From Alphaproteobacteria bacterium (GTDB taxonomy: Bacteria > Pseudomonadota > Alphaproteobacteria > GCA-2731375), in contig CBDDPY010000002.1 in the NCBI GenBank assembly GCA_965232515.1, positions 1,280,001 to 1,344,000 of the forward strand: a stretch of 64,000 bases of DNA. Direction: 5' to 3'. Each line of letters opens with the position of its first letter. Position 1 is the first letter of the stretch. This document shows, one piece after another, positions 1 to 64,000 of this stretch. The position numbers were made by a program, and so were the translations under genes. The notes under the pieces are model-generated. The model was not told where the DNA came from. It saw only the letters and a program-made list of their open reading frames with translations, and made no database searches.

Positions 1-1
1 G

Positions 2-937
2 GTTGACCAGCACGGGGGTCTCGTCGCTGAGCGTGTTGAGGCGGTCGAGCGAGACGTCGACGCCGACGCGGCGCGCGATGGCGGTCAGGTGGATGATGGC
101 GTTGGTCGAGCCGCCGACGGCGAGCAGCACGCGCAGCGCGTTCTCGACCGATTTGGCCGTCATGATCCGCGAGGGACGCAGGTCCTGCGCGGCGGCGGCG
201 AGCGCCTGCATGCCGCTGGCCTCGGCGGCGCGCAGGCGGTCGGCATGCACGGCCGGGATCGCGGCGGTGCCGGGCAGCGCCATGCCCAGCGCCTCGGTGA
301 TGCAGGCCATGGTGCTGGCCGTGCCCATGACGGCGCAGGTGCCGGCGGTGGTGGCGAGGCCGCCCTCGATCTGCTCGATGCGGGCCTTGTCGATGCGGCC
401 GCCGCGGTATTCGCCCCACCAGCGCCGGCAATCGGTGCAGGCGCCCAGGCGCTCGCCGTCCTGGCGGTGGGTCAGCATCGGGCCGGCGATCAGGTACACC
501 GCCGGCAGGTCGGCGGACGCCGCGCCCATGAGCTGGGCCGGCACTGTTTTGTCGCAACCGCCCACCAGGACCACGGCGTCCATGGGCTGGGCCCGGATCA
601 TCTCCTCGGTGTCCATGGACATGAGGTTGCGGAACATCAGGCTGGTGGGCGAGAGATAGGGCTCGCCCAGCGAGATCGTCGGGAACTCGAGCGGCAGGCC
701 GCCCGCGGCCAGCACGCCGCGCTTTACCGCCTCGACCAGGTCGGGCAGGTGGCGGTGGCAGTTGTTGAAGCCGCTGTGGGTATTGGTGATGCCGACGACG
801 GGCCGGTCCAGCATGTCGGTGGAATAGCCCATCGAGCGGGCGAAGGAACGGCGCAGATAGAGCGAGAAGTCGCGGTCGCCGTAATTGGTCAGGCCGCGCC
901 GCAATCCGCGCGGTTCGTCGTTGTCGTTGCCGGCCAT
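2..937 (-). CDS. Dihydroxy-acid dehydratase (IlvD/Edd family), runs off the left edge (3' end missing)
   Basis: Not in the ORF track. Manual translation from ATG at 937 (GGAGGAG upstream) gives MAGNDNDEPRGLRRGLTNYGD...FNNCHRH...EFPTISLGE...RNLMSMDTEEMIRAQPMDAVVLVGGCDKTVPAQLMGAAS; the GGCDKT motif is typical of the family. Confidence 0.9.
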   Translation of the reverse strand, partial: MAGNDNDEPRGLRRGLTNYGDRDFSLYLRRSFARSMGYSTDMLDRPVVGITNTHSGFNNCHRHLPDLVEAVKRGVLAAGGLPLEFPTISLGEPYLSPTSLMFRNLMSMDTEEMIRAQPMDAVVLVGGCDKTVPAQLMGAASADLPAVYLIAGPMLTHRQDGERLGACTDCRRWWGEYRGGRIDKARIEQIEGGLATTAGTCAVMGTASTMACITEALGMALPGTAAIPAVHADRLRAAEASGMQALAAAAQDLRPSRIMTAKSVENALRVLLAVGGSTNAIIHLTAIARRVGVDVSLDRLNTLSDETPVLVN

Positions 938-1016
938 GTCGCTCTCCTCCCGCCCGCTAGGCAGCATCCATGAGCCGTTTATACTATGCGCCGCGCGGGA
1001 CAGGGGAGTGCGGGAC

Positions 1017-3026
1017 ATGCGGGTAGGCGTCGAGGTCGGCGGCACGTTCACGGATCTGGTCGCCATCGAGGGCGGCCGGGTGCGCATCGCCAAGGTGCCG
1101 AGCACGCCCGCCCGGCCGGACGAGGGCGCGCTGGCGGCGTTGACGGCGGGCGATATCGCGCTGGACCAGGTGAGCGACCTGGTACACGGCTCGACCGTCG
1201 CCACCAACGCCATCCTGGAGCGCAAGGGCGCGCCGGTGGCGTTCTTCGTCACAAAAGGCTTTCGCGATCTGCTGCTGCTGCAGCGGCATAACCGGCGGCA
1301 GATCTACGACCTGTTCTACGTCAAGCCGCGGCCGGTGGTGGCGCGGCGCGACAGCTTCGAGATCGACGAGCGGGTTGACGGCGACGGGAACGTCATCACC
1401 GCCATGGACGAGGCGGCGGCGGCCGAGCGAATCGAGGCGGTGCTGGGTTCGGGCCGATACCGCGCAGTGGCGATCTGCCTGCTGAACGCGTTCGCCAACC
1501 CGGCCCACGAGGAGGCGCTGGAACGGTTGATCAACGAACGTTTTCCGGACCTGGCGGTGACGCGTTCGACGCAGGTGACGCGGGAGTTTCGCGAATTCGA
1601 GCGCGCTTCGACGACGACGCTGGCCGCCTATGTACAGCCGGTGATCGACAGCTACCTGACGCGCTTCGAGACGAGCCTGGGCGACGGCGGCTTCGATGGC
1701 CGCTTCTCGGTCATGCAGTCGAACGGCGGCCGGCTTCCGGCGGAAGGCATGTCGAAGAACGCCATCACCTCGCTGTTCTCCGGGCCGGCGGCGGGCGTGA
1801 TCGGCGCGGCGCGGCAGGCCGGCCTGTCGGGGTTCGAGAACATCATCACGCTCGACATGGGCGGCACCAGCACCGATGTCTGCCTGGTGGCGGACGGCAA
1901 GCCGCATCTCGCCGGCGAGACCGAGGTCGACGGTCTGCCGATCCGCACACCGGTGCTGGACATCGTCACGGTGGGCGCCGGCGGCGGCTCCATCGTCTGG
2001 GTCGACGACGGCGGCATGCTGCGGGTCGGCCCGGAAAGCGCCGGGGCCGAGCCGGGTCCGGCCTGCTATGGCCGCGGCGGCGAAGCGCCGACGATCACGG
2101 ACGCGCATATGATCCGCGGCTCGCTCCGGGCGGAGGCGTTTCTGGGCGGACGCATGGCGGTCGACGCCGGGGCCGCGCGCACAGCCTTCGCGCAACTCGC
2201 CGAGCGGTTCGAGATGTCGCCCGAGGAAGCGGCCGACAGCGCGGTACGGATCGCCGATTCCAATATCGTCGGCGCCATTCAGCTGGTCTCGACCGAGCGC
2301 GGGCGGGACCCGCGCGACTATGTGCTGGTGCCGTTCGGCGGGGCGGGGCCGCTGCACGCGGCGCGGGTTGCGGAAGCCCTGGAAATCGCGACGATCTGCG
2401 TGCCGCCGAACGCCGGCGTGCTGTCGGCCTTCGGCCTGCTGGCCGCCGACTATGTGCAGTACGAGACGCGCACGCGGCGGGTGCCGGTCGACGCCGACGC
2501 GCCCGAGACCGTGCGCGCGCAGTTCGCCGAGATGGCGGCCGACGCGCGGCGGAATTTCGCCGCCCTCGGCATCACCGGGGATTTGAAACTCAGCCACACG
2601 CTCGACATGCGCTATGTCGGTCAGGCCTTCGAGGTGCCGGTGGAACTCGATGAGGACGCGCTGGCGGGCCTCACGGCCGACTCGCTGCTGGCGGCGTTCA
2701 ACGCAGCGCACCACCGGGTGTTCGAGTTCGGCGACGCCGGTGGCAACAACGCCGAGATCGTCTCGTTCCGGCTCGGCGTCGCGGCGGCGCCGGGCGACGT
2801 GCCGTCGCTGGCGGAAGAACGTGAAGCTGTCGCGACCGGCGAGACGACCGTGTTCGACGGCGGTGAAGCGCTGAGTTGCCGTTTGATGGCGCGCGGCGAC
2901 TTCGGCGGCGAGACGCTGGCCGGGCCGCTGCTGGTCGAGGACGCGACCTCGACGATCTACGTGCCGAAGGGCTGGCGCGCCGATGTCGACGCCTGCGATA
3001 ATCTGATCATGCGGAGAGAGGAATAA
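1017..3026 (+). CDS. Hydantoinase/5-oxoprolinase family, A (ATP-binding) subunit
   Basis: Motifs GVEVGGTFTD, HGSTVATNAILER, SGPAAGV, DMGGTSTDV, GAGGGSI, FGGAGPLHA. Start moved to ATG 1017. Confidence 0.9.
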   Translation: MRVGVEVGGTFTDLVAIEGGRVRIAKVPSTPARPDEGALAALTAGDIALDQVSDLVHGSTVATNAILERKGAPVAFFVTKGFRDLLLLQRHNRRQIYDLFYVKPRPVVARRDSFEIDERVDGDGNVITAMDEAAAAERIEAVLGSGRYRAVAICLLNAFANPAHEEALERLINERFPDLAVTRSTQVTREFREFERASTTTLAAYVQPVIDSYLTRFETSLGDGGFDGRFSVMQSNGGRLPAEGMSKNAITSLFSGPAAGVIGAARQAGLSGFENIITLDMGGTSTDVCLVADGKPHLAGETEVDGLPIRTPVLDIVTVGAGGGSIVWVDDGGMLRVGPESAGAEPGPACYGRGGEAPTITDAHMIRGSLRAEAFLGGRMAVDAGAARTAFAQLAERFEMSPEEAADSAVRIADSNIVGAIQLVSTERGRDPRDYVLVPFGGAGPLHAARVAEALEIATICVPPNAGVLSAFGLLAADYVQYETRTRRVPVDADAPETVRAQFAEMAADARRNFAALGITGDLKLSHTLDMRYVGQAFEVPVELDEDALAGLTADSLLAAFNAAHHRVFEFGDAGGNNAEIVSFRLGVAAAPGDVPSLAEEREAVATGETTVFDGGEALSCRLMARGDFGGETLAGPLLVEDATSTIYVPKGWRADVDACDNLIMRREE

Positions 3027-3030
3027 CGCC

Positions 3031-4686
3031 ATGGCCGTGAACCCGGTCGACCAGGCCGTGATCGCGCAAGGGCTGATCGCGGCGGCGCGCGAGATGGGCG
3101 TGAAGCTGGTGCGCTCGGCCTATTCGCCCGTCGTGCGCGAGGCGAACGATTGCTCGGCGGCGCTGCTCGACCGGCACGGCAACGTGGTGGCGCAGGCCGA
3201 GCTGATCCCCATGCAGCTCGGGCCGATCGGCACGACGTTCGCGCCTTGCGCCGAGCTTTATCCGCCAGAGACGCTGGAAGAGGGCGATTTCTACATCAAC
3301 AACGATCCCTATCACGGCGGCCAGCACATCCCTGATGTGTTCCTGTTCTCGCCGATTTTCGTGGACGGCGCGCTGGTCGGCTTCTCGGCGACGGTGGCGC
3401 ATCACCTCGATCTCGGCGGCGGCGCGCCGGGCCTGAACCCGGAGGCGACCGACATCCACCAGGAAGGCATCGTCTTCCCGCCGAGTAAGTACAACCTGCA
3501 CCGCGACTGGCACGGCGGGCCGTTCGAGCGGCTGGTGCGCGCCAACATCCGCGTTCCGGAGCAGACCATTGGCGACTTCAACGCCCAGTTCGCGGCGAAC
3601 GCCGCCGGCGCCCGGCGCGTGCAGGGGCTCTGCGCCAAGTTCGGAGCCGAGACCGTGATGGCGGCGATGGACGAGTTGCTGGCCTATTCCGAGCGACGCA
3701 TGCGGGCCGCGATCCGCCAGGTGCCAAACGGCGTTTACCACGGCGAGGACGCGCTGGATGACAACGGGGTCAACGACACGCCGCTGCCGGTGCGGGCGAC
3801 GGTGACGGTCGAGGACGAGACCATCGCGGTCGATTTCACCGGCACGTCAGATCAGGTGAAGACCAACCTGAACTGTCCGTTCGCGTCAACCATCGCGGCG
3901 GCACTGTCGTGCGTGAAGTCGGTCGTGACCAGCCCCGACATCCCCTTCAACGAGGGCAGCAAGCGACCGATCACGGTGACGGCGCCCTATGGCAGCCTGC
4001 TCAATCCGAAGCCGCCGGCGCCGGTCAGGGCGCGCATGCTGTCGGGCTATCGCACGTTCAACGCCACCATGAAGGCGCTGGCGCAGGCGGTGCCGGATAA
4101 AGTGATCGCGGCCGGCTTCGACAGCACCGAGGTGGTGTGCCTCAGCCATTTGGGCGACGACGGCTATCGGATTTACTTGGAGATCTTCGGCGGCGGCTAT
4201 GGCGCCAGCGCCCGGGCCGACGGCTGCGACGCGGTCGACAGCCCGCTGTCGAACTGCGGCAACGTGCCGGTGGAAGCAACCGACATGGAATACGACTTCT
4301 TCCGGATCAGCGACTACAGCCTGCGCAACGATTCCGGCGGCGCCGGCAGGTATCGCGGCGGCCTCGGCTTCTGCCGGGAATACGAGATCCTGAAGGACGG
4401 CGTCACCTTCGCCACCTATTCGGACCGTTTCCGGGTGCCGCCCGAAGGGCTGTTCGGCGGCGACGTGGGCGCGCTCGCGTCGACGCACGTGATCCGCGAC
4501 GGCGAGACCATCCCGCTGTCGTCGAAACAGAGCTTCGAATTGCGCCAAGGCGACCGCCTGGTGATGCTGACCGGCGGCGGCGCCGGCTACGGGGATCCGG
4601 CCGAACGCCGGCAGGACCTGATCGACGACGACGTCGACCAGGGCTTCGTCAGCCCGCCCGGCCCCGGCCGCCAGGCCGCGGAGTAG
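3031..4686 (+). CDS. Hydantoinase B/oxoprolinase family subunit
   Basis: Motifs RSAYSPVVRE, NDPYHGGQHIPD, HHLDLGG, DSGGAGRYRGG, GGGAGYGDP; directly follows the A subunit. Confidence 0.9.
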   Translation: MAVNPVDQAVIAQGLIAAAREMGVKLVRSAYSPVVREANDCSAALLDRHGNVVAQAELIPMQLGPIGTTFAPCAELYPPETLEEGDFYINNDPYHGGQHIPDVFLFSPIFVDGALVGFSATVAHHLDLGGGAPGLNPEATDIHQEGIVFPPSKYNLHRDWHGGPFERLVRANIRVPEQTIGDFNAQFAANAAGARRVQGLCAKFGAETVMAAMDELLAYSERRMRAAIRQVPNGVYHGEDALDDNGVNDTPLPVRATVTVEDETIAVDFTGTSDQVKTNLNCPFASTIAAALSCVKSVVTSPDIPFNEGSKRPITVTAPYGSLLNPKPPAPVRARMLSGYRTFNATMKALAQAVPDKVIAAGFDSTEVVCLSHLGDDGYRIYLEIFGGGYGASARADGCDAVDSPLSNCGNVPVEATDMEYDFFRISDYSLRNDSGGAGRYRGGLGFCREYEILKDGVTFATYSDRFRVPPEGLFGGDVGALASTHVIRDGETIPLSSKQSFELRQGDRLVMLTGGGAGYGDPAERRQDLIDDDVDQGFVSPPGPGRQAAE

Positions 4687-4690
4687 GCGC

Positions 4691-5155
4691 GTGGCCGACA
4701 TCGACGAACCGACGCCGGCGCTGACGCCGAAAGAAGCCGAGCGCACGATCATCGAAAACCTGCCGCCGGTCGACCATCACGGCGAGATCGTCGAGGCGGT
4801 GGGGCCGGATTCGATCCGCGTGCGGCTGCCGTTCGATCCCAAGTTCGTCGGCGCCGAGCCCTGGCAGGACGGCAGCGGCCAGGTGTTCTCCGGCCCCATG
4901 GTCATGGGCTTCGCCGACACGGCAATGTATTGCTGCGTGATGGCGGCGATGGGCCGGGGGGTGATCCCGGTGATGGTGAACTTCAACATCAATTTCGTGC
5001 GCCCGGCCCAGGCCCGCGACCTGATCGCCGAGGCCCGCATCGTCCGCCGCGGTGGCCGGCTGCACTACCTCGAATGCTGGCTGACCTCCGACGGCGACCC
5101 CGACCCCTGCGCCCACATCACCTCCACCTATCGCGTCTCGCGGCGAGATCGGTAG
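4691..5155 (+). CDS. PaaI-family (hotdog-fold) thioesterase
   Basis: SGPMVMGFADTAM and NINFVRPA patterns; 154 aa; 4 bp after the B subunit. Confidence 0.75.
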   Translation: MADIDEPTPALTPKEAERTIIENLPPVDHHGEIVEAVGPDSIRVRLPFDPKFVGAEPWQDGSGQVFSGPMVMGFADTAMYCCVMAAMGRGVIPVMVNFNINFVRPAQARDLIAEARIVRRGGRLHYLECWLTSDGDPDPCAHITSTYRVSRRDR

Positions 5156-5199
5156 GCAGGGCAACGGATGACACGGTCCGCGACCATGCAGCCTGACTG

Positions 5200-5293
5200 G
5201 TCATCCTGGCGAAGGCCAGGATCCAGCGGCACTAACGCCCGCCTTAGTCGCGCACCGGAAAGGCCCATGGATGCTGGCCTGCGCCAGCATGAC
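5200..5293. repeat. REP-like palindrome doublet (CGTC/GTCAT-tagged, short subfamily)
   Basis: GTCATCCTGGCGAAGGCCAGGATCCA (5200-5225) and inverted TGGATGCTGGCCTGCGCCAGCATGAC (5268-5293); near-identical to the reverse complement of the units at 27097-27182. Confidence 0.85.
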
Positions 5294-5374
5294 AAGTTGG
5301 GTTGGGCCGGATGGGCTTCGCCCCCGCACAGTCTTTGAGAAACCAGTAGTCAGTTCACAGCGAGTATTTCGGGC

Positions 5375-7432
5375 ATGACGTCACTTTCCGGTCCCGTGCG
5401 GATCGCCGTCGATATCGGCGGCACGTTTACGGATTTGCAGGTCCTGGAGGAGGCGAGCGGACGGACGTTGGCGTTCAAGACGCCGACGACACCGGCCGAT
5501 CCGTCGGAAGGGTTGATGGCGGGCATTGCCGGTGCGGCGGACGCGTTTGGATTCGGGTTGGATCAGGTGTCGGGGCTGATGCACGGCACGACGATCGCGA
5601 CCAACGCTGTCTTGGAGCGCAAGCTGCCGGTGGGGGCGCTGGTGACGACGTCAGGCTTCGAGGACGTGCTGGAGATCGGCCGGCACGTGCGGAAAGAGGT
5701 CTACGGCATGCGGGCCGAGCCGCGCACGCTGCTGATCGAGCGGGCGAACCGGTTCGGCGTGCCGGAGCGCATGACGGCGCGCGGCACGGTCGAGCGGGCG
5801 CTGGACGAGGCGGACGCCCGGCGCGTGGCGGACGCTATTGCCGCGACCGGGGCGGAGGTGGTGGCGGTCTGTCTGCTGCATGCTTACGCCAATGCGGCGC
5901 ACGAGCAGCGGCTGGGCGAGATCATCGCCGAGCGTTGCGGCAACGTCTTCGTCTCGCTGTCGAGCACGGTGAGCCCGGAGATCCGCGAGTTCGAGCGCAC
6001 CTCGACCACGGTATTGAACGCGCTGCTGATGCCCGTCGTCGGGCGATATCTGGCGCGGCTGCGGGGGCGGATGACGGAGGCCGGCTTCGCGGCCCCGGTC
6101 TATCTGGTGCAGTCGAACGGCGGCGTCACCACGCCCGAGATCGCCGCCGAGCAGCCGGCGCGGCTGCTGCTGTCGGGGCCGAGCGGTGGGGCGCTGGCGG
6201 CCGAGACCATTGCCAAGCATCTGAGCGAGCCGAATTTGATCGCCGTCGACATGGGCGGCACCAGCTTCGACGTCTCGATCGTGCATGACGGCCGCACGCG
6301 GATCGTGACGCAGGGTGAGGTCGACGACTGTCCGGTTCGCCTGCCGATGGTCGAGATCCGCACCATCGGCGCGGGCGGTGGTTCGATCGCCTGGACCGAT
6401 ACCGCCGGCAGCCTGCAGGTCGGGCCGCAGTCGGCCGGCGCCGATCCGGGGCCGGTGACCTATGGCCGCGGCGGGTCCGAGCCGACGGTGACGGACGCCA
6501 ACGTGGCGCTAGGCCGCATCGATCCGGATTACTTCCTGGGCGGCGCCATGCGGCTTGACGCCGAGGCCGCGCGGGCGGCGCTGCAGGCGCGCATCGCCGG
6601 GCCGCTGTCTTTAGGGCTGGAGGAGGCGGCGGAAGGCATTCTCAAGGTGGCGACGGCGCATATGGCGACGGCGATCCGGCTGAGCCTGTTCGAGAAGGGG
6701 CTGGACCCGAAGGACTTCGCGCTGGTCTCGTTCGGCGGCGCCGGCGGCCTGCACGCGGTCGACGTGGCCGTCGAGCTGGGCGCGACACGGGTGATCTTCC
6801 CGCGCGATCCCGGCACGCTCAGCGCCTGGGGCATGCTGTTCGCCGATGTGGCGCACGATCTCGCCGCCGCGAGGCTGCTGCCGGCGGCGCCGGAATCGGT
6901 GCCGGCGCTGGCCGAGATGGCGGCGCGCCTCACGGCCGAGGGCGCGGGCCTGCTGGCGCGCGACGGCGTCGCCGAGGTGCAGCGGGACTATCGTCTCGCC
7001 GCCGACCTGCGCTATCGCGGCCAAGCCTACGAGATCATGGTGCCCTGGCCGGGCGAGGCGGTCGACGTGGACGGGCTTGCCGGCGCCGTACGCGACTTCC
7101 ACGCGCTGCATATGGCGCAATACGCGCACGCCGACGCGGACGCCGTGCCGGAAATCGTGGCGCTGCGGCTGACGGCCTTGGGCCGGCTCGCGAAGCCGGT
7201 GGAGCGGCCGTTCGATGCGGCGGGCGCAGGCGGGCCGAAAGGTCAGCGACGGCTCTACATCGACGGTGCTTGGCAGAAGGCCGCGGTCTACGATCGGGAA
7301 ACCCTGCCGGCGGCGGCCGAGATCGCCGGCCCGGCCATCGTCGAGGAGGCGCACTCAACCATTCTGCTGCCCGCCGGCTGGACGCTCACCGTTGCCAACA
7401 CCGGCGATCTGCTGGCGACAGCCGAGACATAG
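5375..7432 (+). CDS. Hydantoinase/5-oxoprolinase family, A subunit (second copy)
   Basis: Motifs AVDIGGTFTD, HGTTIATNAVLER, SGPSGG, DMGGTSFDV, GAGGGSIA, FGGAGGLHA. Confidence 0.9.
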   Translation: MTSLSGPVRIAVDIGGTFTDLQVLEEASGRTLAFKTPTTPADPSEGLMAGIAGAADAFGFGLDQVSGLMHGTTIATNAVLERKLPVGALVTTSGFEDVLEIGRHVRKEVYGMRAEPRTLLIERANRFGVPERMTARGTVERALDEADARRVADAIAATGAEVVAVCLLHAYANAAHEQRLGEIIAERCGNVFVSLSSTVSPEIREFERTSTTVLNALLMPVVGRYLARLRGRMTEAGFAAPVYLVQSNGGVTTPEIAAEQPARLLLSGPSGGALAAETIAKHLSEPNLIAVDMGGTSFDVSIVHDGRTRIVTQGEVDDCPVRLPMVEIRTIGAGGGSIAWTDTAGSLQVGPQSAGADPGPVTYGRGGSEPTVTDANVALGRIDPDYFLGGAMRLDAEAARAALQARIAGPLSLGLEEAAEGILKVATAHMATAIRLSLFEKGLDPKDFALVSFGGAGGLHAVDVAVELGATRVIFPRDPGTLSAWGMLFADVAHDLAAARLLPAAPESVPALAEMAARLTAEGAGLLARDGVAEVQRDYRLAADLRYRGQAYEIMVPWPGEAVDVDGLAGAVRDFHALHMAQYAHADADAVPEIVALRLTALGRLAKPVERPFDAAGAGGPKGQRRLYIDGAWQKAAVYDRETLPAAAEIAGPAIVEEAHSTILLPAGWTLTVANTGDLLATAET

Positions 7433-7444
7433 CCGCCGATGCCG

Positions 7445-7533
7445 CTGGATGCCCGTGTCAAGCACGGGCATGACGAAAAGGGTGTCGAATGTTGCCTCTC
7501 TTCGTCATTGCCGGACTTGATCCGGCAATCCAG
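7445..7533. repeat. REP-like palindrome doublet (CGTC-tagged, long subfamily)
   Basis: CTGGATGCCCGTGTCAAGCACGGGCATGACG (7445-7475), 27-nt spacer, CGTCATTGCCGGACTTGATCCGGCAATCCAG (7503-7533); lies between convergent genes. Confidence 0.85.
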
Positions 7534-7561
7534 GACTTCGAGCGAGGCGCAGTCAGAATCT

Positions 7562-8098
7562 TTAGCCCCCGAGCGGCTTGTCCATGCGGATCGCGGCGAC
7601 GGCGGTGCCGTCGGGCAGGTCGATGTCGAAACGTTCGCGGACCGTGTAGCCGAGCGCCTGGTACAGCGGCTCGCCGGTGACGGTCGCGATCAGCGCCGCC
7701 TGGCGGCTGCCGGCCTCGCGGGCACAGGCCTCGAGGAAGGCCATGATGCGGCTGGCGATGCCGCGGCGGGCCCAGTCGGGATGTACGAAGATGGCGCGCA
7801 TGAGCGCCGCCGTGTCGTCAGACCCCGCGGCCGCTTTGTCGGCCGAGGTGCGAAATCCGGGCGCGCGGCGGGTCCAGCCGCCGCAACCTACGAGCGTGCC
7901 GGCGATTTCGGCAACGAAGTAGCTGCGGTCGGCGATCAGGTTGGGATCGACGGTGACGATGTATCGCAGGCAGGACTCGATTTGCGCGGCCGTGTAATCA
8001 TTGCCGCCAAGCTCGCGCATCGAGCGGTCGTACAGCGCCTGGAGCGCGGCCGTATCGGCCGGTTCGGCGGTGCGGATTTGGATATCGTCGACACGCAT
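7562..8098 (-). CDS. GNAT-family N-acetyltransferase
   Basis: Acetyl-CoA motif FVHPDWARRGIAS; C-terminal GEPLYQALGY. Confidence 0.85.
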   Translation of the reverse strand: MRVDDIQIRTAEPADTAALQALYDRSMRELGGNDYTAAQIESCLRYIVTVDPNLIADRSYFVAEIAGTLVGCGGWTRRAPGFRTSADKAAAGSDDTAALMRAIFVHPDWARRGIASRIMAFLEACAREAGSRQAALIATVTGEPLYQALGYTVRERFDIDLPDGTAVAAIRMDKPLGG

Positions 8099-8262
8099 GG
8101 TCTCACCCTCTCAACTGCACGGATCGGTCGGGTGCGGCGCGACGCGATACAACAGCCGCTTGAATTAGCGGGCGCGAGCTTCAGGCCGATGTCGCGCCCG
8201 CTGGCGTTTGTAACTATTGTTTCGGGGCCGGCCGGGGCCGGCGGCAAGGAAAGTGGCGTGGC

Positions 8263-9948
8263 ATGACCGATCTGAACCCGATCCAGCTTGAGATCATCCG
8301 CAACGCGCTGGTGGCGGCGGCCGAGGAGATGAGCGTGACGATCTGGCGCACCAGCCGGTCGTCCGTGGTGCGCGAGATCCTGGACTACTCGACCTGCGTG
8401 TTCGACGCGGACGGGTTGAGCGTCGCCCAGGCCGCGCGCATGCCGGTGCATCTGAACTCGATGGCGAGCTGTCTCACCGACGTGATCGCGCATCACCTGC
8501 CGCTCGACCAGTGGGCCGACGGCGACGTGGTCGTGACCAACGATCCCTATTGCGGCGGCCAGCATCTGTCGGACATCCAGACCTTCATGCCGGTGTTCCT
8601 GGACGGAAGGCGTATCGCCATCGCCGGCATCCTGGTGCATCACCTGGACGTCGGCGGCGGCGCGCCCGGCAGCTACGACGCGACCGCGACCGAGATCTAT
8701 CAGGAGGGTTTCCGCATCCCACCGCTGAAGGTGGTGGACGCAGGCCGGCGCAACGAAGCAGTGATCAAGCTGCTCTTGCAGAACACGCGCGAGCCCGAGA
8801 ATGTCGGTGGCGACTTCAATTCGCAGCTCGCGGCCTTGAGCGTGGGCGCGGCGAACCTGCGGCGGGTCGGCGAGCGCTACGGCGCCGACACGCTGGCCGC
8901 CGCCTGCACGGCGATCCAGGCGCAGTCGGAGCGGCGCATGCGGGCGGCCATCGCCGATGTCCCGGACGGGACCTATGACTTCGAGGACTTCGTCGACGAC
9001 GACGGCATCGAGGACAAGCCGATCCGCATCCACGCCAAGCTGGCGGTGACGGGCGAGGCGGTCGAGGTCGACCTGTCGGGCAGCGACCGGCAGGCCAAGG
9101 GACCGGTCAACTGCACGCTCAACATGACCAGCTCGGCCGTGATCTGCGGCGCCATGATGTCGATCGGCCAGGACATCCCGGCGAACGCCGGCTGCTACCG
9201 GCCGATCCGCATCGTCGCACCAGCCGGCACCGCGGTGAACGCGATCTCGCCGGCGCCGGTGGCGAACCGCATGGCCGTCGGTCACCGGGTGGTGAACGCG
9301 GTGATCGGCGCCTTCGCGCAGGCGCTGCCGGGGCGCATCGCGGCGGCGTACTACGGCGTGTCCTACGCCTATTCGCTGAACGCCATCAACGCGGACGGCT
9401 CGCGCCAGCTCTATTTCGATCTTGAGTGCGGCGGCTGGGGCGGTCATCCGGAGGAGGACGGCGCCAGCGCCTTCTCCTGCGGCTTCCACAACATCGCCAA
9501 CTCGCCGATCGAGATGATCGAGAACGATTATCCCGTCACCTTTACGCGTTACGGCCTGGCGCCAGATTCCGGCGGCGCGGGACGGCGGCGCGGCGGCCTC
9601 GGCCTGATCCGCGAATGGCGTGTGGACGCGCCGCAGGGCGAGTTCGCCGCCAACCTCGACCGCTTCCGCTTCCCGCCCACCGGCCTCGCCGACGGTGCGC
9701 CAGGCGGCGCCGGCCGCCTGACCCTCAAACGCGCCGGCGAGGGTCAGGAAGAGCCATTGGGATCAAAGGTTTCTGGCCTGATGCTGAACAAAGGCGACAG
9801 CATCCGGCTACAGACCTCGGGTGGCGGCGGTTACGGCGCCCCCGCCGACCGAGATCCAGCAGACATCGCCCGGGACCTGCGGCACGGCTATGTCAGCCGG
9901 GACGCGGCCCGCCAAGTCTATGGCCATTCGGACGCCGGCGATGACTGA
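8263..9948 (+). CDS. Hydantoinase B/oxoprolinase family subunit (second copy)
   Basis: Motifs LEIIRNAL, NDPYCGGQHLSD, HHLDVGG, DSGGAGRRRGG, GGGGYGAP. Confidence 0.9.
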   Translation: MTDLNPIQLEIIRNALVAAAEEMSVTIWRTSRSSVVREILDYSTCVFDADGLSVAQAARMPVHLNSMASCLTDVIAHHLPLDQWADGDVVVTNDPYCGGQHLSDIQTFMPVFLDGRRIAIAGILVHHLDVGGGAPGSYDATATEIYQEGFRIPPLKVVDAGRRNEAVIKLLLQNTREPENVGGDFNSQLAALSVGAANLRRVGERYGADTLAAACTAIQAQSERRMRAAIADVPDGTYDFEDFVDDDGIEDKPIRIHAKLAVTGEAVEVDLSGSDRQAKGPVNCTLNMTSSAVICGAMMSIGQDIPANAGCYRPIRIVAPAGTAVNAISPAPVANRMAVGHRVVNAVIGAFAQALPGRIAAAYYGVSYAYSLNAINADGSRQLYFDLECGGWGGHPEEDGASAFSCGFHNIANSPIEMIENDYPVTFTRYGLAPDSGGAGRRRGGLGLIREWRVDAPQGEFAANLDRFRFPPTGLADGAPGGAGRLTLKRAGEGQEEPLGSKVSGLMLNKGDSIRLQTSGGGGYGAPADRDPADIARDLRHGYVSRDAARQVYGHSDAGDD

Positions 9949-9977
9949 GGCCGCCTTTGTGATCGAGGAGTAACGCC

Positions 9978-10571
9978 ATGCCAACGTCCGACACCGTCAT
10001 CGTCGCCAACCATTACCAGAACGAGAACTGCCATCCCGACGGCAAGATCAAGGTGGGGATCGCGGCGGACGCCGAATGGCGCTGGGAGCGGATGGCGAAC
10101 GCGAAGCGGCTTTTCGCCGGCGCGCGCGGGGCCGGGGTGCCGATCGTGCATGTACGGCTGGCCGTACCGCCGGATTACGCGGGCGTGGTCGCGAATACGC
10201 CGCTGATCCGGCAGTGGATCGAGCTCGGCGCGTGGAAGGACGGCACCTGGGGCGTGGAGTTCCTGGAGGGACTGGAGCCGGCGGACGGCGAAGCGGTGGT
10301 CACGCACACGCGAAACAGCGCCTTCCACGGCTCGAACCTGTCGGATGTGCTATTCGCGCTCGGCGCCACCAAGTTGATCTGCTGCGGCGTCTCGACGGCT
10401 TACGTGGTCGAGGGCACGGTCCGACACGCCACCGACATCGGCTATGAGGTGACGGTGGCGGCGGATGCCTGCTCAACCGCGACGCAGCCCCAGCACGAAG
10501 CGGCGCTGGCGGCAATGAAGCTGATCGCCGAGATCAAGACCGTGGACGAGATCCTGACCGAGTTCAGGTAG
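9978..10571 (+). CDS. Isochorismatase/cysteine-hydrolase fold protein with non-canonical catalytic residues
   Basis: Fold motifs HYQNE, ARGAGVPIVHV, TRNSAFHGS, GVSTAYVVEGTVRHATDIGYEVTVAADACS; GAGGAG upstream. Confidence 0.8.
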   Translation: MPTSDTVIVANHYQNENCHPDGKIKVGIAADAEWRWERMANAKRLFAGARGAGVPIVHVRLAVPPDYAGVVANTPLIRQWIELGAWKDGTWGVEFLEGLEPADGEAVVTHTRNSAFHGSNLSDVLFALGATKLICCGVSTAYVVEGTVRHATDIGYEVTVAADACSTATQPQHEAALAAMKLIAEIKTVDEILTEFR

Positions 10572-10751
10572 CTAAGCACAGCAAAAGCACGACGCCATCG
10601 GCTTGATCTCCAGCCGAAAAAGGCGGTTGCTGGCTGCGAGTCTGAGTAGCTGATATAATTTGTTGTTACCGCTTCGCGCGCATGTGTTGTCCATGCTAAC
10701 GCAGGCAATGTGCTTGGCGTCGTTGCCGGAACCGATAAACGAAAAGACGTC

Positions 10752-11030
10752 ATGTTGGAGAGCCTGACCTCGGAGCAGATACGGATCGCTGATCCGACGA
10801 CGCCACCGGATGTGCGGCGCAGCCTTCGACGGCGCCAGCTTAAGCGTTACCTGATCGGCACCGTGGCCGCCTTGGTCATTACGGTGATCGGCTTCTATCT
10901 TGCGGTGGCGATGTACTTCACGTCGCTATACGCCGTCATCACGGTCAATCTGGCCCTCGTCTGGGCCATGATCGGCGTCTTGATCCTGATCACGGTCGGA
11001 CCGTTGGTCGTCGTGTTTCTGCGTCGTTAG
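10752..11030 (+). CDS. Small hypothetical membrane protein (two predicted TM helices)
   Basis: 92 aa: basic stretch followed by two hydrophobic segments; a TATAAT lies upstream at about 10654. Confidence 0.55.
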   Translation: MLESLTSEQIRIADPTTPPDVRRSLRRRQLKRYLIGTVAALVITVIGFYLAVAMYFTSLYAVITVNLALVWAMIGVLILITVGPLVVVFLRR

Positions 11031-11506
11031 CCGCCGGCCTTTTGTTTTTCCTGGAACTGGATGAAGCGGATGGCGTCGGCGGGTTCCAGGCGGCCGATGG
11101 GGCCGGTGCTGTAGGTGGCGGACAGGACCTTGCCGGTGTCGTTCAGCACGAAGTTCGAGGGCTGAATGATCTGACGGCGGTCTTCCCACCAGGAACCGAG
11201 CGTGTCAGCGTCCGCGCGTGTCACGCCGTGCGCGATCGGGAACGAGAGATCGGCCGCGACCTCGGCCGCCTTGTCTTCAGGATCGACGCTGGCCGCGATG
11301 ACCCGGGCGTCCAGTTTTTCCAACTCGTTCAGGTGATCTTCGAAGCCGCCCAACTGACGTCGACAGTAAGGTCACCAGTGTCCGCGATAGAACAGAACCA
11401 CGCTGTAGCTGGAGTTGAGCTGATCGGGCAGGGCAAGCGTGCCGCCGCCGACCAGGTTCAGCGTCAGCGATGGAAAGCTGTCGCCGGCATTCAGTTTCTC
11501 GGCCAT
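11027..11506 (-). CDS. AhpC/TSA peroxiredoxin-like protein with in-frame TGA (putative selenocysteine, UPYC motif), 159 aa
   Basis: Track ORFs 11372..11611 and 11027..11353 are one frame: ...VVLFYRGHW-TGA(11374-11372)-PYCRRQLGGFEDHL...; ATG at 11506 with GGGAG upstream; TGA is codon 45. Confidence 0.85.
11346..11371 (-). promoter_or_regulatory. Candidate bacterial SECIS hairpin (weak)
   Basis: After the UGA: CUGUCGAC-GUCA-GUUGG(G)CGG, a stem with GU pairs and a G-first loop; an alternative fold CCUUACUG/CAGUUGGG also exists. Folded by eye. Confidence 0.35.
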
Positions 11507-11597
11507 ACGGATACTCCCACGACGGTGCGTCGCGCCTAGCTCAACAGAATTGCCGCGCCGGCGCAATTGCCGAATGCGTGACCCCGAGACAACGACA

Positions 11598-11626
11598 TCG
11601 CCCCGCCGCATCCGCGCCGGGGCGAG
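11598..11626 (-). terminator. GC-rich hairpin, possible terminator
   Basis: Inverted repeat TCGCCCCG...CGGGGCGA, followed on the minus strand by TGTCGTTGT; lies just downstream of the short ORF 11649-11705. Confidence 0.4.
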
Positions 11627-11648
11627 TTCGTGAACCGGTGCAATCCGA

Positions 11649-11705
11649 TCAATCCGTCGGGTGCGGACCGTTCAAGGGGTGCTCGGGATCGTTTTCGATG
11701 GTCAC
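11649..11705 (-). CDS. Putative 18-aa peptide MTIENDPEHPLNGPHPTD
   Basis: AGGAG 7 nt before a GTG start, TGA stop and downstream hairpin, in a roughly 490 bp gap with no other credible gene. Confidence 0.35.
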   Translation of the reverse strand: MTIENDPEHPLNGPHPTD

Positions 11706-11994
11706 GGTACGTCTCCTAGGGTGTCGTTCGGTCGCTCGCAGCCGCTACGTGGCGATTAGTGCTTTGCGGTACAAGTGACATTGTTACGACAACGGGCGCA
11801 CCGACGCTTTCTTCCCCAAGGTTAATGCCGAGGCGGAAATTTTTTGCTAACCGTGTGGCGCGGAATCCCGGCATTTGCAGGCAGTTAGCCGACTTCGCGC
11901 CATTTGTACGCGACGCCAGGGCGGCAACACGCCAAGCCGGTAAAATGTTGTTACCAACTCTTGCAAATGCCCAAACGGGCAACGCTTCCGGACG

Positions 11995-12396
11995 CTATTT
12001 GTGCTTCGGCTCGCGCGGTTCCGTGGCACCACCTGCCTCGCGCCAGGCGCCGTAGCCACCCTCGAGATGGCAGACCGGCTTGAGGCCCATGTCCTGCACG
12101 GCTTTGGCGGCGAGCGCCGAGCGCAGGCCGCCGGCGCAGAAGAACATGAAGCGCTTGCCGGACTGAAAGACGTCGCGGGCGTATGGACTCTCGGGATCGA
12201 CCCAGAACTCCAGCATGCCACGCGGCGCGTGCACGGCGTCGGGGATCGCGCCCTCGCGCCAGAGCTCGCGGACATCGCGGATGTCGACGAAGACCACGCC
12301 ATCGTCGTCCTTCGCGGCCATGGCCTGCTCGACCGTCCAGGTCTCGATCTCGGCCTCGGCCTCGGCGCAGAGCTGCTTGATGCCTTTGGTAATCAT
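11995..12396 (-). CDS. Rhodanese-like domain protein
   Basis: VDIRDVRE...GAIPDAVHAPRGMLEFW...FCAGGLRSALA...HLEGGYGAW; start reassigned to ATG 12396 (GGAG upstream). Confidence 0.9.
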   Translation of the reverse strand: MITKGIKQLCAEAEAEIETWTVEQAMAAKDDDGVVFVDIRDVRELWREGAIPDAVHAPRGMLEFWVDPESPYARDVFQSGKRFMFFCAGGLRSALAAKAVQDMGLKPVCHLEGGYGAWREAGGATEPREPKHK

Positions 12397-12413
12397 GACA
12401 TTCGCTCCTTTGG

Positions 12414-12800
12414 CTAAGCTTTGGCGGCGTTGACCTCGATCTCGACCAGGAAGTCCGGGCTGGCGAGGCCGGCGACGATCAGCAGTGTCGAGGCCGTGCG
12501 GACGTCGCCCATGACCTCGTCGCGGAGGCCCCGGAAGGCGCCGATGTCGGCCGGGTTGGTGAGAAACACGGTGAGCTTGACCACGTCCTCGAGACCCATG
12601 CCGGCGCTGGCGAGCACGCCCTTGATGTTGTCGAAGGCGGTGCGGCACTGGGCCTCGAAGCCCTGCTGGATCGTGCCGTCCGGCGCCATGCCGATCTGGC
12701 CGGACACGAACAAGTGACGCAGGTCGGACGCCGTTTCGACGCCCTGGGCATAGTTGCTGGCCGGCTTGGTGATGTTGTCGGGATTGTGGAGCTTATGCAT
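12414..12800 (-). CDS. RidA/YjgF family protein
   Basis: Motifs LFVSGQIG, DVVKLTVFL, TASTLLIV, LVEIEV. Confidence 0.85.
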   Translation of the reverse strand: MHKLHNPDNITKPASNYAQGVETASDLRHLFVSGQIGMAPDGTIQQGFEAQCRTAFDNIKGVLASAGMGLEDVVKLTVFLTNPADIGAFRGLRDEVMGDVRTASTLLIVAGLASPDFLVEIEVNAAKA

Positions 12801-12827
12801 GTCGGAACCCCCAAGGGAATGAGTGGG

Positions 12828-13880
12828 TTAGGGAATGATCTTCATATCGCGGAACTGCTGAAAGATGCGCAGGAACATGTCGTCCGTGCGCAGACAGTCG
12901 TGAAAGCCGTGCAGACGCAGCTTCAGCGTGTCGGTCATGACGTCCCAGTCCGTGTTGAAGACATAATCGCCGAACGGCCAGGCTGCCATTTGATCGTACG
13001 GATAGGATCGGAGACCGTGTTTCTCGACGATCTCGGCCCAGAGCGGCGCTTTGTCGGCCATGAATTCGGTCAGCGGGATCTTCTGCGGCTCGCCATACGG
13101 CATGTCGAAGAAGTCGGCGAAGGCGGGCCAGACATTCTTCCAGCGGAAGAAATCGCCGTTGGTGATGTTGAAGACCTCGTTGGCGCCGCCGGGATCGGTG
13201 CCGCACCAGACCATGGCCTTGGCCAGATGGTCGGCGTCGCAGACCTGGTAGACCGCCTCATAGGCACCTGGCGAGCCGGGGAACCGCAGCGGCAGGCCAA
13301 GATGCTTTGAGATCGCCGCATAGACGGCGATGACCATGGTGATGTTCATCGGGTTGCCGAGCGCGAAGCCGCAGACCGTTTGCGGCCGGAGCGCCGACCA
13401 GGTCCAGTCCTTGCCCGCTTGCGCGCCGCGCAGCCACATTTCCTGGTCGTAGTAGAAGTTCGGCAGCATATGCGGCGGGTCGTCCTCGCGCGCCGGCGTT
13501 TTAAACGGTCCGAGATGGCTGCCGTACCACTTGTTGCCCTCGACCAGATGCACGTGCCGCAGACCCGGCGCGACGGCTTCGATAGCCTCGACCGCGTTCA
13601 CCAGCAGCGCCAGGTTCGGCGCATTGTGCTCGGCCCAGGTCGGGGCGGGCAGGAAGGCGGCATAGAAGATGTGTGTGGCTTCAACCAGGCCGGCGAGCTT
13701 GGCCATGGCCTGGTCGCGCTCCAGCAGGTCGACCGAGATGAATTCCGCCCGCGTATCGAAGTCGGGCGGCCGGCGCGACAGGCCGACGATATCCCAGTCG
13801 TCGCGCGGCTCGAGATAGCTCACCAGGTTACGGCCGATGACGCCGAGCGCCCCGACCACGACCGCCTTCTTGTCTGCCAT
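12828..13880 (-). CDS. Atypical SDR, progesterone 5-beta-reductase/iridoid synthase (PRISE)-like
   Basis: Motifs GALGVIG, GLSRR, GNKWYG, PNFYYDQE, WSALRP, FNITNGD. Confidence 0.8.
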   Translation of the reverse strand: MADKKAVVVGALGVIGRNLVSYLEPRDDWDIVGLSRRPPDFDTRAEFISVDLLERDQAMAKLAGLVEATHIFYAAFLPAPTWAEHNAPNLALLVNAVEAIEAVAPGLRHVHLVEGNKWYGSHLGPFKTPAREDDPPHMLPNFYYDQEMWLRGAQAGKDWTWSALRPQTVCGFALGNPMNITMVIAVYAAISKHLGLPLRFPGSPGAYEAVYQVCDADHLAKAMVWCGTDPGGANEVFNITNGDFFRWKNVWPAFADFFDMPYGEPQKIPLTEFMADKAPLWAEIVEKHGLRSYPYDQMAAWPFGDYVFNTDWDVMTDTLKLRLHGFHDCLRTDDMFLRIFQQFRDMKIIP

Positions 13881-13899
13881 TTGCTGGACGTCCTACCCG

Positions 13900-14664
13900 C
13901 TAGATGCAGCGGCCGCCGTCGACCTCGAGACAGACGCCGGTGATGAACTCGGCCTCGTCGGAGGCGAGATAAAGGGCGGCGTTGGCGATATCCGCCGGCT
14001 GGCTGAAACGCCCGAGCGGGATGGTGTTGAGGAACTTCTCGCGCATCTCCGGCGTCGCCTCGCCGCCCATGAATTCGGCCAGCATCTGGGTTTCGCCGGC
14101 CACCGGGCAGACCGCGTTGACGCGGATCTTGTCGGCGGCAAGCTCGACCGCCATCGCCTTGGTCAGCGTGCTGACGGCGCCCTTGCTGCCGCAATACCAG
14201 GCGAGTCCGGGCCGCGGGCTGATGGCGGCGGTGGAAGAGGTGTTGATGAAGCAGCCGCCGCCCGATTTGCGCATCTCCGGCACGGCATGCAGCGCCGCCC
14301 AGTAGATGCTCTTCACGTTCACATTGAAGATACGGTCGAACTCGGCCTCGCTGACCTCGGTCATCGGCCCGTTGCGCTGCGGCACGCCCGCGTTGTTGAC
14401 CACGATGTCGAGGCGGCCATAGGCGCCGACGGCTTCGGCGATCATGCCGCCGACCTGGTCGCCGGACGCGACGTCGGCGCCGCTGAACATGGCTTCGCCG
14501 CCGGCCTCGCCGATCGCGCTGGTCACGCGCTGGCCATCCTGGGCATTGAGATCGTTGACCACGACCCTGGCGCCCTCGGCCGCGAAGCGCCGGGCGATGC
14601 CTTCGCCGAAACCGGCGCCCGCGCCCGTCACGATCGCAACCTTGTCCTGAAGCCGCATGTCCAT
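13900..14664 (-). CDS. Classical SDR oxidoreductase
   Basis: Motifs TGAGAGFG, VNNAG, YCGSK, IRVNAVCP. Confidence 0.9.
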   Translation of the reverse strand: MDMRLQDKVAIVTGAGAGFGEGIARRFAAEGARVVVNDLNAQDGQRVTSAIGEAGGEAMFSGADVASGDQVGGMIAEAVGAYGRLDIVVNNAGVPQRNGPMTEVSEAEFDRIFNVNVKSIYWAALHAVPEMRKSGGGCFINTSSTAAISPRPGLAWYCGSKGAVSTLTKAMAVELAADKIRVNAVCPVAGETQMLAEFMGGEATPEMREKFLNTIPLGRFSQPADIANAALYLASDEAEFITGVCLEVDGGRCI

Positions 14665-14766
14665 GTCCTCCCGTTGATTTGACGCATACGAATGTGCGGC
14701 CGACGGCGCACTGGCGGCACCGACCGAAACCGAAGCGACGATGTTAGCGAACGGCGGCTACCACCG

Positions 14767-15279
14767 CTATTGCTGGGTTTCGCGGAACCCGGTCAGGCCG
14801 GCACGGATCGGTTCCCATTCGGTGGCGCGCCGTTGCGCCTCCTGGATTTCGTCCGGCCGCATCAGCGCCGCGGCCTCGCCGCGCAACAGCAGCGCCTGCT
14901 GACCGAGCGCCGGCTGGCCGTTGTTGGCGGCGACAGTCAGCCACTTATAGGCTTCGATCAAATCCTGACGGACACCGATGCCGCGGACGTGCAGCGAGCC
15001 GAACGCCAATTGCGCATGCGGATTGCCCTTGATCGCCGCCTTGTGGAACCAGATCGCGGCCAGCGCATCGTTGCGCGGCACGCCCTTGCCGTAGAAATAG
15101 ATGGCGCCGAGCATGAACTCGGCCCCGGCATGGCCCTTTTCCGCGAGCGTGCGGAAGGCCTTGTTGGCCTCGTCGAACCGGCCCTGGTCGTAGGCGAGCA
15201 CGCCCGTTTCATAGTCGGCGGCGGCAGGCGATGCGGCCAGCAGGCAGATGGAAACAGCCAGCAGCAGACGCTTGATCAT
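14767..15279 (-). CDS. Exported Sel1-repeat protein
   Basis: Signal peptide and repeats AEFMLGAIYFYGKGVPRN / AQLAFGSLHVRGIGVRQD. Confidence 0.85.
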   Translation of the reverse strand: MIKRLLLAVSICLLAASPAAADYETGVLAYDQGRFDEANKAFRTLAEKGHAGAEFMLGAIYFYGKGVPRNDALAAIWFHKAAIKGNPHAQLAFGSLHVRGIGVRQDLIEAYKWLTVAANNGQPALGQQALLLRGEAAALMRPDEIQEAQRRATEWEPIRAGLTGFRETQQ

Positions 15280-15360
15280 GACGTTTGGGTTTGCCCTCTA
15301 GCGGTATTCTAGCGTGGGCCGCTCCCTTCCGGCCCACATTGGGCAAGAATACCTGAAGGT

Positions 15361-15861
15361 TCAGCGCTTGTCCCGCGCCGCAAGGGCCGCATTTTCGACG
15401 CGGATGCGATGCCACAGCAGGGCGGCGTTCAAGGCGCTGAACACAAACGCGATTTGCCAGGCGCCGAAGGCCAGCGGCAGCACGGCGATCTCGGCCACGA
15501 CGACCACGTAGTTGGGGTGGCGGAACCAGCGATAGGGGCCGGTCCGCACCAGCGGCGCGTCGGGGACGGTGATGATTCGCGTCGTCCAGTAGGGGCCGAG
15601 GCTGGCGACCACCCAGACACGGCCCGCCTGGAGGACGAGATAGATGGCGAGCAGGGGCCAGCTGACCGGGGCGGCCGGATCGACAAGCACGGCGAGCGCC
15701 AGCAGCCAGCCGCCATGCAGCAGGACAAAAAGCGGATAGTGGCGGGCGCCGATCTCGACGCCGCCGCGCGCCCGCAGACCGGCCTCATTGCGCCGCGCGT
15801 AAACCAGTTCGGCCAGGCGCTGCAGTGCTACCAATGCGACGACGACATAGAGAACGGACAT
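15361..15861 (-). CDS. Isoprenylcysteine carboxyl methyltransferase (ICMT)-family membrane protein, BpsB/SrsB-like
   Basis: Motifs QRLAEL, LGPYWTTRII, GPYRWFRHPNY, RIRVEN; directly downstream of the type III PKS. Confidence 0.85.
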   Translation of the reverse strand: MSVLYVVVALVALQRLAELVYARRNEAGLRARGGVEIGARHYPLFVLLHGGWLLALAVLVDPAAPVSWPLLAIYLVLQAGRVWVVASLGPYWTTRIITVPDAPLVRTGPYRWFRHPNYVVVVAEIAVLPLAFGAWQIAFVFSALNAALLWHRIRVENAALAARDKR

Positions 15862-15871
15862 AGGCGGCGGA

Positions 15872-16921
15872 TCAGTCCGCTTCCAAAGTGGCGAAGCCGG
15901 CGGTGAAGCCCGGCCCCAGCGCCGACAGCAGGCAGCGCTGCCCCGCCGGCAGCGGCGCGTCGGCCTGCGCCGCGGACAGCGCGAACATCACGGTCACGGC
16001 CGACATGTTGCCGTAGTCGCGCAGCGTGTCGCGCGAATAGGTCATCTCGCCGCGCTCAAGGCCGAAGACGTCTTCCAGCGCATCGACCACCTTGGCGCCG
16101 CCCGGATGGCTGACGAAACGGTCGATGTCGCCGAAGTCGAGGCCGCGCCGGCCGAGATAGTCGAGCGCGACGTCGCGCATGCGGGTGCCGACCAGGGTCG
16201 GAATGTCGCGCGAGAACAGCACCGCCAGGCCGTCGTCGCGCACGTTCCAGCCCATGACCTGGAGCGAGTCCTCCCAGGTATGCTCGCCCCAGTCGGCAAT
16301 GCGCGGCCCGTCGCCGTCACAGGCGACGACGCCGCCGGCGGCGCCATCGCCGAACAGGGCCGTGGCGATGACGTTGCTCTTGCTGCGATCGGCATATCGG
16401 AAAGTCAGGCCGCAGAGCTCGACCACCAGGAACAGGATGCGGCTGTCGGGCGCCGCCCGGGACAGCGCCGCCGCGCGGCCCAGGCCGAGCACGCCACCGG
16501 CACAGCCGAGACCGAAAATCGGCAAGCGTTCGATATCGCGCCGCAGGCCGAGCCGGTCCATCAGCTGCGCATCCAGGCTGGGCGTGGCGATGCCGGAGCT
16601 CGACACCGTAACGATGCTGTCGATCTGGCGCATCGACAGCCCCGCACCGGCGACGGCATCGCGCGCGACGCGTTCCAGCAGCGCGAGCGCATTTTCGACA
16701 TAGAGCCGGTTGCGCTCGGCGAAGCCGTGCGGCGCCAGGTACCAGTCGATCGGCACGCAGGAATAGCGGGTGTCGATGGCGGCGTTGGCGTAGACCGGCG
16801 CCAGACGGCTGAAATCGGCGAAGTCAGCCGCGAACAGCTTGGACGCCTTGGCGGCGACCTCATCCTGGTGCAGCACATGTGGCGGCACGGCCGTGGCAAT
16901 CGAGAGCAGGCGCGGGGTCAA
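15872..16921 (-). CDS. Type III polyketide synthase (chalcone synthase-like)
   Basis: Cys-His-Asn triad in GLGCAGG, SHPGG and YGNMS; also LFGDGAA and LGPGF; TTG start with GGAGG. Confidence 0.92.
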   Translation of the reverse strand: MTPRLLSIATAVPPHVLHQDEVAAKASKLFAADFADFSRLAPVYANAAIDTRYSCVPIDWYLAPHGFAERNRLYVENALALLERVARDAVAGAGLSMRQIDSIVTVSSSGIATPSLDAQLMDRLGLRRDIERLPIFGLGCAGGVLGLGRAAALSRAAPDSRILFLVVELCGLTFRYADRSKSNVIATALFGDGAAGGVVACDGDGPRIADWGEHTWEDSLQVMGWNVRDDGLAVLFSRDIPTLVGTRMRDVALDYLGRRGLDFGDIDRFVSHPGGAKVVDALEDVFGLERGEMTYSRDTLRDYGNMSAVTVMFALSAAQADAPLPAGQRCLLSALGPGFTAGFATLEAD

Positions 16922-17268
16922 TCGATTGGACCTCCGTTCGGAGCGAAAATGAACGCAACGCGGGTTGTTTTCACCTCTGATAGATAGGGCGCCGTGCGGT
17001 CACGACCCAATCAAGCCTCAGCGATAGACGGCGACCGTCCCGGCGTCGACCAATCCTGCCGTTTACGCCATCTGGTCCAATTTCAGCCCTCAAGGCCGAC
17101 CATGGACGTTAATGAAAGCTGCAAATATTCGTGATAGATGCCTTTTGGCAGGTAATTGCCCGCGGCGTCGACCGGGCGGCAGCGGAACCTTTCGGGGGCT
17201 GGACGAGGCATCACTTCCGTCTTATGTGACAGCTATCATCCGGCAACGGCCGGCTTTATGGTGGATAT

Positions 17269-18033
17269 ATGACGCAGAACGCGACCGATCCGGAAAACAC
17301 GTCCGGCGGGAACGAGCCGCCGCAGATCATTCTGCCGGCCAAGACCAGTCTTCTGGCGCGCCTGCGCACCTATTTCCTGACCGGCATCGTCATTACGGCG
17401 CCGATCAGCATCACGATCTATCTGGCCTGGCTGTTCATCGATTTCGTCGACCAGCAGGTTACGCCGATCATTCCGGCGCAATACAACCCCGAGACCTATC
17501 TGCCGTTCAGCCTGCCAGGCCTTGGCTTGGTCGTGATGTTCGTGTTTCTGACCTTCATCGGCTTCATTACGGCGAATATCTTCGGCCGCACGCTGGTGCA
17601 TTTCGGCGAACGGCTGGTCAACCGGATGCCGGTGATCCGCAGCATCTACGGCGCCCTGAAGCAGATCCTGGAAACGGTGCTGCGGTCGTCGTCGGAGTCG
17701 TTCCGGCAGGTCGTGCTGATCGAGTATCCGCGCAGGGGCATCTGGGTGCTGGCCTTCGTTTCGGGCCGGACCGAGGGCGAGGTAAGGCGGCTCGGCGGCG
17801 AGGAAATGCTGAACGTGTTCGTGCCGACCACACCGAACCCGACCTCGGGCTTTCTGCTGTTCGTGCCGAAGAAGGACGCGATCGTTATGGAAATGACGGT
17901 CGAGGAGGCGGCGAAACTGATCATCTCGGCCGGCGTGATCTCGCCGCCCGATCCGAAGGCCGGTCCCCAGCCGGTCGAGATCGAACCGCCGGACGAACCG
18001 GCACCATTGCCGGAAAAGCAGCCGGCGGAGTAG
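17269..18033 (+). CDS. DUF502-family membrane protein
   Basis: Motifs YFLTGIVITAP, IRSIYGALKQI, EYPRRG, FVPTTPNPTSGF. Confidence 0.85.
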   Translation: MTQNATDPENTSGGNEPPQIILPAKTSLLARLRTYFLTGIVITAPISITIYLAWLFIDFVDQQVTPIIPAQYNPETYLPFSLPGLGLVVMFVFLTFIGFITANIFGRTLVHFGERLVNRMPVIRSIYGALKQILETVLRSSSESFRQVVLIEYPRRGIWVLAFVSGRTEGEVRRLGGEEMLNVFVPTTPNPTSGFLLFVPKKDAIVMEMTVEEAAKLIISAGVISPPDPKAGPQPVEIEPPDEPAPLPEKQPAE

Positions 18034-18104
18034 GCCGCTGGCGGCTACTGAGCGACAAAGAAACAGCCTTCGTCGGCGGAGTTCCTGGATTGCCGGGTCA
18101 AGCC

Positions 18105-19366
18105 CACTGTTGTCCGGTTTAGCCATGGGTGAAGTTGATTTTGAGCTGGCCATTGGATTTGGGCTTGTCGGGCGGTGGGTCGAAGAGGTGGGCGAGCGGC
18201 CTGCGCTGGAAGCTCGTCTTGGCGACCAGTCGGGCGATGGCTTGGAGCCCAAGGCTGGTGCCGGTTCTGATCTGGGCCAGACGCAGCAGCAGATAAGCGA
18301 TCAGCGCGGTGAGGATCTGGATGCGCACGGCATTCTCGTTGCTGCCCAGGAAGTGCCGGATCTTCAGGTTCTGCTTGATCCACTTGAAGAACAGCTCGAT
18401 CTGCCAGCGTTGTTTGTAAAGCGTGGCGATCTCGCTGGCCGGCGCCGTCAGATCGTTGCTGACGAGCGTGATCTCGCGGCCGCTGTCGATCACCACGCGG
18501 ACCAGCCGGACCGGCTTGTCGAACGGGTTCCGGCGGTTGCGCGCCAGCCGTTCGGACAATCGCACGACCTGATCAGCCCGCACCGGCCCCTCGGCCGCCA
18601 GCGGCCGGGTCTCGATCAGCCGCACCGGCGAATTGCGCTTTAGCCGGGTGACGAACCGGCAACCGCGAGCATCGAGCGCGGCCCAGAAGCCGAAGTCGTA
18701 GTAGCCCTTGTCGAACACATAGGTGGCGCCGGCCTCAAGCGGGAAGCGCTTGGCCGGCGTGATGTCGTTGACCTGGGCCGAGGTCACGGCAAAACACACC
18801 GGCCCCGCTACCTGCGGGTCGTAGACCACGTGCAGCTTCACACAGCCATCGGCCTGCCAGCTGCTGATCCGCTTGCCGACCACGACCCGGGTCGCATCGA
18901 TCAACCGCAGCATCTCCCGGCGGCAACGCCCCGACACCTGCTGGTCCAACTGCGCCACCAGCGCCTGCAACACAGCCTCGAACAACGCCACAGGCCGCTG
19001 CCGATTGGCATCCGACAAGGTCGACCGCCGCACCGGCTTCAGACCCAGATGTGCATGACTGCCCGGAAACCGCTCCATCGCGCCGACCACCTCGCGCAGA
19101 GACTGCGACCCCGACAGCTGCGCAAACACCATGCTCAGAAACTGCGTCCAGCAGGGCAGACGCCGTACCCGGTGGTCGGCTCCGTGAGCGGTGACAAACT
19201 TTTCAAACCGCCAGCGCGGAAAGGCCTTCATCAAGCCGCCGAAAACCGTATCCTGATAGCGCATGGCTTGGGCTCCTCACCGAGCTTCAATTCAACCGAT
19301 CGTTCCCAAAATCAGTTGAATCCAAGCCATGCAGCCTGTCCACAAATTCTAAACCGGACAACAGTG
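18105..19366 (-). mobile_element. Complete IS4-family insertion sequence (1262 bp)
   Basis: Perfect 18-bp terminal inverted repeats CACTGTTGTCCGGTTTAG (18105-18122) and CTAAACCGGACAACAGTG (19349-19366); 9-bp direct repeats GGTCAAGCC at 18096-18104 and 19367-19375. Confidence 0.93.
18119..19264 (-). CDS. IS4-family DDE transposase
   Basis: LIDAT, VFDKGY and YKQRWQIELFFKWIKQ (YREK signature); the stop codon lies inside the terminal repeat. Confidence 0.93.
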   Translation of the reverse strand: MRYQDTVFGGLMKAFPRWRFEKFVTAHGADHRVRRLPCWTQFLSMVFAQLSGSQSLREVVGAMERFPGSHAHLGLKPVRRSTLSDANRQRPVALFEAVLQALVAQLDQQVSGRCRREMLRLIDATRVVVGKRISSWQADGCVKLHVVYDPQVAGPVCFAVTSAQVNDITPAKRFPLEAGATYVFDKGYYDFGFWAALDARGCRFVTRLKRNSPVRLIETRPLAAEGPVRADQVVRLSERLARNRRNPFDKPVRLVRVVIDSGREITLVSNDLTAPASEIATLYKQRWQIELFFKWIKQNLKIRHFLGSNENAVRIQILTALIAYLLLRLAQIRTGTSLGLQAIARLVAKTSFQRRPLAHLFDPPPDKPKSNGQLKINFTHG

Positions 19367-19464
19367 GGTCAAGCCCGGCAATGACGCGTAGTTTGGGTTT
19401 TCTTTGCGCTTTCCGTCATGCCCGGACTTGATCCGGGCATCCAGAGATACAGACGCCTTCAGCG

Positions 19465-21546
19465 TCACCCAGACCGCAGATATTTGACGGCGGCGTCGCG
19501 TTCGAAGAGGTAGAGCAGAACGCGGAGCGCCTGGCCGCGCGGGCCCTGCAGATCCGGGTCGGTTTCGAGCACCAGCCGGCAGTCGTCGTGGGCCACCTGC
19601 ATGAGGTCGCGATGGGCGTCGAGATCGGCGAGGCGGAAGGACGGCAGGCCGCTCTGGCGGGTGCCGAGCACTTCGCCGGCACCGCGCAGGCGCATATCTT
19701 CCTCGGCGATGACGAAGCCGTCGTCGGTCTCGCGCATGGTGCGGATGCGCGCCCGCGCCGTCTCGGTCAATGGGTCCGTGTAGAGCAGGAGGCAGGTGCC
19801 GGGCCGGCCGCCACGGCCGACGCGGCCGCGCAACTGGTGCAACTGCGCGAGGCCGAAGCGCTCGGCGTGCTCGATCACCATGACGGTGGCTTCGGGAACG
19901 TCGACGCCGACCTCGACGACCGTGGTGGCGACCAGAATGCGGATGTCGCCGGCGGTAAAGGCGTCCATGACCGCGTCCTTTTCCGGCCCTTTCATGCGGC
20001 CGTGCACCAGGCCCACGATCTCACCGAAGACCTGACGAAGGGCGGCGTAGCGGTCCTCGGCGGCGGCGAGGTCGAGGGTGTCGGATTCCTCGACCAGCGG
20101 ACAGACCCAGTAGACGCGGGCGCCGTCGGCCAGCACCCGGCGCAGGCCCTCGACGATTTCGCCCAGCCGCGACAGCGGCATGGAGCGCGTGTCGACGGGC
20201 GCGCGGCCCGGCGGTTTCTCGTCCAACTTCGAGACGTCCATGTCGCCATAGGCCGTCAGCGTCAGCGTGCGCGGGATCGGCGTCGCGGTCATGACCAGCA
20301 CGTCGACAGCCTTGCCCTTGGCGCCGAGCAGCAGGCGCTGGTGCACGCCGAAGCGGTGCTGCTCGTCGATCACGACCATCGCCAGGTCGCGGAATTCGAC
20401 GGCCTCCTGGAACAGCGCATGGGTGCCGACGGCGATCGCGGCCTCGCCATTGGCGATGCGCGCCAGCACTTCCTCGCGCGCCTTGCCCTTCAACCGGCCG
20501 GTCAGCAGCACGATTTCGACGCCGGCGGCGGCGCAGAGCGGCGTCAAGGTCTCGAGATGCTGCCTTGCCAGGATCTCGGTCGGCGCCATCAGGGCGGCCT
20601 GGGCACCGCCTTCGACCGCTATCAGCATGGCCATCAACGCGACCACGGTCTTGCCGCTGCCGACGTCGCCCTGCAAGAGCCGCAGCATGCGCGACGAACC
20701 CGCCATATCGGCCGAAATCTCGGCAAGCGTCCGGGTTTGCGCCGAGGTCAGCGCGTAGGGCAGGGCGGCCGCGACCTTGGCGCGCAGCCGGCCGTCGCCC
20801 TCGATCCTGCGGCCGGCGAGCCGTCGCATCTGCGCCCGCACCAGGGCCAGCGCCAACTGGTTCGCCAGCAGCTCGTCATAGGCCAGGCGCTGCCGCGCGG
20901 CATGGGTCGGCTCCAGATCGGTCTCCGTCTCCGGCGCGTGCGCCCGCCGCAATGCCGTACGCCAGTCGGCCCAGTCCTGCCGCTGCCGCCAGGCCGGGTC
21001 CTGCCACTCCGGCAGTTCGGGCAGCTCGGCCAGCGCGGCCGTGACGGCGCGCGTCAGCGGCTTCGGCGTCAGGCCCTCGGTCAGGCGGTAGACCGGCTCG
21101 ACCAGGGGCAGGCTGGCGAATTCCTCGACCGGCACCACATGGTCGGGGTGCGGCATTTGCGGCCGGTCGTTGAAATAGGCCATGCGGCCACTGACCACCC
21201 GCGTCGCGCCGATGGGCAGCAGCTCGTTGAGGTAGTCCGCCCGGGCATGGAAGAACACAAGCGTCAGCGTGCCGCTGTCGTCGAAACACTCGACCCGGTA
21301 GGGCACGCGGCGGTTCGGCGGCGGCTGGTGCCGGTCGACCCGCACGGTGAGGGTGACCATGGCGCCGTCGGGCGCATTCGCAACCGACGGGCGGAAGCGG
21401 CGGTCGACGATACCGACCGGAAGGTGCCAACAGAGATCGATCAGCCGGGGACCGGCCACCTTTTCGATCAGCTTAGCGATGCGCGGCCCGACACCCTTCA
21501 GCGTCGTGGTCTGGCGGAACAGCGGCGAGAGAATATCGGGGCGCAT
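19465..21546 (-). CDS. recG: ATP-dependent DNA helicase RecG
   Basis: Motifs RLLQGDVGSGKT, DEQHRFGV, MTATPIPRTL, GLAQLHQLRGRVGRG, DGFVIAEEDMRLRG. Confidence 0.97.
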   Translation of the reverse strand: MRPDILSPLFRQTTTLKGVGPRIAKLIEKVAGPRLIDLCWHLPVGIVDRRFRPSVANAPDGAMVTLTVRVDRHQPPPNRRVPYRVECFDDSGTLTLVFFHARADYLNELLPIGATRVVSGRMAYFNDRPQMPHPDHVVPVEEFASLPLVEPVYRLTEGLTPKPLTRAVTAALAELPELPEWQDPAWRQRQDWADWRTALRRAHAPETETDLEPTHAARQRLAYDELLANQLALALVRAQMRRLAGRRIEGDGRLRAKVAAALPYALTSAQTRTLAEISADMAGSSRMLRLLQGDVGSGKTVVALMAMLIAVEGGAQAALMAPTEILARQHLETLTPLCAAAGVEIVLLTGRLKGKAREEVLARIANGEAAIAVGTHALFQEAVEFRDLAMVVIDEQHRFGVHQRLLLGAKGKAVDVLVMTATPIPRTLTLTAYGDMDVSKLDEKPPGRAPVDTRSMPLSRLGEIVEGLRRVLADGARVYWVCPLVEESDTLDLAAAEDRYAALRQVFGEIVGLVHGRMKGPEKDAVMDAFTAGDIRILVATTVVEVGVDVPEATVMVIEHAERFGLAQLHQLRGRVGRGGRPGTCLLLYTDPLTETARARIRTMRETDDGFVIAEEDMRLRGAGEVLGTRQSGLPSFRLADLDAHRDLMQVAHDDCRLVLETDPDLQGPRGQALRVLLYLFERDAAVKYLRSG

Positions 21547-21646
21547 GGCCGTACCGTAGCGGTGTCAAATCGTCTTTGCACCATGCCCGAGGCTGACAGG
21601 CCGGGGGCCGCGGGTTATATGCTGTCGCAGCAAGGGAACTTACCGC

Positions 21647-21919
21647 ATGAACGACGATTCCGAGATCCGGCGCAAGCGCCTGAGATACCGTAGCTGGCAC
21701 CGGGGCACCAAGGAGCTCGACATGTTTTTCGGCGCCTTTGCCGACAAGCATCTCGACGAGCTCACCGACGCGCAGGTCGACCGCTACGAGGCCATCATCG
21801 AGCAGGACGAGCATGCCATTTACGGCTGGCTGGTGCGCCGGCAGCCGGTGCCGCCGGAGCTGGACAACGACGTCATGCGGATGATCCTGAACTTCAAGTT
21901 CGAACCGACGGGAAGTTGA
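21647..21919 (+). CDS. sdhE: Succinate dehydrogenase FAD assembly factor
   Basis: RRKRLRYRSWHRGTKELD (RGxxE motif); position between recG and mfd. Confidence 0.9.
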   Translation: MNDDSEIRRKRLRYRSWHRGTKELDMFFGAFADKHLDELTDAQVDRYEAIIEQDEHAIYGWLVRRQPVPPELDNDVMRMILNFKFEPTGS

Positions 21920-24900
21920 CGGACATCGACCGCATATTGGCCGGCGCCGGGCGGGTCACGGTCGCGGGCGCGCCGGAGGGGCTCGACGGGCGGATCATCG
22001 CGCGGCTGGCGGCGGATGCGGCCGGCGGCATGCTGCACATCGCGCGCGACGATGCGCGAATGGCGGCGTTGGCGCAGTCCATTGGCTTTTTCGCGCCCGA
22101 TCTCGAGGTTCTGCGCCTGCCGGCCTGGGACTGCCTGCCGTACGACCGCGTGTCGCCGAACGGCGAGGTGTCGGCGCAGCGCATGGACGCGTTGGCGCGC
22201 CTCGCCGCGCGGGCCGAAACCGGTGCGACGGCGCCGTTCGTGCTGCTGACGACGGTCAACGCCGCAGTGCAGCGGGTGCCGGCGCGCGACTTGCTACGCG
22301 ACGCGACCCTGCGGACGCGGGTGGGCGAGACGCTCGACCTCGACGTGCTGCTGAACTTCCTGGTGCGCAACGGCTTCACGCGCACCGGCACGGTCATGGA
22401 GGCGGGCGAGTTCGCGACGCGCGGCGGTATCATCGACATCTTTCCACCGGGCGCGGAATCGCCGTTGCGGCTCGATTTCTTCGGCGACACGCTGGAGACG
22501 ATCCGGGTATTCGATCCGCTGACCCAGCGCACCATCGGCAAACAGAACAGCATCGATCTGGTGCCGGTGTCGGAGGTGCTGCTGACCGAGGAAACCATCA
22601 CGCGTTTCCGCAGCGGCTATCGGGCGTTGTTCGGCGCGGTGACCGACGACGATCCACTCTATACCGCCGTGTCCGAGGGCCGAAAGCATATCGGCATGGA
22701 GCACTGGCTGCCGCTCTACCACGAGCGTCTCGAGAGCGTGTTCGACTATCTGCCGGACGCGATGCTGAGCCAGGACCATCTGGTCGACGAGGCGCGCGAG
22801 GCCAGGCTGACGCAGATCCAGGAGCACTACGACGCCCGCGCCGAGGCGGCCGAGACCCGCAGCTACGGCCAGGCGCCGATCTACAAGCCGGTGCCGCCGG
22901 ACCGGCTCTATCTGCTGGACGAGGAATGGCGCACGACGACCGGCGGCCGGCGCATCGCCGCCTTCACGCCGTTCCAGGTGCCGCCCGGCGACAACGTGGC
23001 TGACGCCGGCGGCCGGCAGGGCCGCAAGTTCACGGCCGAGCGGGCGCAGGACGACGTCAATGTGTTCGACGCGCTGCGCGGCCATATCGAGGCGCAACGC
23101 AAGCAGGGGCGCCGCATCGTCGTCGCCGGCTACAGCACCGGTTCGGCCGACCGCCTGAGCCTGGTGCTGCAGGATCACGGTATCGACCGTCTGACGCCCG
23201 CCGCCGACGGACCGGCCGTCGAGGCCTTGCCGCCCGACGCGATCGGCCTGGTGGTGCTGCCGCTGGAAGACGGCTTCGAGACCGACGACCTGACGGTGAT
23301 CGGCGAGCAGGACATCCTGGGCGACCGGCTGGTCCGGGCCCAGCGCCGCAGCCGCCGCGCCGAGGACATGATCAGCGAGGTCGCCGAGTTGGCGACCGGC
23401 GACCTGGTGGTGCATGTCGAGCACGGCATCGGCCGCTACGAGGGCCTGCAAACGATCGACGTGGGCGGCGCGCCGCACGACTGCCTACACGTCACGTATG
23501 ACGGCGGCGACAAGCTCTACGTGCCGGTCGAGAATATCGAGGTGTTGTCGCGCTACGGTTCGGAGAACCTGAGCGTGCCGCTGGACCGGTTGGGCGGGGC
23601 CGGCTGGCAGGCGCGCAAGTCACGGCTGAAGCAGCGTATCCGGGATATCGCCGAGCAGTTGATCAAGGTGGCGGCTGCCCGCGAGCTGAAATCGGCGATC
23701 AAGATCCAGCCGCCGGACGGCATGTTCGACGAATTCTGCGCCCGCTTTCCCTATGAGGAGACCGAGGACCAGACCAACGCCATCGGCGATGTGTTCGCGG
23801 ACCTCGACCGCGGCCGGCCGATGGACCGGCTGGTCTGCGGCGACGTCGGCTTCGGCAAGACCGAGGTGGCGCTGCGCGCGGCTTTCGCGGCGGTGATGAC
23901 GGGCGGGCAGGTGGCGGTGGTGACGCCGACGACGCTGCTGTCGCGCCAGCACTACCAGACCTTCACGGACCGGTTCGCCGGCATGCCGGTCAAGGTGCGG
24001 CAACTGTCGCGCATGGTGCCGACGAAAGAAGCGAACGAGACCCGCGGCGGGCTCACGAGCGGCGACGTCGATATCGTCATCGGCACGCATGCACTGCTGG
24101 CCAAGTCTGTCAGCTTCAAGAGCCTGACCCTGCTGATCGTCGACGAGGAACAGCATTTCGGCGTCACGCACAAGGAGCGCCTGAAGCAGCTGAAGGCGAA
24201 CGTGCATGTGCTGACGCTGTCGGCGACGCCGATCCCGCGCACGCTGCAGCTCGCCATGAGCGGCGTCAAGGAGTTGAGCCTGATCGCGACGCCACCGGTC
24301 GACCGCCTTGCCGTGCGCACCTTCGTGCTGCCGTTCGACGAGGTGGTGGTGCGGGAGGCGGTGCTGCGGGAGCATTATCGCGGCGGCCAGACCTTCTATG
24401 TCTGCCCGCGCATCAGTGACCTGCCCGAGGCCGAGCAGTTCCTGCGCGAGCACGTGCCGGAAGTGAAATATGTGGTCGCGCACGGCCAGATGCCGCCGAC
24501 GCAGCTGGAAGACGTGATGAGCCGGTTCTACGACGGCGGCTACGATGTGCTGATCTCGACCACGATCATTGAATCCGGGCTGGATATTCCGTCGGCCAAC
24601 ACCATGGTCGTGCACCGCGCCGACATGTTCGGCCTGGCCCAGCTCTATCAGCTGCGGGGCCGCATCGGACGATCCAAGGTGCGGGCCTATGCCTATTTCA
24701 CGCTGCCGCCGCGCAAGACGCCGACGGCGAACGCCGAGAAGCGCCTCAAGGTGCTGCAGTCGCTGGACACGCTGGGCGCCGGGTTCAGCCTGGCGAGCCA
24801 CGATCTCGACATCCGCGGCGCCGGCAACCTGCTGGGCGAGGAGCAGTCCGGGCACATCCGCGAGGTCGGCCTGGAGCTCTATCAGCAGATGCTGGAAGAA

Positions 24901-25422
24901 GCCGTCGCGGTGGCCAAGGGTGGCGAGGCGGCGGACGACGCCGACGTCGGCTGGTCGCCGCAGATCAATATCGGCACCGCGGTGTTGATCCCGGAGCGCT
25001 ATGTCGCAGACCTCAATGTGCGGCTGGGGCTTTACCGCCGGCTCGGCCACCTGGAAGACCAGGCCGAGATCGACGGCTTCGCGGCCGAACTGATCGACCG
25101 GTTCGGGCCGCTGCCGACCGAGGTCGAGCACCTGCTGCAGATCGTCGCCATCAAGCGGCTCTGCCGACAGGCCAATGTCGAAAAGCTGGAGGCCGGGCCG
25201 AAGGGCGCGACGCTGGCCTTCCGCAACGACTCGTTCGCCGATCCCGCCGGGCTCGTCGGCTTCATCAACGAGCAGGCCGGCACGGCGAAGCTACGGCCGG
25301 ACCACCGGCTGGTCTACATGCGGCAATGGGACGAGGCGGACGACCGCCTGAAAGGCGCGCACGATCTGGTGCGGCGGCTGGCCAAGCTGGCTCAGTCGCC
25401 GGCGGCTTCCTCGGCAGCCTGA
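21916..25422 (+). CDS. mfd: Transcription-repair coupling factor
   Basis: Motifs LPYDRVSP, RGGIIDIF, GDLVVHVEHGIGRY, CGDVGFGKTEV, DEEQHFGV, HDLDIRGAGNLLG; 1168 aa. Confidence 0.97.
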   Translation: MTDIDRILAGAGRVTVAGAPEGLDGRIIARLAADAAGGMLHIARDDARMAALAQSIGFFAPDLEVLRLPAWDCLPYDRVSPNGEVSAQRMDALARLAARAETGATAPFVLLTTVNAAVQRVPARDLLRDATLRTRVGETLDLDVLLNFLVRNGFTRTGTVMEAGEFATRGGIIDIFPPGAESPLRLDFFGDTLETIRVFDPLTQRTIGKQNSIDLVPVSEVLLTEETITRFRSGYRALFGAVTDDDPLYTAVSEGRKHIGMEHWLPLYHERLESVFDYLPDAMLSQDHLVDEAREARLTQIQEHYDARAEAAETRSYGQAPIYKPVPPDRLYLLDEEWRTTTGGRRIAAFTPFQVPPGDNVADAGGRQGRKFTAERAQDDVNVFDALRGHIEAQRKQGRRIVVAGYSTGSADRLSLVLQDHGIDRLTPAADGPAVEALPPDAIGLVVLPLEDGFETDDLTVIGEQDILGDRLVRAQRRSRRAEDMISEVAELATGDLVVHVEHGIGRYEGLQTIDVGGAPHDCLHVTYDGGDKLYVPVENIEVLSRYGSENLSVPLDRLGGAGWQARKSRLKQRIRDIAEQLIKVAAARELKSAIKIQPPDGMFDEFCARFPYEETEDQTNAIGDVFADLDRGRPMDRLVCGDVGFGKTEVALRAAFAAVMTGGQVAVVTPTTLLSRQHYQTFTDRFAGMPVKVRQLSRMVPTKEANETRGGLTSGDVDIVIGTHALLAKSVSFKSLTLLIVDEEQHFGVTHKERLKQLKANVHVLTLSATPIPRTLQLAMSGVKELSLIATPPVDRLAVRTFVLPFDEVVVREAVLREHYRGGQTFYVCPRISDLPEAEQFLREHVPEVKYVVAHGQMPPTQLEDVMSRFYDGGYDVLISTTIIESGLDIPSANTMVVHRADMFGLAQLYQLRGRIGRSKVRAYAYFTLPPRKTPTANAEKRLKVLQSLDTLGAGFSLASHDLDIRGAGNLLGEEQSGHIREVGLELYQQMLEEAVAVAKGGEAADDADVGWSPQINIGTAVLIPERYVADLNVRLGLYRRLGHLEDQAEIDGFAAELIDRFGPLPTEVEHLLQIVAIKRLCRQANVEKLEAGPKGATLAFRNDSFADPAGLVGFINEQAGTAKLRPDHRLVYMRQWDEADDRLKGAHDLVRRLAKLAQSPAASSAA

Positions 25423-26090
25423 GCCACCGGCGCTGACTGGGCGTCGGATCGGCCCGCGGCCGCCTCGCGGGTGGTCAGATCGAACACGTTGACCAGCACC
25501 GAGGGGTCCTGGGCGCCGGAGACGGCGTATTTCCGGTCGATGATGAAGCAGGGTACGCCGTTGATGCCCATGCGCCGGGCCAGCATTTCCTCGGCCTTGA
25601 CCTGCTCGACATCGACGTCGTTGTCGTAGTTGCTCGCGACCTCGTCGGCCGACATGCCGCAGGCGCCGGCCACCTCGGCCAGCACCGCCCGGTCGCCGAT
25701 ATCGGCGCCCTCGCGGAAATAGCGGGTGAACAGCATCTCGACCACGGCGTCCTGGACGCCCGCCGTCGCGGCCCAGCGGATCAGCCGATGGGAGTCGAAG
25801 GTATTCGGCTGCTGCTGGATGGCGTCGAACTGAAAGTCGAGCTCCTCGCTGCGGCCCGCCGCCTCGACATTGGCGTAGATCTTGGACGCGCGCTCCGGGC
25901 CGCCGAATTTCAGGCTCAGATATTGCGGCCGCGGCATGCCGCCCGACGGCATGTCGGGATTGAGCTGAAACGGCCGCCAGCCGATCTGATAGTCGAACTG
26001 CGGCCGCTGGGCGACCGCCTTCTCGAGCCGGCGCTTGCCGATAAAGCACCAGGGGCAGACCGTGTCGGAAATGATGTCGATCGAGATCAT
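25392..26090 (-). CDS. DsbA-family (FrnE-like) oxidoreductase
   Basis: Motifs IISDTVCPWCFIGKRRL, PFQLNP, GVPCFII, SGAQ; start reassigned to 26090. Confidence 0.88.
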   Translation of the reverse strand: MISIDIISDTVCPWCFIGKRRLEKAVAQRPQFDYQIGWRPFQLNPDMPSGGMPRPQYLSLKFGGPERASKIYANVEAAGRSEELDFQFDAIQQQPNTFDSHRLIRWAATAGVQDAVVEMLFTRYFREGADIGDRAVLAEVAGACGMSADEVASNYDNDVDVEQVKAEEMLARRMGINGVPCFIIDRKYAVSGAQDPSVLVNVFDLTTREAAAGRSDAQSAPVAQAAEEAAGD

Positions 26091-26291
26091 CGGATGGACC
26101 ACAAATGGGTTGGCGTTCGGCCCGCGGCTGCCGGCCTCTGGCATAAGATAGGGGCTCAGGCGCTGTGCGTTAAGCCATAATGCGGCCCGCCGTCGATCAC
26201 GCTCGCGCGAGGCATTGGCTTGACCGGACCGGCCTGAAATTCGAGAGTGCGATCATTAGCGTTAACGACTGGTGAAGGGGTCCGCAAAGGC

Positions 26292-27050
26292 ATGACCGCA
26301 TTCGATCTCAACGGCAAGGTGGCGCTGGTCACCGGCGCGTCCAGCGGCCTCGGCCACCGCTTCGCCCTGACACTGGCCCGGGCCGGCGCCCATGTCGCCA
26401 TCGCCGCCCGCCGCACCGAGCGTCTGGCCGACCTGCAGGCCGAGATCGAGGCCTTCGACGGACGGGCGTTGCCGATCAAGCTCGACGTGCGCGACCCCGA
26501 CGATATCGCCGCCACGGTCGACGGGGCCGAGACCGAGCTCGGACCCATCGGCATCCTGGTCAACAATGCCGGCGTCGCCGTGCAGAAGCCGGCCCAGGAC
26601 TTCACGGCCGAGGACTATGACTTCGTCATGGACACCAATCTGAAGGGGTCCTGGTTCCTGGCCCAGTCCGTGGGCAAGCGGATGATCAGCCACGGCCATG
26701 GCGGCAAGATCATCAATATCGCCTCGGTACTGGCGCTCAGGGTGGTAAGCCAGCTCGCGCTCTACGCCATGTCGAAGGCGGCCGTCGCGCAGATGACCAA
26801 GGCGCTGGCGCTGGAATGGTCGCGCTACGACATTCAGGTGAACGCCATCTGCCCCGGTTATATCGAGACCGAGATGAACCGCGACTACTGGCAGACGCCG
26901 GGCGGGCAGGCGCTGATCAACATGCTGCCACGGCGGCGGGTCGGCCAACCGGACGTGCTCGACGGCACGCTTCTGCTGCTGGCCTCCGGCCAGTCCGACT
27001 TCATGACCGGCGCCGTGATCCCGGTCGACGACGCCCAGACGCTGATGTGA
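26292..27050 (+). CDS. Classical SDR oxidoreductase
   Basis: Motifs TGASSGLG, LVNNAG, YAMSK, VNAICPGY. Confidence 0.9.
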   Translation: MTAFDLNGKVALVTGASSGLGHRFALTLARAGAHVAIAARRTERLADLQAEIEAFDGRALPIKLDVRDPDDIAATVDGAETELGPIGILVNNAGVAVQKPAQDFTAEDYDFVMDTNLKGSWFLAQSVGKRMISHGHGGKIINIASVLALRVVSQLALYAMSKAAVAQMTKALALEWSRYDIQVNAICPGYIETEMNRDYWQTPGGQALINMLPRRRVGQPDVLDGTLLLLASGQSDFMTGAVIPVDDAQTLM

Positions 27051-27096
27051 GAGTTTGAGACCGTATCCGAGATGTCTTCCCCGACCCGCCCCATAT

Positions 27097-27182
27097 CGTC
27101 ATGCTGGCGGAGGCCAGCATCCAGGGGCATCGCAACATGGCGACGGTAAAGCAAGTGGATCCTGGCCTTCGCCAGGATGACG
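27097..27182. repeat. REP-like palindrome doublet (short subfamily)
   Basis: CGTCATGCTGGCGGAGGCCAGCATCCA (27097-27123) and TGGATCCTGGCCTTCGCCAGGATGACG (27156-27182). Confidence 0.85.
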
Positions 27183-27264
27183 GCGGTGGCCGGACCGAAC
27201 GCGACGCCTTTGGTCGCGCGCTGGGTCGGATGACACAAACAACACTGGGGAGGGGCGACCGGCG

Positions 27265-28242
27265 ATGACACTTCCGCTCGACAAGGAATTGAAGTTCGGG
27301 TTGCAGACACTGCACCGGCGTACGGAGCCGGCGACAGGGCCGTGGAAGCCCGATGTCGCCGACGCCCGCGAGCTGGTCGGGCTGATCGACCGGCTGGGCT
27401 ACGACTCGCTGTGGGTCGGCGATCACGTGGCGTTTGCCATCCCGATCCTCGATCCGCTGATCCAGCTCGCGCAAGCCGCCGTGTTGAGCGACCGGCTGAT
27501 GCTGGGCACCGGGATCTATCTCTTGCCGCTGCGCCATCCGGGCCCGGTGGCGAAGCAGGTGGCGACGCTCGATCTTCTCTGCGGCGGCCGGCTGATTTTC
27601 GGGGTCGGCGTCGGCGGCGAGTTCAAGACCGACTATGCCGTCTCGGGCGTGCCCATGAACGAGCGCGGCGCGCGGCTGAGCGAGAGTATCGAGGTGCTGC
27701 GCGCGCTCTGGCGCGGCGAGACGGTGAGCCATGCCGGCCGCTTCTTCCCGTTCGCGGACATCACCATGCAGCCGGCGCCGCATCAGCCCGGCGGTCCGCC
27801 GATCTGGTGCGGCGGCCGCTCGGAGGCGGCGCTGGCCCGCGCCGGCCGCATGGCCGACGGCTATATCTCCTACGTGGTCACGCCGGAGATGTTCGCCGAC
27901 TCGATGAGCAAGATCACCGCCGCCGCCGAGGCCGCGAACCGCGAGGTCGCACGCTTCGGCACCGGCCACCTGCTTTTCGCCCGCATCGACGACAGCTACG
28001 AAAAGGCGCTCGACGCCGCGACCGAAACCTTGAGCGTCCGCTACGCCATGGACTTCCGCAAGCCCGCCATGAAGTACTGCGCGCTGGGCCGCCCCGAGGA
28101 CGTCGCCGAAAAGATCGCCCAGTTCCACGCCGCCGGCTGCCGCCACATCGTCATGGACCTGGTCGGCCCCTACGAAGAACGCGACCAGCAAATCGAATGG
28201 TTCGCCAAGGAGGTCCGGCCTTTGGTGGCGGGGCTTAGCTGA
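27265..28242 (+). CDS. LLM-class (luciferase-like) flavin-dependent oxidoreductase
   Basis: Motifs GYDSLWVGDH, LPLRHP, ATLDLLCGGRLIFGVGVG, PPIWCGG. Confidence 0.88.
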   Translation: MTLPLDKELKFGLQTLHRRTEPATGPWKPDVADARELVGLIDRLGYDSLWVGDHVAFAIPILDPLIQLAQAAVLSDRLMLGTGIYLLPLRHPGPVAKQVATLDLLCGGRLIFGVGVGGEFKTDYAVSGVPMNERGARLSESIEVLRALWRGETVSHAGRFFPFADITMQPAPHQPGGPPIWCGGRSEAALARAGRMADGYISYVVTPEMFADSMSKITAAAEAANREVARFGTGHLLFARIDDSYEKALDAATETLSVRYAMDFRKPAMKYCALGRPEDVAEKIAQFHAAGCRHIVMDLVGPYEERDQQIEWFAKEVRPLVAGLS

Positions 28243-28254
28243 GTCGGCGCGGGG

Positions 28255-28695
28255 TTATCCCGTCGCCGCGACGATTTCGACCAGCTCGATGTCGAAGGTG
28301 AGGTCTTCGCCGGCCAGCGGGTGGTTGGCGTCGAGGACGACGGTGGCGTCGGTGACTTCGATGACGGTCAGGATCAGGTTTTCGCCGTTCGACGCCTTTG
28401 CCTGCAGACGGTTGCCGACGCTGAGATCGATGTCGTCCGGCATCATGGTGCGCTCGACGGTTTGAATGGCGTCGGGGCGGTGCGGGCCGTAGGCATTCTC
28501 GGCCGTGATCTCGATCGTGGCGGTGTCGCCGACGGCCATGCCGACGACCGATTCCGCGAGCTGTGGGATGATGCTGTTGTCGCCGATTTCGAATTGCAGC
28601 GGATCGCGGCCCTCGGACGAGTCGAAAACCGTGCCGTCCTTCAACTTGCCGCTGTAGTGAATCCGGACGGTATCGCCGGTGCTGGCCTGGGCCAT
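28255..28695 (-). CDS. FKBP-type peptidyl-prolyl isomerase (SlyD/SlpA-like)
   Basis: Motifs VRIHYSGKLKDGTVFDSS, AYG, LDANHPLAGEDLTFDIE. Confidence 0.9.
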   Translation of the reverse strand: MAQASTGDTVRIHYSGKLKDGTVFDSSEGRDPLQFEIGDNSIIPQLAESVVGMAVGDTATIEITAENAYGPHRPDAIQTVERTMMPDDIDLSVGNRLQAKASNGENLILTVIEVTDATVVLDANHPLAGEDLTFDIELVEIVAATG

Positions 28696-28865
28696 GGCAT
28701 GTCTCCTTCGCTTCCCAGTGCAAACGCGACCTGGTCAATCTGGCGACATACCGAACCGTGGTCGGCCGACAGTAATCGACCCGGGACTCCCCCGGTGAGC
28801 CTCGATAGCTCGGAGTCAACCTAACAGCGGCGGCTGGGCACCGCAACGCGGGCGAATTGACTCTG

Positions 28866-29711
28866 TCAGTGGAAGGGGCGGTCACCGTCAATGGTGACGC
28901 GGTACATGCGGCGGTGGGCGGGCCAGTAGTCGTTGATGGGATAGTGCTGGGTGCAGCGGTTGTCCCAGAAGGCGATGGAGTGGCGGCGCCAATTGAAGCG
29001 GCAGAGGAATTCGGGCGTTTGGACGTGGGTGTAAAGGAAGTCCAGGAGCGCCTTGCTCTCCTTCTCGCGCATGTCCTTGATGTGGGTGGTGAAGGACGAG
29101 TTGACGAAGATGCCCTTGCGGCCGCTGACGGGATGCGTGCGGATCACCGGGTGCTCGACGGGCGGATACTTTTCCTGGGCCTCGGCGAGCTTGCGCTGGC
29201 CGTCGGGCTGCCGGAGCAGGCGGTTGCGGAAGCCGGTATGGGCGAAGTCGTGGATCGCCGTCAGGCCGGACAGGAACTGCTGCATATGGTCGGACAGCGC
29301 GTCGTAAGCGGCATACATGCTGGACCACATGGTGTCGCCGCCGGCATCGGGCACGGCCTGGGCGTGCAGGATCGAGCCCATGGGCGGCTTCTGCTGGAAG
29401 GTCACGTCGGTGTGCCAGTTATTGATGCGCGACGGCCGCTCGCAGTCGTTCTCGATGACGATGATCTCGGGATGATCGTCCAGATGCGGCGCAAACGGGT
29501 GCACCTGGATCTCGCCGAAGCGGCGGCCGAAGGCCTTGTGCTGATCGGGCGTGATGTCCTGGTCGCGGAAGAAGATCACCTGGTGCGCCATCAGCGCGTC
29601 GTGGATCTCCTGAAACGTCTGATTGCCCAGCTCCCGCGCCAGGTCGACGCCGCCGATTTCCGCACCGATATGGCCGGCAAGCGGGGTCACGTCGATGGTC
29701 TGATGGGTCAT
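28866..29711 (-). CDS. TauD/TfdA-family Fe(II)/2-oxoglutarate dioxygenase
   Basis: Motifs IGAEIGGVDL, WHTDVTF (HxD), GGDTMW, HPVIRTHP, WDNRCTQH. Confidence 0.92.
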   Translation of the reverse strand: MTHQTIDVTPLAGHIGAEIGGVDLARELGNQTFQEIHDALMAHQVIFFRDQDITPDQHKAFGRRFGEIQVHPFAPHLDDHPEIIVIENDCERPSRINNWHTDVTFQQKPPMGSILHAQAVPDAGGDTMWSSMYAAYDALSDHMQQFLSGLTAIHDFAHTGFRNRLLRQPDGQRKLAEAQEKYPPVEHPVIRTHPVSGRKGIFVNSSFTTHIKDMREKESKALLDFLYTHVQTPEFLCRFNWRRHSIAFWDNRCTQHYPINDYWPAHRRMYRVTIDGDRPFH

Positions 29712-29743
29712 GGGCGCAATCCTTCCGTGATCGGCCGCCGGCA

Positions 29744-30748
29744 TCAATGCTGAGTCGGCGGCGGCGTTCCTTCCAGGGGGAAGTGGCAGACCACGCGGTG
29801 GCCCCGTTCGATTTCGGTCAACGGCGGCGCGATCTCGGCGCAGACCGATTTGGCATGCAGGCAGCGCGTCCGGAACGGACAGCCGCTGGGCACGTTCATG
29901 GGCGAGGGCAGTTCGCCGTCCGCCATCTCCAGCCTGGCCGGCGGCCGGTTCGGGTCGGGTTGCGGCACCGCGCGCAGCAGGGCGGCCGTGTAGGGATGAG
30001 CCGGCCGGTTATAGAGGCGCTCGGAGTCGGCGATCTCGCAGAGCTTGCCGAGATACATGACGGCGATGCGGTCGGAGACGTTCTTCACGACGGCGAGGTC
30101 GTGCGAGATGAACAGCATGGTCAGCGCGTAGCGCGCCTTCATGTCCTCCAAAAGATTCAGGATCTGGGCCTGGATCGAGACGTCGAGGGCCGAGACCGGC
30201 TCGTCGCAGATCAGCAACTCGGGCTCCAGGATCAGTGCCCGGGCGATGGAGATGCGCTGGCACTGGCCGCCGGAGAATTCGTGCGGCCGGCGGTCCATGG
30301 CAAGCGCCGGATCGAGCCCGACGGTGGCCAGCAGCGCCTCGACCTTGGCGTTACGCGCCGCCGCGTCCCGCTCGCCGGCGACGACCAGCGGCGCGGCGAC
30401 GATGTCGCGCACGCGCCGGCGTGGGTTCAGCGACGAAATGGGATCCTGGAAGATGGCCTGGAACTTCGGCCTGAGCGCACGCAGCTGCTGCCGCGAGACC
30501 TGCGTCAGATCGTCGCCGTCGAGCCAGACCTGGCCCGCCGTCGGCGGCGGCAGCTGCAGGATCGCCCGCGCGGTCGACGACTTGCCGCAGCCGGACTCGC
30601 CAACGAGCCCCAGGGTCTCGCCGCGCCGCAGCTCGAAACTGACATTGGAGACCGCGTGCACGCGACGGCCTTCGCCGCCGTCGTATTGCACCGACAGATC
30701 CTCGACCCTCAGCATCGCGTCGTTTTCGTTTTGCACCGATATGCTCAT
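29744..30748 (-). CDS. Peptide/nickel-type ABC transporter ATPase (OppF/DppF-like)
   Basis: Motifs GESGCGKS, FSGGQCQR, CDEPVSALD; C-terminal Cys-rich oligopeptide-ABC domain. Confidence 0.92.
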   Translation of the reverse strand: MSISVQNENDAMLRVEDLSVQYDGGEGRRVHAVSNVSFELRRGETLGLVGESGCGKSSTARAILQLPPPTAGQVWLDGDDLTQVSRQQLRALRPKFQAIFQDPISSLNPRRRVRDIVAAPLVVAGERDAAARNAKVEALLATVGLDPALAMDRRPHEFSGGQCQRISIARALILEPELLICDEPVSALDVSIQAQILNLLEDMKARYALTMLFISHDLAVVKNVSDRIAVMYLGKLCEIADSERLYNRPAHPYTAALLRAVPQPDPNRPPARLEMADGELPSPMNVPSGCPFRTRCLHAKSVCAEIAPPLTEIERGHRVVCHFPLEGTPPPTQH

Positions 30749-31755
30749 GACGCGGCTCGTCGCGCCGGCTCGATCGGCCGCCAGCAGGCGTATTCGTGAC
30801 CGCTGGGGTCGTCCGCAACCAGCGCCGGCGTTTCGTGACGGCAACGCTCGCCGACATAGGCACAGCGTGGCGCGAAGCGGCAGCCCGGCGGCGGCATCAC
30901 CAGGTCTGGCGGCCGGCCGGAGATCGCCTGCAACCGCTGATGCGGCGGGTTCTCCATGCGCGGGATGGATTGCAGCAGCGCCTCGGTGTAGGGCATACGG
31001 GCGTTCGCAAACAGATCCATCGTGCCGCCGCGCTCGACGATGCGGCCGGCATACATCACGGCGACCTCGTCGCAGCGACCGGCGACGATGCCGAGATCGT
31101 GGGTGATCAGGATCATCGCCATGTGCCGCTCGCGCTGTTGCTGCTGCAGCAGGTCGAGGATCTCGCTCTGCACGGTGACGTCGAGCGCCGTCGTCGGCTC
31201 GTCCGCGATCAAGAGCTTCGGCTCGCAGGAAATGGCGATGGCGATGGCGACCCGCTGCCGCATGCCGCCTGACAGCTCGTGCGGATACTGCTTCACGCGA
31301 ATGTCGGGCTGCGGGATGCCGACGGACTGCAGCAGCTCGACCGCGCGGGATCTCGCCTGCGTGGTGGACATGCCGAGATGCCGGGTCAGGGCTTCGACGA
31401 TCTGGCGGCCGACGGGCATCACGGGGTTCAGCGAGGTCATCGGGTCCTGGAACACCATGGCGATGTCGCGGCCGCGCACCTGGCGCAGCGCCTTTTCCGA
31501 CAGCGTCCGCAGGTCGCGTCCGTCGAAGGCGATCCGCGCCTCCGGGGCCAGCCGGGCGTTTCCCGGCAGCAGCCCCATCAGCGTGCGCGCCAGTACCGAC
31601 TTGCCGCAGCCGGATTCGCCGACGATGCCGAGCGTCCGTCCTTGAATAAGGTCGAACGAGACGCCGTCGACGGCGCGCAACAGGCCCTTCGCGGTTTCAA
31701 AATGGGTCTGCAGGTCGGCGACGGAGAGAAGGGGGACCGAACTGGCGCTGACCAT
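30745..31755 (-). CDS. Peptide/nickel-type ABC transporter ATPase (OppD/DppD-like)
   Basis: Motifs GESGCGKS, LSGGMRQR, ADEPTTALD; start reassigned to 31755. Confidence 0.92.
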   Translation of the reverse strand: MVSASSVPLLSVADLQTHFETAKGLLRAVDGVSFDLIQGRTLGIVGESGCGKSVLARTLMGLLPGNARLAPEARIAFDGRDLRTLSEKALRQVRGRDIAMVFQDPMTSLNPVMPVGRQIVEALTRHLGMSTTQARSRAVELLQSVGIPQPDIRVKQYPHELSGGMRQRVAIAIAISCEPKLLIADEPTTALDVTVQSEILDLLQQQQRERHMAMILITHDLGIVAGRCDEVAVMYAGRIVERGGTMDLFANARMPYTEALLQSIPRMENPPHQRLQAISGRPPDLVMPPPGCRFAPRCAYVGERCRHETPALVADDPSGHEYACWRPIEPARRAAS

Positions 31756-31772
31756 GACGTTATCCGGCTCCC

Positions 31773-32672
31773 TTAGATCGCGCTGTCGCGGATGTCGGCG
31801 AGACGGCGGCGCACGACGTCGCCCCCGAGATTGAAGGACAGCACGGTGAAGAACATGACGATGGCCGGGATGACGCTGATATGCGGCGTTTCCTCCAGGT
31901 GCTCGCGGCCCTCGGCGATCATGCCGCCCCAGCTTGGGTTCGGCGACGGCACGCTGAGGCCGAGGAAGCTGAGCGCGCCCTCGACGACGATGGCGATGGG
32001 AATGGCAATCATGGCGAAGGCGATGACCGGCCAAATCACGTTCGGGAAGATCTCGATGGCGATGATGCGCAGGTCGCCGGCGCCCATGGCCTTGGCGGCG
32101 GTGACGAACTCGCGCTGGGCAAAGGTCAGCGTCGCGGCGCGGGTGATGCGGGCCGAGGCCGGAATGAACAGCAGGCCCAAGCCCACGGTGACCGTCGTCA
32201 GGCTGCCGCCGAAGATGGTCGAGAACAGCAGCAGGATCACGAGGCCGGGCACGGCGAGCCAGGTGTCGATGGCGATCACCACGACCTCCTCGACCCAGCG
32301 GCGGTAGTAGCCGGCGAGCAGGCCGAGGATCAGGCCGAAGGCGAGGCCGATGGCGGGCGCGCAGAAGCCGACGGTGAGCGACACCCGCGCGCCATAGACC
32401 AGGCGGGCGAGAATGTCGCGGCCGAGCACGTCGGTGCCGAGCCAATGCGTTGCGCTGGGCGGCGACTGCAGCTCGATGAAATCGGCTTCATAGGGATCGG
32501 CGATCGGCAGCAGGGGCGCCAGCGCGGCGAGAACGACGACCAGGCAGAGCCAGGTCATCGAGATCCAGAACACCACGCCCAGACGCTTGCGCCGGGCCAC
32601 GGTGGCGATGGCGTCCGCGTCGGCGCCGGTCGCGGCTACCTGGGTGGGGCGGTCGACGGTGGTCTCAGCCAT
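31773..32672 (-). CDS. ABC transporter permease (OppC/DppC-like)
   Basis: HWLGTDVLGRD...YGARVSL; EAA-like loop EFVTAAKAMG. Confidence 0.92.
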   Translation of the reverse strand: MAETTVDRPTQVAATGADADAIATVARRKRLGVVFWISMTWLCLVVVLAALAPLLPIADPYEADFIELQSPPSATHWLGTDVLGRDILARLVYGARVSLTVGFCAPAIGLAFGLILGLLAGYYRRWVEEVVVIAIDTWLAVPGLVILLLFSTIFGGSLTTVTVGLGLLFIPASARITRAATLTFAQREFVTAAKAMGAGDLRIIAIEIFPNVIWPVIAFAMIAIPIAIVVEGALSFLGLSVPSPNPSWGGMIAEGREHLEETPHISVIPAIVMFFTVLSFNLGGDVVRRRLADIRDSAI

Positions 32673-33618
32673 GGCTCATCCGAACCCGGATGCGCGGATC
32701 GAGTGCCGCGTAGATCACATCGACGGTGAAGTTCACAATCACGTAGGCGATGGCGATGAAGGTGACGCAGCCCTGGATCATGATGAAATCGCGCGCGAAG
32801 ATCGCGTTGATCAGCAGACGGCCGACGCCCGGCAGGCCGAAGATCGACTCGATGATGATCGAGCCGCCGATCAGCTGTCCCACCTGCAGACCGACCAGCG
32901 TGATCAGCGAGAAGGACGACGGCCTGAGCGCGTGTACGATCAGGATTCGTAAGTCCGACATGCCCTTGGCGCGCGCCATGGCGATGTAGTCTTCCTGCAG
33001 CACGCCGATCATCTCAGCCCGGAGCGCCCGCATCAGCACCGTCCATTCCGCCAGCGCGAAGCTGAGCGCCGGCAGCAGCATGCCCTTTAGGTTGGCCCAG
33101 AGGCCGGCGGAAATCGGCTCGTAACCGGTGGCGGGCAGGACTTGCAGATAGAGCGAGAAGAACAGGATCAACAGGATCGCGGCGATGAACGGCGGTACCG
33201 AGACGCAGGCGAAGCCGATGCCGGCGATCCAGCGGTCGACGCGGCGGCCCGATTTATAGGCGCTGAGCACGCCCATGGGCACGGCGAGCGCCAGGGCGAA
33301 GATCTGCGCCAGCAGCATGAGTTGCAGCGAAACGGGGAACCGCGAGAGGATCGCTTCCATTACCGGCTCGCCGGTGCGGAACGACTTGCCCCAATCGCCG
33401 GAGAACACGCCGCCGAGCCAGGAGAAATAGCGCAGCAACACCGGCCGGTTCAGGCCGAGGTCCTCGCGGATCTGCTGCACATCGGCCTCGGACGCGTCCT
33501 GCCCGGCGATGTCGTAGGCGATATCGCCGGGCAGGACGTTCACCAACAAGAAGGTGAACAGCGTGACGCAGAACAGGACGACGACCAGCCGCCGCAGCCG
33601 CCAGAACAGAAACCGCAT
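32665..33618 (-). CDS. ABC transporter permease (OppB/DppB-like)
   Basis: Motifs LPGD, DWGKS, DYIAMARAKG, IESIFGLPGVG. Confidence 0.92.
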   Translation of the reverse strand: MRFLFWRLRRLVVVLFCVTLFTFLLVNVLPGDIAYDIAGQDASEADVQQIREDLGLNRPVLLRYFSWLGGVFSGDWGKSFRTGEPVMEAILSRFPVSLQLMLLAQIFALALAVPMGVLSAYKSGRRVDRWIAGIGFACVSVPPFIAAILLILFFSLYLQVLPATGYEPISAGLWANLKGMLLPALSFALAEWTVLMRALRAEMIGVLQEDYIAMARAKGMSDLRILIVHALRPSSFSLITLVGLQVGQLIGGSIIIESIFGLPGVGRLLINAIFARDFIMIQGCVTFIAIAYVIVNFTVDVIYAALDPRIRVRMSHG

Positions 33619-33648
33619 CGGGCCGGCCCGCCGACGCCGGTCCCGTTC

Positions 33649-35199
33649 TTACCGGTCGAGCCAGACGCTGGAGGTGTCGGCGACGCCGCGCCAGATGGTC
33701 GGCACGTTCTTGACGTCCTTGCGCGTGAAGACGTGATAGCGCCGGCCGCCGCGATACTGGATGTGGCCGGAGTCGTTCATGCGCGCGGCGATCTGGCAGA
33801 GCATCTTCTCGCGCGCCTGACGGTCGTCCGACATGCGCTGCCCCAGCACCAACTTGTCCATTTCGGGGTCGTTGAAGCCGGTCAGGTTGTAGCTGCTCTT
33901 GGAATGGTGCAGGGCGAAGACCTGCGGTCCGATGTCCGAGAAGTCGGCAATGCGCCAGCCGCTGATGTGATAATCGTTGGTGAACACCTTCTTGACCAAC
34001 GTGTTCTGATCCACCGGCTCCAGCGTCAACTCGACGCCAACCTTCTTATAGAGCTGCTGCATGATCTCGCCCAGCTCGCGGCCGCGCGGCGTCGTGGTGT
34101 GGATCATCGACAGCTTCACCGGCTGACCATAGGCGGCCAAGAGTTCTTTTGCCTTGTCCGGATCGTAGTGCCGATAGCCGGACTCACCGCAATCGACATG
34201 CCCGGTAAACGGGTGCGTGGCGAAGGGCACGGTGTCCTTCCAGCTCACCTTGATGACCGCGTTCTGGTTCCAGGCGTGGCTCAACGCCGCGCGCACCCGA
34301 GGATCGTCGAGCGGCGGCTTGCGGGTGTTGAAGAAGGTAATAAGCGCGCCGGCGCCGTCGAGCGTATGCGTAACAAGGTCCTTGTCCTTGAGCGCGCGCT
34401 GAATGGTGTTGCCGCGGTCGGTCCAGATCATGTCGACCTCGCCGGACTTGATCGCGGCGTAGCGGGTCTGCGTGTCGGGCAGGATGCGGAAGACGATCCG
34501 GTCGAGATAGGTGCGGTCCTTGTCCCAATAGTCCTCGTTGCGCACGGCGATAATGCGGTCGCCGCCGGCCCAGGATTCGAACTTGTAAGGGCCGGTACCC
34601 ATCGGCTGGCGGTTCTGCTTGCCGGCCTCGACGTTTTTGGTCGAGGGGATGAAACCGGCCATCCAGGTGCTGCCGACAACGCCGAGGAACGGCTGCCAGG
34701 GATGTTTGAGGTCGAACTGCACGGTGTGGTCGTCGACGGCGACGGCCTTGTCGATCGCGGTGATAAAGCTGCGGCTGCGCGACTTGTTCTTCGGATCGAG
34801 GATGCGGTTGTAGTGATCGGCGACATCGGTCGCCGTGAACGGCGTGCCGTCGTGGAAGCGCACGTCCTTGCGCAGGTTGAAGGTCCAGGTCTTTTGATCG
34901 TCGGACGCCGACCATGAGGTCGCCAGGCTTGGCGAAATATCGTCGGGGGTGTGGAAGTTGATCAGCCGGTCGTGGAAGACGACGGACACGAAGCTGCCGG
35001 AGATGCCGAGCACGCCGCCCTCAACGGCATCGAAGCCGCGCACGTCGGTCTCGATGGCGACGGTCAGGGTGCCGCCGCGTTTTGGCGTGTCACCGACGGC
35101 CGGACCGGTGACGGCGAGCGCCGTAAGGATGCCGAACGTCCCGGCCGCAGCAAGCGCGAGTCGGCAGCGAGACGGATTCCGTTTGTCGTTTTTCGTCAT
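33649..35199 (-). CDS. ABC transporter substrate-binding protein, family 5
   Basis: Signal peptide, LATSW...LRKDVRFHDGTPF, PMGTGPYK; GGAGG favours ATG 35199. Confidence 0.9.
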   Translation of the reverse strand: MTKNDKRNPSRCRLALAAAGTFGILTALAVTGPAVGDTPKRGGTLTVAIETDVRGFDAVEGGVLGISGSFVSVVFHDRLINFHTPDDISPSLATSWSASDDQKTWTFNLRKDVRFHDGTPFTATDVADHYNRILDPKNKSRSRSFITAIDKAVAVDDHTVQFDLKHPWQPFLGVVGSTWMAGFIPSTKNVEAGKQNRQPMGTGPYKFESWAGGDRIIAVRNEDYWDKDRTYLDRIVFRILPDTQTRYAAIKSGEVDMIWTDRGNTIQRALKDKDLVTHTLDGAGALITFFNTRKPPLDDPRVRAALSHAWNQNAVIKVSWKDTVPFATHPFTGHVDCGESGYRHYDPDKAKELLAAYGQPVKLSMIHTTTPRGRELGEIMQQLYKKVGVELTLEPVDQNTLVKKVFTNDYHISGWRIADFSDIGPQVFALHHSKSSYNLTGFNDPEMDKLVLGQRMSDDRQAREKMLCQIAARMNDSGHIQYRGGRRYHVFTRKDVKNVPTIWRGVADTSSVWLDR

Positions 35200-35450
35200 G
35201 GCTACGAACCTCCCCATCGCAGAGACCCCCATCGGTCCCGCAGGTTATCGGCCGGCGTTGCGGCCATTGGCTGGGCGTCGACCGTCACGGTTCGACACCC
35301 GCCCCGTCGTCTTTTTCCGCGACGTCGGGTTGATGGTCCCGTAAGCGCGGGCCGGAATCAAGCATTCCGAGAGTTGACCAGTGTAGGACCCGCCCGCCAC
35401 GCTGGCAGCGTGAGGAATTGGGAGCAATTTGTGGCTGGGAGAACGGTGTC

Positions 35451-36650
35451 ATGCGTCCATTCGACGGTCTGTTCGTGCTGGATTTCACGCACGTGCTCGC
35501 GGGTCCCTACTGCACCTATCAGTTGGCCCTGCTGGGCGCGGATGTAATCCGGATCGAGCCGCCGGGGGGCGGCGACATCATTCGGGGGGCCGGCGGCGGC
35601 ATGACACCGGCCTTCATGGCGCAGAACGCCAACAAGAAATCGCTGGCCCTCGATCTCAAGACCGCGCCCGGACGGGAGGTCGCCCAACGCCTCGCCGCCG
35701 AATGCGACGTGCTGGTCGAGAATTTCCGTCCTGGCGTCATGGACCGGCTCGGGTTGGGGCATGACAACGTCAAGGCGGCGAACCCGGCGGTGATCTACTG
35801 CTCGATCACCGGCTACGGTCAGGACGGCCCGTTGGGACAGCGGCCGGCCTACGACCATGTCATTCAGGGCATGTCGGGCGTAATGGCGGTGAACGGCCGC
35901 GACGCCGGCCGGCCGCAACGCGTCGGGTTTCCGTTCATCGATTACGCCGCCGGCCTGATGGCGGCGTTTGCGGTGGCAAGCGCCCTGGTGCAGCGGGGAC
36001 AGACCGGCAAGGGTCAGCGTATCGACACGGCCATGCTGGACACGGCGCTGGTGCTGATGGCGCCCGTGCTGGCGCAACAACTGATCGCCGGCCAGGCACC
36101 ACGGGCGACCGGCGGCCGCGCCTTCAGCGGCAGTCCGTTTTCGGGCGTGTTCGACACATCGGACGGCCAGTTGGTGCTGGCGGCGAACACGCCGAAGCAG
36201 GCCCGTGCGCTTTGCGACGCACTGGACCTCGCCGATCTGGCGGACGACCCGCGGGCGGCCGACTGGCAGGCGAACCCGGATTTCGCGGCAGAGGTGCAGC
36301 GGTCGTTGAACGCGGTTTTCGCGACCCGTAGCGCCGACGCGTGGGAGCAACGCCTGAGCGCCGCCGACGTGCCGGCCGGTCGGTTGCGCGACGTCGCCGA
36401 TATCCTGGCGCATCCACACATTGACACGCGCGAGGTGCTGCACGAGATCGCCGACATGCCTGGCGTCGACCAGCCCGTCACCGTGCCGGGTGTCGGCTTC
36501 AAGCTGGCCGATAGCGGCCAGAAGGTCACCGCGCCGCCGCCGCGCCTGGGCGAGCACAGCCGCGAAGTTCTCGCGCGCTTCGGCTACAGCGCCGCCGACA
36601 TCGACGCCCTGGCGGCAGAAGGCGTCATCGCCTGCAACGACGGCAGTTAG
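35451..36650 (+). CDS. Family III CoA-transferase (CaiB/BaiF)
   Basis: Motifs LDFTHVLAGP, GADVIRIE, NANKKSLALDLK, ENFRPG, YDHVIQGMSG. Confidence 0.92.
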   Translation: MRPFDGLFVLDFTHVLAGPYCTYQLALLGADVIRIEPPGGGDIIRGAGGGMTPAFMAQNANKKSLALDLKTAPGREVAQRLAAECDVLVENFRPGVMDRLGLGHDNVKAANPAVIYCSITGYGQDGPLGQRPAYDHVIQGMSGVMAVNGRDAGRPQRVGFPFIDYAAGLMAAFAVASALVQRGQTGKGQRIDTAMLDTALVLMAPVLAQQLIAGQAPRATGGRAFSGSPFSGVFDTSDGQLVLAANTPKQARALCDALDLADLADDPRAADWQANPDFAAEVQRSLNAVFATRSADAWEQRLSAADVPAGRLRDVADILAHPHIDTREVLHEIADMPGVDQPVTVPGVGFKLADSGQKVTAPPPRLGEHSREVLARFGYSAADIDALAAEGVIACNDGS

Positions 36651-38077
36651 CGCGCCAAGTCCGAGGCGAGTTCGCCGAGGGTGCGGATGCCCTGTTCGAT
36701 GCGGGCGTCCCAGCGGTTGCCGCAACTGACGCGCAGACAGTTGGCATAGCGGCTGCCGGCGGAGAAGGCGTCGCCGGGGGCGAAGCAAATGTCGTGTTCC
36801 AGAGCCTTGGCGAAGAGGTCGCGGGTGCGGATGCCGTTCGGCAGGACGAGCCAGAGCACGAAGCCGCCGGCCGGGCGGCTCATGCGCGTGCCGGCGGGAA
36901 ATGATTTGTCGATGACCCGCATCATGCGGTCGATATTGTCCTGGAAGGTGCGCCGGATGCGGCGCAGGTGGCTGTCGTAGCCGCCCGACGACAGGAAATC
37001 GGCGAGCGCCACTTGCGGCAGGGCCGGGCCGCAGAGCGTGAAGGCGAACTTGTTGTCCAGCACCGGCGTCATGTGCCGTTTGGTCACGATCCAGCCGATC
37101 CGGTAACCCGGCGCCACGGTCTTGGAGAATGAGCTGCAATAGACGATGTCGGCATCTGGATCGAGGGCCATGAAGGGTTTCGGCCGCTCGGTTCCGAAAT
37201 AGATGTCGCCGTAGATATCGTCCTCGATCAGCGGCACGCGATGCTTCGCCAGCAACGCCAGCACGGCGCGTTTTTTTTCCTCGGGCATGGTGCAGCCGAG
37301 CGGATTGTTGAAGCTGGAAGCGAACAGGCAGGCGGTGATGGATTTCGCCGCGAGCGCCTTCTCAAGCGCCGAGACGTCGACGCCGGTGTCGGAGTCGGTC
37401 GGCAGTTCGAGCGCTTTCAGGCCATGCGCCTCGATCACCTGCAGCAGGCCAAAATACGTCGGCGACTCGATGGCGATGGTGTCGCCCGGCCGGGCGACGG
37501 TCTTGAGCGCCAGCGTCAGCGCTTCGGTGCAGCCGCAGGTGATGGCGATGTCGTCGGGCGACAGCGCCTGCCCCCAGCGCAGGGCGCGCCGTGCGATCTC
37601 GCGGCGGAGGCGGAGGTCGCCGCGGGGGTGGGTGTAGATGTTGTATTCGGTGCCGCTGACCCGGGCCGCACGGGCGAGGAAGCGATCGAGCCGGCCGGCG
37701 GCGAGGATGTCGGCGCTCGGGATCGCGCAACCCAGCGGCACCAAATCGGGATCGGACGCATATTCCAGCAGGTTGACGACCAGGCCGGAGACGGCGACGC
37801 GGGTCGGCTTTGCCGGCGGCTTGGTCATGACTGGCGTCGGCAGCGAGACAGAGGCCCCGTTCGTCACGTAGAAGCCGGACTTCGGGCGCGCCTCGAGAAT
37901 GCCGCGATCCTCGAGCAGGCGGTAGGCCTGTAGCACGGTGGAAATGCTGGCCTGGCGCTGCCGGCTGATCTGACGCACCGACGGCGCCCGCGAGCCCGCC
38001 GGCAGCGTGCCGCTGTCGACGAGATCGGTGATGAAGCCCGCCAGCTCTTCGTAGCGATAACGCGGTTCCGCGCCCAT
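36647..38077 (-). CDS. MocR/GabR-family transcriptional regulator (GntR wHTH plus PLP domain)
   Basis: PSVRQ...TVLQAYRLLE...RPKSGFYV; EDDIY; SFSKTVAPGYRIGW. Confidence 0.92.
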   Translation of the reverse strand: MGAEPRYRYEELAGFITDLVDSGTLPAGSRAPSVRQISRQRQASISTVLQAYRLLEDRGILEARPKSGFYVTNGASVSLPTPVMTKPPAKPTRVAVSGLVVNLLEYASDPDLVPLGCAIPSADILAAGRLDRFLARAARVSGTEYNIYTHPRGDLRLRREIARRALRWGQALSPDDIAITCGCTEALTLALKTVARPGDTIAIESPTYFGLLQVIEAHGLKALELPTDSDTGVDVSALEKALAAKSITACLFASSFNNPLGCTMPEEKKRAVLALLAKHRVPLIEDDIYGDIYFGTERPKPFMALDPDADIVYCSSFSKTVAPGYRIGWIVTKRHMTPVLDNKFAFTLCGPALPQVALADFLSSGGYDSHLRRIRRTFQDNIDRMMRVIDKSFPAGTRMSRPAGGFVLWLVLPNGIRTRDLFAKALEHDICFAPGDAFSAGSRYANCLRVSCGNRWDARIEQGIRTLGELASDLAR

Positions 38078-38106
38078 GATGGCTCTGTCCTTACAATTGC
38101 CGTGCA

Positions 38107-38173
38107 TTACAGAATGCCACGGGAAATCTGTTATGGGCACAATTTTGGTTTTCTGTAACTGTTATCAACAGAT
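38107..38173. promoter_or_regulatory. Putative MocR operator (direct and inverted repeats)
   Basis: CTGTTAT at 38128 and 38159, CTGTAA at 38153, and inverted copies TTACAG (38107) and AACAGAT (38167), in the AT-rich divergent gap. Confidence 0.5.
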
Positions 38174-38217
38174 CTGGCTTGCTAGTTCTTGGATTGGGAC
38201 GACAAGGAGAGGCAGGC

Positions 38218-39135
38218 ATGACCAGCTATTCCTATTTCACCGTTGACGTATTCACCGACGAGGTGTTCGGCGGCAATCCGCTGGCGGTGTTTCCGCACGC
38301 GGAGGGCCTGAACGACCGGCAGATGCAGACAGTGGCGCGCGAGCTGAACCTGTCGGAAACGACCTTCGTGTTCCCGCCCGACAATCCGGCGCATACCTGC
38401 AAGGTGCGGATTTTCACGCCGGGTGCGGAGCTGCCCTTCGCCGGCCATCCGACGCTCGGCACGGCGCATGTGCTGGTCAGCAACGGCGACATCGCCGCCA
38501 ATGGCGATACGACCGAGGTCGTGTTCGAGGAAGGCGTGGGGCCGGTGCCGGTGAAGGTTTCGCGGCAGTCGGCGGACCTGACCTTCGCGCAACTCTCGGT
38601 GTCAAAGCTGCCGGATTTCGGACCGCCGGCTCCGTCGCGCGACGATCTGGCTTCTGTCCTGTCGACTTCACCCAACGACATATCGGCCGACGCGCCGATC
38701 CAGGCCGTGTCCTGCGGCGTGCCGTTCCTGTTCGTGCCGGTCAGCGGCCTCGACGCCATGGCCCGGCTGCAGCCCAATATGGCGCGCTGGACCGATGTGC
38801 TGGGCGACTTTTGGGCGACCGAGGTGTTTGCCTTGACCCGCGAGACGGTGAACGAGGGTTCCAATGTCCATGCCCGGATGTTCGGGCCGATGATCGGGAT
38901 CACCGAAGACCCGGCGACCGGCGGCGCGGCCGCCGCGCTCGGCGGCTATCTCGGCGTGCGGGAAGGCCCCGAGACCGGTACCGCGCGTTGGCGGGTAGAG
39001 CAGGGGATCGAGATGGGGCGGCCGAGCTTCCTCGACGTTGAGACCGACAAACAGGCCGGCGAGATCACGGCCGTGCGGGTCGGCGGCGCGACGGTGCCGG
39101 TCAGCCGCGGCGAGATGGACATTCCCGCAATCTGA
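38218..39135 (+). CDS. PhzF-family isomerase/epimerase
   Basis: Motifs VDVFT...GGNPLAV, LNLSETTF, ELPFAGHPT, EDPATG, EQGIEMGRPS. Confidence 0.92.
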   Translation: MTSYSYFTVDVFTDEVFGGNPLAVFPHAEGLNDRQMQTVARELNLSETTFVFPPDNPAHTCKVRIFTPGAELPFAGHPTLGTAHVLVSNGDIAANGDTTEVVFEEGVGPVPVKVSRQSADLTFAQLSVSKLPDFGPPAPSRDDLASVLSTSPNDISADAPIQAVSCGVPFLFVPVSGLDAMARLQPNMARWTDVLGDFWATEVFALTRETVNEGSNVHARMFGPMIGITEDPATGGAAAALGGYLGVREGPETGTARWRVEQGIEMGRPSFLDVETDKQAGEITAVRVGGATVPVSRGEMDIPAI

Positions 39136-39165
39136 GACGCGAACGAGAGATCGAAGGAAAGATCA

Positions 39166-40302
39166 ATGGCGACGTTTCCACAGAACGACATCATTTCGCT
39201 GACCGGCGAGACGGTGCGCTATGACCTGGCCGAAAGCGTTGGCCCGGACATCCGCCTGGGCGACCTGCTGGCCGCCGCCGGCGATGCGGATCTCGGCGAC
39301 CTGCTGCTGGGCTACCGGACGGCCGAGGGCGACGCGCGGCTGCGCGAGATCATCGCAGAACAGCACGGCGTCTCGGCGGACGATGTCGTCATTACCGTCG
39401 GCAGCATGCAGGCGCTGTTCCTGACCGCATTCATTCTCTGCGATCCGGGTGACGAGGCGGTGACGACGGCGCCGCTGTTCCCGCTGGCGCGGAACGTGCT
39501 GGAGGCCGTGCGCGCGGATGTGAAAACGCTGAGGCTCAGCTTCGAACAAGACTACCGGCTCGATCTCGAAGATCTGGATCGGCAACTCTCCGCCCGCACC
39601 AAGTTCGTCAGCCTGGCTTCGCCACAGAATCCGTCGGGCGTCGCCATGCCCGACGGAACCGTGCGCGACGTGATCGCCCTGATGGCGGCGAAATGTCCCG
39701 ACGCCTACCTGCTGCTGGACGAGACCTATCGCGACGCCGTTTACGGCGACGATGCGGTGGCGCCAAGCGGCGTGACGCTCGGCCAGAAGGTGATCTCCTG
39801 CGCTTCGCTGTCGAAATGCCATGGCGCGCCAGGTCTGCGGCTGGGCTGGGCGATCAGCCGGGATCCGGCGCTGCGCGAGCAATTGGTGCTGGGCAAGTTC
39901 AATACGTCGATCGCCAATTCCGCGATTGACGAGGCCCTGGCCCTGAAGGTGCTTGAACAGCGGGATCGCATCATCGGCGACCGCCGGCGCCATCTGGCCG
40001 ACGGACTGGCGCGGACGGCTGCCTGGACCGACGCGAACGCGGCCTATGTCGACTGGGTACGGCCGGATGCCGGCGCGCTCTGCTGCGTGCGACTGAAACC
40101 GTCGGTCTTCGACGAGGCCGCCGTCGACCGCTTCTATGCGGCGCTGGCGACAGAGGGCGTCCGCGTCGGCAACGGCGCCTGGTTCGGCGATGAGGCCCGG
40201 GTCTTCCGTCTGGGCTTCGGCCTGCTGTCGATGCCCGATCTCGATGCGGCGCTGGGCGGCCTCGCCTCGGCCATCGAGGCGGCGGCGCGCGACGCCGCCT
40301 GA
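39166..40302 (+). CDS. PLP-dependent aminotransferase class I/II
   Basis: Motifs PQNPSG, DETY, SLSKCHGAPGLRLGW (PLP lysine). Confidence 0.88.
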   Translation: MATFPQNDIISLTGETVRYDLAESVGPDIRLGDLLAAAGDADLGDLLLGYRTAEGDARLREIIAEQHGVSADDVVITVGSMQALFLTAFILCDPGDEAVTTAPLFPLARNVLEAVRADVKTLRLSFEQDYRLDLEDLDRQLSARTKFVSLASPQNPSGVAMPDGTVRDVIALMAAKCPDAYLLLDETYRDAVYGDDAVAPSGVTLGQKVISCASLSKCHGAPGLRLGWAISRDPALREQLVLGKFNTSIANSAIDEALALKVLEQRDRIIGDRRRHLADGLARTAAWTDANAAYVDWVRPDAGALCCVRLKPSVFDEAAVDRFYAALATEGVRVGNGAWFGDEARVFRLGFGLLSMPDLDAALGGLASAIEAAARDAA

Positions 40303-40494
40303 CCGCCGGTCACACGCCCTTGAAGTCTCTCATCTGGTCGATTGATCGCGAAAACTTGATGAAATCAGTCTGTTTTCTTCAGGTATTTACCTCCGGTCGA
40401 CACTAGCTAACGCGCCAAGCTGGAGCGATGTGATGGAACCGCGAGTTCCGTTACGTCGTTGTCTACAGCGTCCTGGATTACTGGGAGAGCATTG

Positions 40495-41154
40495 ATGGGA
40501 TTGCAGCTGGGCGACGTTGCCCCGAATTTCACGGCCGAAACCACGCAGGGACCGATTAGCTTCCATGATTGGATCGGCGACGGCTGGGCCGTGCTGTTTT
40601 CACACCCGAAGGACTTCACGCCGGTCTGCACGACCGAGCTCCAGTCGATGGTCCGTCTGGAGCCGGCATTCGCCCGGCGCAACGTCAAGATCATCGGCCT
40701 GAGCGTCGATACGGTTGACGAGCACGTCAAGTGGATTGAGGACATCAAGGCATTCACCGGCCTGGAGCCGAGCTATCCGCTGATTGGCGACCACGACCTC
40801 GCCATCGCCAAGCTCTACGGCATGCTGGACGCGCGCGCCCGCGGTCACGCCGATGGCCGGACCGCGGCCGACAATGCAACGGTACGCAGCGTGTTCGTGA
40901 TCGGCCCGGACAAGCGGATCGAGCTGACGATCAATTACCCCATGAGCACGGGCCGGAACTTCGACGAGATCCTGCGGGTCATCGACTCGCTGCAGTTGAC
41001 CGCCAACTACAGCGTGGCGACGCCGGCCAACTGGCACTCGGGCGAGGACGTGGTCATCCCGCCGACGGTGAGCGACGAAGCGGCCTGGGAAATCTTCCCC
41101 TGGGGCTGGCGGGCGCCGCGACCTTATATGCGCTACGTCGCCTGCCCGCGCTAA
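40495..41154 (+). CDS. 1-Cys peroxiredoxin (Prx6 type)
   Basis: Motifs LFSHPKDFTPVCTTE, YPMSTGRNFDEILR, VATPANW. Confidence 0.93.
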   Translation: MGLQLGDVAPNFTAETTQGPISFHDWIGDGWAVLFSHPKDFTPVCTTELQSMVRLEPAFARRNVKIIGLSVDTVDEHVKWIEDIKAFTGLEPSYPLIGDHDLAIAKLYGMLDARARGHADGRTAADNATVRSVFVIGPDKRIELTINYPMSTGRNFDEILRVIDSLQLTANYSVATPANWHSGEDVVIPPTVSDEAAWEIFPWGWRAPRPYMRYVACPR

Positions 41155-41170
41155 CGCCGCGCCTCTGGCG

Positions 41171-43171
41171 CTAACTCTCCGCCGGGGCGGCCGCGCGTCG
41201 GCCGCCCGAGAGCCAGGCAATGACAACCCCTGGCGCCGTCAGGGCAATCGCGATCAGCGTGAGTTGAACATGCCCCAGGCCGATCATACCGCCGCCGGGG
41301 GCGGCGAGCGTCAAGCCGCCGGCAATTAGCGACAGGCGGCCGAGCCAGGACAGCGGCCCGAGCCCGAGGCTGCCGATGCCGATCAGCCAGCCCTGCAGGC
41401 CGGCCGAGACGAGCAGGATGCCGATCATGGCGGTGGCGATGACGACAACGATCTCGCCCGCCGCGCCCTGCAATAGCAGCGCCGGATTGAAGACGAAGAA
41501 GAACGGGATGAAGTAGATCACCGTGCCGATGCGCATGGCCTCGAGCCCGGTCTGCATAGGCTCGCACTTGGCGACCGAGGCGGCGGCGAATGCGGCGAGC
41601 GCCACCGGCGGGGTGATGAAGCTGAGCATGCCCCAGTAGAGCAGGAACATGTGCACGCTCATGGGGTCGAGACCGACCTGGATCAGCGCCGGCGCCAGGA
41701 TGATGGCGAGGAAGATGTAGGCCGCCGTCACCGTCATGCCGATGCCGAGGATGAAGCTGGTGAGCGCGCCCATGATCAGCAGCACCAGCGGCGCGCCGCC
41801 GGCCAGGAATACGAGATCGTTGGTGAGCGTGCCGGTCATGCCGGTCGCCTGCAGCGCGCCGACGATTAGGCCGACCGCGGCGAGCAGGCCAGCGAGCTCG
41901 GCCAGCAGGCCGCCGGTGGCGAAGATGTAGGCCTTGAACTGCTCGAGGCTGAGCCGATGGTTGCGGTTGAACTGATTGATCACCAGCAGCAGCGCCGTCG
42001 CGTAGAACGGCGCGTGCGCCTCGCGCTTCAGGAACACCAGCATGAAGACCAAGAGCGCGAAGACGGCGACGTAGTACCAGCCGTCCTTGATCACCGCCCA
42101 GAGCGACGGCAGCTCGGACCGGTCGAGGCCGGTCAGCTTGTTCTGCGCCGAGTAGGCATCGATCTGCATGAACAGGCCGAGATAGTAGAGCAGTGACGGC
42201 ACGATCGCGGCGACCGCGACGGTGACGTAGGAGACCTCGAGGAAATCGGCCATCACGAACGCGGTGGCGCCCATGATCGGCGGCATCATGGTGCCGCCGG
42301 TCGACGCGCAGGCCTCGATGGCGCCGGCGGTCTTGGGCCGGACGCCGATGCGTTTCATGGCTGGGATGGTGAGCGCGCCCGTGGTCAACACGTTGGTGAT
42401 CGGCCCGCCCGACATGGAGCCGAACAGGCCGGAGGAGAAGATCGCCACCTTGGCCGGCCCGCCGCGCACATGGCCCAGAAGCGCGAAGGCGAGGTTGATG
42501 AAGAACTGACCGCCGCCGGTATAGACCAGCGCGTTGCCGAACAGCAGGAAGCCGAAGAACAGAAGCGCGAAGGCCTGCATGGGAATGCCGAGCAGGCTCT
42601 CTTCCGAATAGATGTGATAGGCCGCCGTGTCGAGGAAGGTCTGGCCGACGCCGGAGATCACCTGCGGCATGTGCTCGACATAGGTCGGGTAGAACGAGAC
42701 GACCGTGACGATGATGAACACGGCAAGGCCGCCGGCGCGCCGGCCCGCTTCCAGGATCACGGCCCAGAGCACGACGGCCATGTAGCGCGCGGAGTCCGGC
42801 GCGTTGTATTCCCAGCTCTCCTCCAGGATCGGCAGGCCGTAATAGGTGAAATAGCCGGTGAGGCCGAGCGTCAGCAGGAACAGCACCGCGTCATACCAGG
42901 GGATCGTACGCCGGGGCGCCGATTTGTAGGCGGGCATGAACAGGAAGATCATCGACACCATGACGCCGATAAGCAGGTACATGTACTGGTTCTGCACCAG
43001 CTTGTTGCCGATCAGCAGGCTGAAGAAGCCGAGCTGGAACATCTCGTTCACAGCGAGTGCCGTGGCGATCAGCGTCAACGCCAGGATCAGGCCGGTCCAA
43101 AGCCGGCCGAGCCGGCGATAGCGCTGGGTTTCGACGTCGTCGGCGTGCGCGGGCTCGGCCGGTGCGCTCAT
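41171..43171 (-). CDS. TRAP transporter fused 4TM/12TM permease (TAXI type)
   Basis: Motifs RGGPAKVA, EACASTGG, PPIMGATAF, ITPPVAL; highly hydrophobic, 666 aa. Confidence 0.9.
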   Translation of the reverse strand: MSAPAEPAHADDVETQRYRRLGRLWTGLILALTLIATALAVNEMFQLGFFSLLIGNKLVQNQYMYLLIGVMVSMIFLFMPAYKSAPRRTIPWYDAVLFLLTLGLTGYFTYYGLPILEESWEYNAPDSARYMAVVLWAVILEAGRRAGGLAVFIIVTVVSFYPTYVEHMPQVISGVGQTFLDTAAYHIYSEESLLGIPMQAFALLFFGFLLFGNALVYTGGGQFFINLAFALLGHVRGGPAKVAIFSSGLFGSMSGGPITNVLTTGALTIPAMKRIGVRPKTAGAIEACASTGGTMMPPIMGATAFVMADFLEVSYVTVAVAAIVPSLLYYLGLFMQIDAYSAQNKLTGLDRSELPSLWAVIKDGWYYVAVFALLVFMLVFLKREAHAPFYATALLLVINQFNRNHRLSLEQFKAYIFATGGLLAELAGLLAAVGLIVGALQATGMTGTLTNDLVFLAGGAPLVLLIMGALTSFILGIGMTVTAAYIFLAIILAPALIQVGLDPMSVHMFLLYWGMLSFITPPVALAAFAAASVAKCEPMQTGLEAMRIGTVIYFIPFFFVFNPALLLQGAAGEIVVVIATAMIGILLVSAGLQGWLIGIGSLGLGPLSWLGRLSLIAGGLTLAAPGGGMIGLGHVQLTLIAIALTAPGVVIAWLSGGRRAAAPAES

Positions 43172-43253
43172 GGCATCAGACTTTCGGAAGCTATGGAGAA
43201 GGCGGACGGGGCCGGAACGCGTTGCGGTCCCGGCCCGCCGCGAACATGACCGG

Positions 43254-44396
43254 TCACCAGGTGGTGAAGATCACTTCCATCTCGGCGCCCGACAGCGCGT
43301 CGGCGCGCGCCGTCATCCAACCCTTGTCGAAGTCGTCGGCAGGATTGGCCGTGTAGGCATCCCAGGCTTTCTTCAGCACGGTCTGCCGAGCCAACAGACG
43401 CTCCTGATTGACTTGGGCGGGGTCCGACCAGCGGCCGACTTCCTTCAGATACCGCACCGCGCCCGAATGCCAGGGCAGATAGAAGTCGTCGAGCTGCTGC
43501 TCGATGGCCCAGCCCTCGGCGCCCGGCGCGCCTTCCTTATAGGCGTCGAAGCCCTCGACCATGGCTTTGGCCATGCCGTAGGCCACGTCATCGCCGGTGT
43601 CGGTGGTCGAGACCAGGATCGGATAGACGCTGGCGATACCTTCCGACCGGCCGCCCGGAATGCCGGGGCCCTTGGTGCAGATGCCCTGCACGTACCACGG
43701 CACCAGTTTCTGCACGCGGTCCCAGCCGGCCTTGTCGGCGAATGGCATCGGCGGGTGGTAGACGCCGCGCGGGCTCGATTCCATCTTCAGCATGAAGGTC
43801 GATTGCGAGGCCGTGATCGAGGCGTCGATATCGCCGTTGATGATGCCGTTGATCGACGCGGCCCAACCGCCGACCTCAACCTTCTCGACCTCGTCGAGCC
43901 CGACATTGGCGAAAGCCAGTAACGCCTCGGCGGCCTTCTGCAGGGCCGGCGAGCCGCGCACCCAGCCGATGCGCTTGCCGCGCAGGTCGGCCATGGTTTT
44001 GACGCCGACATCGTTGGCGACGGCGAACGTCGTGCAGCCGGCCGAGCGGTTCAGCAGGACCAGGCGGATCGGCATCGGCCCCCAAGCCTTCTTGCCGAAG
44101 GTAAAGACGGCCTCCTGCGCATAGACGCTGTCGGAGCCGGTGGCCGTGAACTGCGCGGTGCCCTTCTTGACCGGCGACAGCCGGGAAACGTCGTTCTTGC
44201 CGGGCAGCACGCGCAGGTTCACTTGGTACTTGTTCTTCAGCATGCTGCCGATGGCGACCATCTGGCTGTAGCCCGAGGTGCCGGTGTTGTAAGCCGTGGT
44301 GACGAGCGTGCCGGGCAACTTGACGTCATCGGCGACAGCGGCGCCGGACGCAGAAACAAGACACGCCAACAATCCGGATAACAGGTGCTTATGCAT
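43254..44396 (-). CDS. TAXI-family TRAP solute-binding protein
   Basis: Signal peptide, TAYNTGTSGY, ADLRGKRI, PWHSGAVRY; GGAGG upstream of ATG 44396. Confidence 0.85.
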   Translation of the reverse strand: MHKHLLSGLLACLVSASGAAVADDVKLPGTLVTTAYNTGTSGYSQMVAIGSMLKNKYQVNLRVLPGKNDVSRLSPVKKGTAQFTATGSDSVYAQEAVFTFGKKAWGPMPIRLVLLNRSAGCTTFAVANDVGVKTMADLRGKRIGWVRGSPALQKAAEALLAFANVGLDEVEKVEVGGWAASINGIINGDIDASITASQSTFMLKMESSPRGVYHPPMPFADKAGWDRVQKLVPWYVQGICTKGPGIPGGRSEGIASVYPILVSTTDTGDDVAYGMAKAMVEGFDAYKEGAPGAEGWAIEQQLDDFYLPWHSGAVRYLKEVGRWSDPAQVNQERLLARQTVLKKAWDAYTANPADDFDKGWMTARADALSGAEMEVIFTTW

Positions 44397-44688
44397 TGCA
44401 CTTCCTCCCATCCATGTTCGACGAATGCTCTTGCGGCCTCGCTTAAGACAGAGAGTTTTCCATAATCCGGCAGCATCCACAAAGCGATATGCCTGTGGCC
44501 GCGGCAGGCGACATGCGACCACCCGTGTTAGGCTCTGGGTCGAGCAACGGCGTGCCGAAATGCGCATGAATACGCGGATGAGGTCCCGCGAGGGTCGGCC
44601 GAACCCCGTGAGTGCCGGCCGCAGCTTCGCGCATCTTGGGTAACCGAGCCGACCGGGCCGTATCAGACACCGAGCCGAGGAGCGACCA

Positions 44689-46344
44689 ATGCGGGTCATC
44701 GACGTGATCACCGAGATCCTGAAACGCGAAGGTGTCGAGCATCTGAGCTGCTATCCGACGACGGCGCTGATCGAGTCGGCGGCCGCCGCCGGCATCCGGC
44801 CGATCATCTGTCGGCAGGAGCGGGTCGGCGTCGGCATCGCCGACGGCTTCGCGCGGGTGAGCAACGGCCGGCCACCGTCGGTCTTCGCCATGCAATACGG
44901 GCCGGGCGCGGAGAACGCCTTTCCCGGTATCGCCACGGCGTTCTCGGACTCGACGCCCATGCTGTTGCTGCCATTGGGCCATCCGCGCGAGCGCGACCGG
45001 GTGTTTCCGCTGTTCAGCAGCGTCAGGACCTACGAGACCGTGACGAAGTCGGTCGAGCAGGTGAACGTGCCGGAGCGCGTGGTCGACTCGATGCGCCGGG
45101 CGCTGGCGGCCATGCGCACCGGCCGTCCCTGTCCGGTGCTGGTCGAGGTGCCACAGGACGTCGCCGGGCAGGAGGTCGATGCCGGCATCCTGGAGAGCTA
45201 CGCGCCGGTGCGGGCTGCCCGCGCGCAGGCAGATCCTGACGACATCGAAGCGGCGGCGCGGGCGCTGCTGGCGGCCGAACGCCCGATCGTGCTGGCGGGC
45301 GCGGGCGTGCTCTATGCCGAAGCCAGCGCCGAGCTGGCGGCGCTCGCCGAACTGTTGCAGGCGCCGGTCATGACGACCATGGAGGGCAAAAGCGCCATCT
45401 CCGAGAAGCACCATCCGCTGGCGCTGGGCAGCGGGTCCGGCGTGATGAGCGGACCGGTCTACGAGTTCCTGCGCGACGCCGACGTGGTGCTGGCGATCGG
45501 CACCAGCCTGACCCGGCATCCGATGGTGACGCCGCTGCCGCCGGGCAAGCTCGTGATCCAGGCGACAAACGACCCCACTGACCTGCACAAGAGCTATCGC
45601 GTCGATCATCCGATCCTGGGCGACGCCAAGCTGGTGCTGCGTCAGTTGACGGAATGCTGCGCCGATCTGCTCGGCGGCAAGCAACACCGCGAGCCGGGCG
45701 CGGTGCCCGCCGAGATCGCGCGGGTCCGCGAGGAATGGCTGGCCGAATGGCTGCCGAAGCTGACCTCGGACGCGGCGCCGATCAATCCCTATCGGGTGAT
45801 CTGGGAGTTCATGCGGAACATCGATCCGGCCGACGCCATCATCACGCATGATGCCGGCAATCCCCGCTTCGAGATGATGCCGTTCTACCGCTCCGACGGA
45901 CCGCGCAGCTATCTCGGCTGGGGCAAGTCGCACCAGCTCGGGACCGGCCTCGGTCTCGCCATCGGCGCCAAGCTGGCGGCGCCCGACAAGTTCTGCGTCA
46001 ACGTGATGGGCGACGCGGCGTTCGGCATGACCGGCCTCGATTTCGAGACCGCGGTGCGCTGCGATCTGCCGATCTGCACCATCGTGCTGAAGAACTCGAC
46101 CATGGCGGTCGAGGTCAAGCACATGGCCGTCTCGCACGAGAAGTACCAGACGCGGGACGTCGGCGGCGACTATGCCGATATCGCCCGGGCGCTCGGCGGC
46201 TGGGCCGAACGGGTCGAGGACCCGGCCGAGGTCGGCCCGGCGCTGTTGCGGGCCAAACGGGCCAACGAGGAGGGCCGGGCCGCACTTCTCGAATTCATTA
46301 CCAGCGACGAGCCGGCCTATTCCTATCTGCGGCCGTTTGGCTAA
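44689..46344 (+). CDS. Thiamine-diphosphate-dependent enzyme (acetolactate synthase-like fold)
   Basis: RQERVGVGIADGFAR, QYGPG, and ThDP motif MGDAAFGM...VLKN. Confidence 0.88.
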   Translation: MRVIDVITEILKREGVEHLSCYPTTALIESAAAAGIRPIICRQERVGVGIADGFARVSNGRPPSVFAMQYGPGAENAFPGIATAFSDSTPMLLLPLGHPRERDRVFPLFSSVRTYETVTKSVEQVNVPERVVDSMRRALAAMRTGRPCPVLVEVPQDVAGQEVDAGILESYAPVRAARAQADPDDIEAAARALLAAERPIVLAGAGVLYAEASAELAALAELLQAPVMTTMEGKSAISEKHHPLALGSGSGVMSGPVYEFLRDADVVLAIGTSLTRHPMVTPLPPGKLVIQATNDPTDLHKSYRVDHPILGDAKLVLRQLTECCADLLGGKQHREPGAVPAEIARVREEWLAEWLPKLTSDAAPINPYRVIWEFMRNIDPADAIITHDAGNPRFEMMPFYRSDGPRSYLGWGKSHQLGTGLGLAIGAKLAAPDKFCVNVMGDAAFGMTGLDFETAVRCDLPICTIVLKNSTMAVEVKHMAVSHEKYQTRDVGGDYADIARALGGWAERVEDPAEVGPALLRAKRANEEGRAALLEFITSDEPAYSYLRPFG

Positions 46345-46403
46345 CGCCGGCAGCAAGGCTAAAGTCGTCGCCGGTAGGGGGCCTGTTGGGAGGGAACGCA
46401 TCC

Positions 46404-47036
46404 ATGAAGCTGTACGATTTTCACTTGGCGCCGAACCCGAAGCGCGTACGCATCTTTCTCGCCGAGAAGGGTATCGAGGTGCCGAAGGTCGAGATCAACA
46501 CGCGCGAGGCCGGGCAATTCTCGCCTGAATTCCTGAAGGTCAATCCGGGCGCGACCATTCCGGCCCTGGAGCTGGATGACGGCACCTGCATCTCGGAGAC
46601 CGTGGCGATCTGCCGCTATTTCGAGGAGGTTCAGCCCGAGCCGCCGCTGATGGGGGTCGACGCCAAGGACAAGGCCGTCGTCGAAATGTGGAGCCGGCGC
46701 TGCGAGCTGGAAGGCTTCATGGCAATCGGCGAGGCGGTGCGCAACGGCTTGCCGATGTTCGAGGATCGGGGTCTGGCCGGCATGCGGAGCGGCGTGCCGC
46801 AGATCCCAGCGCTGGTCGAGCGCGGCAAAGCCACGGCGACGCGGTTCTGCAAGAAGCTGGACGCCCAGCTCGCCGACAACGAGTTCATCGCGGGACCTCG
46901 CTTCACGATCGCGGACATCACGGCTTTCGTGATGTTCGGGTTCGCGAGCCGCATCGAGTTCGCCATGCCCGAGGACTGCACGAACATCAAACGCTGGTTC
47001 GACGCGGTGGCGGCGCGGCCGAGCGCCGACGCCTGA
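46404..47036 (+). CDS. Glutathione S-transferase family protein
   Basis: Motifs APNPKRVRIFLAEKGI, IPALELDDG..ISETVAI, FTIADI. Confidence 0.92.
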   Translation: MKLYDFHLAPNPKRVRIFLAEKGIEVPKVEINTREAGQFSPEFLKVNPGATIPALELDDGTCISETVAICRYFEEVQPEPPLMGVDAKDKAVVEMWSRRCELEGFMAIGEAVRNGLPMFEDRGLAGMRSGVPQIPALVERGKATATRFCKKLDAQLADNEFIAGPRFTIADITAFVMFGFASRIEFAMPEDCTNIKRWFDAVAARPSADA

Positions 47037-47042
47037 GCGACT

Positions 47043-48218
47043 ATGGCCGGGGGGCGACGCGGCTATGACGGGGTCGCCGTCTGCGCGCCGGTGACCGTGC
47101 CGTATGTGCGGCATTCGATCCGCAGCGCGCACTGGTTCTGCGGCCGCGCGCTCGCCGCCCTGATCGAACGGGCCGGCATTGCCAAGTACGACGTCGACGG
47201 CATGTGCGTGTCGAGCTTCACGCTGGCGCCGGACACCGCCGTCGGCCTGACCCAGCATTTGGGCGTGTCGCCCCGCTGGCTGGACCATATCCCCATGGGC
47301 GGCGCCAGCGGCGTTGTCGCATTGCGGCGGGCGGCGCGGGCCGTGCAGGCGGGCGACGCCGAGATCGTCGCCTGCATCGCCGCCGACACCAACCATGTCG
47401 ACAGCTTCCGCCGCACCGTCGCCAGCTTCAGCCAGTTCGCCAACGACGCGGTTTATCCCTATGGCTCGGGCGGGCCGAATGCCAGCTTCGCCTTTCTGAC
47501 CGACCACTACATGCGCGAGTTCGGCGCGCTGCGTGAGGATTTCGGCAAGCTCTGCATCGCCCAACGCGACAATGCGCTCAAGAACCCGAACGCGTTGATG
47601 AAACGGCCGCTGACGCTGGACGCCTATCTTGACGCACGACCGATCGCCGAGCCGTTGCGGCTGTTCGATTGCGTGATGCCGTGCGCCGGCGCGGAAGCCT
47701 TCCTGGTGATGCCGTCGGAACGCGCAAAAGCGCTGGGCCTGCCGTTCGTTACGATCGAGGCGACGATCGAACGGCACAATGCTTTTCCCGACGATCCGAT
47801 CCAGATCCGCGGCGGCTGGGCCGTGGATTGCGACGATTTCTATGACATGGCCGGCATTGGCCCGGACGCGATCGATTTCGTGCAGGCCTATGACGACTAT
47901 CCCGTGATCTGCTTCATGCAGATCGAGGACCTGGGCTTCTGCGCCAAGGGCGAGGCGCCGGCCTTCGTGCGCACCCACGACCTGACCGCCGGCGGCGATT
48001 TTCCGTTCAACACGTCGGGCGGTCAGTTGTCGGTCGGCCAGGCCGGCGCGGCCGGCGGTTCGCTGGGGCTGGTCGAGGCCATCCGGCAATTGACCGGCGA
48101 GACGTTGGGCGCCGTGGTCGAGAACGCGCGGCGCGGCCTCGTGTCGTGCTTCGGCATGATCAACTACGACCGCGGCCTCTGCACGTCGGCCGCGATCTTA
48201 GGCCGAAGCGCGGCATGA
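47043..48218 (+). CDS. Thiolase-fold (SCP-x/Ltp2-like) protein
   Basis: Motifs PLRLFDCVM, AYDDYP, EDLGFC, NTSGGQLS, EAIRQL; the canonical nucleophilic Cys is not evident. Confidence 0.85.
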   Translation: MAGGRRGYDGVAVCAPVTVPYVRHSIRSAHWFCGRALAALIERAGIAKYDVDGMCVSSFTLAPDTAVGLTQHLGVSPRWLDHIPMGGASGVVALRRAARAVQAGDAEIVACIAADTNHVDSFRRTVASFSQFANDAVYPYGSGGPNASFAFLTDHYMREFGALREDFGKLCIAQRDNALKNPNALMKRPLTLDAYLDARPIAEPLRLFDCVMPCAGAEAFLVMPSERAKALGLPFVTIEATIERHNAFPDDPIQIRGGWAVDCDDFYDMAGIGPDAIDFVQAYDDYPVICFMQIEDLGFCAKGEAPAFVRTHDLTAGGDFPFNTSGGQLSVGQAGAAGGSLGLVEAIRQLTGETLGAVVENARRGLVSCFGMINYDRGLCTSAAILGRSAA

Positions 48219-49456
48219 CGACGCCACTGCCGCCGCCGAAGAAGAAGGACCCGGTCAAGCGGACACGGCAGCCGACGCTGCCGCCGGCGAACCGGTCGCG
48301 GGAAGCGCAAGGGCTGACGGCGATGGCGGCGGCCGGCCGCTTCGGGCTGCAGGTCTGCGCGGACTGCGAGACAGTGCAGTATCCGCCGCGACAGATCTGC
48401 GGCAACTGCCTGTCGGACGCGCTGGAGTGGCGCGACGTGCCGGACGCCGGGACGCTGTTGGCCGAGACCACGCTGCGGCATTCGAACGATCTGTTCTTCC
48501 GCGACCGGCTGCCCTGGCGGCTGGGCGTGGTGCGGATGGATGCCGGTCCGTCGGTCGTGGCGCATCTGGCCGAGGACTGCCGGCATGGTGAGCGGGTACG
48601 ACTGGCGCTGGATCTGGACCGCAGCGGTCATGCCGTGATGACGGCGCGGCCGGAAGTGCCCGACTCGAACCAGAAGGACGATCTGCAATTGCGAGAGATG
48701 GCCATCGATCCGAAGAACCGGCGGGTGCTGATCGTCGACGGCAAGACAACGCTGGGCCTGGCGCTGGCCCAAGCCTTCGCCGACGCCGGCGCGCGGGAGA
48801 TCTTTGTGGGACACGCCCAACCGTGGAAGGCGAGCGCCAGCCTGGAGGCCGCGCGGTCGATCAAGAGCGTGACGCTGTTTCCGCTCGACGTGACCGACAC
48901 CGACTCGGTGCAGGAGCTGGCCTCCCTGATCGGCGCGAAGGTCGAGATCCTGGTCAACAACAGCCACCACGTGCGCATGGGCGGCGTGATCGACCGCTTC
49001 GACTTGAACACCTCGCGCGAAGAGTTGGAGGTCCACTATCACGGCCTGATGCGCCTCGCCGGCACGTTTGGGCCGGTCATGCGGTCACGCGGGGCCGACG
49101 GCGCGCATAGCGCCGGCGCCTGGGTCAACGTGCTGTCGGCCTATGCGCTGGTGAACAATCCTGAATTCGGCACCTATGCCGCATCGCAGGCCGCAGCGCT
49201 GTCGCTGTCGCACTGCCTGCGGGCCGAACTGGCGGCGGGCGGCATCCGGGTCGTGAATGCCTTCACCGGCCCGCTGGAAGACGAATGGCACCAGATGGTG
49301 CCGCCGCCGAAGCTGGAGCCGGCGATGGTCGCAAGGCGTATCGTCGACGCCCTGAAGAAGGGTCAGGAGGACGTGCCGATCGGCGCCGTCGCCGAGGAGA
49401 TGATCGCGCGTCTGGCCGAGAACCCGAAGGAGATGGAACGTGCGATCCGGTTGTAG
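48215..49456 (+). CDS. DUF35 (Zn-ribbon/OB-fold) plus SDR-like fusion protein
   Basis: N-terminal LQVCADC...YPPRQICGNC...WR then an OB-fold-like region; C-terminal LDVTD, ILVNN, YAASQ, LRAEL..GIRV. Start overlaps the upstream stop (ATGA). Confidence 0.82.
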   Translation: MTTPLPPPKKKDPVKRTRQPTLPPANRSREAQGLTAMAAAGRFGLQVCADCETVQYPPRQICGNCLSDALEWRDVPDAGTLLAETTLRHSNDLFFRDRLPWRLGVVRMDAGPSVVAHLAEDCRHGERVRLALDLDRSGHAVMTARPEVPDSNQKDDLQLREMAIDPKNRRVLIVDGKTTLGLALAQAFADAGAREIFVGHAQPWKASASLEAARSIKSVTLFPLDVTDTDSVQELASLIGAKVEILVNNSHHVRMGGVIDRFDLNTSREELEVHYHGLMRLAGTFGPVMRSRGADGAHSAGAWVNVLSAYALVNNPEFGTYAASQAAALSLSHCLRAELAAGGIRVVNAFTGPLEDEWHQMVPPPKLEPAMVARRIVDALKKGQEDVPIGAVAEEMIARLAENPKEMERAIRL

Positions 49457-49477
49457 CGTTTCGGGGAGGGGCGGACG

Positions 49478-50275
49478 ATGACGTCGGAACCGACGGACGG
49501 AATCCTCGGCCGGTTCCTGACCGGCATCGTCAGCGGCAGGATCCGCGTGGTCGATTTGACCATGACGCTGCAGCCGGACTTTCCGACCATCACCATGCCG
49601 CCGGAGCTGGGGCAGTCCTGGCCGTTCCGCATGGAGGAGATCTCGCGTTATGACCATCGCGGGCCGGCCTGGTACTGGAACAACCTGTCCTGCGGCGAGC
49701 ACACGGGCACACATTTCGACGCGCCGATCCATTGGATCTCCGGCAAGGATCTGCCGGAGAACGCCACCGACACCATTCCGGTGGAGAAGTTCCTGGCGCA
49801 TGCCTGTGTCGTCGACTGTTCGGAACAGGCGGCGAGCGATCCGGATTTTCTGCTAACCATTGAAATGGTCGAAGCCTGGGAGGCCGAGCATGGCCGCGTT
49901 CCGGCGCGCTCCTGGCTGCTGATGCGGACGGACTGGTCGTGGAAGCGGGACCCGGCCGATTACATGAACATGGCGGACGACGGCGCGCATACGCCCGGCC
50001 CGCACGAGGACCTGGTGCCCTGGCTGATCGCCGAGCGCGACGTCATCGGCTTCGGCTGCGAAGCGGTGGGCACGGATGCCGGACAGGCGCCGCATCTCAA
50101 GGTGCCGTTTCCCTGCCACTATCACATGCACGGCAACAACCGGTTCGGCTTGCCGTCGCTGACCAATCTCGACCTGCTGCCGCCGCAGGGGGCGGTGCTG
50201 ATCACGCCGCCGTTGAAGATCCGCCAGGGCTCGGGCAGCCCGACCCGTGTGCTGGCGCTGGTCGAAGACGGCTGA
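49478..50275 (+). CDS. Cyclase-family (kynurenine formamidase-like) metallohydrolase
   Basis: Motifs EHTGTHFDAPIH, LLMRTDW, GSGSPTRVLA. Confidence 0.9.
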   Translation: MTSEPTDGILGRFLTGIVSGRIRVVDLTMTLQPDFPTITMPPELGQSWPFRMEEISRYDHRGPAWYWNNLSCGEHTGTHFDAPIHWISGKDLPENATDTIPVEKFLAHACVVDCSEQAASDPDFLLTIEMVEAWEAEHGRVPARSWLLMRTDWSWKRDPADYMNMADDGAHTPGPHEDLVPWLIAERDVIGFGCEAVGTDAGQAPHLKVPFPCHYHMHGNNRFGLPSLTNLDLLPPQGAVLITPPLKIRQGSGSPTRVLALVEDG

Positions 50276-50289
50276 CAGGAGGAAAGAGC

Positions 50290-50724
50290 ATGGCGCTGCC
50301 GCAGGATATCTCGCCCGTGAACAGCGAGCTGATGGACACGCTCGCGCGGTCGGCTGAGATGGACTGGATCGAGACGTCGCCGGGCAAGGCCCATATCAAG
50401 GTGCTGTGGCTCGGGCCCGAGACCGGGCGCTGGGCCGTGCTGCTGAAATGGGCCAAGGGTTACGTGGCGCCGCCGCACAAGCACCTCTCGGCCGCGCACA
50501 CCTTCATTCTGTCGGGCAAGCTGCAGGTGCGGGACGGCGTTTTGCAGGCCGGCGACTATGTCTACGAGCCGAACGGCATGGTGCATGACGCAACGACGGC
50601 ATTGGAGGACACCGAGTACCTGTTCATCTGCGACGGGCCCGTGCTGTTCTTCGGCGACGACGGCTTCACCGGCTATCTCGGCTGGGAGCAGCTGGAACGC
50701 CTGCGCGCGAAGGCGTCAGCTTGA
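50290..50724 (+). CDS. Cupin-domain protein (ChrR-like cupin fold)
   Basis: Cupin motifs PPHKH and GDYVYEPNGMVH; start reassigned to ATG 50290. Confidence 0.8.
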   Translation: MALPQDISPVNSELMDTLARSAEMDWIETSPGKAHIKVLWLGPETGRWAVLLKWAKGYVAPPHKHLSAAHTFILSGKLQVRDGVLQAGDYVYEPNGMVHDATTALEDTEYLFICDGPVLFFGDDGFTGYLGWEQLERLRAKASA

Positions 50725-50749
50725 CACCTGTGGGGACGGCTCCTAGCGT
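50721..50749 (+). promoter_or_regulatory. Putative sigma70 promoter for the TRAP operon
   Basis: TTGACA (50721-50726)-N17-TAGCGT (50744-50749); the -35 overlaps the cupin stop codon. Confidence 0.55.
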
Positions 50750-50830
50750 GAATTTCCGATAAGCAAAAACTTGTGAACCGGGTCCCATGTCACCAGCATG
50801 GCCGCCCGACCAACCTTGGGGAGAGAACCG

Positions 50831-51838
50831 ATGCGTCATCAGATCGCCCGAGTCCTGCGCGCGACCATCGCGGGCAGCTTCGCCGGCGCCATGCTGGTCT
50901 CGGCCGCACAGGCCGAGAAGATCACCCTGCACGGCGCGAGCCAGTTCGACGAGAGTCATGCCTTCACGCGGCTCATGCGCAAGTTCGAGGAACTGACTCG
51001 GTTGTATTATGGCGGCGACGCCGAGCTCGAGTTCGTGATGCACCTGAACAGCGAGCTGGGACTGGAGAAAGACTATTTCGCCTACATGAACCAGGGCATC
51101 TCGGTCGACTACGCGATCGTCGCGCCGTCGCACATGTCGACCTTCTCGAAGATGGCGACGCTGCTCGATCCGCCGATGCTTTATCGCGACGCCGGCCACT
51201 GGAGCAAGGTGCTGGCGAGCGACGTGCTGAAGCCGATCGAGGACGACGTCATGAAGCGCGCCGATGTGATGCTGATCGGCTATGGCGGCGGTGGCGTTCG
51301 GCATCTGATCGTCAACAAGCCGGTGACCAACATGGCCGACGCCGCCGATCTGCCGATTCGGGTGATGGGCGCACCGATCCAGACCAAGATGTTCGAGGCG
51401 TTCGGCATGGCGCCGACCGTGATTGCTTATGCCGAGGTCTACAGCGCCATCCAGACCGGCGTGATCGACGCAGCCGAGAACGAGGCAGCCGGCATCCAAC
51501 AGATGAAATTCTACGAGGTCGGCTCGAACATCGCGCTGACGGGACACGCCATCACGGTGCGGCCGCTGGCTTTCAGCGGCAAGACCTTCCGCCGGTTGCC
51601 CGAGGACCTGCAGGTGGCCATTCAACAGGCCGGCCGCGACGCCGGCACCTTTGGCCGGGTTATCGAGCTGACCGAGGGCCGCTCGAAGCTGGCCAAGATG
51701 GAGTCCGAGGGCAAGCTGAAGACGGTGTTCTTCTCCGAGCGCGACAAGCTGATCGACGCGGCGGGGCCGGTGCTGGTCGACTTTTTCAAGGACAACGACG
51801 CCGAGGACCTGTTCAAGGCCATTCAGGCGGTGAAGTAG
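50831..51838 (+). CDS. TRAP transporter solute-binding protein (DctP family)
   Basis: Signal peptide, LPIRVMG, EVYSAIQTGVIDAAEN, KFYEV. Confidence 0.92.
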   Translation: MRHQIARVLRATIAGSFAGAMLVSAAQAEKITLHGASQFDESHAFTRLMRKFEELTRLYYGGDAELEFVMHLNSELGLEKDYFAYMNQGISVDYAIVAPSHMSTFSKMATLLDPPMLYRDAGHWSKVLASDVLKPIEDDVMKRADVMLIGYGGGGVRHLIVNKPVTNMADAADLPIRVMGAPIQTKMFEAFGMAPTVIAYAEVYSAIQTGVIDAAENEAAGIQQMKFYEVGSNIALTGHAITVRPLAFSGKTFRRLPEDLQVAIQQAGRDAGTFGRVIELTEGRSKLAKMESEGKLKTVFFSERDKLIDAAGPVLVDFFKDNDAEDLFKAIQAVK

Positions 51839-51871
51839 GCGGACCGAGTTTTCCGCCAGAATATTGCTGAC

Positions 51872-51898
51872 GACCGGCGGCCGATCCGGCCGCCGGTC
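51872..51898. terminator. Perfect 12-bp intercistronic hairpin (attenuator or mRNA stabiliser)
   Basis: GACCGGCGGCCG-ATC-CGGCCGCCGGTC, followed by TATCTTT, between the binding protein and permease genes. Confidence 0.55.
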
Positions 51899-51945
51899 TA
51901 TCTTTGCCGGCACATCGCCGGCAACCGCGTGACCGCCGAGGACGC

Positions 51946-52422
51946 ATGCGCAACGCAATCGACATCTATTATCGGTTCTTGAAGCTGCTGCTGACGGTGA
52001 TGATGGCGGTGCTGATGGTGCCGGTGACGTTGCAGATCGTCGCCCGCTATATCGGCATCATTCCGCGCTACATCTGGACCGAGGAGATGGCGCGGTTCTG
52101 CTTCATCTGGATCATTCTGATCGGCGCCATGATCGCGGTGCGCGACGGCAGCCACTTCCTGGTCGACCTGCTGCCGGAGCCGCGTACGAAACGCGGCACG
52201 GCGATCGGCCGGATCTTCGTCGACGCGATCATACTCGTCGTCGCGATCATCTTCGTGGTCTGGGGGTGGCCGCTGGTGCAGTTCGGCCTGCTGCAGGAAT
52301 CGGAGATGGCCGGGCTGCCGATGGTGCTGATCTACGCGGCCTGGCCGATCGCCGGCGTGACCTGGATGCTGTTCCTGGGCGAACGCATGGTCGACCACCT
52401 CAAGCTCTATCGGAGCGGTTGA
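51946..52422 (+). CDS. TRAP transporter small permease (DctQ)
   Basis: WTEEMARFCFIW...HFLVD; four hydrophobic segments. Confidence 0.9.
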   Translation: MRNAIDIYYRFLKLLLTVMMAVLMVPVTLQIVARYIGIIPRYIWTEEMARFCFIWIILIGAMIAVRDGSHFLVDLLPEPRTKRGTAIGRIFVDAIILVVAIIFVVWGWPLVQFGLLQESEMAGLPMVLIYAAWPIAGVTWMLFLGERMVDHLKLYRSG

Positions 52423-52424
52423 GC

Positions 52425-53726
52425 ATGGGTCCGTGGGAAGTCGCCGGGATCCTGTTCCCGCTGTTCATCGGGCTCGTCATCCTGCGGGTGCCGGTGGCGT
52501 TCGCGCTGGGGCTGGCCTGCGTGCCGGTGTTCCTGCTGGACGAGCGCCTGACGCCGTTCCTGCTGATGAACGAGATGTTCAAGTCCTACAACGCCTTCGT
52601 GCTGTTGGCGGTGCCGTTCTTCCTGCTGGCGGCCAACATCATGAACGCCGCCGGCATCACCGACCGGCTGGTGCGGCTGGCGCGCGCCATGGTGGGGCAT
52701 CTGCCGGGCGGGCTCGGCCATATCAACGTCGTCGTCAGCATGATGTTCGCCGGCATTTCGGGCTCGTCGACGGCGGACGCGGCGGGTATCGGCTCGCTGA
52801 TGATCCCGCAGATGAAGAAGCAGGGCTTCGCCGCCAGCTTCACGGTCGCGATCACGGCCTGCTCGTCGGTGATGGGCGTGGTCATTCCACCGAGCATCCT
52901 GATGGTGGTGTGGGGCGGCCTGATGTCGGTCTCGATCGGCGGCCTGTTCCTGGCCGGCGTGATCCCGGGCCTGCTGATCGCGCTGTCGCAGATGTTGACG
53001 GTCTATATCTACGCCAAGCTCTACGGCTATCCGATCTATGCCCGGACCTCGCTGAAGGAATTCGCCGCGGCGCTGTTGTATTCCGTGCCGCCGCTGATGA
53101 CGCCCGTAATCATCGTCGGCGGCATCGTCGGCGGTTTCTTCACGCCGACCGAAGCCTCGGTGATCGCGGTGATCTACTCGCTGGCGCTGGGCGTGATCGC
53201 CTATCGCAGTATCGGGCCGAAGGAAATCCCGCGCGCGTTCTACAATTCCGCGCGGTTGGCCTCGATCTCGCTATTCTGCATCGGCACGGCCTCGGCGTTT
53301 GGTTGGATCCTGGCCTATTTCAAGATCCCGTCGGCGCTGGTCGAGGTGCTGAGCGGCCTCGGCGTCGGCCCGACCAGCACCGGACTGATCGTCGCCGGCG
53401 CCTTCCTGTTCATCGGCATGTTCATCGACGCGATCCCGGCGATCATCATCCTGGGCACCGTGCTCTGGCCGGTCGCCGAATTCGCCGGCCTGCATCCGAT
53501 CCACTTCGCCATCATCGGCATCGTCTCGCTGGCTTTCGGCCTGGTGACGCCGCCCTACGGATTGTGTCTGCTGATCGCTTGCGCCATCGGCGAGATCAAG
53601 CTGGTGCAGGCGCTGAAGGATGTCGTGATCGTACTGATCCCGATGTTGCTGGTGCTGTTGTTCATCGTGATCTTTCCAGAGATGATCCTGGCGCTGCCGA
53701 AGCTGCTGATGCCGAAGTTCATCTGA
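52425..53726 (+). CDS. TRAP transporter large permease (DctM)
   Basis: Motifs LLAVPFFLLA, FAGISGSSTAD, IPPSI, FTPTEA, TPPYG. Confidence 0.93.
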   Translation: MGPWEVAGILFPLFIGLVILRVPVAFALGLACVPVFLLDERLTPFLLMNEMFKSYNAFVLLAVPFFLLAANIMNAAGITDRLVRLARAMVGHLPGGLGHINVVVSMMFAGISGSSTADAAGIGSLMIPQMKKQGFAASFTVAITACSSVMGVVIPPSILMVVWGGLMSVSIGGLFLAGVIPGLLIALSQMLTVYIYAKLYGYPIYARTSLKEFAAALLYSVPPLMTPVIIVGGIVGGFFTPTEASVIAVIYSLALGVIAYRSIGPKEIPRAFYNSARLASISLFCIGTASAFGWILAYFKIPSALVEVLSGLGVGPTSTGLIVAGAFLFIGMFIDAIPAIIILGTVLWPVAEFAGLHPIHFAIIGIVSLAFGLVTPPYGLCLLIACAIGEIKLVQALKDVVIVLIPMLLVLLFIVIFPEMILALPKLLMPKFI

Positions 53727-53746
53727 CCCTCGTCGGCCACCCGGCA

Positions 53747-53953
53747 TTACTCGCGCCGGACAATCACGTAGACACGGTTGTCCGGCGCGCCGCAGTTGGG
53801 GCAGGTGACGTAGAGCCGGCGCAACGAGCGGTCCGGACCGAACCGACGGAGCAGGGACTCGGCGTCCAACGTTTGGCCATGCCGGCAGCTGGGACACATC
53901 GTGTGAAAGTCGTGGTCGTCGGCGAAGTCGCCCAGCGTCGGATCTTCCGTCAT
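53747..53953 (-). CDS. Small zinc-ribbon-like protein (CPSC...CPNC), 68 aa
   Basis: MTEDPTLGDFADDHDFHTMCPSCRHGQTLDAESLLRRFGPDRSLRRLYVTCPNCGAPDNRVYVIVRRE; fills an intergenic gap and has its own promoter; alternative ATG at 53965. Confidence 0.7.
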   Translation of the reverse strand: MTEDPTLGDFADDHDFHTMCPSCRHGQTLDAESLLRRFGPDRSLRRLYVTCPNCGAPDNRVYVIVRRE

Positions 53954-53978
53954 CTTCGCCCCCATTTGCGCCAGAGTG

Positions 53979-54023
53979 GTTCTTATTTTGTTCCATTTGG
54001 CGCAATGAGTGCGGTATGTCAAC
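53979..54023 (-). promoter_or_regulatory. Sigma70 promoter with alphaproteobacterial LexA (SOS) box
   Basis: Minus strand GTTGAC (54023-54018)-N17-CCAAAT (54000-53995), then GAAC-AAAATAA-GAAC (53993-53979). Confidence 0.75.
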
Positions 54024-54047
54024 CGATGTCCCCGAGATCACACAGAT

Positions 54048-55235
54048 CTAGGATGCGGTGACAATTCCGTTGCCGATCATTCGGTCGATATCGCCCGAAG
54101 GAAGACCGAGTTCGGTGAGGATCTCGCGGCCATGCTCGCCGAGACGCGGGGCCGGTGATCGCACGGCTGCGGGTGTCTTGTCGAAACGGGCGGCGGGACG
54201 GGGCTGGCGCACGTGGCCAAGGCCCGGCGCCTCGTGCGTCTCGATGATGGCGTTCTCGACGATTTGCGGATCGGCCAGCATGTCCTGTCGCCGCAGGATC
54301 GGCGCGCAGGGCACGTCCTCAGCGGTCAGGCGCGCGAGGATCTCGGCGCTCGGCCATTTGGCGATCTCGGCAGACATGGTGGCGCGGCGGTCGACGATGT
54401 GCTCCGAACGCGCGGCGGCGGTACGGAAGCGTTCGTCCTCGATCAGTTCGGGCCGGCCGAAGGCGCGGCACATGCCGGCCCATTCGGCATCCGACACGGC
54501 ACCGGCGGATATGAAGCCGTCCTTCGTCTCGAAGACCAGATCGAGGCCCATCTGCGCCGTCGCCGGATCGACTTCGCGGCCCACATAGGTTAGCCCGGCC
54601 ATGCCTTCCGGCCAGAGATAGGCGACCATGGTGTCGAGCATGGAAAGCCGGATGTGCTGGCCCTCGCCGGTGCGCTCGCGGTGGAAGAGGGCGGCCGTGA
54701 TCGCCTGCGCCGCCGTCACCGAGGTGGTCTTGTCGGGGATGATGGTGCGGACCATCCGCGGCCGGCCGGTCTCGCGGTCGGTCTGGATATCGGCAAGCCC
54801 GCAGAGCGCCTGGATGATCGGATCGTAGACCCGCTGATGCGCGTAAGGGCCGGTCTCGCCGAAGCCGCTGATCGACACAAAGATGATGTCAGGCCGGATC
54901 TCTCGCACGGCGTCCTCGCCGAAGCCCATGCGTTCGATGGCGCCGGGCCGGAAGTTCTGCACCAGCACATCAGCCGTCGCCAGCAGGCGCCGCAGGACGT
55001 CTTTGCCGACCTCCTGCTTCAAATCCAGCGCCAGCGAGCGCTTGCTGCGATTGCAGGAATAGAACGATGGCGGCAGGCCGTCGTCGCTGCGCCGGAGATG
55101 ACGCATGCGCTCGCCCTCGACCGGCTCGACCTTGATCACGTCGGCGCCCTGGTCGCCCAGCATCATGGTCGCGACGGGGCCGGATACCATGCTGGTCAGG
55201 TCGATCACGCGAATGCCGGAAAGCGGTCCTGTCAT
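54048..55235 (-). CDS. Family III CoA-transferase (CaiB/BaiF)
   Basis: Motifs DLTSMVSGP, GADVIKVE, NRSKRSLALDLK, QNFRPG, YDPIIQA. Confidence 0.92.
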   Translation of the reverse strand: MTGPLSGIRVIDLTSMVSGPVATMMLGDQGADVIKVEPVEGERMRHLRRSDDGLPPSFYSCNRSKRSLALDLKQEVGKDVLRRLLATADVLVQNFRPGAIERMGFGEDAVREIRPDIIFVSISGFGETGPYAHQRVYDPIIQALCGLADIQTDRETGRPRMVRTIIPDKTTSVTAAQAITAALFHRERTGEGQHIRLSMLDTMVAYLWPEGMAGLTYVGREVDPATAQMGLDLVFETKDGFISAGAVSDAEWAGMCRAFGRPELIEDERFRTAAARSEHIVDRRATMSAEIAKWPSAEILARLTAEDVPCAPILRRQDMLADPQIVENAIIETHEAPGLGHVRQPRPAARFDKTPAAVRSPAPRLGEHGREILTELGLPSGDIDRMIGNGIVTAS

Positions 55236-55258
55236 GTGCGGGCCTTTCGTTGTCGATG

Positions 55259-55915
55259 TCAGGGGCCGACCCGGTCGGCGGGCAGGGCGTTACTGGCCTC
55301 GGCCGCGGCATAGGCCGGGCGCGCTTTGGCGCGGTTGACATAGGCGGCGCAGGCGTCGGGCAGGTCAATGCCGTAGCGGTCGGCCCAGTCGAGGCACGTC
55401 GCCAGGAGAATATCGGCCACGCCGAGCCGTTCGCCGAACAGGTAGGGGGCGGCATCCGCGATGCGGGGCGCCATGGCCTCGATCTGGTCTCGGCAATACT
55501 CCTCGGCCGAGGCGACGGCCTCGGGCGCCTGGCCATAGATCTGCGGCAAGTGGCCGTGCCGGCGGATGAGGTAGAGCGTATGCGCGTCGAGCTCGGTCAT
55601 GACGAAATAGCACCACTCGTCAGACCGGGCGATGTCGGCATCGGATTGCGGCAGATGAACGTCCGTGCCCTCGCCGTAACGGCGAAACAGATGCTGCACG
55701 ATGGCAGCGCTTTCGGAGATGCCGACGTCGCCGTCCTGCAAATACGGAATCTTGTGCCGTGGATTGAGGCGCAGATATTGCTCGGTGAGGGTTTCGCCGG
55801 TGCGAGACTGTATCGGCTCAGTCCGGTAGGTCAGACCGAGCTCGTGCAGCGCCCAGTGCACGCGAAAGGCGCGGATCGACACCGCCCCCCAGACCGTGAT
55901 CTCCCCCTGCTGCAT
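55259..55915 (-). CDS. Glutathione S-transferase family protein
   Basis: Motifs RAFRVHWALHELGL, LNPRHKIPYLQDG..ISESAAI, VADIL; start reassigned to 55915. Confidence 0.9.
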   Translation of the reverse strand: MQQGEITVWGAVSIRAFRVHWALHELGLTYRTEPIQSRTGETLTEQYLRLNPRHKIPYLQDGDVGISESAAIVQHLFRRYGEGTDVHLPQSDADIARSDEWCYFVMTELDAHTLYLIRRHGHLPQIYGQAPEAVASAEEYCRDQIEAMAPRIADAAPYLFGERLGVADILLATCLDWADRYGIDLPDACAAYVNRAKARPAYAAAEASNALPADRVGP

Positions 55916-55977
55916 GGCACCACTCTCCCCGTACGCCCCCGACGACTGACAGGATGCCACGCGACGGCGCGAAGATG

Positions 55978-56661
55978 CTAATCCGCGTTGGTAGTCTTGG
56001 GGACGCCGTGACGAACGATTGTCAGCAGCAGCAGGCCGAGCAGCGTGCCGTTCAGGATATGCCAGACGAAGTGCGTGCCGAGCGGCCAGACCACACACAG
56101 CGGTTCGTCGATCGTTCGGAAGGTGAGCGAGACGGCGAACAGGGCGGCGGCGAGCAGGAGGCCGCGGCCGGCGGGCGCGCCCTTCGCGGCGAGCAGCGCG
56201 CCGCAGATCGCCAGCGCCAGGAACGCCGGCAGATACCCGGTGCTGCCGCGCAGGGCATCGCCGAACAGGAAACCGGCGCCCGCGGTGATCGCGAATGACG
56301 CCGGTATGTAGGCCAAGCCGATGACGACCGACATGGGCCATCCCAAACCGAAGAAACGCCGCAACGCAACAATCAGGTAGCTGACGATAAACAAGAAGAT
56401 CGGCAGCACGTCGGCGATGCCGGCCCAGCGCGTCGCGAGTGTGTGAAACAGGAACGAGCCGGTGCCGATGGCAAACACGAGCGCCACCAGCAACTGCACC
56501 GACGCGTCGAAACGACCGGCTCGGCGGGCCGCGATCAGCCCGACGACGGCCGCGATGATGAAGGCCGCGTTGGTGACGGCGTTGACCGGCTCGGACCAGA
56601 AGCCGAAATCCGTCCGCTCGCAATAGGCGTCGACCTGGACGGACAGCGACGACTGTTCCAT
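55978..56661 (-). CDS. Ceramidase-like (CREST superfamily) membrane hydrolase
   Basis: Motifs YCER...SEPVNAVTN, GSFLFH, D, HFVWH; about seven hydrophobic segments. Confidence 0.8.
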   Translation of the reverse strand: MEQSSLSVQVDAYCERTDFGFWSEPVNAVTNAAFIIAAVVGLIAARRAGRFDASVQLLVALVFAIGTGSFLFHTLATRWAGIADVLPIFLFIVSYLIVALRRFFGLGWPMSVVIGLAYIPASFAITAGAGFLFGDALRGSTGYLPAFLALAICGALLAAKGAPAGRGLLLAAALFAVSLTFRTIDEPLCVVWPLGTHFVWHILNGTLLGLLLLTIVRHGVPKTTNAD

Positions 56662-56686
56662 CTCCGCCCCCGCGCGTGACCGGCGT

Positions 56687-57646
56687 TCAGCTTCCGGGGA
56701 TGGTCAGCACCGCCTTGCCATCGAAGGTCCGCTCCATGAGGTCGCGGGCCTGACCGGCAACCTCGGACCAATCGGTCACCCGGTCAATGCGGCAGTCGAG
56801 GCGGTCCGCTTCCAGGAAACCCAACAGGCGCGGGAACGCGTCTACCGGCGGCTCTATCTCGCTGGTGGCGTAGAGGTGCAGGCCACGGAGCGATGCGCGC
56901 CCATGCATGAACAAGTCAGTGATGGGCAACGCGACCTCGGGGCTGCCGGAAATTCCATAGGTCACGCAGATGCCGTCCTTGTCGAGCGCCTTCACCGCGT
57001 TCGCCAAGAGGGCGCCGCCAATGGAATCCATGGCGAAACGGAACGGCCCGTTCTCCGCGAAGCTGCCGCCGTCGTCGGTGACCAGCACCTCGTCGGCGCC
57101 GAGCGCGCGGGCGAAGATGGCTTTCTCGGCCGAACGGACCTGCGCCGTTACGTGCGCGCCGGCGTGCTTGGCGAGCTGGATCGCGAACATGCCGACGCCG
57201 CCCGAGGCGCCGGTGATCAGCGCCTTGCGGCCGAGGAGCGCGTGCGCGGTGTCGATGCAATGGAGCGCGGTCAGACCGGCGACCGGCAGGGTCGCCGCCT
57301 GTTCGAACGTCACGGCGTCGGGCAGCGGCGCCAGGTCCGAGGTCGGCAGGTAGACCCGTTCGGCCCAACCTTCCATCCGGCGGCAGAAGCCGACGACGCG
57401 CGTACCTTCGGCGGGTCCGCTGCCGTCGGCTGCCGGCGTCTCGACCGTGCCGGCGATGTCCCAGCCGACCGTGTTGCCGGCCTCGGCTGCGTTCATGGCG
57501 CGCTTCACCTCGCCGCGATTGAGCGAGAAGGCGGCGATACGGACCAGGGCCTCGTTCGTTGCCGGCGCTCTGAGCGCGATCTCAGCCACGCGCAGGCCGT
57601 CGCCGCCCGGATCCGTCACCACCGCCCGCACCTGTTCACCCGTCAT
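56687..57646 (-). CDS. MDR-family (quinone oxidoreductase-like) dehydrogenase
   Basis: Motifs SLNRGE, GWDIAG, AATLPVAGLTA, ITGASGGVG. Confidence 0.88.
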   Translation of the reverse strand: MTGEQVRAVVTDPGGDGLRVAEIALRAPATNEALVRIAAFSLNRGEVKRAMNAAEAGNTVGWDIAGTVETPAADGSGPAEGTRVVGFCRRMEGWAERVYLPTSDLAPLPDAVTFEQAATLPVAGLTALHCIDTAHALLGRKALITGASGGVGMFAIQLAKHAGAHVTAQVRSAEKAIFARALGADEVLVTDDGGSFAENGPFRFAMDSIGGALLANAVKALDKDGICVTYGISGSPEVALPITDLFMHGRASLRGLHLYATSEIEPPVDAFPRLLGFLEADRLDCRIDRVTDWSEVAGQARDLMERTFDGKAVLTIPGS

Positions 57647-57723
57647 GCCGACACTCCCCAAAATTCATCGTCAAACGAACCGTCACCAACATCTAGCCAC
57701 AACCACGCACGACGCAAGGCCCG

Positions 57724-58800
57724 TCATTCGGCCGCGACGCCGGAGACGGCTTGCAGCGCCCGACGGAATCCGCCGAAGCGGCGGCGGTAGTCGGTCGGCG
57801 TGATGCCGACCTTGCGCCGGAACAGACGCCGGAAGAAGCTCGCGTCCTCGTAGCCGACCTCGTTGGCGACGGCTTCGACGGCGATGTCCGACGTCTCCAG
57901 CAGCTGCTTCGCCTCTTCGAGGCGCAGGGTATGCACGTAATCCATGGGCGACAGGCCGGTGACACTGGCGAAGCGGCGCTTGAACGACCGCTCCGCCATC
58001 CCGCTGCGCCGGACCATGGCCGCGACGGGGGACGAGGTCGTGTAGTTCTCGGCGATCCATTCCTGACAGGCGGCGATCGTCGCGTCTTCGACCTGCTGCG
58101 CGCCAGACAACGCAGCAAAGGGCAGCTGGCCATGGCGGTGCCAGTCCATCAGATAAACCCGCGCCAGACGCATGGCTTCCTCCAGCCCGAGGAAGCGCGC
58201 GATCAGGAACAGCGCCAGGTCCTGCCACGAGGTGCCGCCGCCCGATGTGATCACCCGCTGGCCGTCGCCGGTGGCGACCAGTACACGGGCCGGGTGCACC
58301 TTGACCTTGGGATAGCGGCGGGCGAGGCCGTCGCAATAGCCCCAATGCGTGGTGGCATCGCGGTCGTCGAGCAGCCCGGCCTCCGCCAGCAACAAGGTGC
58401 CGGAGCAGGCCGCCGCGAGCGTCGCGCCCTGGGCCTCGCGCTGTCGCAGCCAGCCGATGGCAGCATCGTAGCGGCCGGCAATGTCCTCGCCCGGTGCGAC
58501 GAATAGATCGGACACGCAGATCAGCTCGGCCGACGGGCAGGTCTCGAAGCTGTAATCCGGCTGCACCCAGATGCCGTTGGCGGCGCGAAAACGTCGACCG
58601 TCCGGCGACACGACGATGGGCCGGGCCTTCGATGGCCCCGGCTTGCCGGTAACGAGGAAATCCCAGTCCCGCCCTGCAGAGGCGAACAACTCGAACATGC
58701 CGTAGAGCGTGCCCGCCGTGGTTTCGGGAAGGGCGAGCAGCGCCACCGTCAGCGGCGTTGCACATTCCGGCTCGATTGCCGCCTTGTCCAGCTCAGTCAT
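57724..58800 (-). CDS. GlxA-type AraC regulator (DJ-1/PfpI domain plus AraC HTH)
   Basis: Motifs ACSG..LLAEAGLL...ATTHW, ERSFKRRF, VGYEDASFFRRLF. Confidence 0.92.
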   Translation of the reverse strand: MTELDKAAIEPECATPLTVALLALPETTAGTLYGMFELFASAGRDWDFLVTGKPGPSKARPIVVSPDGRRFRAANGIWVQPDYSFETCPSAELICVSDLFVAPGEDIAGRYDAAIGWLRQREAQGATLAAACSGTLLLAEAGLLDDRDATTHWGYCDGLARRYPKVKVHPARVLVATGDGQRVITSGGGTSWQDLALFLIARFLGLEEAMRLARVYLMDWHRHGQLPFAALSGAQQVEDATIAACQEWIAENYTTSSPVAAMVRRSGMAERSFKRRFASVTGLSPMDYVHTLRLEEAKQLLETSDIAVEAVANEVGYEDASFFRRLFRRKVGITPTDYRRRFGGFRRALQAVSGVAAE

Positions 58801-58904
58801 GGCAGAATCGACCTGTTCTTGTCCGAAATGACTTTAGCATCATCACCCACCCGGCGATAGAAACCCCGCCAGGTGGGGAACCCATTCGAACCGGGACTTA
58901 AGAC

Positions 58905-59996
58905 ATGACAGTCATTCCGCAAGAGACCACCGCATTCGACACTGATCGCATGGCCGCCTTCGAAGAACGCCTGGTGTCGGCTTTCAACGAATCGGCCTTC
59001 AGCCTGATGGCCTCCATCGGCCATCGGACGGGCCTGTTCGAGTCCCTCAACGGCGCGCCGCCGCTGACCAGCGCCGAGATCGCCGCGCGGGCCGGCCTGC
59101 AGGAGCGCTACGTCCGCGAGTGGCTTGGCGCCATGGTCGCGGCCGATGTGGTCGAGCACGACGGCGACGCCGGCACCTATCGCCTGCCGGCGGAGCACGC
59201 GGCCCTGCTGACCGACGCGGGCGAGGCCAATCTGGCCGTGTTCGCGCAATACATCCCACAGCTCGGCGCCGTCGAGGACGATATCATCGCCTGCTTCCGT
59301 AACGGCGGCGGTGTGCCATACGAGCGGTTCCATCGCTTCCATGAGATCATGGCGGAGGACAGCGGCCAGACCGTGCTGCCGGCGCTGATCGATCACATAA
59401 TTCCGTTGGCGCCCGATCTGCGCGGGCGATTGGAAACGGGCATCGACGTGCTGGACGTCGGCTGCGGCCGGGGCCGGGCGCTGATGCTGCTGGCCGAAAC
59501 CTTCCCCTACAGCCGCTTCACCGGCTACGACCTGTCAAAGGACGCAACGGATTGGGCCCGGGCCCAGGCGGCCGAACGCGACCTGGCGAACGTGACGTTC
59601 GTCGCCCGCGACGTCAGCGATTTCGACGAGACCGCCGCCCAGGAAGCGTTCGACTTCGTGACCACGTTCGACGCGGTGCACGATCAGGCGAAGCCGCTCA
59701 ACGTATTGACGGGCATTCGACGCTCGTTGCGGAAGGGCGGCGTCTATCTGGCCCAGGACATCAAGGGTTCGAGCCACCACCATCACGACCGCGACCACCC
59801 GCTCGGCACGCTGCTCTACACGGTGTCCTGCATGCACTGCATGACAGTCTCGCTGGCCCAGGGTGGCGAGGGGCTGGGCGCCATGTGGGGGCGTGAGGTG
59901 GCCGAACGATACTTCCGTGACGCCGGTTTCGGCAACATCGAGGTGCACGAGCTGGAGCACGACATCCAGAACTACTACTACGTCTGCCGGCCTTAA
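58905..59996 (+). CDS. Class I SAM-dependent methyltransferase with N-terminal winged helix
   Basis: Motifs IGHRTGLF, ERYVREWL, VLDVGCGRG, FDAVHD, GLGAMWG. Confidence 0.88.
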   Translation: MTVIPQETTAFDTDRMAAFEERLVSAFNESAFSLMASIGHRTGLFESLNGAPPLTSAEIAARAGLQERYVREWLGAMVAADVVEHDGDAGTYRLPAEHAALLTDAGEANLAVFAQYIPQLGAVEDDIIACFRNGGGVPYERFHRFHEIMAEDSGQTVLPALIDHIIPLAPDLRGRLETGIDVLDVGCGRGRALMLLAETFPYSRFTGYDLSKDATDWARAQAAERDLANVTFVARDVSDFDETAAQEAFDFVTTFDAVHDQAKPLNVLTGIRRSLRKGGVYLAQDIKGSSHHHHDRDHPLGTLLYTVSCMHCMTVSLAQGGEGLGAMWGREVAERYFRDAGFGNIEVHELEHDIQNYYYVCRP

Positions 59997-60106
59997 CATC
60001 ACCGAGTGCGACGGCGAAGCGGTGCGCATGTGGCGCACCGCTTCGTTGATCGTCAGGACGCAATTTGTTGACGAGAAATTGCTTGTAACGGTTGTTGGGC
60101 GAAATT

Positions 60107-60124
60107 ATGTACCAGGTAGTACAT
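60107..60124. promoter_or_regulatory. Palindromic operator upstream of the peroxiredoxin-like operon
   Basis: ATGTAC-CAGGTA-GTACAT, overlapping the -10 of a possible TTGTAA-N17-TATGTA promoter. Confidence 0.55.
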
Positions 60125-60154
60125 TTGAATCGACACGGACGTTAAGGAGACGAC

Positions 60155-60829
60155 ATGTCGTTGGCGGAAAAGCTTGACGCGCTGCGCGAAGCGGGCGGCA
60201 AGCGCATAGGCGAGGAGAAACGGGTCGTGATGCGCCGCGCGACCGAAGACCTGCGTCAGTCGGGAATTCTCGATGGCGTGGCGAAGGTCGGCGACCGCTT
60301 CCCGGCGTTCGCGCTGAACAACGCCGATGGCGAGCTGGTGCGGTCGTCCGACCTGCTGGCGCGCGGCGCGGTCGTCCTGACGGTCTTTCGCGGCGCCTGG
60401 TGACCCTACTGCAATGCAGAGCTGTATGCTTTGCAGGCTGTCCTGGGGGAACTTGAAGCAAGCGGCGCGAGCCTGGTGGCGCTGACGCCGCATCTGGCCG
60501 AGCACAGCCGCGCCATGCGTCAGAAGCACGGCCTGAACTATCACCTGCTGACCGATCCCGAAAACGCGTACGCGGCGGAGTTGGGCCTCAGGTTTTCGTT
60601 TCCGGACGATCTGCGGGAGATCTACCGCAGCATCAACATCGACCTGCCGCGGTACAATGGCGACGACAGCTGGACGCTGCCCGTGCCGGCGCGGTTCGTG
60701 GTCGATACCGATGGCATCATCCGGGCGGCCGATGTCGATGTCGACTATACCCGGCGGCCGGAGCCGGAAAAGACGTTGGCCGACGTGAAGGCGCTGGGCC
60801 TCGGACCGCTGCCGAATGCGACGGGCTGA
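60155..60829 (+). CDS. AhpC/TSA peroxiredoxin-like protein with in-frame TGA (putative selenocysteine, UPYC motif), 224 aa
   Basis: Track ORFs 60155..60403 and 60431..60829 are one frame: ...VVLTVFRGAW-TGA(60401-60403)-PYCNAELYALQ...; AAGGAG upstream; downstream motifs LLTD..N, WTLPVPARFVVD, DYTRRPEP. Confidence 0.88.
60415..60435 (+). promoter_or_regulatory. Candidate bacterial SECIS element
   Basis: UGCAGAGC-UGUAU-GCUUUGCA: an 8-bp stem starting after an 11-nt spacer from the UGA, with a GU-containing loop. Confidence 0.6.
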
Positions 60830-60846
60830 CGAATAGGGATGGAGAC

Positions 60847-61563
60847 ATGAGCATCGATGTGAAGGCGCTGACCTTCGATACGGGCGGCACCATTCTCGAC
60901 TGGCACAGTGGCATCAGCGCCGCACTGGCGAAGGCTGGCGCGGCGCACGGCCTGGACAAGGACTGGCCGGCGATCACCAACGACTACCGGCGTCGGTCGC
61001 TGAAAAAGATGCTGAACGCGGGCGGCGAGACGCCGGCGACGTTCAACATCGACGACGCGCACCGCGAGATGCTGGACGTGGTAATCGCCGAACATAGCCT
61101 CGATGCCTTCACGGCGGCGGACCGCGACGCGATCTGGCGCGCCTGGCACGAACTCGACACCTGGCCGGATTTCCCGGCCGTGCTGCCGAAGCTGCGGGAG
61201 CGCTACACCGTCGCCTCGTTCACGATCCTGAGCGTCTCGCTGATCATCGACACGGCGAAGCGAAACGGTCTCAGCTGGGACGCAGTGATCTCCTGCGAGA
61301 TGATCGGCACCTACAAGATCAGGCCCGAGGCCTATCGCACGGCCGCCAAGTGGCTGGTGCGCGAACCGAGCGAGATCCTGATGGTGGCCTGCCACAACTT
61401 CGATCTGGACGCCGCCCGGGAGGTCGGTTTCAGGACCGCCTTCGTGCGCCGGCCCGACGAGTGGGGCGCCGAGGGCGCCCCCGATCCCGATCCCAATCCG
61501 GCCTGCGACATCGTTGCCGACGACTTCCCCGACCTTGCCCGACAACTGGGCGTTCAAATCTAA
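60847..61563 (+). CDS. Haloacid dehalogenase type II (HAD superfamily)
   Basis: Motifs ALTFDTGGTILDW, LDTWPD, YKIRPEAY, MVACHNFDL. Confidence 0.88.
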   Translation: MSIDVKALTFDTGGTILDWHSGISAALAKAGAAHGLDKDWPAITNDYRRRSLKKMLNAGGETPATFNIDDAHREMLDVVIAEHSLDAFTAADRDAIWRAWHELDTWPDFPAVLPKLRERYTVASFTILSVSLIIDTAKRNGLSWDAVISCEMIGTYKIRPEAYRTAAKWLVREPSEILMVACHNFDLDAAREVGFRTAFVRRPDEWGAEGAPDPDPNPACDIVADDFPDLARQLGVQI

Positions 61564-61652
61564 GTGACATTAGGCGGCACTGTATTTGCCACGCACGCGT
61601 CACGCGAACTAGATTAGCGTTGTATCGATAAAGCGTGGAAACGGGGGTCGGA

Positions 61653-62564
61653 ATGAGCTGGCAGCCGGCGGGCGTGCCGATGTGTCATGAAAAGCGTAGG
61701 CCCATTGACGTCCTGATCGAGCCGCGGGCCCGGAATCTGGGCGGATTCGAGGTGCGCCGGGTGCTGCCATCGGCCAGGCGACGCAGCGTCGGGCCGTTCG
61801 TGTTCTTCGACGAGATGGGACCGGCGGCGTTTCCGGCCGGTGAGGGAATCGATGTGCGGCCGCATCCGCATATCGGCCTTGCAACGGTGACCTATCTGTT
61901 CGAGGGCGAAATCCTGCATCGCGACAGCCTGGGCTCGGTACAGCCGATCCAGCCCGGCGCGCTGAACTGGATGACGGCCGGCCGCGGCATTACTCATTCT
62001 GAACGCACGCCCCCGGCGCTGCGTGCCGAAGGGCAGCGGTTGCACGGAATCCAGTCCTGGGTCGCGCTGCCCCGCGACCTGGAAGAGACCGCACCCGACT
62101 TCCAGCACTTTCCGGCAGACAGTCTGCCGGTCGTCGAGCGGGACGGCGCCACGTTGCGGCTGATCGCCGGCGAGGCCTATGGCGAACGGGCGCCTGTCGA
62201 AACCGCCCTCGACCTGATTTATCTCGAAGCCAACCTGAAGGCCGAAGCGCCGTTGCCGCTGCCGGAGGACAAGGCCGAGCTTGCCGTCTATGTCGTGACC
62301 GGAGATGTCAGGATCGGCGATGCGCCGGTCGCGCCGGGCCGCATGGCGGTGCTGAGCCCAGAAGCGTCGTGCACGGTTACCGCGCTCTCCAAGGCCAGGC
62401 TGATGCTGTTGGGCGGCGCGCCTGTGGATGCCAAGCGGTACATGTGGTGGAATTTCGTCTCGAGTTCCGAGGCGCGCATCGAGCAGGCCAAAGCCGACTG
62501 GCGCGACGGCCGTTTCCCGCAAGTGCCCGGCGAAGACGACATCATTCCCCTGCCGGAAACCTGA
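61653..62564 (+). CDS. Pirin-family protein
   Basis: Motifs VGPFVFFD, PHPHIGLATVTYLFEG..HRDSLG, WMTAGRGITHSE, WWNFVSS; start position uncertain. Confidence 0.92.
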   Translation: MSWQPAGVPMCHEKRRPIDVLIEPRARNLGGFEVRRVLPSARRRSVGPFVFFDEMGPAAFPAGEGIDVRPHPHIGLATVTYLFEGEILHRDSLGSVQPIQPGALNWMTAGRGITHSERTPPALRAEGQRLHGIQSWVALPRDLEETAPDFQHFPADSLPVVERDGATLRLIAGEAYGERAPVETALDLIYLEANLKAEAPLPLPEDKAELAVYVVTGDVRIGDAPVAPGRMAVLSPEASCTVTALSKARLMLLGGAPVDAKRYMWWNFVSSSEARIEQAKADWRDGRFPQVPGEDDIIPLPET

Positions 62565-62843
62565 TCGCTTGACGCCGGCCCCATCGGCCCGGCGATAATG
62601 ATCGCGATGTAGGCGTACGCCGATGCCATGCGTGGCGGCGTAGCGTTTCGTCGGTAGCCCCAGTGAATGTATGGCCGCGATGGCGGCCGCTTCTCCGTAT
62701 CTCACATTGCGTAACGGCATGGATCGGCAGGGCGCGCGTGGACGCGGCCCGCCGTTGTTGACCGCCGTCCGCGCGATTGCCCCCTTACGAAAACAGAACC
62801 AACGAGGCGCGCATAGGCCGCGCCCGACAAGGAGGGAAAAAGC

Positions 62844-63371
62844 ATGAGCCAATCAGGCGTGAACAGACGGCAATTCCTGCACAAGGGTGGTCTCGCGGTG
62901 GCCACGGCGGCGGCCATGGCCAGCGCCATGACCGTGATCGACCCGAACGCGGCGTGGTCGATGACGACGAAGGCGCTGACGCCCGACACCGCACAGGCGT
63001 TGCTGAAGATGTCGCGGACGCTCTATCCGCACGACATGCTGGCCGACGTCTATTACGGCAAGGTGGTCGAGGCGCTGGATGCCGGGGCCGACGACGACAA
63101 GCTGTTCAATGACCTGCTGAACGACGGCGTTGCCGGACTGAACGCCATCAACGGCATCCTGTTCGTCGACCTCAGCCGTGGCGCTCAGCTCGCGGCCGTC
63201 ACCAGCATCGAGGGCTCGGAGTTCTTCGTCGCGGTCCGCGACACCACGGTCTGGACGCTCTACGCCAACCCGCTGGTCTGGCGCTACTTCGGCTACGAGG
63301 GGCCGTCGGCCGAACACGGCGGCTATCTCGAGCGTGGCTTCGACGACATCGCCTGGCTGCCGAAAGCCTGA
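62844..63371 (+). CDS. Tat-signal protein, gluconate 2-dehydrogenase subunit 3-like partner of the GMC oxidoreductase
   Basis: Twin-arginine motif NRRQFL; C-terminal WRYFGYEGP; directly upstream of the GMC gene. Confidence 0.75.
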   Translation: MSQSGVNRRQFLHKGGLAVATAAAMASAMTVIDPNAAWSMTTKALTPDTAQALLKMSRTLYPHDMLADVYYGKVVEALDAGADDDKLFNDLLNDGVAGLNAINGILFVDLSRGAQLAAVTSIEGSEFFVAVRDTTVWTLYANPLVWRYFGYEGPSAEHGGYLERGFDDIAWLPKA

Positions 63372-63385
63372 GCGGGGAGGGACAC

Positions 63386-64000
63386 ATGGCGACATTCGAC
63401 AAGAACGACGACAGCGTCGTCGTGGTGATCGGTTCCGGCGCCGGCGGCGGCACGCTGTCGCGCGAGCTGACGCAAAAGGGCATCAACGTCGTCTGCCTGG
63501 AAGCCGGCAAGCGCTACACGCTGGCCGACTTCCGAAACGACGACAACTACATGTTCGAGCTGGTCTCCTGGCTGGACCCCATGTCGCAGTCCGGCGACAT
63601 CGCCACGCACCGGGCAACACCGCTCTGGACCTGCAAGACGGTCGGCGGCACGACGGTGCACTGGGCCGGCAACTGCCCGCGGTTCCAGCCGCACGAGTTC
63701 AAGGCGCGCACGACCTACGGCGATCTGCCGGGCGCCAACCTGCTGGACTGGCCGATCGGCTACGACGATCTCGAGCCCTACTACGAGCGGGCCGAGACGG
63801 CCATGGGCATTGCCGGCCGCGGCGGCCGGCCGCAACTGCCGGGCAACAACAACTTCATGGTCATGCAGGCCGGCGCCAAGCGGATCGGCTATAGCAAGAT
63901 TCACACCGGCTACATGGCGATCAACTCGGAACCCTATGACGACCGGCCGGCCTGCCGGCAGATCGGTTTCTGCATGCAGACCTGCGTCATCGGCGCCAAA
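63386..64000 (+). CDS. GMC-family FAD oxidoreductase, runs off the right edge
   Basis: Not in the ORF track. MATFDKNDDSVVVVIGSGAGGG...LEAG...KTVGGTTVHW...DWPIGYDDLEPYYERAE...CRQIGFCMQTC; GGAGG upstream. Confidence 0.9.
   Translation, partial: MATFDKNDDSVVVVIGSGAGGGTLSRELTQKGINVVCLEAGKRYTLADFRNDDNYMFELVSWLDPMSQSGDIATHRATPLWTCKTVGGTTVHWAGNCPRFQPHEFKARTTYGDLPGANLLDWPIGYDDLEPYYERAETAMGIAGRGGRPQLPGNNNFMVMQAGAKRIGYSKIHTGYMAINSEPYDDRPACRQIGFCMQTCVIGAK

Follow-up and report, generated by a model that had tools for sequence, protein, structure and literature searches.

The segment at 60155-60829 of the window (the whole 64-kb stretch of DNA that was analysed) is most probably a functional selenoprotein gene that encodes a 224-residue, peroxiredoxin-like (Prx-like) protein with selenocysteine (Sec) at residue 83. 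We put the probability of this reading at roughly 0.88, conditional on Sec machinery being present elsewhere in the genome. The first-pass annotation of this DNA had proposed an intact 224-aa Sec protein hidden behind an in-frame TGA, and the proposal of an intact protein is supported by Pfam domains that span the TGA, by a TGA at the aligned codon in 80/80 related loci, and by a hairpin past the TGA that agrees with the published model of the bacterial SECIS (bSECIS). The gene is hidden in that gene callers miss it, but the family itself has been catalogued in the literature since 2004-2008. The gene adds a new member to this selenoprotein family and nothing new in kind.

Two open reading frames join in frame across a single TGA. 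The first ORF (60155-60403) encodes 82 aa that end in ...VFRGAW, followed by the TGA; the second (60431-60829) is in the same frame and encodes 132 aa from a TTG start. Translation of 60155-60829 with TGA as U gives a single 224-aa chain containing FRGAW-U-PYCNAEL, in which the TGA at 60401-60403 (codon 83) is the sole internal stop codon. The ORF list and the translation thus confirm the join that had been described from the sequence, and the read-through translation reveals no defect in the gene besides this TGA. A Shine-Dalgarno-like AAGGAG (60144-60149) lies 5 nt before the ATG, the TGC at 60410-60412 encodes Cys86, the second residue of the U-x-x-C centre, and the coding sequence (60155-60829; 224 codons plus stop) closes with a genuine TGA stop at 60827-60829, which is not followed by a hairpin. 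These features, and the hairpin and dehalogenase gene described below, are all on the + strand. The source genome has a G+C content of 66.5% and is of alphaproteobacterial type.

The in-frame TGA falls inside a single protein domain. Pfam AhpC-TSA (PF00578) matched residues 45-191 (3.9e-25, 88.6 bits against a cut-off of 26) and Pfam Redoxin matched residues 44-200 (4.1e-19), both of them across the TGA. No model of NCBIfam release 20.0 reached its cut-off for the 224-aa protein; the top score was 34.9 bits against a cut-off of 140. An AlphaFold2 model made from 101 sequences had a mean pLDDT of 95.6. In this model, residues 3-41 are helical and are followed by a thioredoxin/peroxiredoxin fold; within the fold, Sec83 comes after strand 72-77 and immediately before helix 84-95.

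The TGA was conserved across the relatives of the gene. We scanned a collection of species-representative genomes, using an alignment of the window protein and fragments as the query. The scan gave 94 relatives, and 80 loci that are 50-91% identical were kept; these and the window make up the 81 sequences referred to below. Judging from their titles, the loci come mostly from Alpha- and Gammaproteobacteria, with others from Hyphomicrobiales, Acidobacteriota and Desulfobulbaceae, the last including an isolate, Desulfogranum mediterraneum DSM 13871. The aligned codon was TGA in all 80 of the loci kept from the 94 relatives, in the context G-x-W-U-P-[YF]-C. Pairwise differences at codon positions 1, 2 and 3 were 0.34, 0.285 and 0.609 before the UGA and 0.335, 0.237 and 0.575 after codon 94, and this matching signature indicates that both halves evolve as one translated frame. 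The first-pass annotation had named TGC in relatives, together with relaxed selection past the TGA, as a pattern that would speak against a selenoprotein; this pattern was not seen, with TGA in 80/80 loci and the same signature on the two sides.

Gene callers split members of this family repeatedly at the same place. A search of a large protein collection found 464 relatives. Among the best 120 of these, the full-length proteins were only 42-59% identical to the window protein, and 25 of the 120 were fragments of 123-141 aa. Twenty-four of these 25 fragments were C-terminal and 69-92% identical, and started with Leu/Met-Gln just past the hairpin; the remaining one (P0121) ended in ...FRGHW. 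The recurrence of fragments that start just past the hairpin shows repeated splitting by gene callers, as had been predicted of annotation pipelines, and the many 123-aa C-terminal fragments in the protein collection mean that large-scale miscalling of the family continues.

We considered whether the TGA might have arisen in an ordinary Cys-type gene by nonsense mutation or through faulty sequencing or assembly, or might separate two small genes. This is how gene callers treat it, as the 25 fragments among the best 120 database matches attest, and the hairpin, when judged from the single sequence, is statistically unexceptional (see below). However, 80/80 loci, which were assembled independently and represent different phyla, have the TGA, and the coding signature before it matches that after it. 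A break here would cut through a single Pfam domain and a compact fold that was modelled with confidence, and the TGA is followed by a conserved RNA element. We conclude that a mutation, an artefact or a pair of separate genes is exceedingly improbable.

TGA is used as an ordinary stop codon in the window and in the family. It ends 18 of the 43 long ORFs of the window and 35 of the 81 family genes, the window gene included. A relaxed screen of the 64-kb window for in-frame TGA codons yielded three sites: this gene and, at 39133-39135 and 47034-47036, ordinary junctions between genes in the same frame. It gave no further candidate. This use of TGA bears on the possibility that a standard amino acid (Trp, Cys or Gly) is inserted at the UGA, whether under a reassigned code or by SECIS-independent near-cognate read-through. 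Trp is indeed recorded at this position in two database homologues (P0009 and P0010, both RGKWWPYC), where it could stand for TGA under another code or for a real TGG. Nevertheless, TGA is a working stop both in the window and in the family genes, tRNA-Sec, selA, selB and selD are found beside the homologue in several relatives, and the family has a conserved hairpin with an invariant loop G, which the published description that we drew on gives as a requirement of Sec insertion. Insertion of a standard amino acid is, in our judgement, very unlikely. Taken together, the conservation of the TGA in 80/80 loci, the coding signature on both sides and the normal use of TGA as a stop effectively exclude a pseudogene, an assembly error and a reassigned code, and leave Sec at codon 83 as the reading that we prefer.

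The Sec position is occupied by Cys in most full-length database homologues. Our 101-sequence protein alignment includes 22 such homologues, and the residue in the Sec column was Cys in 17 of them (RGxWCP[YF]C), Ser in three and Trp in two (the two mentioned above). The alignment of the TGA with Cys, which had been put forward as a check, was therefore found in 17/22 cases. Over all 101 sequences, Cys86 was invariant and Arg79 was at least 90% conserved. Arg180, a candidate for the conserved active-site Arg of canonical peroxiredoxins, was nearly invariant, and lies beyond the end, at residue 136, of the alignment to solved peroxiredoxins. In a quick tree (IQ-TREE, SH-aLRT only, midpoint root), the three Ser forms were nested within the Sec clade, a placement that is provisional, and the Cys forms clustered with four Sec forms from Acidobacteriota and Desulfobulbaceae.

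A SECIS-type hairpin follows the UGA. After an 11-nt spacer (60404-60414), the sequence, the folds and the conservation mark out a hairpin at 60415-60435 with an 8-bp stem and a 5-nt loop: a 5' arm TGCAGAGC (60415-60422), the loop TGTAT (60423-60427) and a 3' arm GCTTTGCA (60428-60435). This is exactly where the first-pass annotation had placed a hairpin with a UGUAU loop. Among the 81 sequences, the commonest spacer was CCCTACTGCAA, which was present in 44. The bSECIS model summarized in a 2026 review (PMC13188914, Fig. 2 legend) has an apical loop of 3-9 nt, an upper stem of 4-16 bp, a G in the first two loop positions, a distance of 16-37 nt from the UGA to the loop, and a minimum free energy (MFE) of -7.5 kcal/mol or lower. 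The window hairpin has a loop of 5 nt (UGUAU), a stem of 8 bp, a G at loop position 2 that is followed by a U, and 19 nt between the UGA and the loop, and it folds alone at -10.9 kcal/mol. It lies within all of these published constraints, in keeping with its earlier description as SECIS-like. The constraints hold widely in the family: loop position 2 was G in 81/81 sequences and the MFE was -7.5 kcal/mol or lower in 73/81.

The conservation of the hairpin was visible at the nucleotide level. The hairpin is part of the MFE structure of the local RNA, but the 66-nt fold of the single sequence was within the range expected by chance (z = -1.69; 15/200 shuffles folded as well). Because the single-sequence fold is unremarkable, the case for the hairpin must rest on comparison. 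A hairpin with at least 6 of the 8 pairs was in the MFE structure of 76/81 sequences. Differences at codon positions 1, 2 and 3 fell to 0.072, 0.063 and 0.268 over codons 84-94, and the normalised synonymous-codon entropy was 0.41 for the 10 scoreable codons at 84-93, compared to 0.79 for 67 other conserved codons (Mann-Whitney p = 4e-5). Several codons in the hairpin were fixed or nearly so, including Glu89 (GAG in 81/81), Leu90 (CTG in 81/81, although Leu is six-fold degenerate) and Ala92 (GCT in 95%). The cells of the helix were paired in 94.1% of cases, compared to 25-59% when the partners were slid by 1-3 columns.

Covariation in the stem was weak because the element hardly varies. There was a double change from C-G to U-A at one stem pair in four sequences, and the controls were not significant: column shuffles reached the observed percent paired in 207/500 trials and the observed covariation score in 34/500. 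The 8-bp hairpin was absent from the RNAalifold consensus of the 81 sequences, which had two small helices instead (-3.25 kcal/mol). Rfam gave no matches over the whole window at gathering thresholds, and at E <= 10 over 60350-60500 it gave only a chance match to naRNA4 (12.8 bits, E = 3.7) outside the hairpin.

The codon for Tyr91 lies in the hairpin loop. The residue was Tyr in 75/81 Sec forms and was variable in the Cys and Ser forms, an indication that the demands of the RNA element shape the protein sequence. The conservation of the SECIS across phyla at the level of nucleotides may be of interest to selenoprotein specialists.

The SECIS of E. coli fdhF also has a spacing of 11 nt between the UGA and the stem, equal to that of the window hairpin, and its stem carries a bulged U. 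The window hairpin is similar to this element, and to bSECIS elements in general, in being a stem-loop directly past the UGA in the coding sequence with a G and then a U early in a small apical loop. It differs in that its helix is perfect, without the bulged U, and it has no similarity to a curated RNA family; its function as a SECIS is predicted. We propose that the UGA at 60401-60403 is read as Sec during translation, and that the hairpin at 60415-60435, within the coding sequence, would act as a bacterial SECIS that recruits SelB with Sec-tRNA(Sec). Two observations, the agreement with the SECIS model and the conservation of the element, lead us to infer this recruitment step.

Genes for Sec insertion were not found in the window. 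Neither NCBIfam models applied to 52 ORFs nor tblastn with SelA, SelB and Ndh-SelD of one relative (L060) found selA, selB or selD in the 64 kb, and ARAGORN found no tRNA-Sec, or indeed any tRNA, in the same stretch. That the source organism is able to decode Sec is an assumption of ours. The lack of sel genes and tRNA-Sec in the window would also be expected if the gene were a relic, that is, of the Sec type by descent in an organism that has lost or lacks the Sec machinery, with translation ending at codon 83. Decay of the gene does occur in the family, as seen in the relative L057, whose reading frame is cut short by a stop at codon 121. The window gene, however, is otherwise without defect, and its hairpin is the family consensus. 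Compared to its closest relative (L001), its DNA is 86.8% identical over 743 nt and its protein is 91% identical, as expected under selection. Furthermore, the sel genes are usually elsewhere in the genome: none of selA, selB and selD was within 10 kb of the gene in 73/80 relatives. Based on these results, we think it improbable that the gene is a relic, and we favor a functional selenoprotein gene with its Sec machinery encoded outside the window.

In one gammaproteobacterial subclade, the Prx-like gene was inside a compact cluster with the order selA-selB-(x)-selC-prxL-(ndh-selD). A tRNA-Sec with the anticodon TCA was 32-143 nt upstream of the homologue in 6/80 loci (L050, L052, L055, L060, L061 and L072; ARAGORN). 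The order in L060 was selA (588.5 bits to TIGR00474), selB (419.2 bits to TIGR00475), an esterase-like gene, tRNA-Sec, the Prx-like gene and, on the opposite strand, an Ndh-SelD fusion. By tblastn, selA and selB were both within 10 kb in 6/80 loci and an Ndh-SelD fusion was beside the gene in 6/80, and these are overlapping subsets; a weaker match in L023 was to the SelD domain only. At least one of selA, selB and selD was within 10 kb in 7/80 loci. The link of this gene to tRNA-Sec, selA, selB and Ndh-SelD in some Gammaproteobacteria may also interest specialists in selenoproteins. The accounts of the Prx-like family that we drew on, in sections of the Sargasso Sea study, the 2006 survey of bacterial genomes, the Global Ocean Sampling (GOS) metagenome study and the 2026 review, did not state that the family occurs inside a sel gene cluster. 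The corresponding part of the 2006 survey reports fdhA within the sel gene cluster, and the GOS paper was the sole match to Ndh-SelD in a literature search.

The compact sel cluster, together with the near-identical SECIS across phyla, would fit repeated horizontal transfer of a cassette composed of the sel genes and prxL. If this is true, then the hairpin would be matched to its SelB, and the window copy would be a dispersed descendant of the cassette. In this reading, which is conceivable but which we consider doubtful as a whole, the selenoprotein that accompanies Sec decoding and maintains it in certain aerobic Proteobacteria of sea and soil may be the Prx-like protein and not formate dehydrogenase.

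The protein appears to combine a thioredoxin-type U-x-x-C redox centre with a peroxiredoxin scaffold, as judged from its sequence and its modelled fold. The top Foldseek matches in the PDB were the BCP/PrxQ and AhpE peroxiredoxins 5epf (BcpB), 3drn (Bcp1), 3hjp (Bcp4) and 1xxu/4x0x (AhpE), with E-values of about 1e-10 to 1e-12. These are the closest solved structures, with target TM-scores of 0.77-0.89, but they are only 15-23% identical to the window protein. The query TM-scores were about 0.5-0.6, and the N-terminal helical residues 3-41 are extra in the window protein and absent from the matched structures. By sequence, the solved structures matched were BCP 2cx3 (4.9e-7), the thioredoxin-family protein 3kcm (6.7e-6) and ResA entries (9.4e-6 to 7.3e-4). 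Some sequence similarity to the thiol-disulfide oxidoreductases of the TlpA/ResA type is therefore present; in the fold search, peroxiredoxin structures ranked above those of the ResA type.

The residues of the redox centre could be aligned with those of both groups. In the alignment to BCP 2cx3, U83 falls on the Ser of S-P-V-C, and Cys86, which is within helix 84-95 of the model, falls on the peroxidatic Cys of S-P-V-C; in the alignment to 3kcm, U83 falls on the first Cys of W-C-P-P-C. The candidate for the cis-Pro loop of TlpA/ResA-type enzymes is Pro178, but it aligned with the Pro of V-P-E-T-F-V-I-D solely in a second segment that, by its own E-value, was not significant. The active-site motif of canonical peroxiredoxins is P-x-x-x-T/S-x-x-C, as in BCP and AhpE, compared to R-G-x-W-U-P-Y-C in the window protein. 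In F-R-G-A-W-U-P-Y-C, the positions of the canonical Pro and Thr/Ser are taken by Arg79 and Sec83, a departure from the motif, and a peroxidatic Cys at the start of the helix is present as Cys86. Because the Pro of the motif is replaced by Arg79, classical peroxiredoxin catalysis is not assured. The earlier placement of the UGA at the redox motif is correct in that it is part of a U83-P-Y-C86 centre, but the canonical peroxidatic Cys corresponds to Cys86 and is not replaced by Sec.

We propose that the redox centre of the protein is Sec83-Pro-Tyr-Cys86, located where a strand ends and a helix begins, with an N-terminal two-helix extension ahead of the fold. Sec83 takes the place of the first Cys, the attacking one, in a thioredoxin-type CxxC. 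Its selenolate would attack a peroxide or disulfide, Cys86 would resolve the intermediate to give an intramolecular selenenylsulfide, and a thioredoxin-type reductant would then reduce the Se-S bond and regenerate the enzyme. A thiol-dependent reductase or peroxidase cycle that uses Sec83 and Cys86 is the likeliest of the predicted chemistries, and we give it an even chance of being correct.

The protein belongs to a family that has been reported several times. The part of the Sargasso Sea study concerned with this family describes a Prx-like selenoprotein family of 22 sequences with a thioredoxin-like UXXC motif, and that of the 2006 survey of bacterial genomes lists a 'Prx-like thiol:disulfide oxidoreductase' in Geobacter, Desulfotalea and others. 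Table 2 of the GOS study (2008) lists Prx-like 1 as pfam00578 with a UxxC motif, 225 selenoproteins and 2,740 Cys homologues, and the reads under '#Prx-like 1' in supplementary file 3 of that study contain ...VFRGHWUPYCNAELYALQ..., NGD.SWTLP and DPDYT.RPEP. According to the relevant passage of the 2026 review (PMC13188914), the Prx-like family is 'predicted with high confidence', that is, without experimental verification. The window protein is like Prx-like 1, as given in those parts of the GOS study, in having the pfam00578 domain, U-x-x-C rather than T-x-x-U, and, by eye, the same read signature. The family name covers several subfamilies, and the identity of the motifs argues for assignment to Prx-like 1. 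We see no essential difference between the window protein and the Prx-like family; the window copy has its own neighbours and a 9-residue C-terminal tail that is common only to L001 and the database protein P0002.

The window protein is different from the Sec-containing peroxiredoxins (TxxU; PrxU in NCBIfam). It shares with them PF00578, the fold and its nature as a bacterial selenoprotein with an intragenic SECIS. In the Sec-containing peroxiredoxins, as tabulated in the GOS study (Table 2) and the 2026 review (Table 1), Sec replaces the peroxidatic Cys (T-x-x-U), whereas in the window protein Sec is three residues earlier, at the Thr/Ser position, and Cys86 is kept. The PrxU model (NF040737) did not match the window Prx-like protein at E <= 0.01. 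A second peroxiredoxin is encoded in the window at 40459-41154 and matched NF040737 with 73.9 bits, below the cut-off of 270.

A gene for a type II haloacid dehalogenase (60847-61563; TIGR01428, 128.6 bits against a cut-off of 125.4) is downstream of the Prx-like gene. The gap from the Prx-like stop to the dehalogenase start is 17 nt, and we found no terminator-like site in it, making co-transcription of the two genes in the window plausible. The operon with a haloacid dehalogenase that the first-pass annotation had suggested is therefore plausible locally, but as a conserved, general feature we reject it: a dehalogenase homologue was downstream in only 1/80 loci (L010), and not in L001. The flanks of L001 are also different, as it is without the regulator and methyltransferase genes that are upstream in the window (57724-59996), and its downstream DNA does not match that of the window. 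From the recurrence in 1/80 loci and the different flanks of L001, we conclude that the Prx-like and dehalogenase genes do not form a conserved functional unit.

In annotations of this locus, a single 224-aa protein carrying Sec at residue 83 should replace the two fragments. If it is functional, as we believe, the gene implies that the source organism makes use of selenium and possesses a thiol redox enzyme that depends on Sec.

The surroundings of the selenoprotein gene differed between the window and its closest relative. The DNA of L001, the nearest of 80 related loci from a scan of species-representative genomes, aligned to window positions 56023-57661 and then, nearly back to back, to 60071-60813. 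A gene pair encoding an FtrA/AraC-type regulator and an Rv2258c-like wHTH-methyltransferase (window 57724-59996) was absent between the two matches, and because these are nearly contiguous, the pair was either inserted in the window or deleted in L001. The DNA 3' of the Prx-like gene also differed between the two.

Elsewhere in the window, a second peroxiredoxin gene (40459-41154) is of the ordinary Cys type; its best NCBIfam match, PRK13189 peroxiredoxin, scored 197.6 bits, just below the cut-off of 211. A gene for an IS4-family transposase (18119-19264; NF033592, 236 bits) adjoins recG (19465-21546) and mfd (21916-25422). Two consecutive pairs of genes (885-4686 and 5375-9948) encode alpha and beta subunits resembling caprolactamase or acetophenone carboxylase (hydantoinase-type), all scoring under the equivalog cut-offs.

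In one gammaproteobacterial subclade, the Prx-like Sec gene is housed in a compact cluster of Sec-machinery genes. In L060 (5123-13345) the order is selA, selB, an esterase-like gene, tRNA-Sec and prx-like, and then, encoded by the other strand, an Ndh-SelD fusion. We also found genes of this cluster, in overlapping subsets, in L050, L052, L055, L061 and L072 (around 9800-13400) and in L035. The usual neighbor of selABC, according to a passage in a 2006 survey of bacterial genomes, is fdhA rather than a Prx-like gene.

Some of the related copies were damaged or doubtful. The reading frame of that in L057 (10001-10363) is cut short by a stop at codon 121, which is due to decay or an assembly error, and that in L038 (2316-3040) runs into a stretch of Ns. 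Two further copies lie on contigs whose record titles are 'Nitrosopumilus sp.' (L006) and 'Klebsiella pneumoniae' (L075). Both clustered with sequences from proteobacterial MAGs in a quick tree (IQ-TREE, SH-aLRT only, midpoint root) and probably come from mis-assigned or contaminated MAG bins.

P0003, P0004 and P0005, which at 57-59% identity are the closest full-length database relatives of the window protein, carry Ser in place of Sec (W-S-P-[FY]-C). Because the quick tree nested all three within the Sec clade, a placement that is provisional, their sequences suggest replacement of Sec by Ser. Trp is recorded at this position in two other homologues, P0009 and P0010 (RGKWWPYC). The codon behind it may be a genuine TGG, or else a TGA to which the depositor's pipeline applied a different genetic code.

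The three Ser forms have also lost the Tyr encoded by the SECIS loop. In the window, the codon for this residue, Tyr91 (TAT, 60425-60427), lies within the hairpin loop. Tyr91 was kept in 75 of the 81 Sec forms (the window and the 80 loci), and the position varied (Q, K, E, A, I, N, D) among Cys, Ser and Trp forms. From these comparisons, the identity of residue 91 seems to be dictated by the sequence of the SECIS loop.
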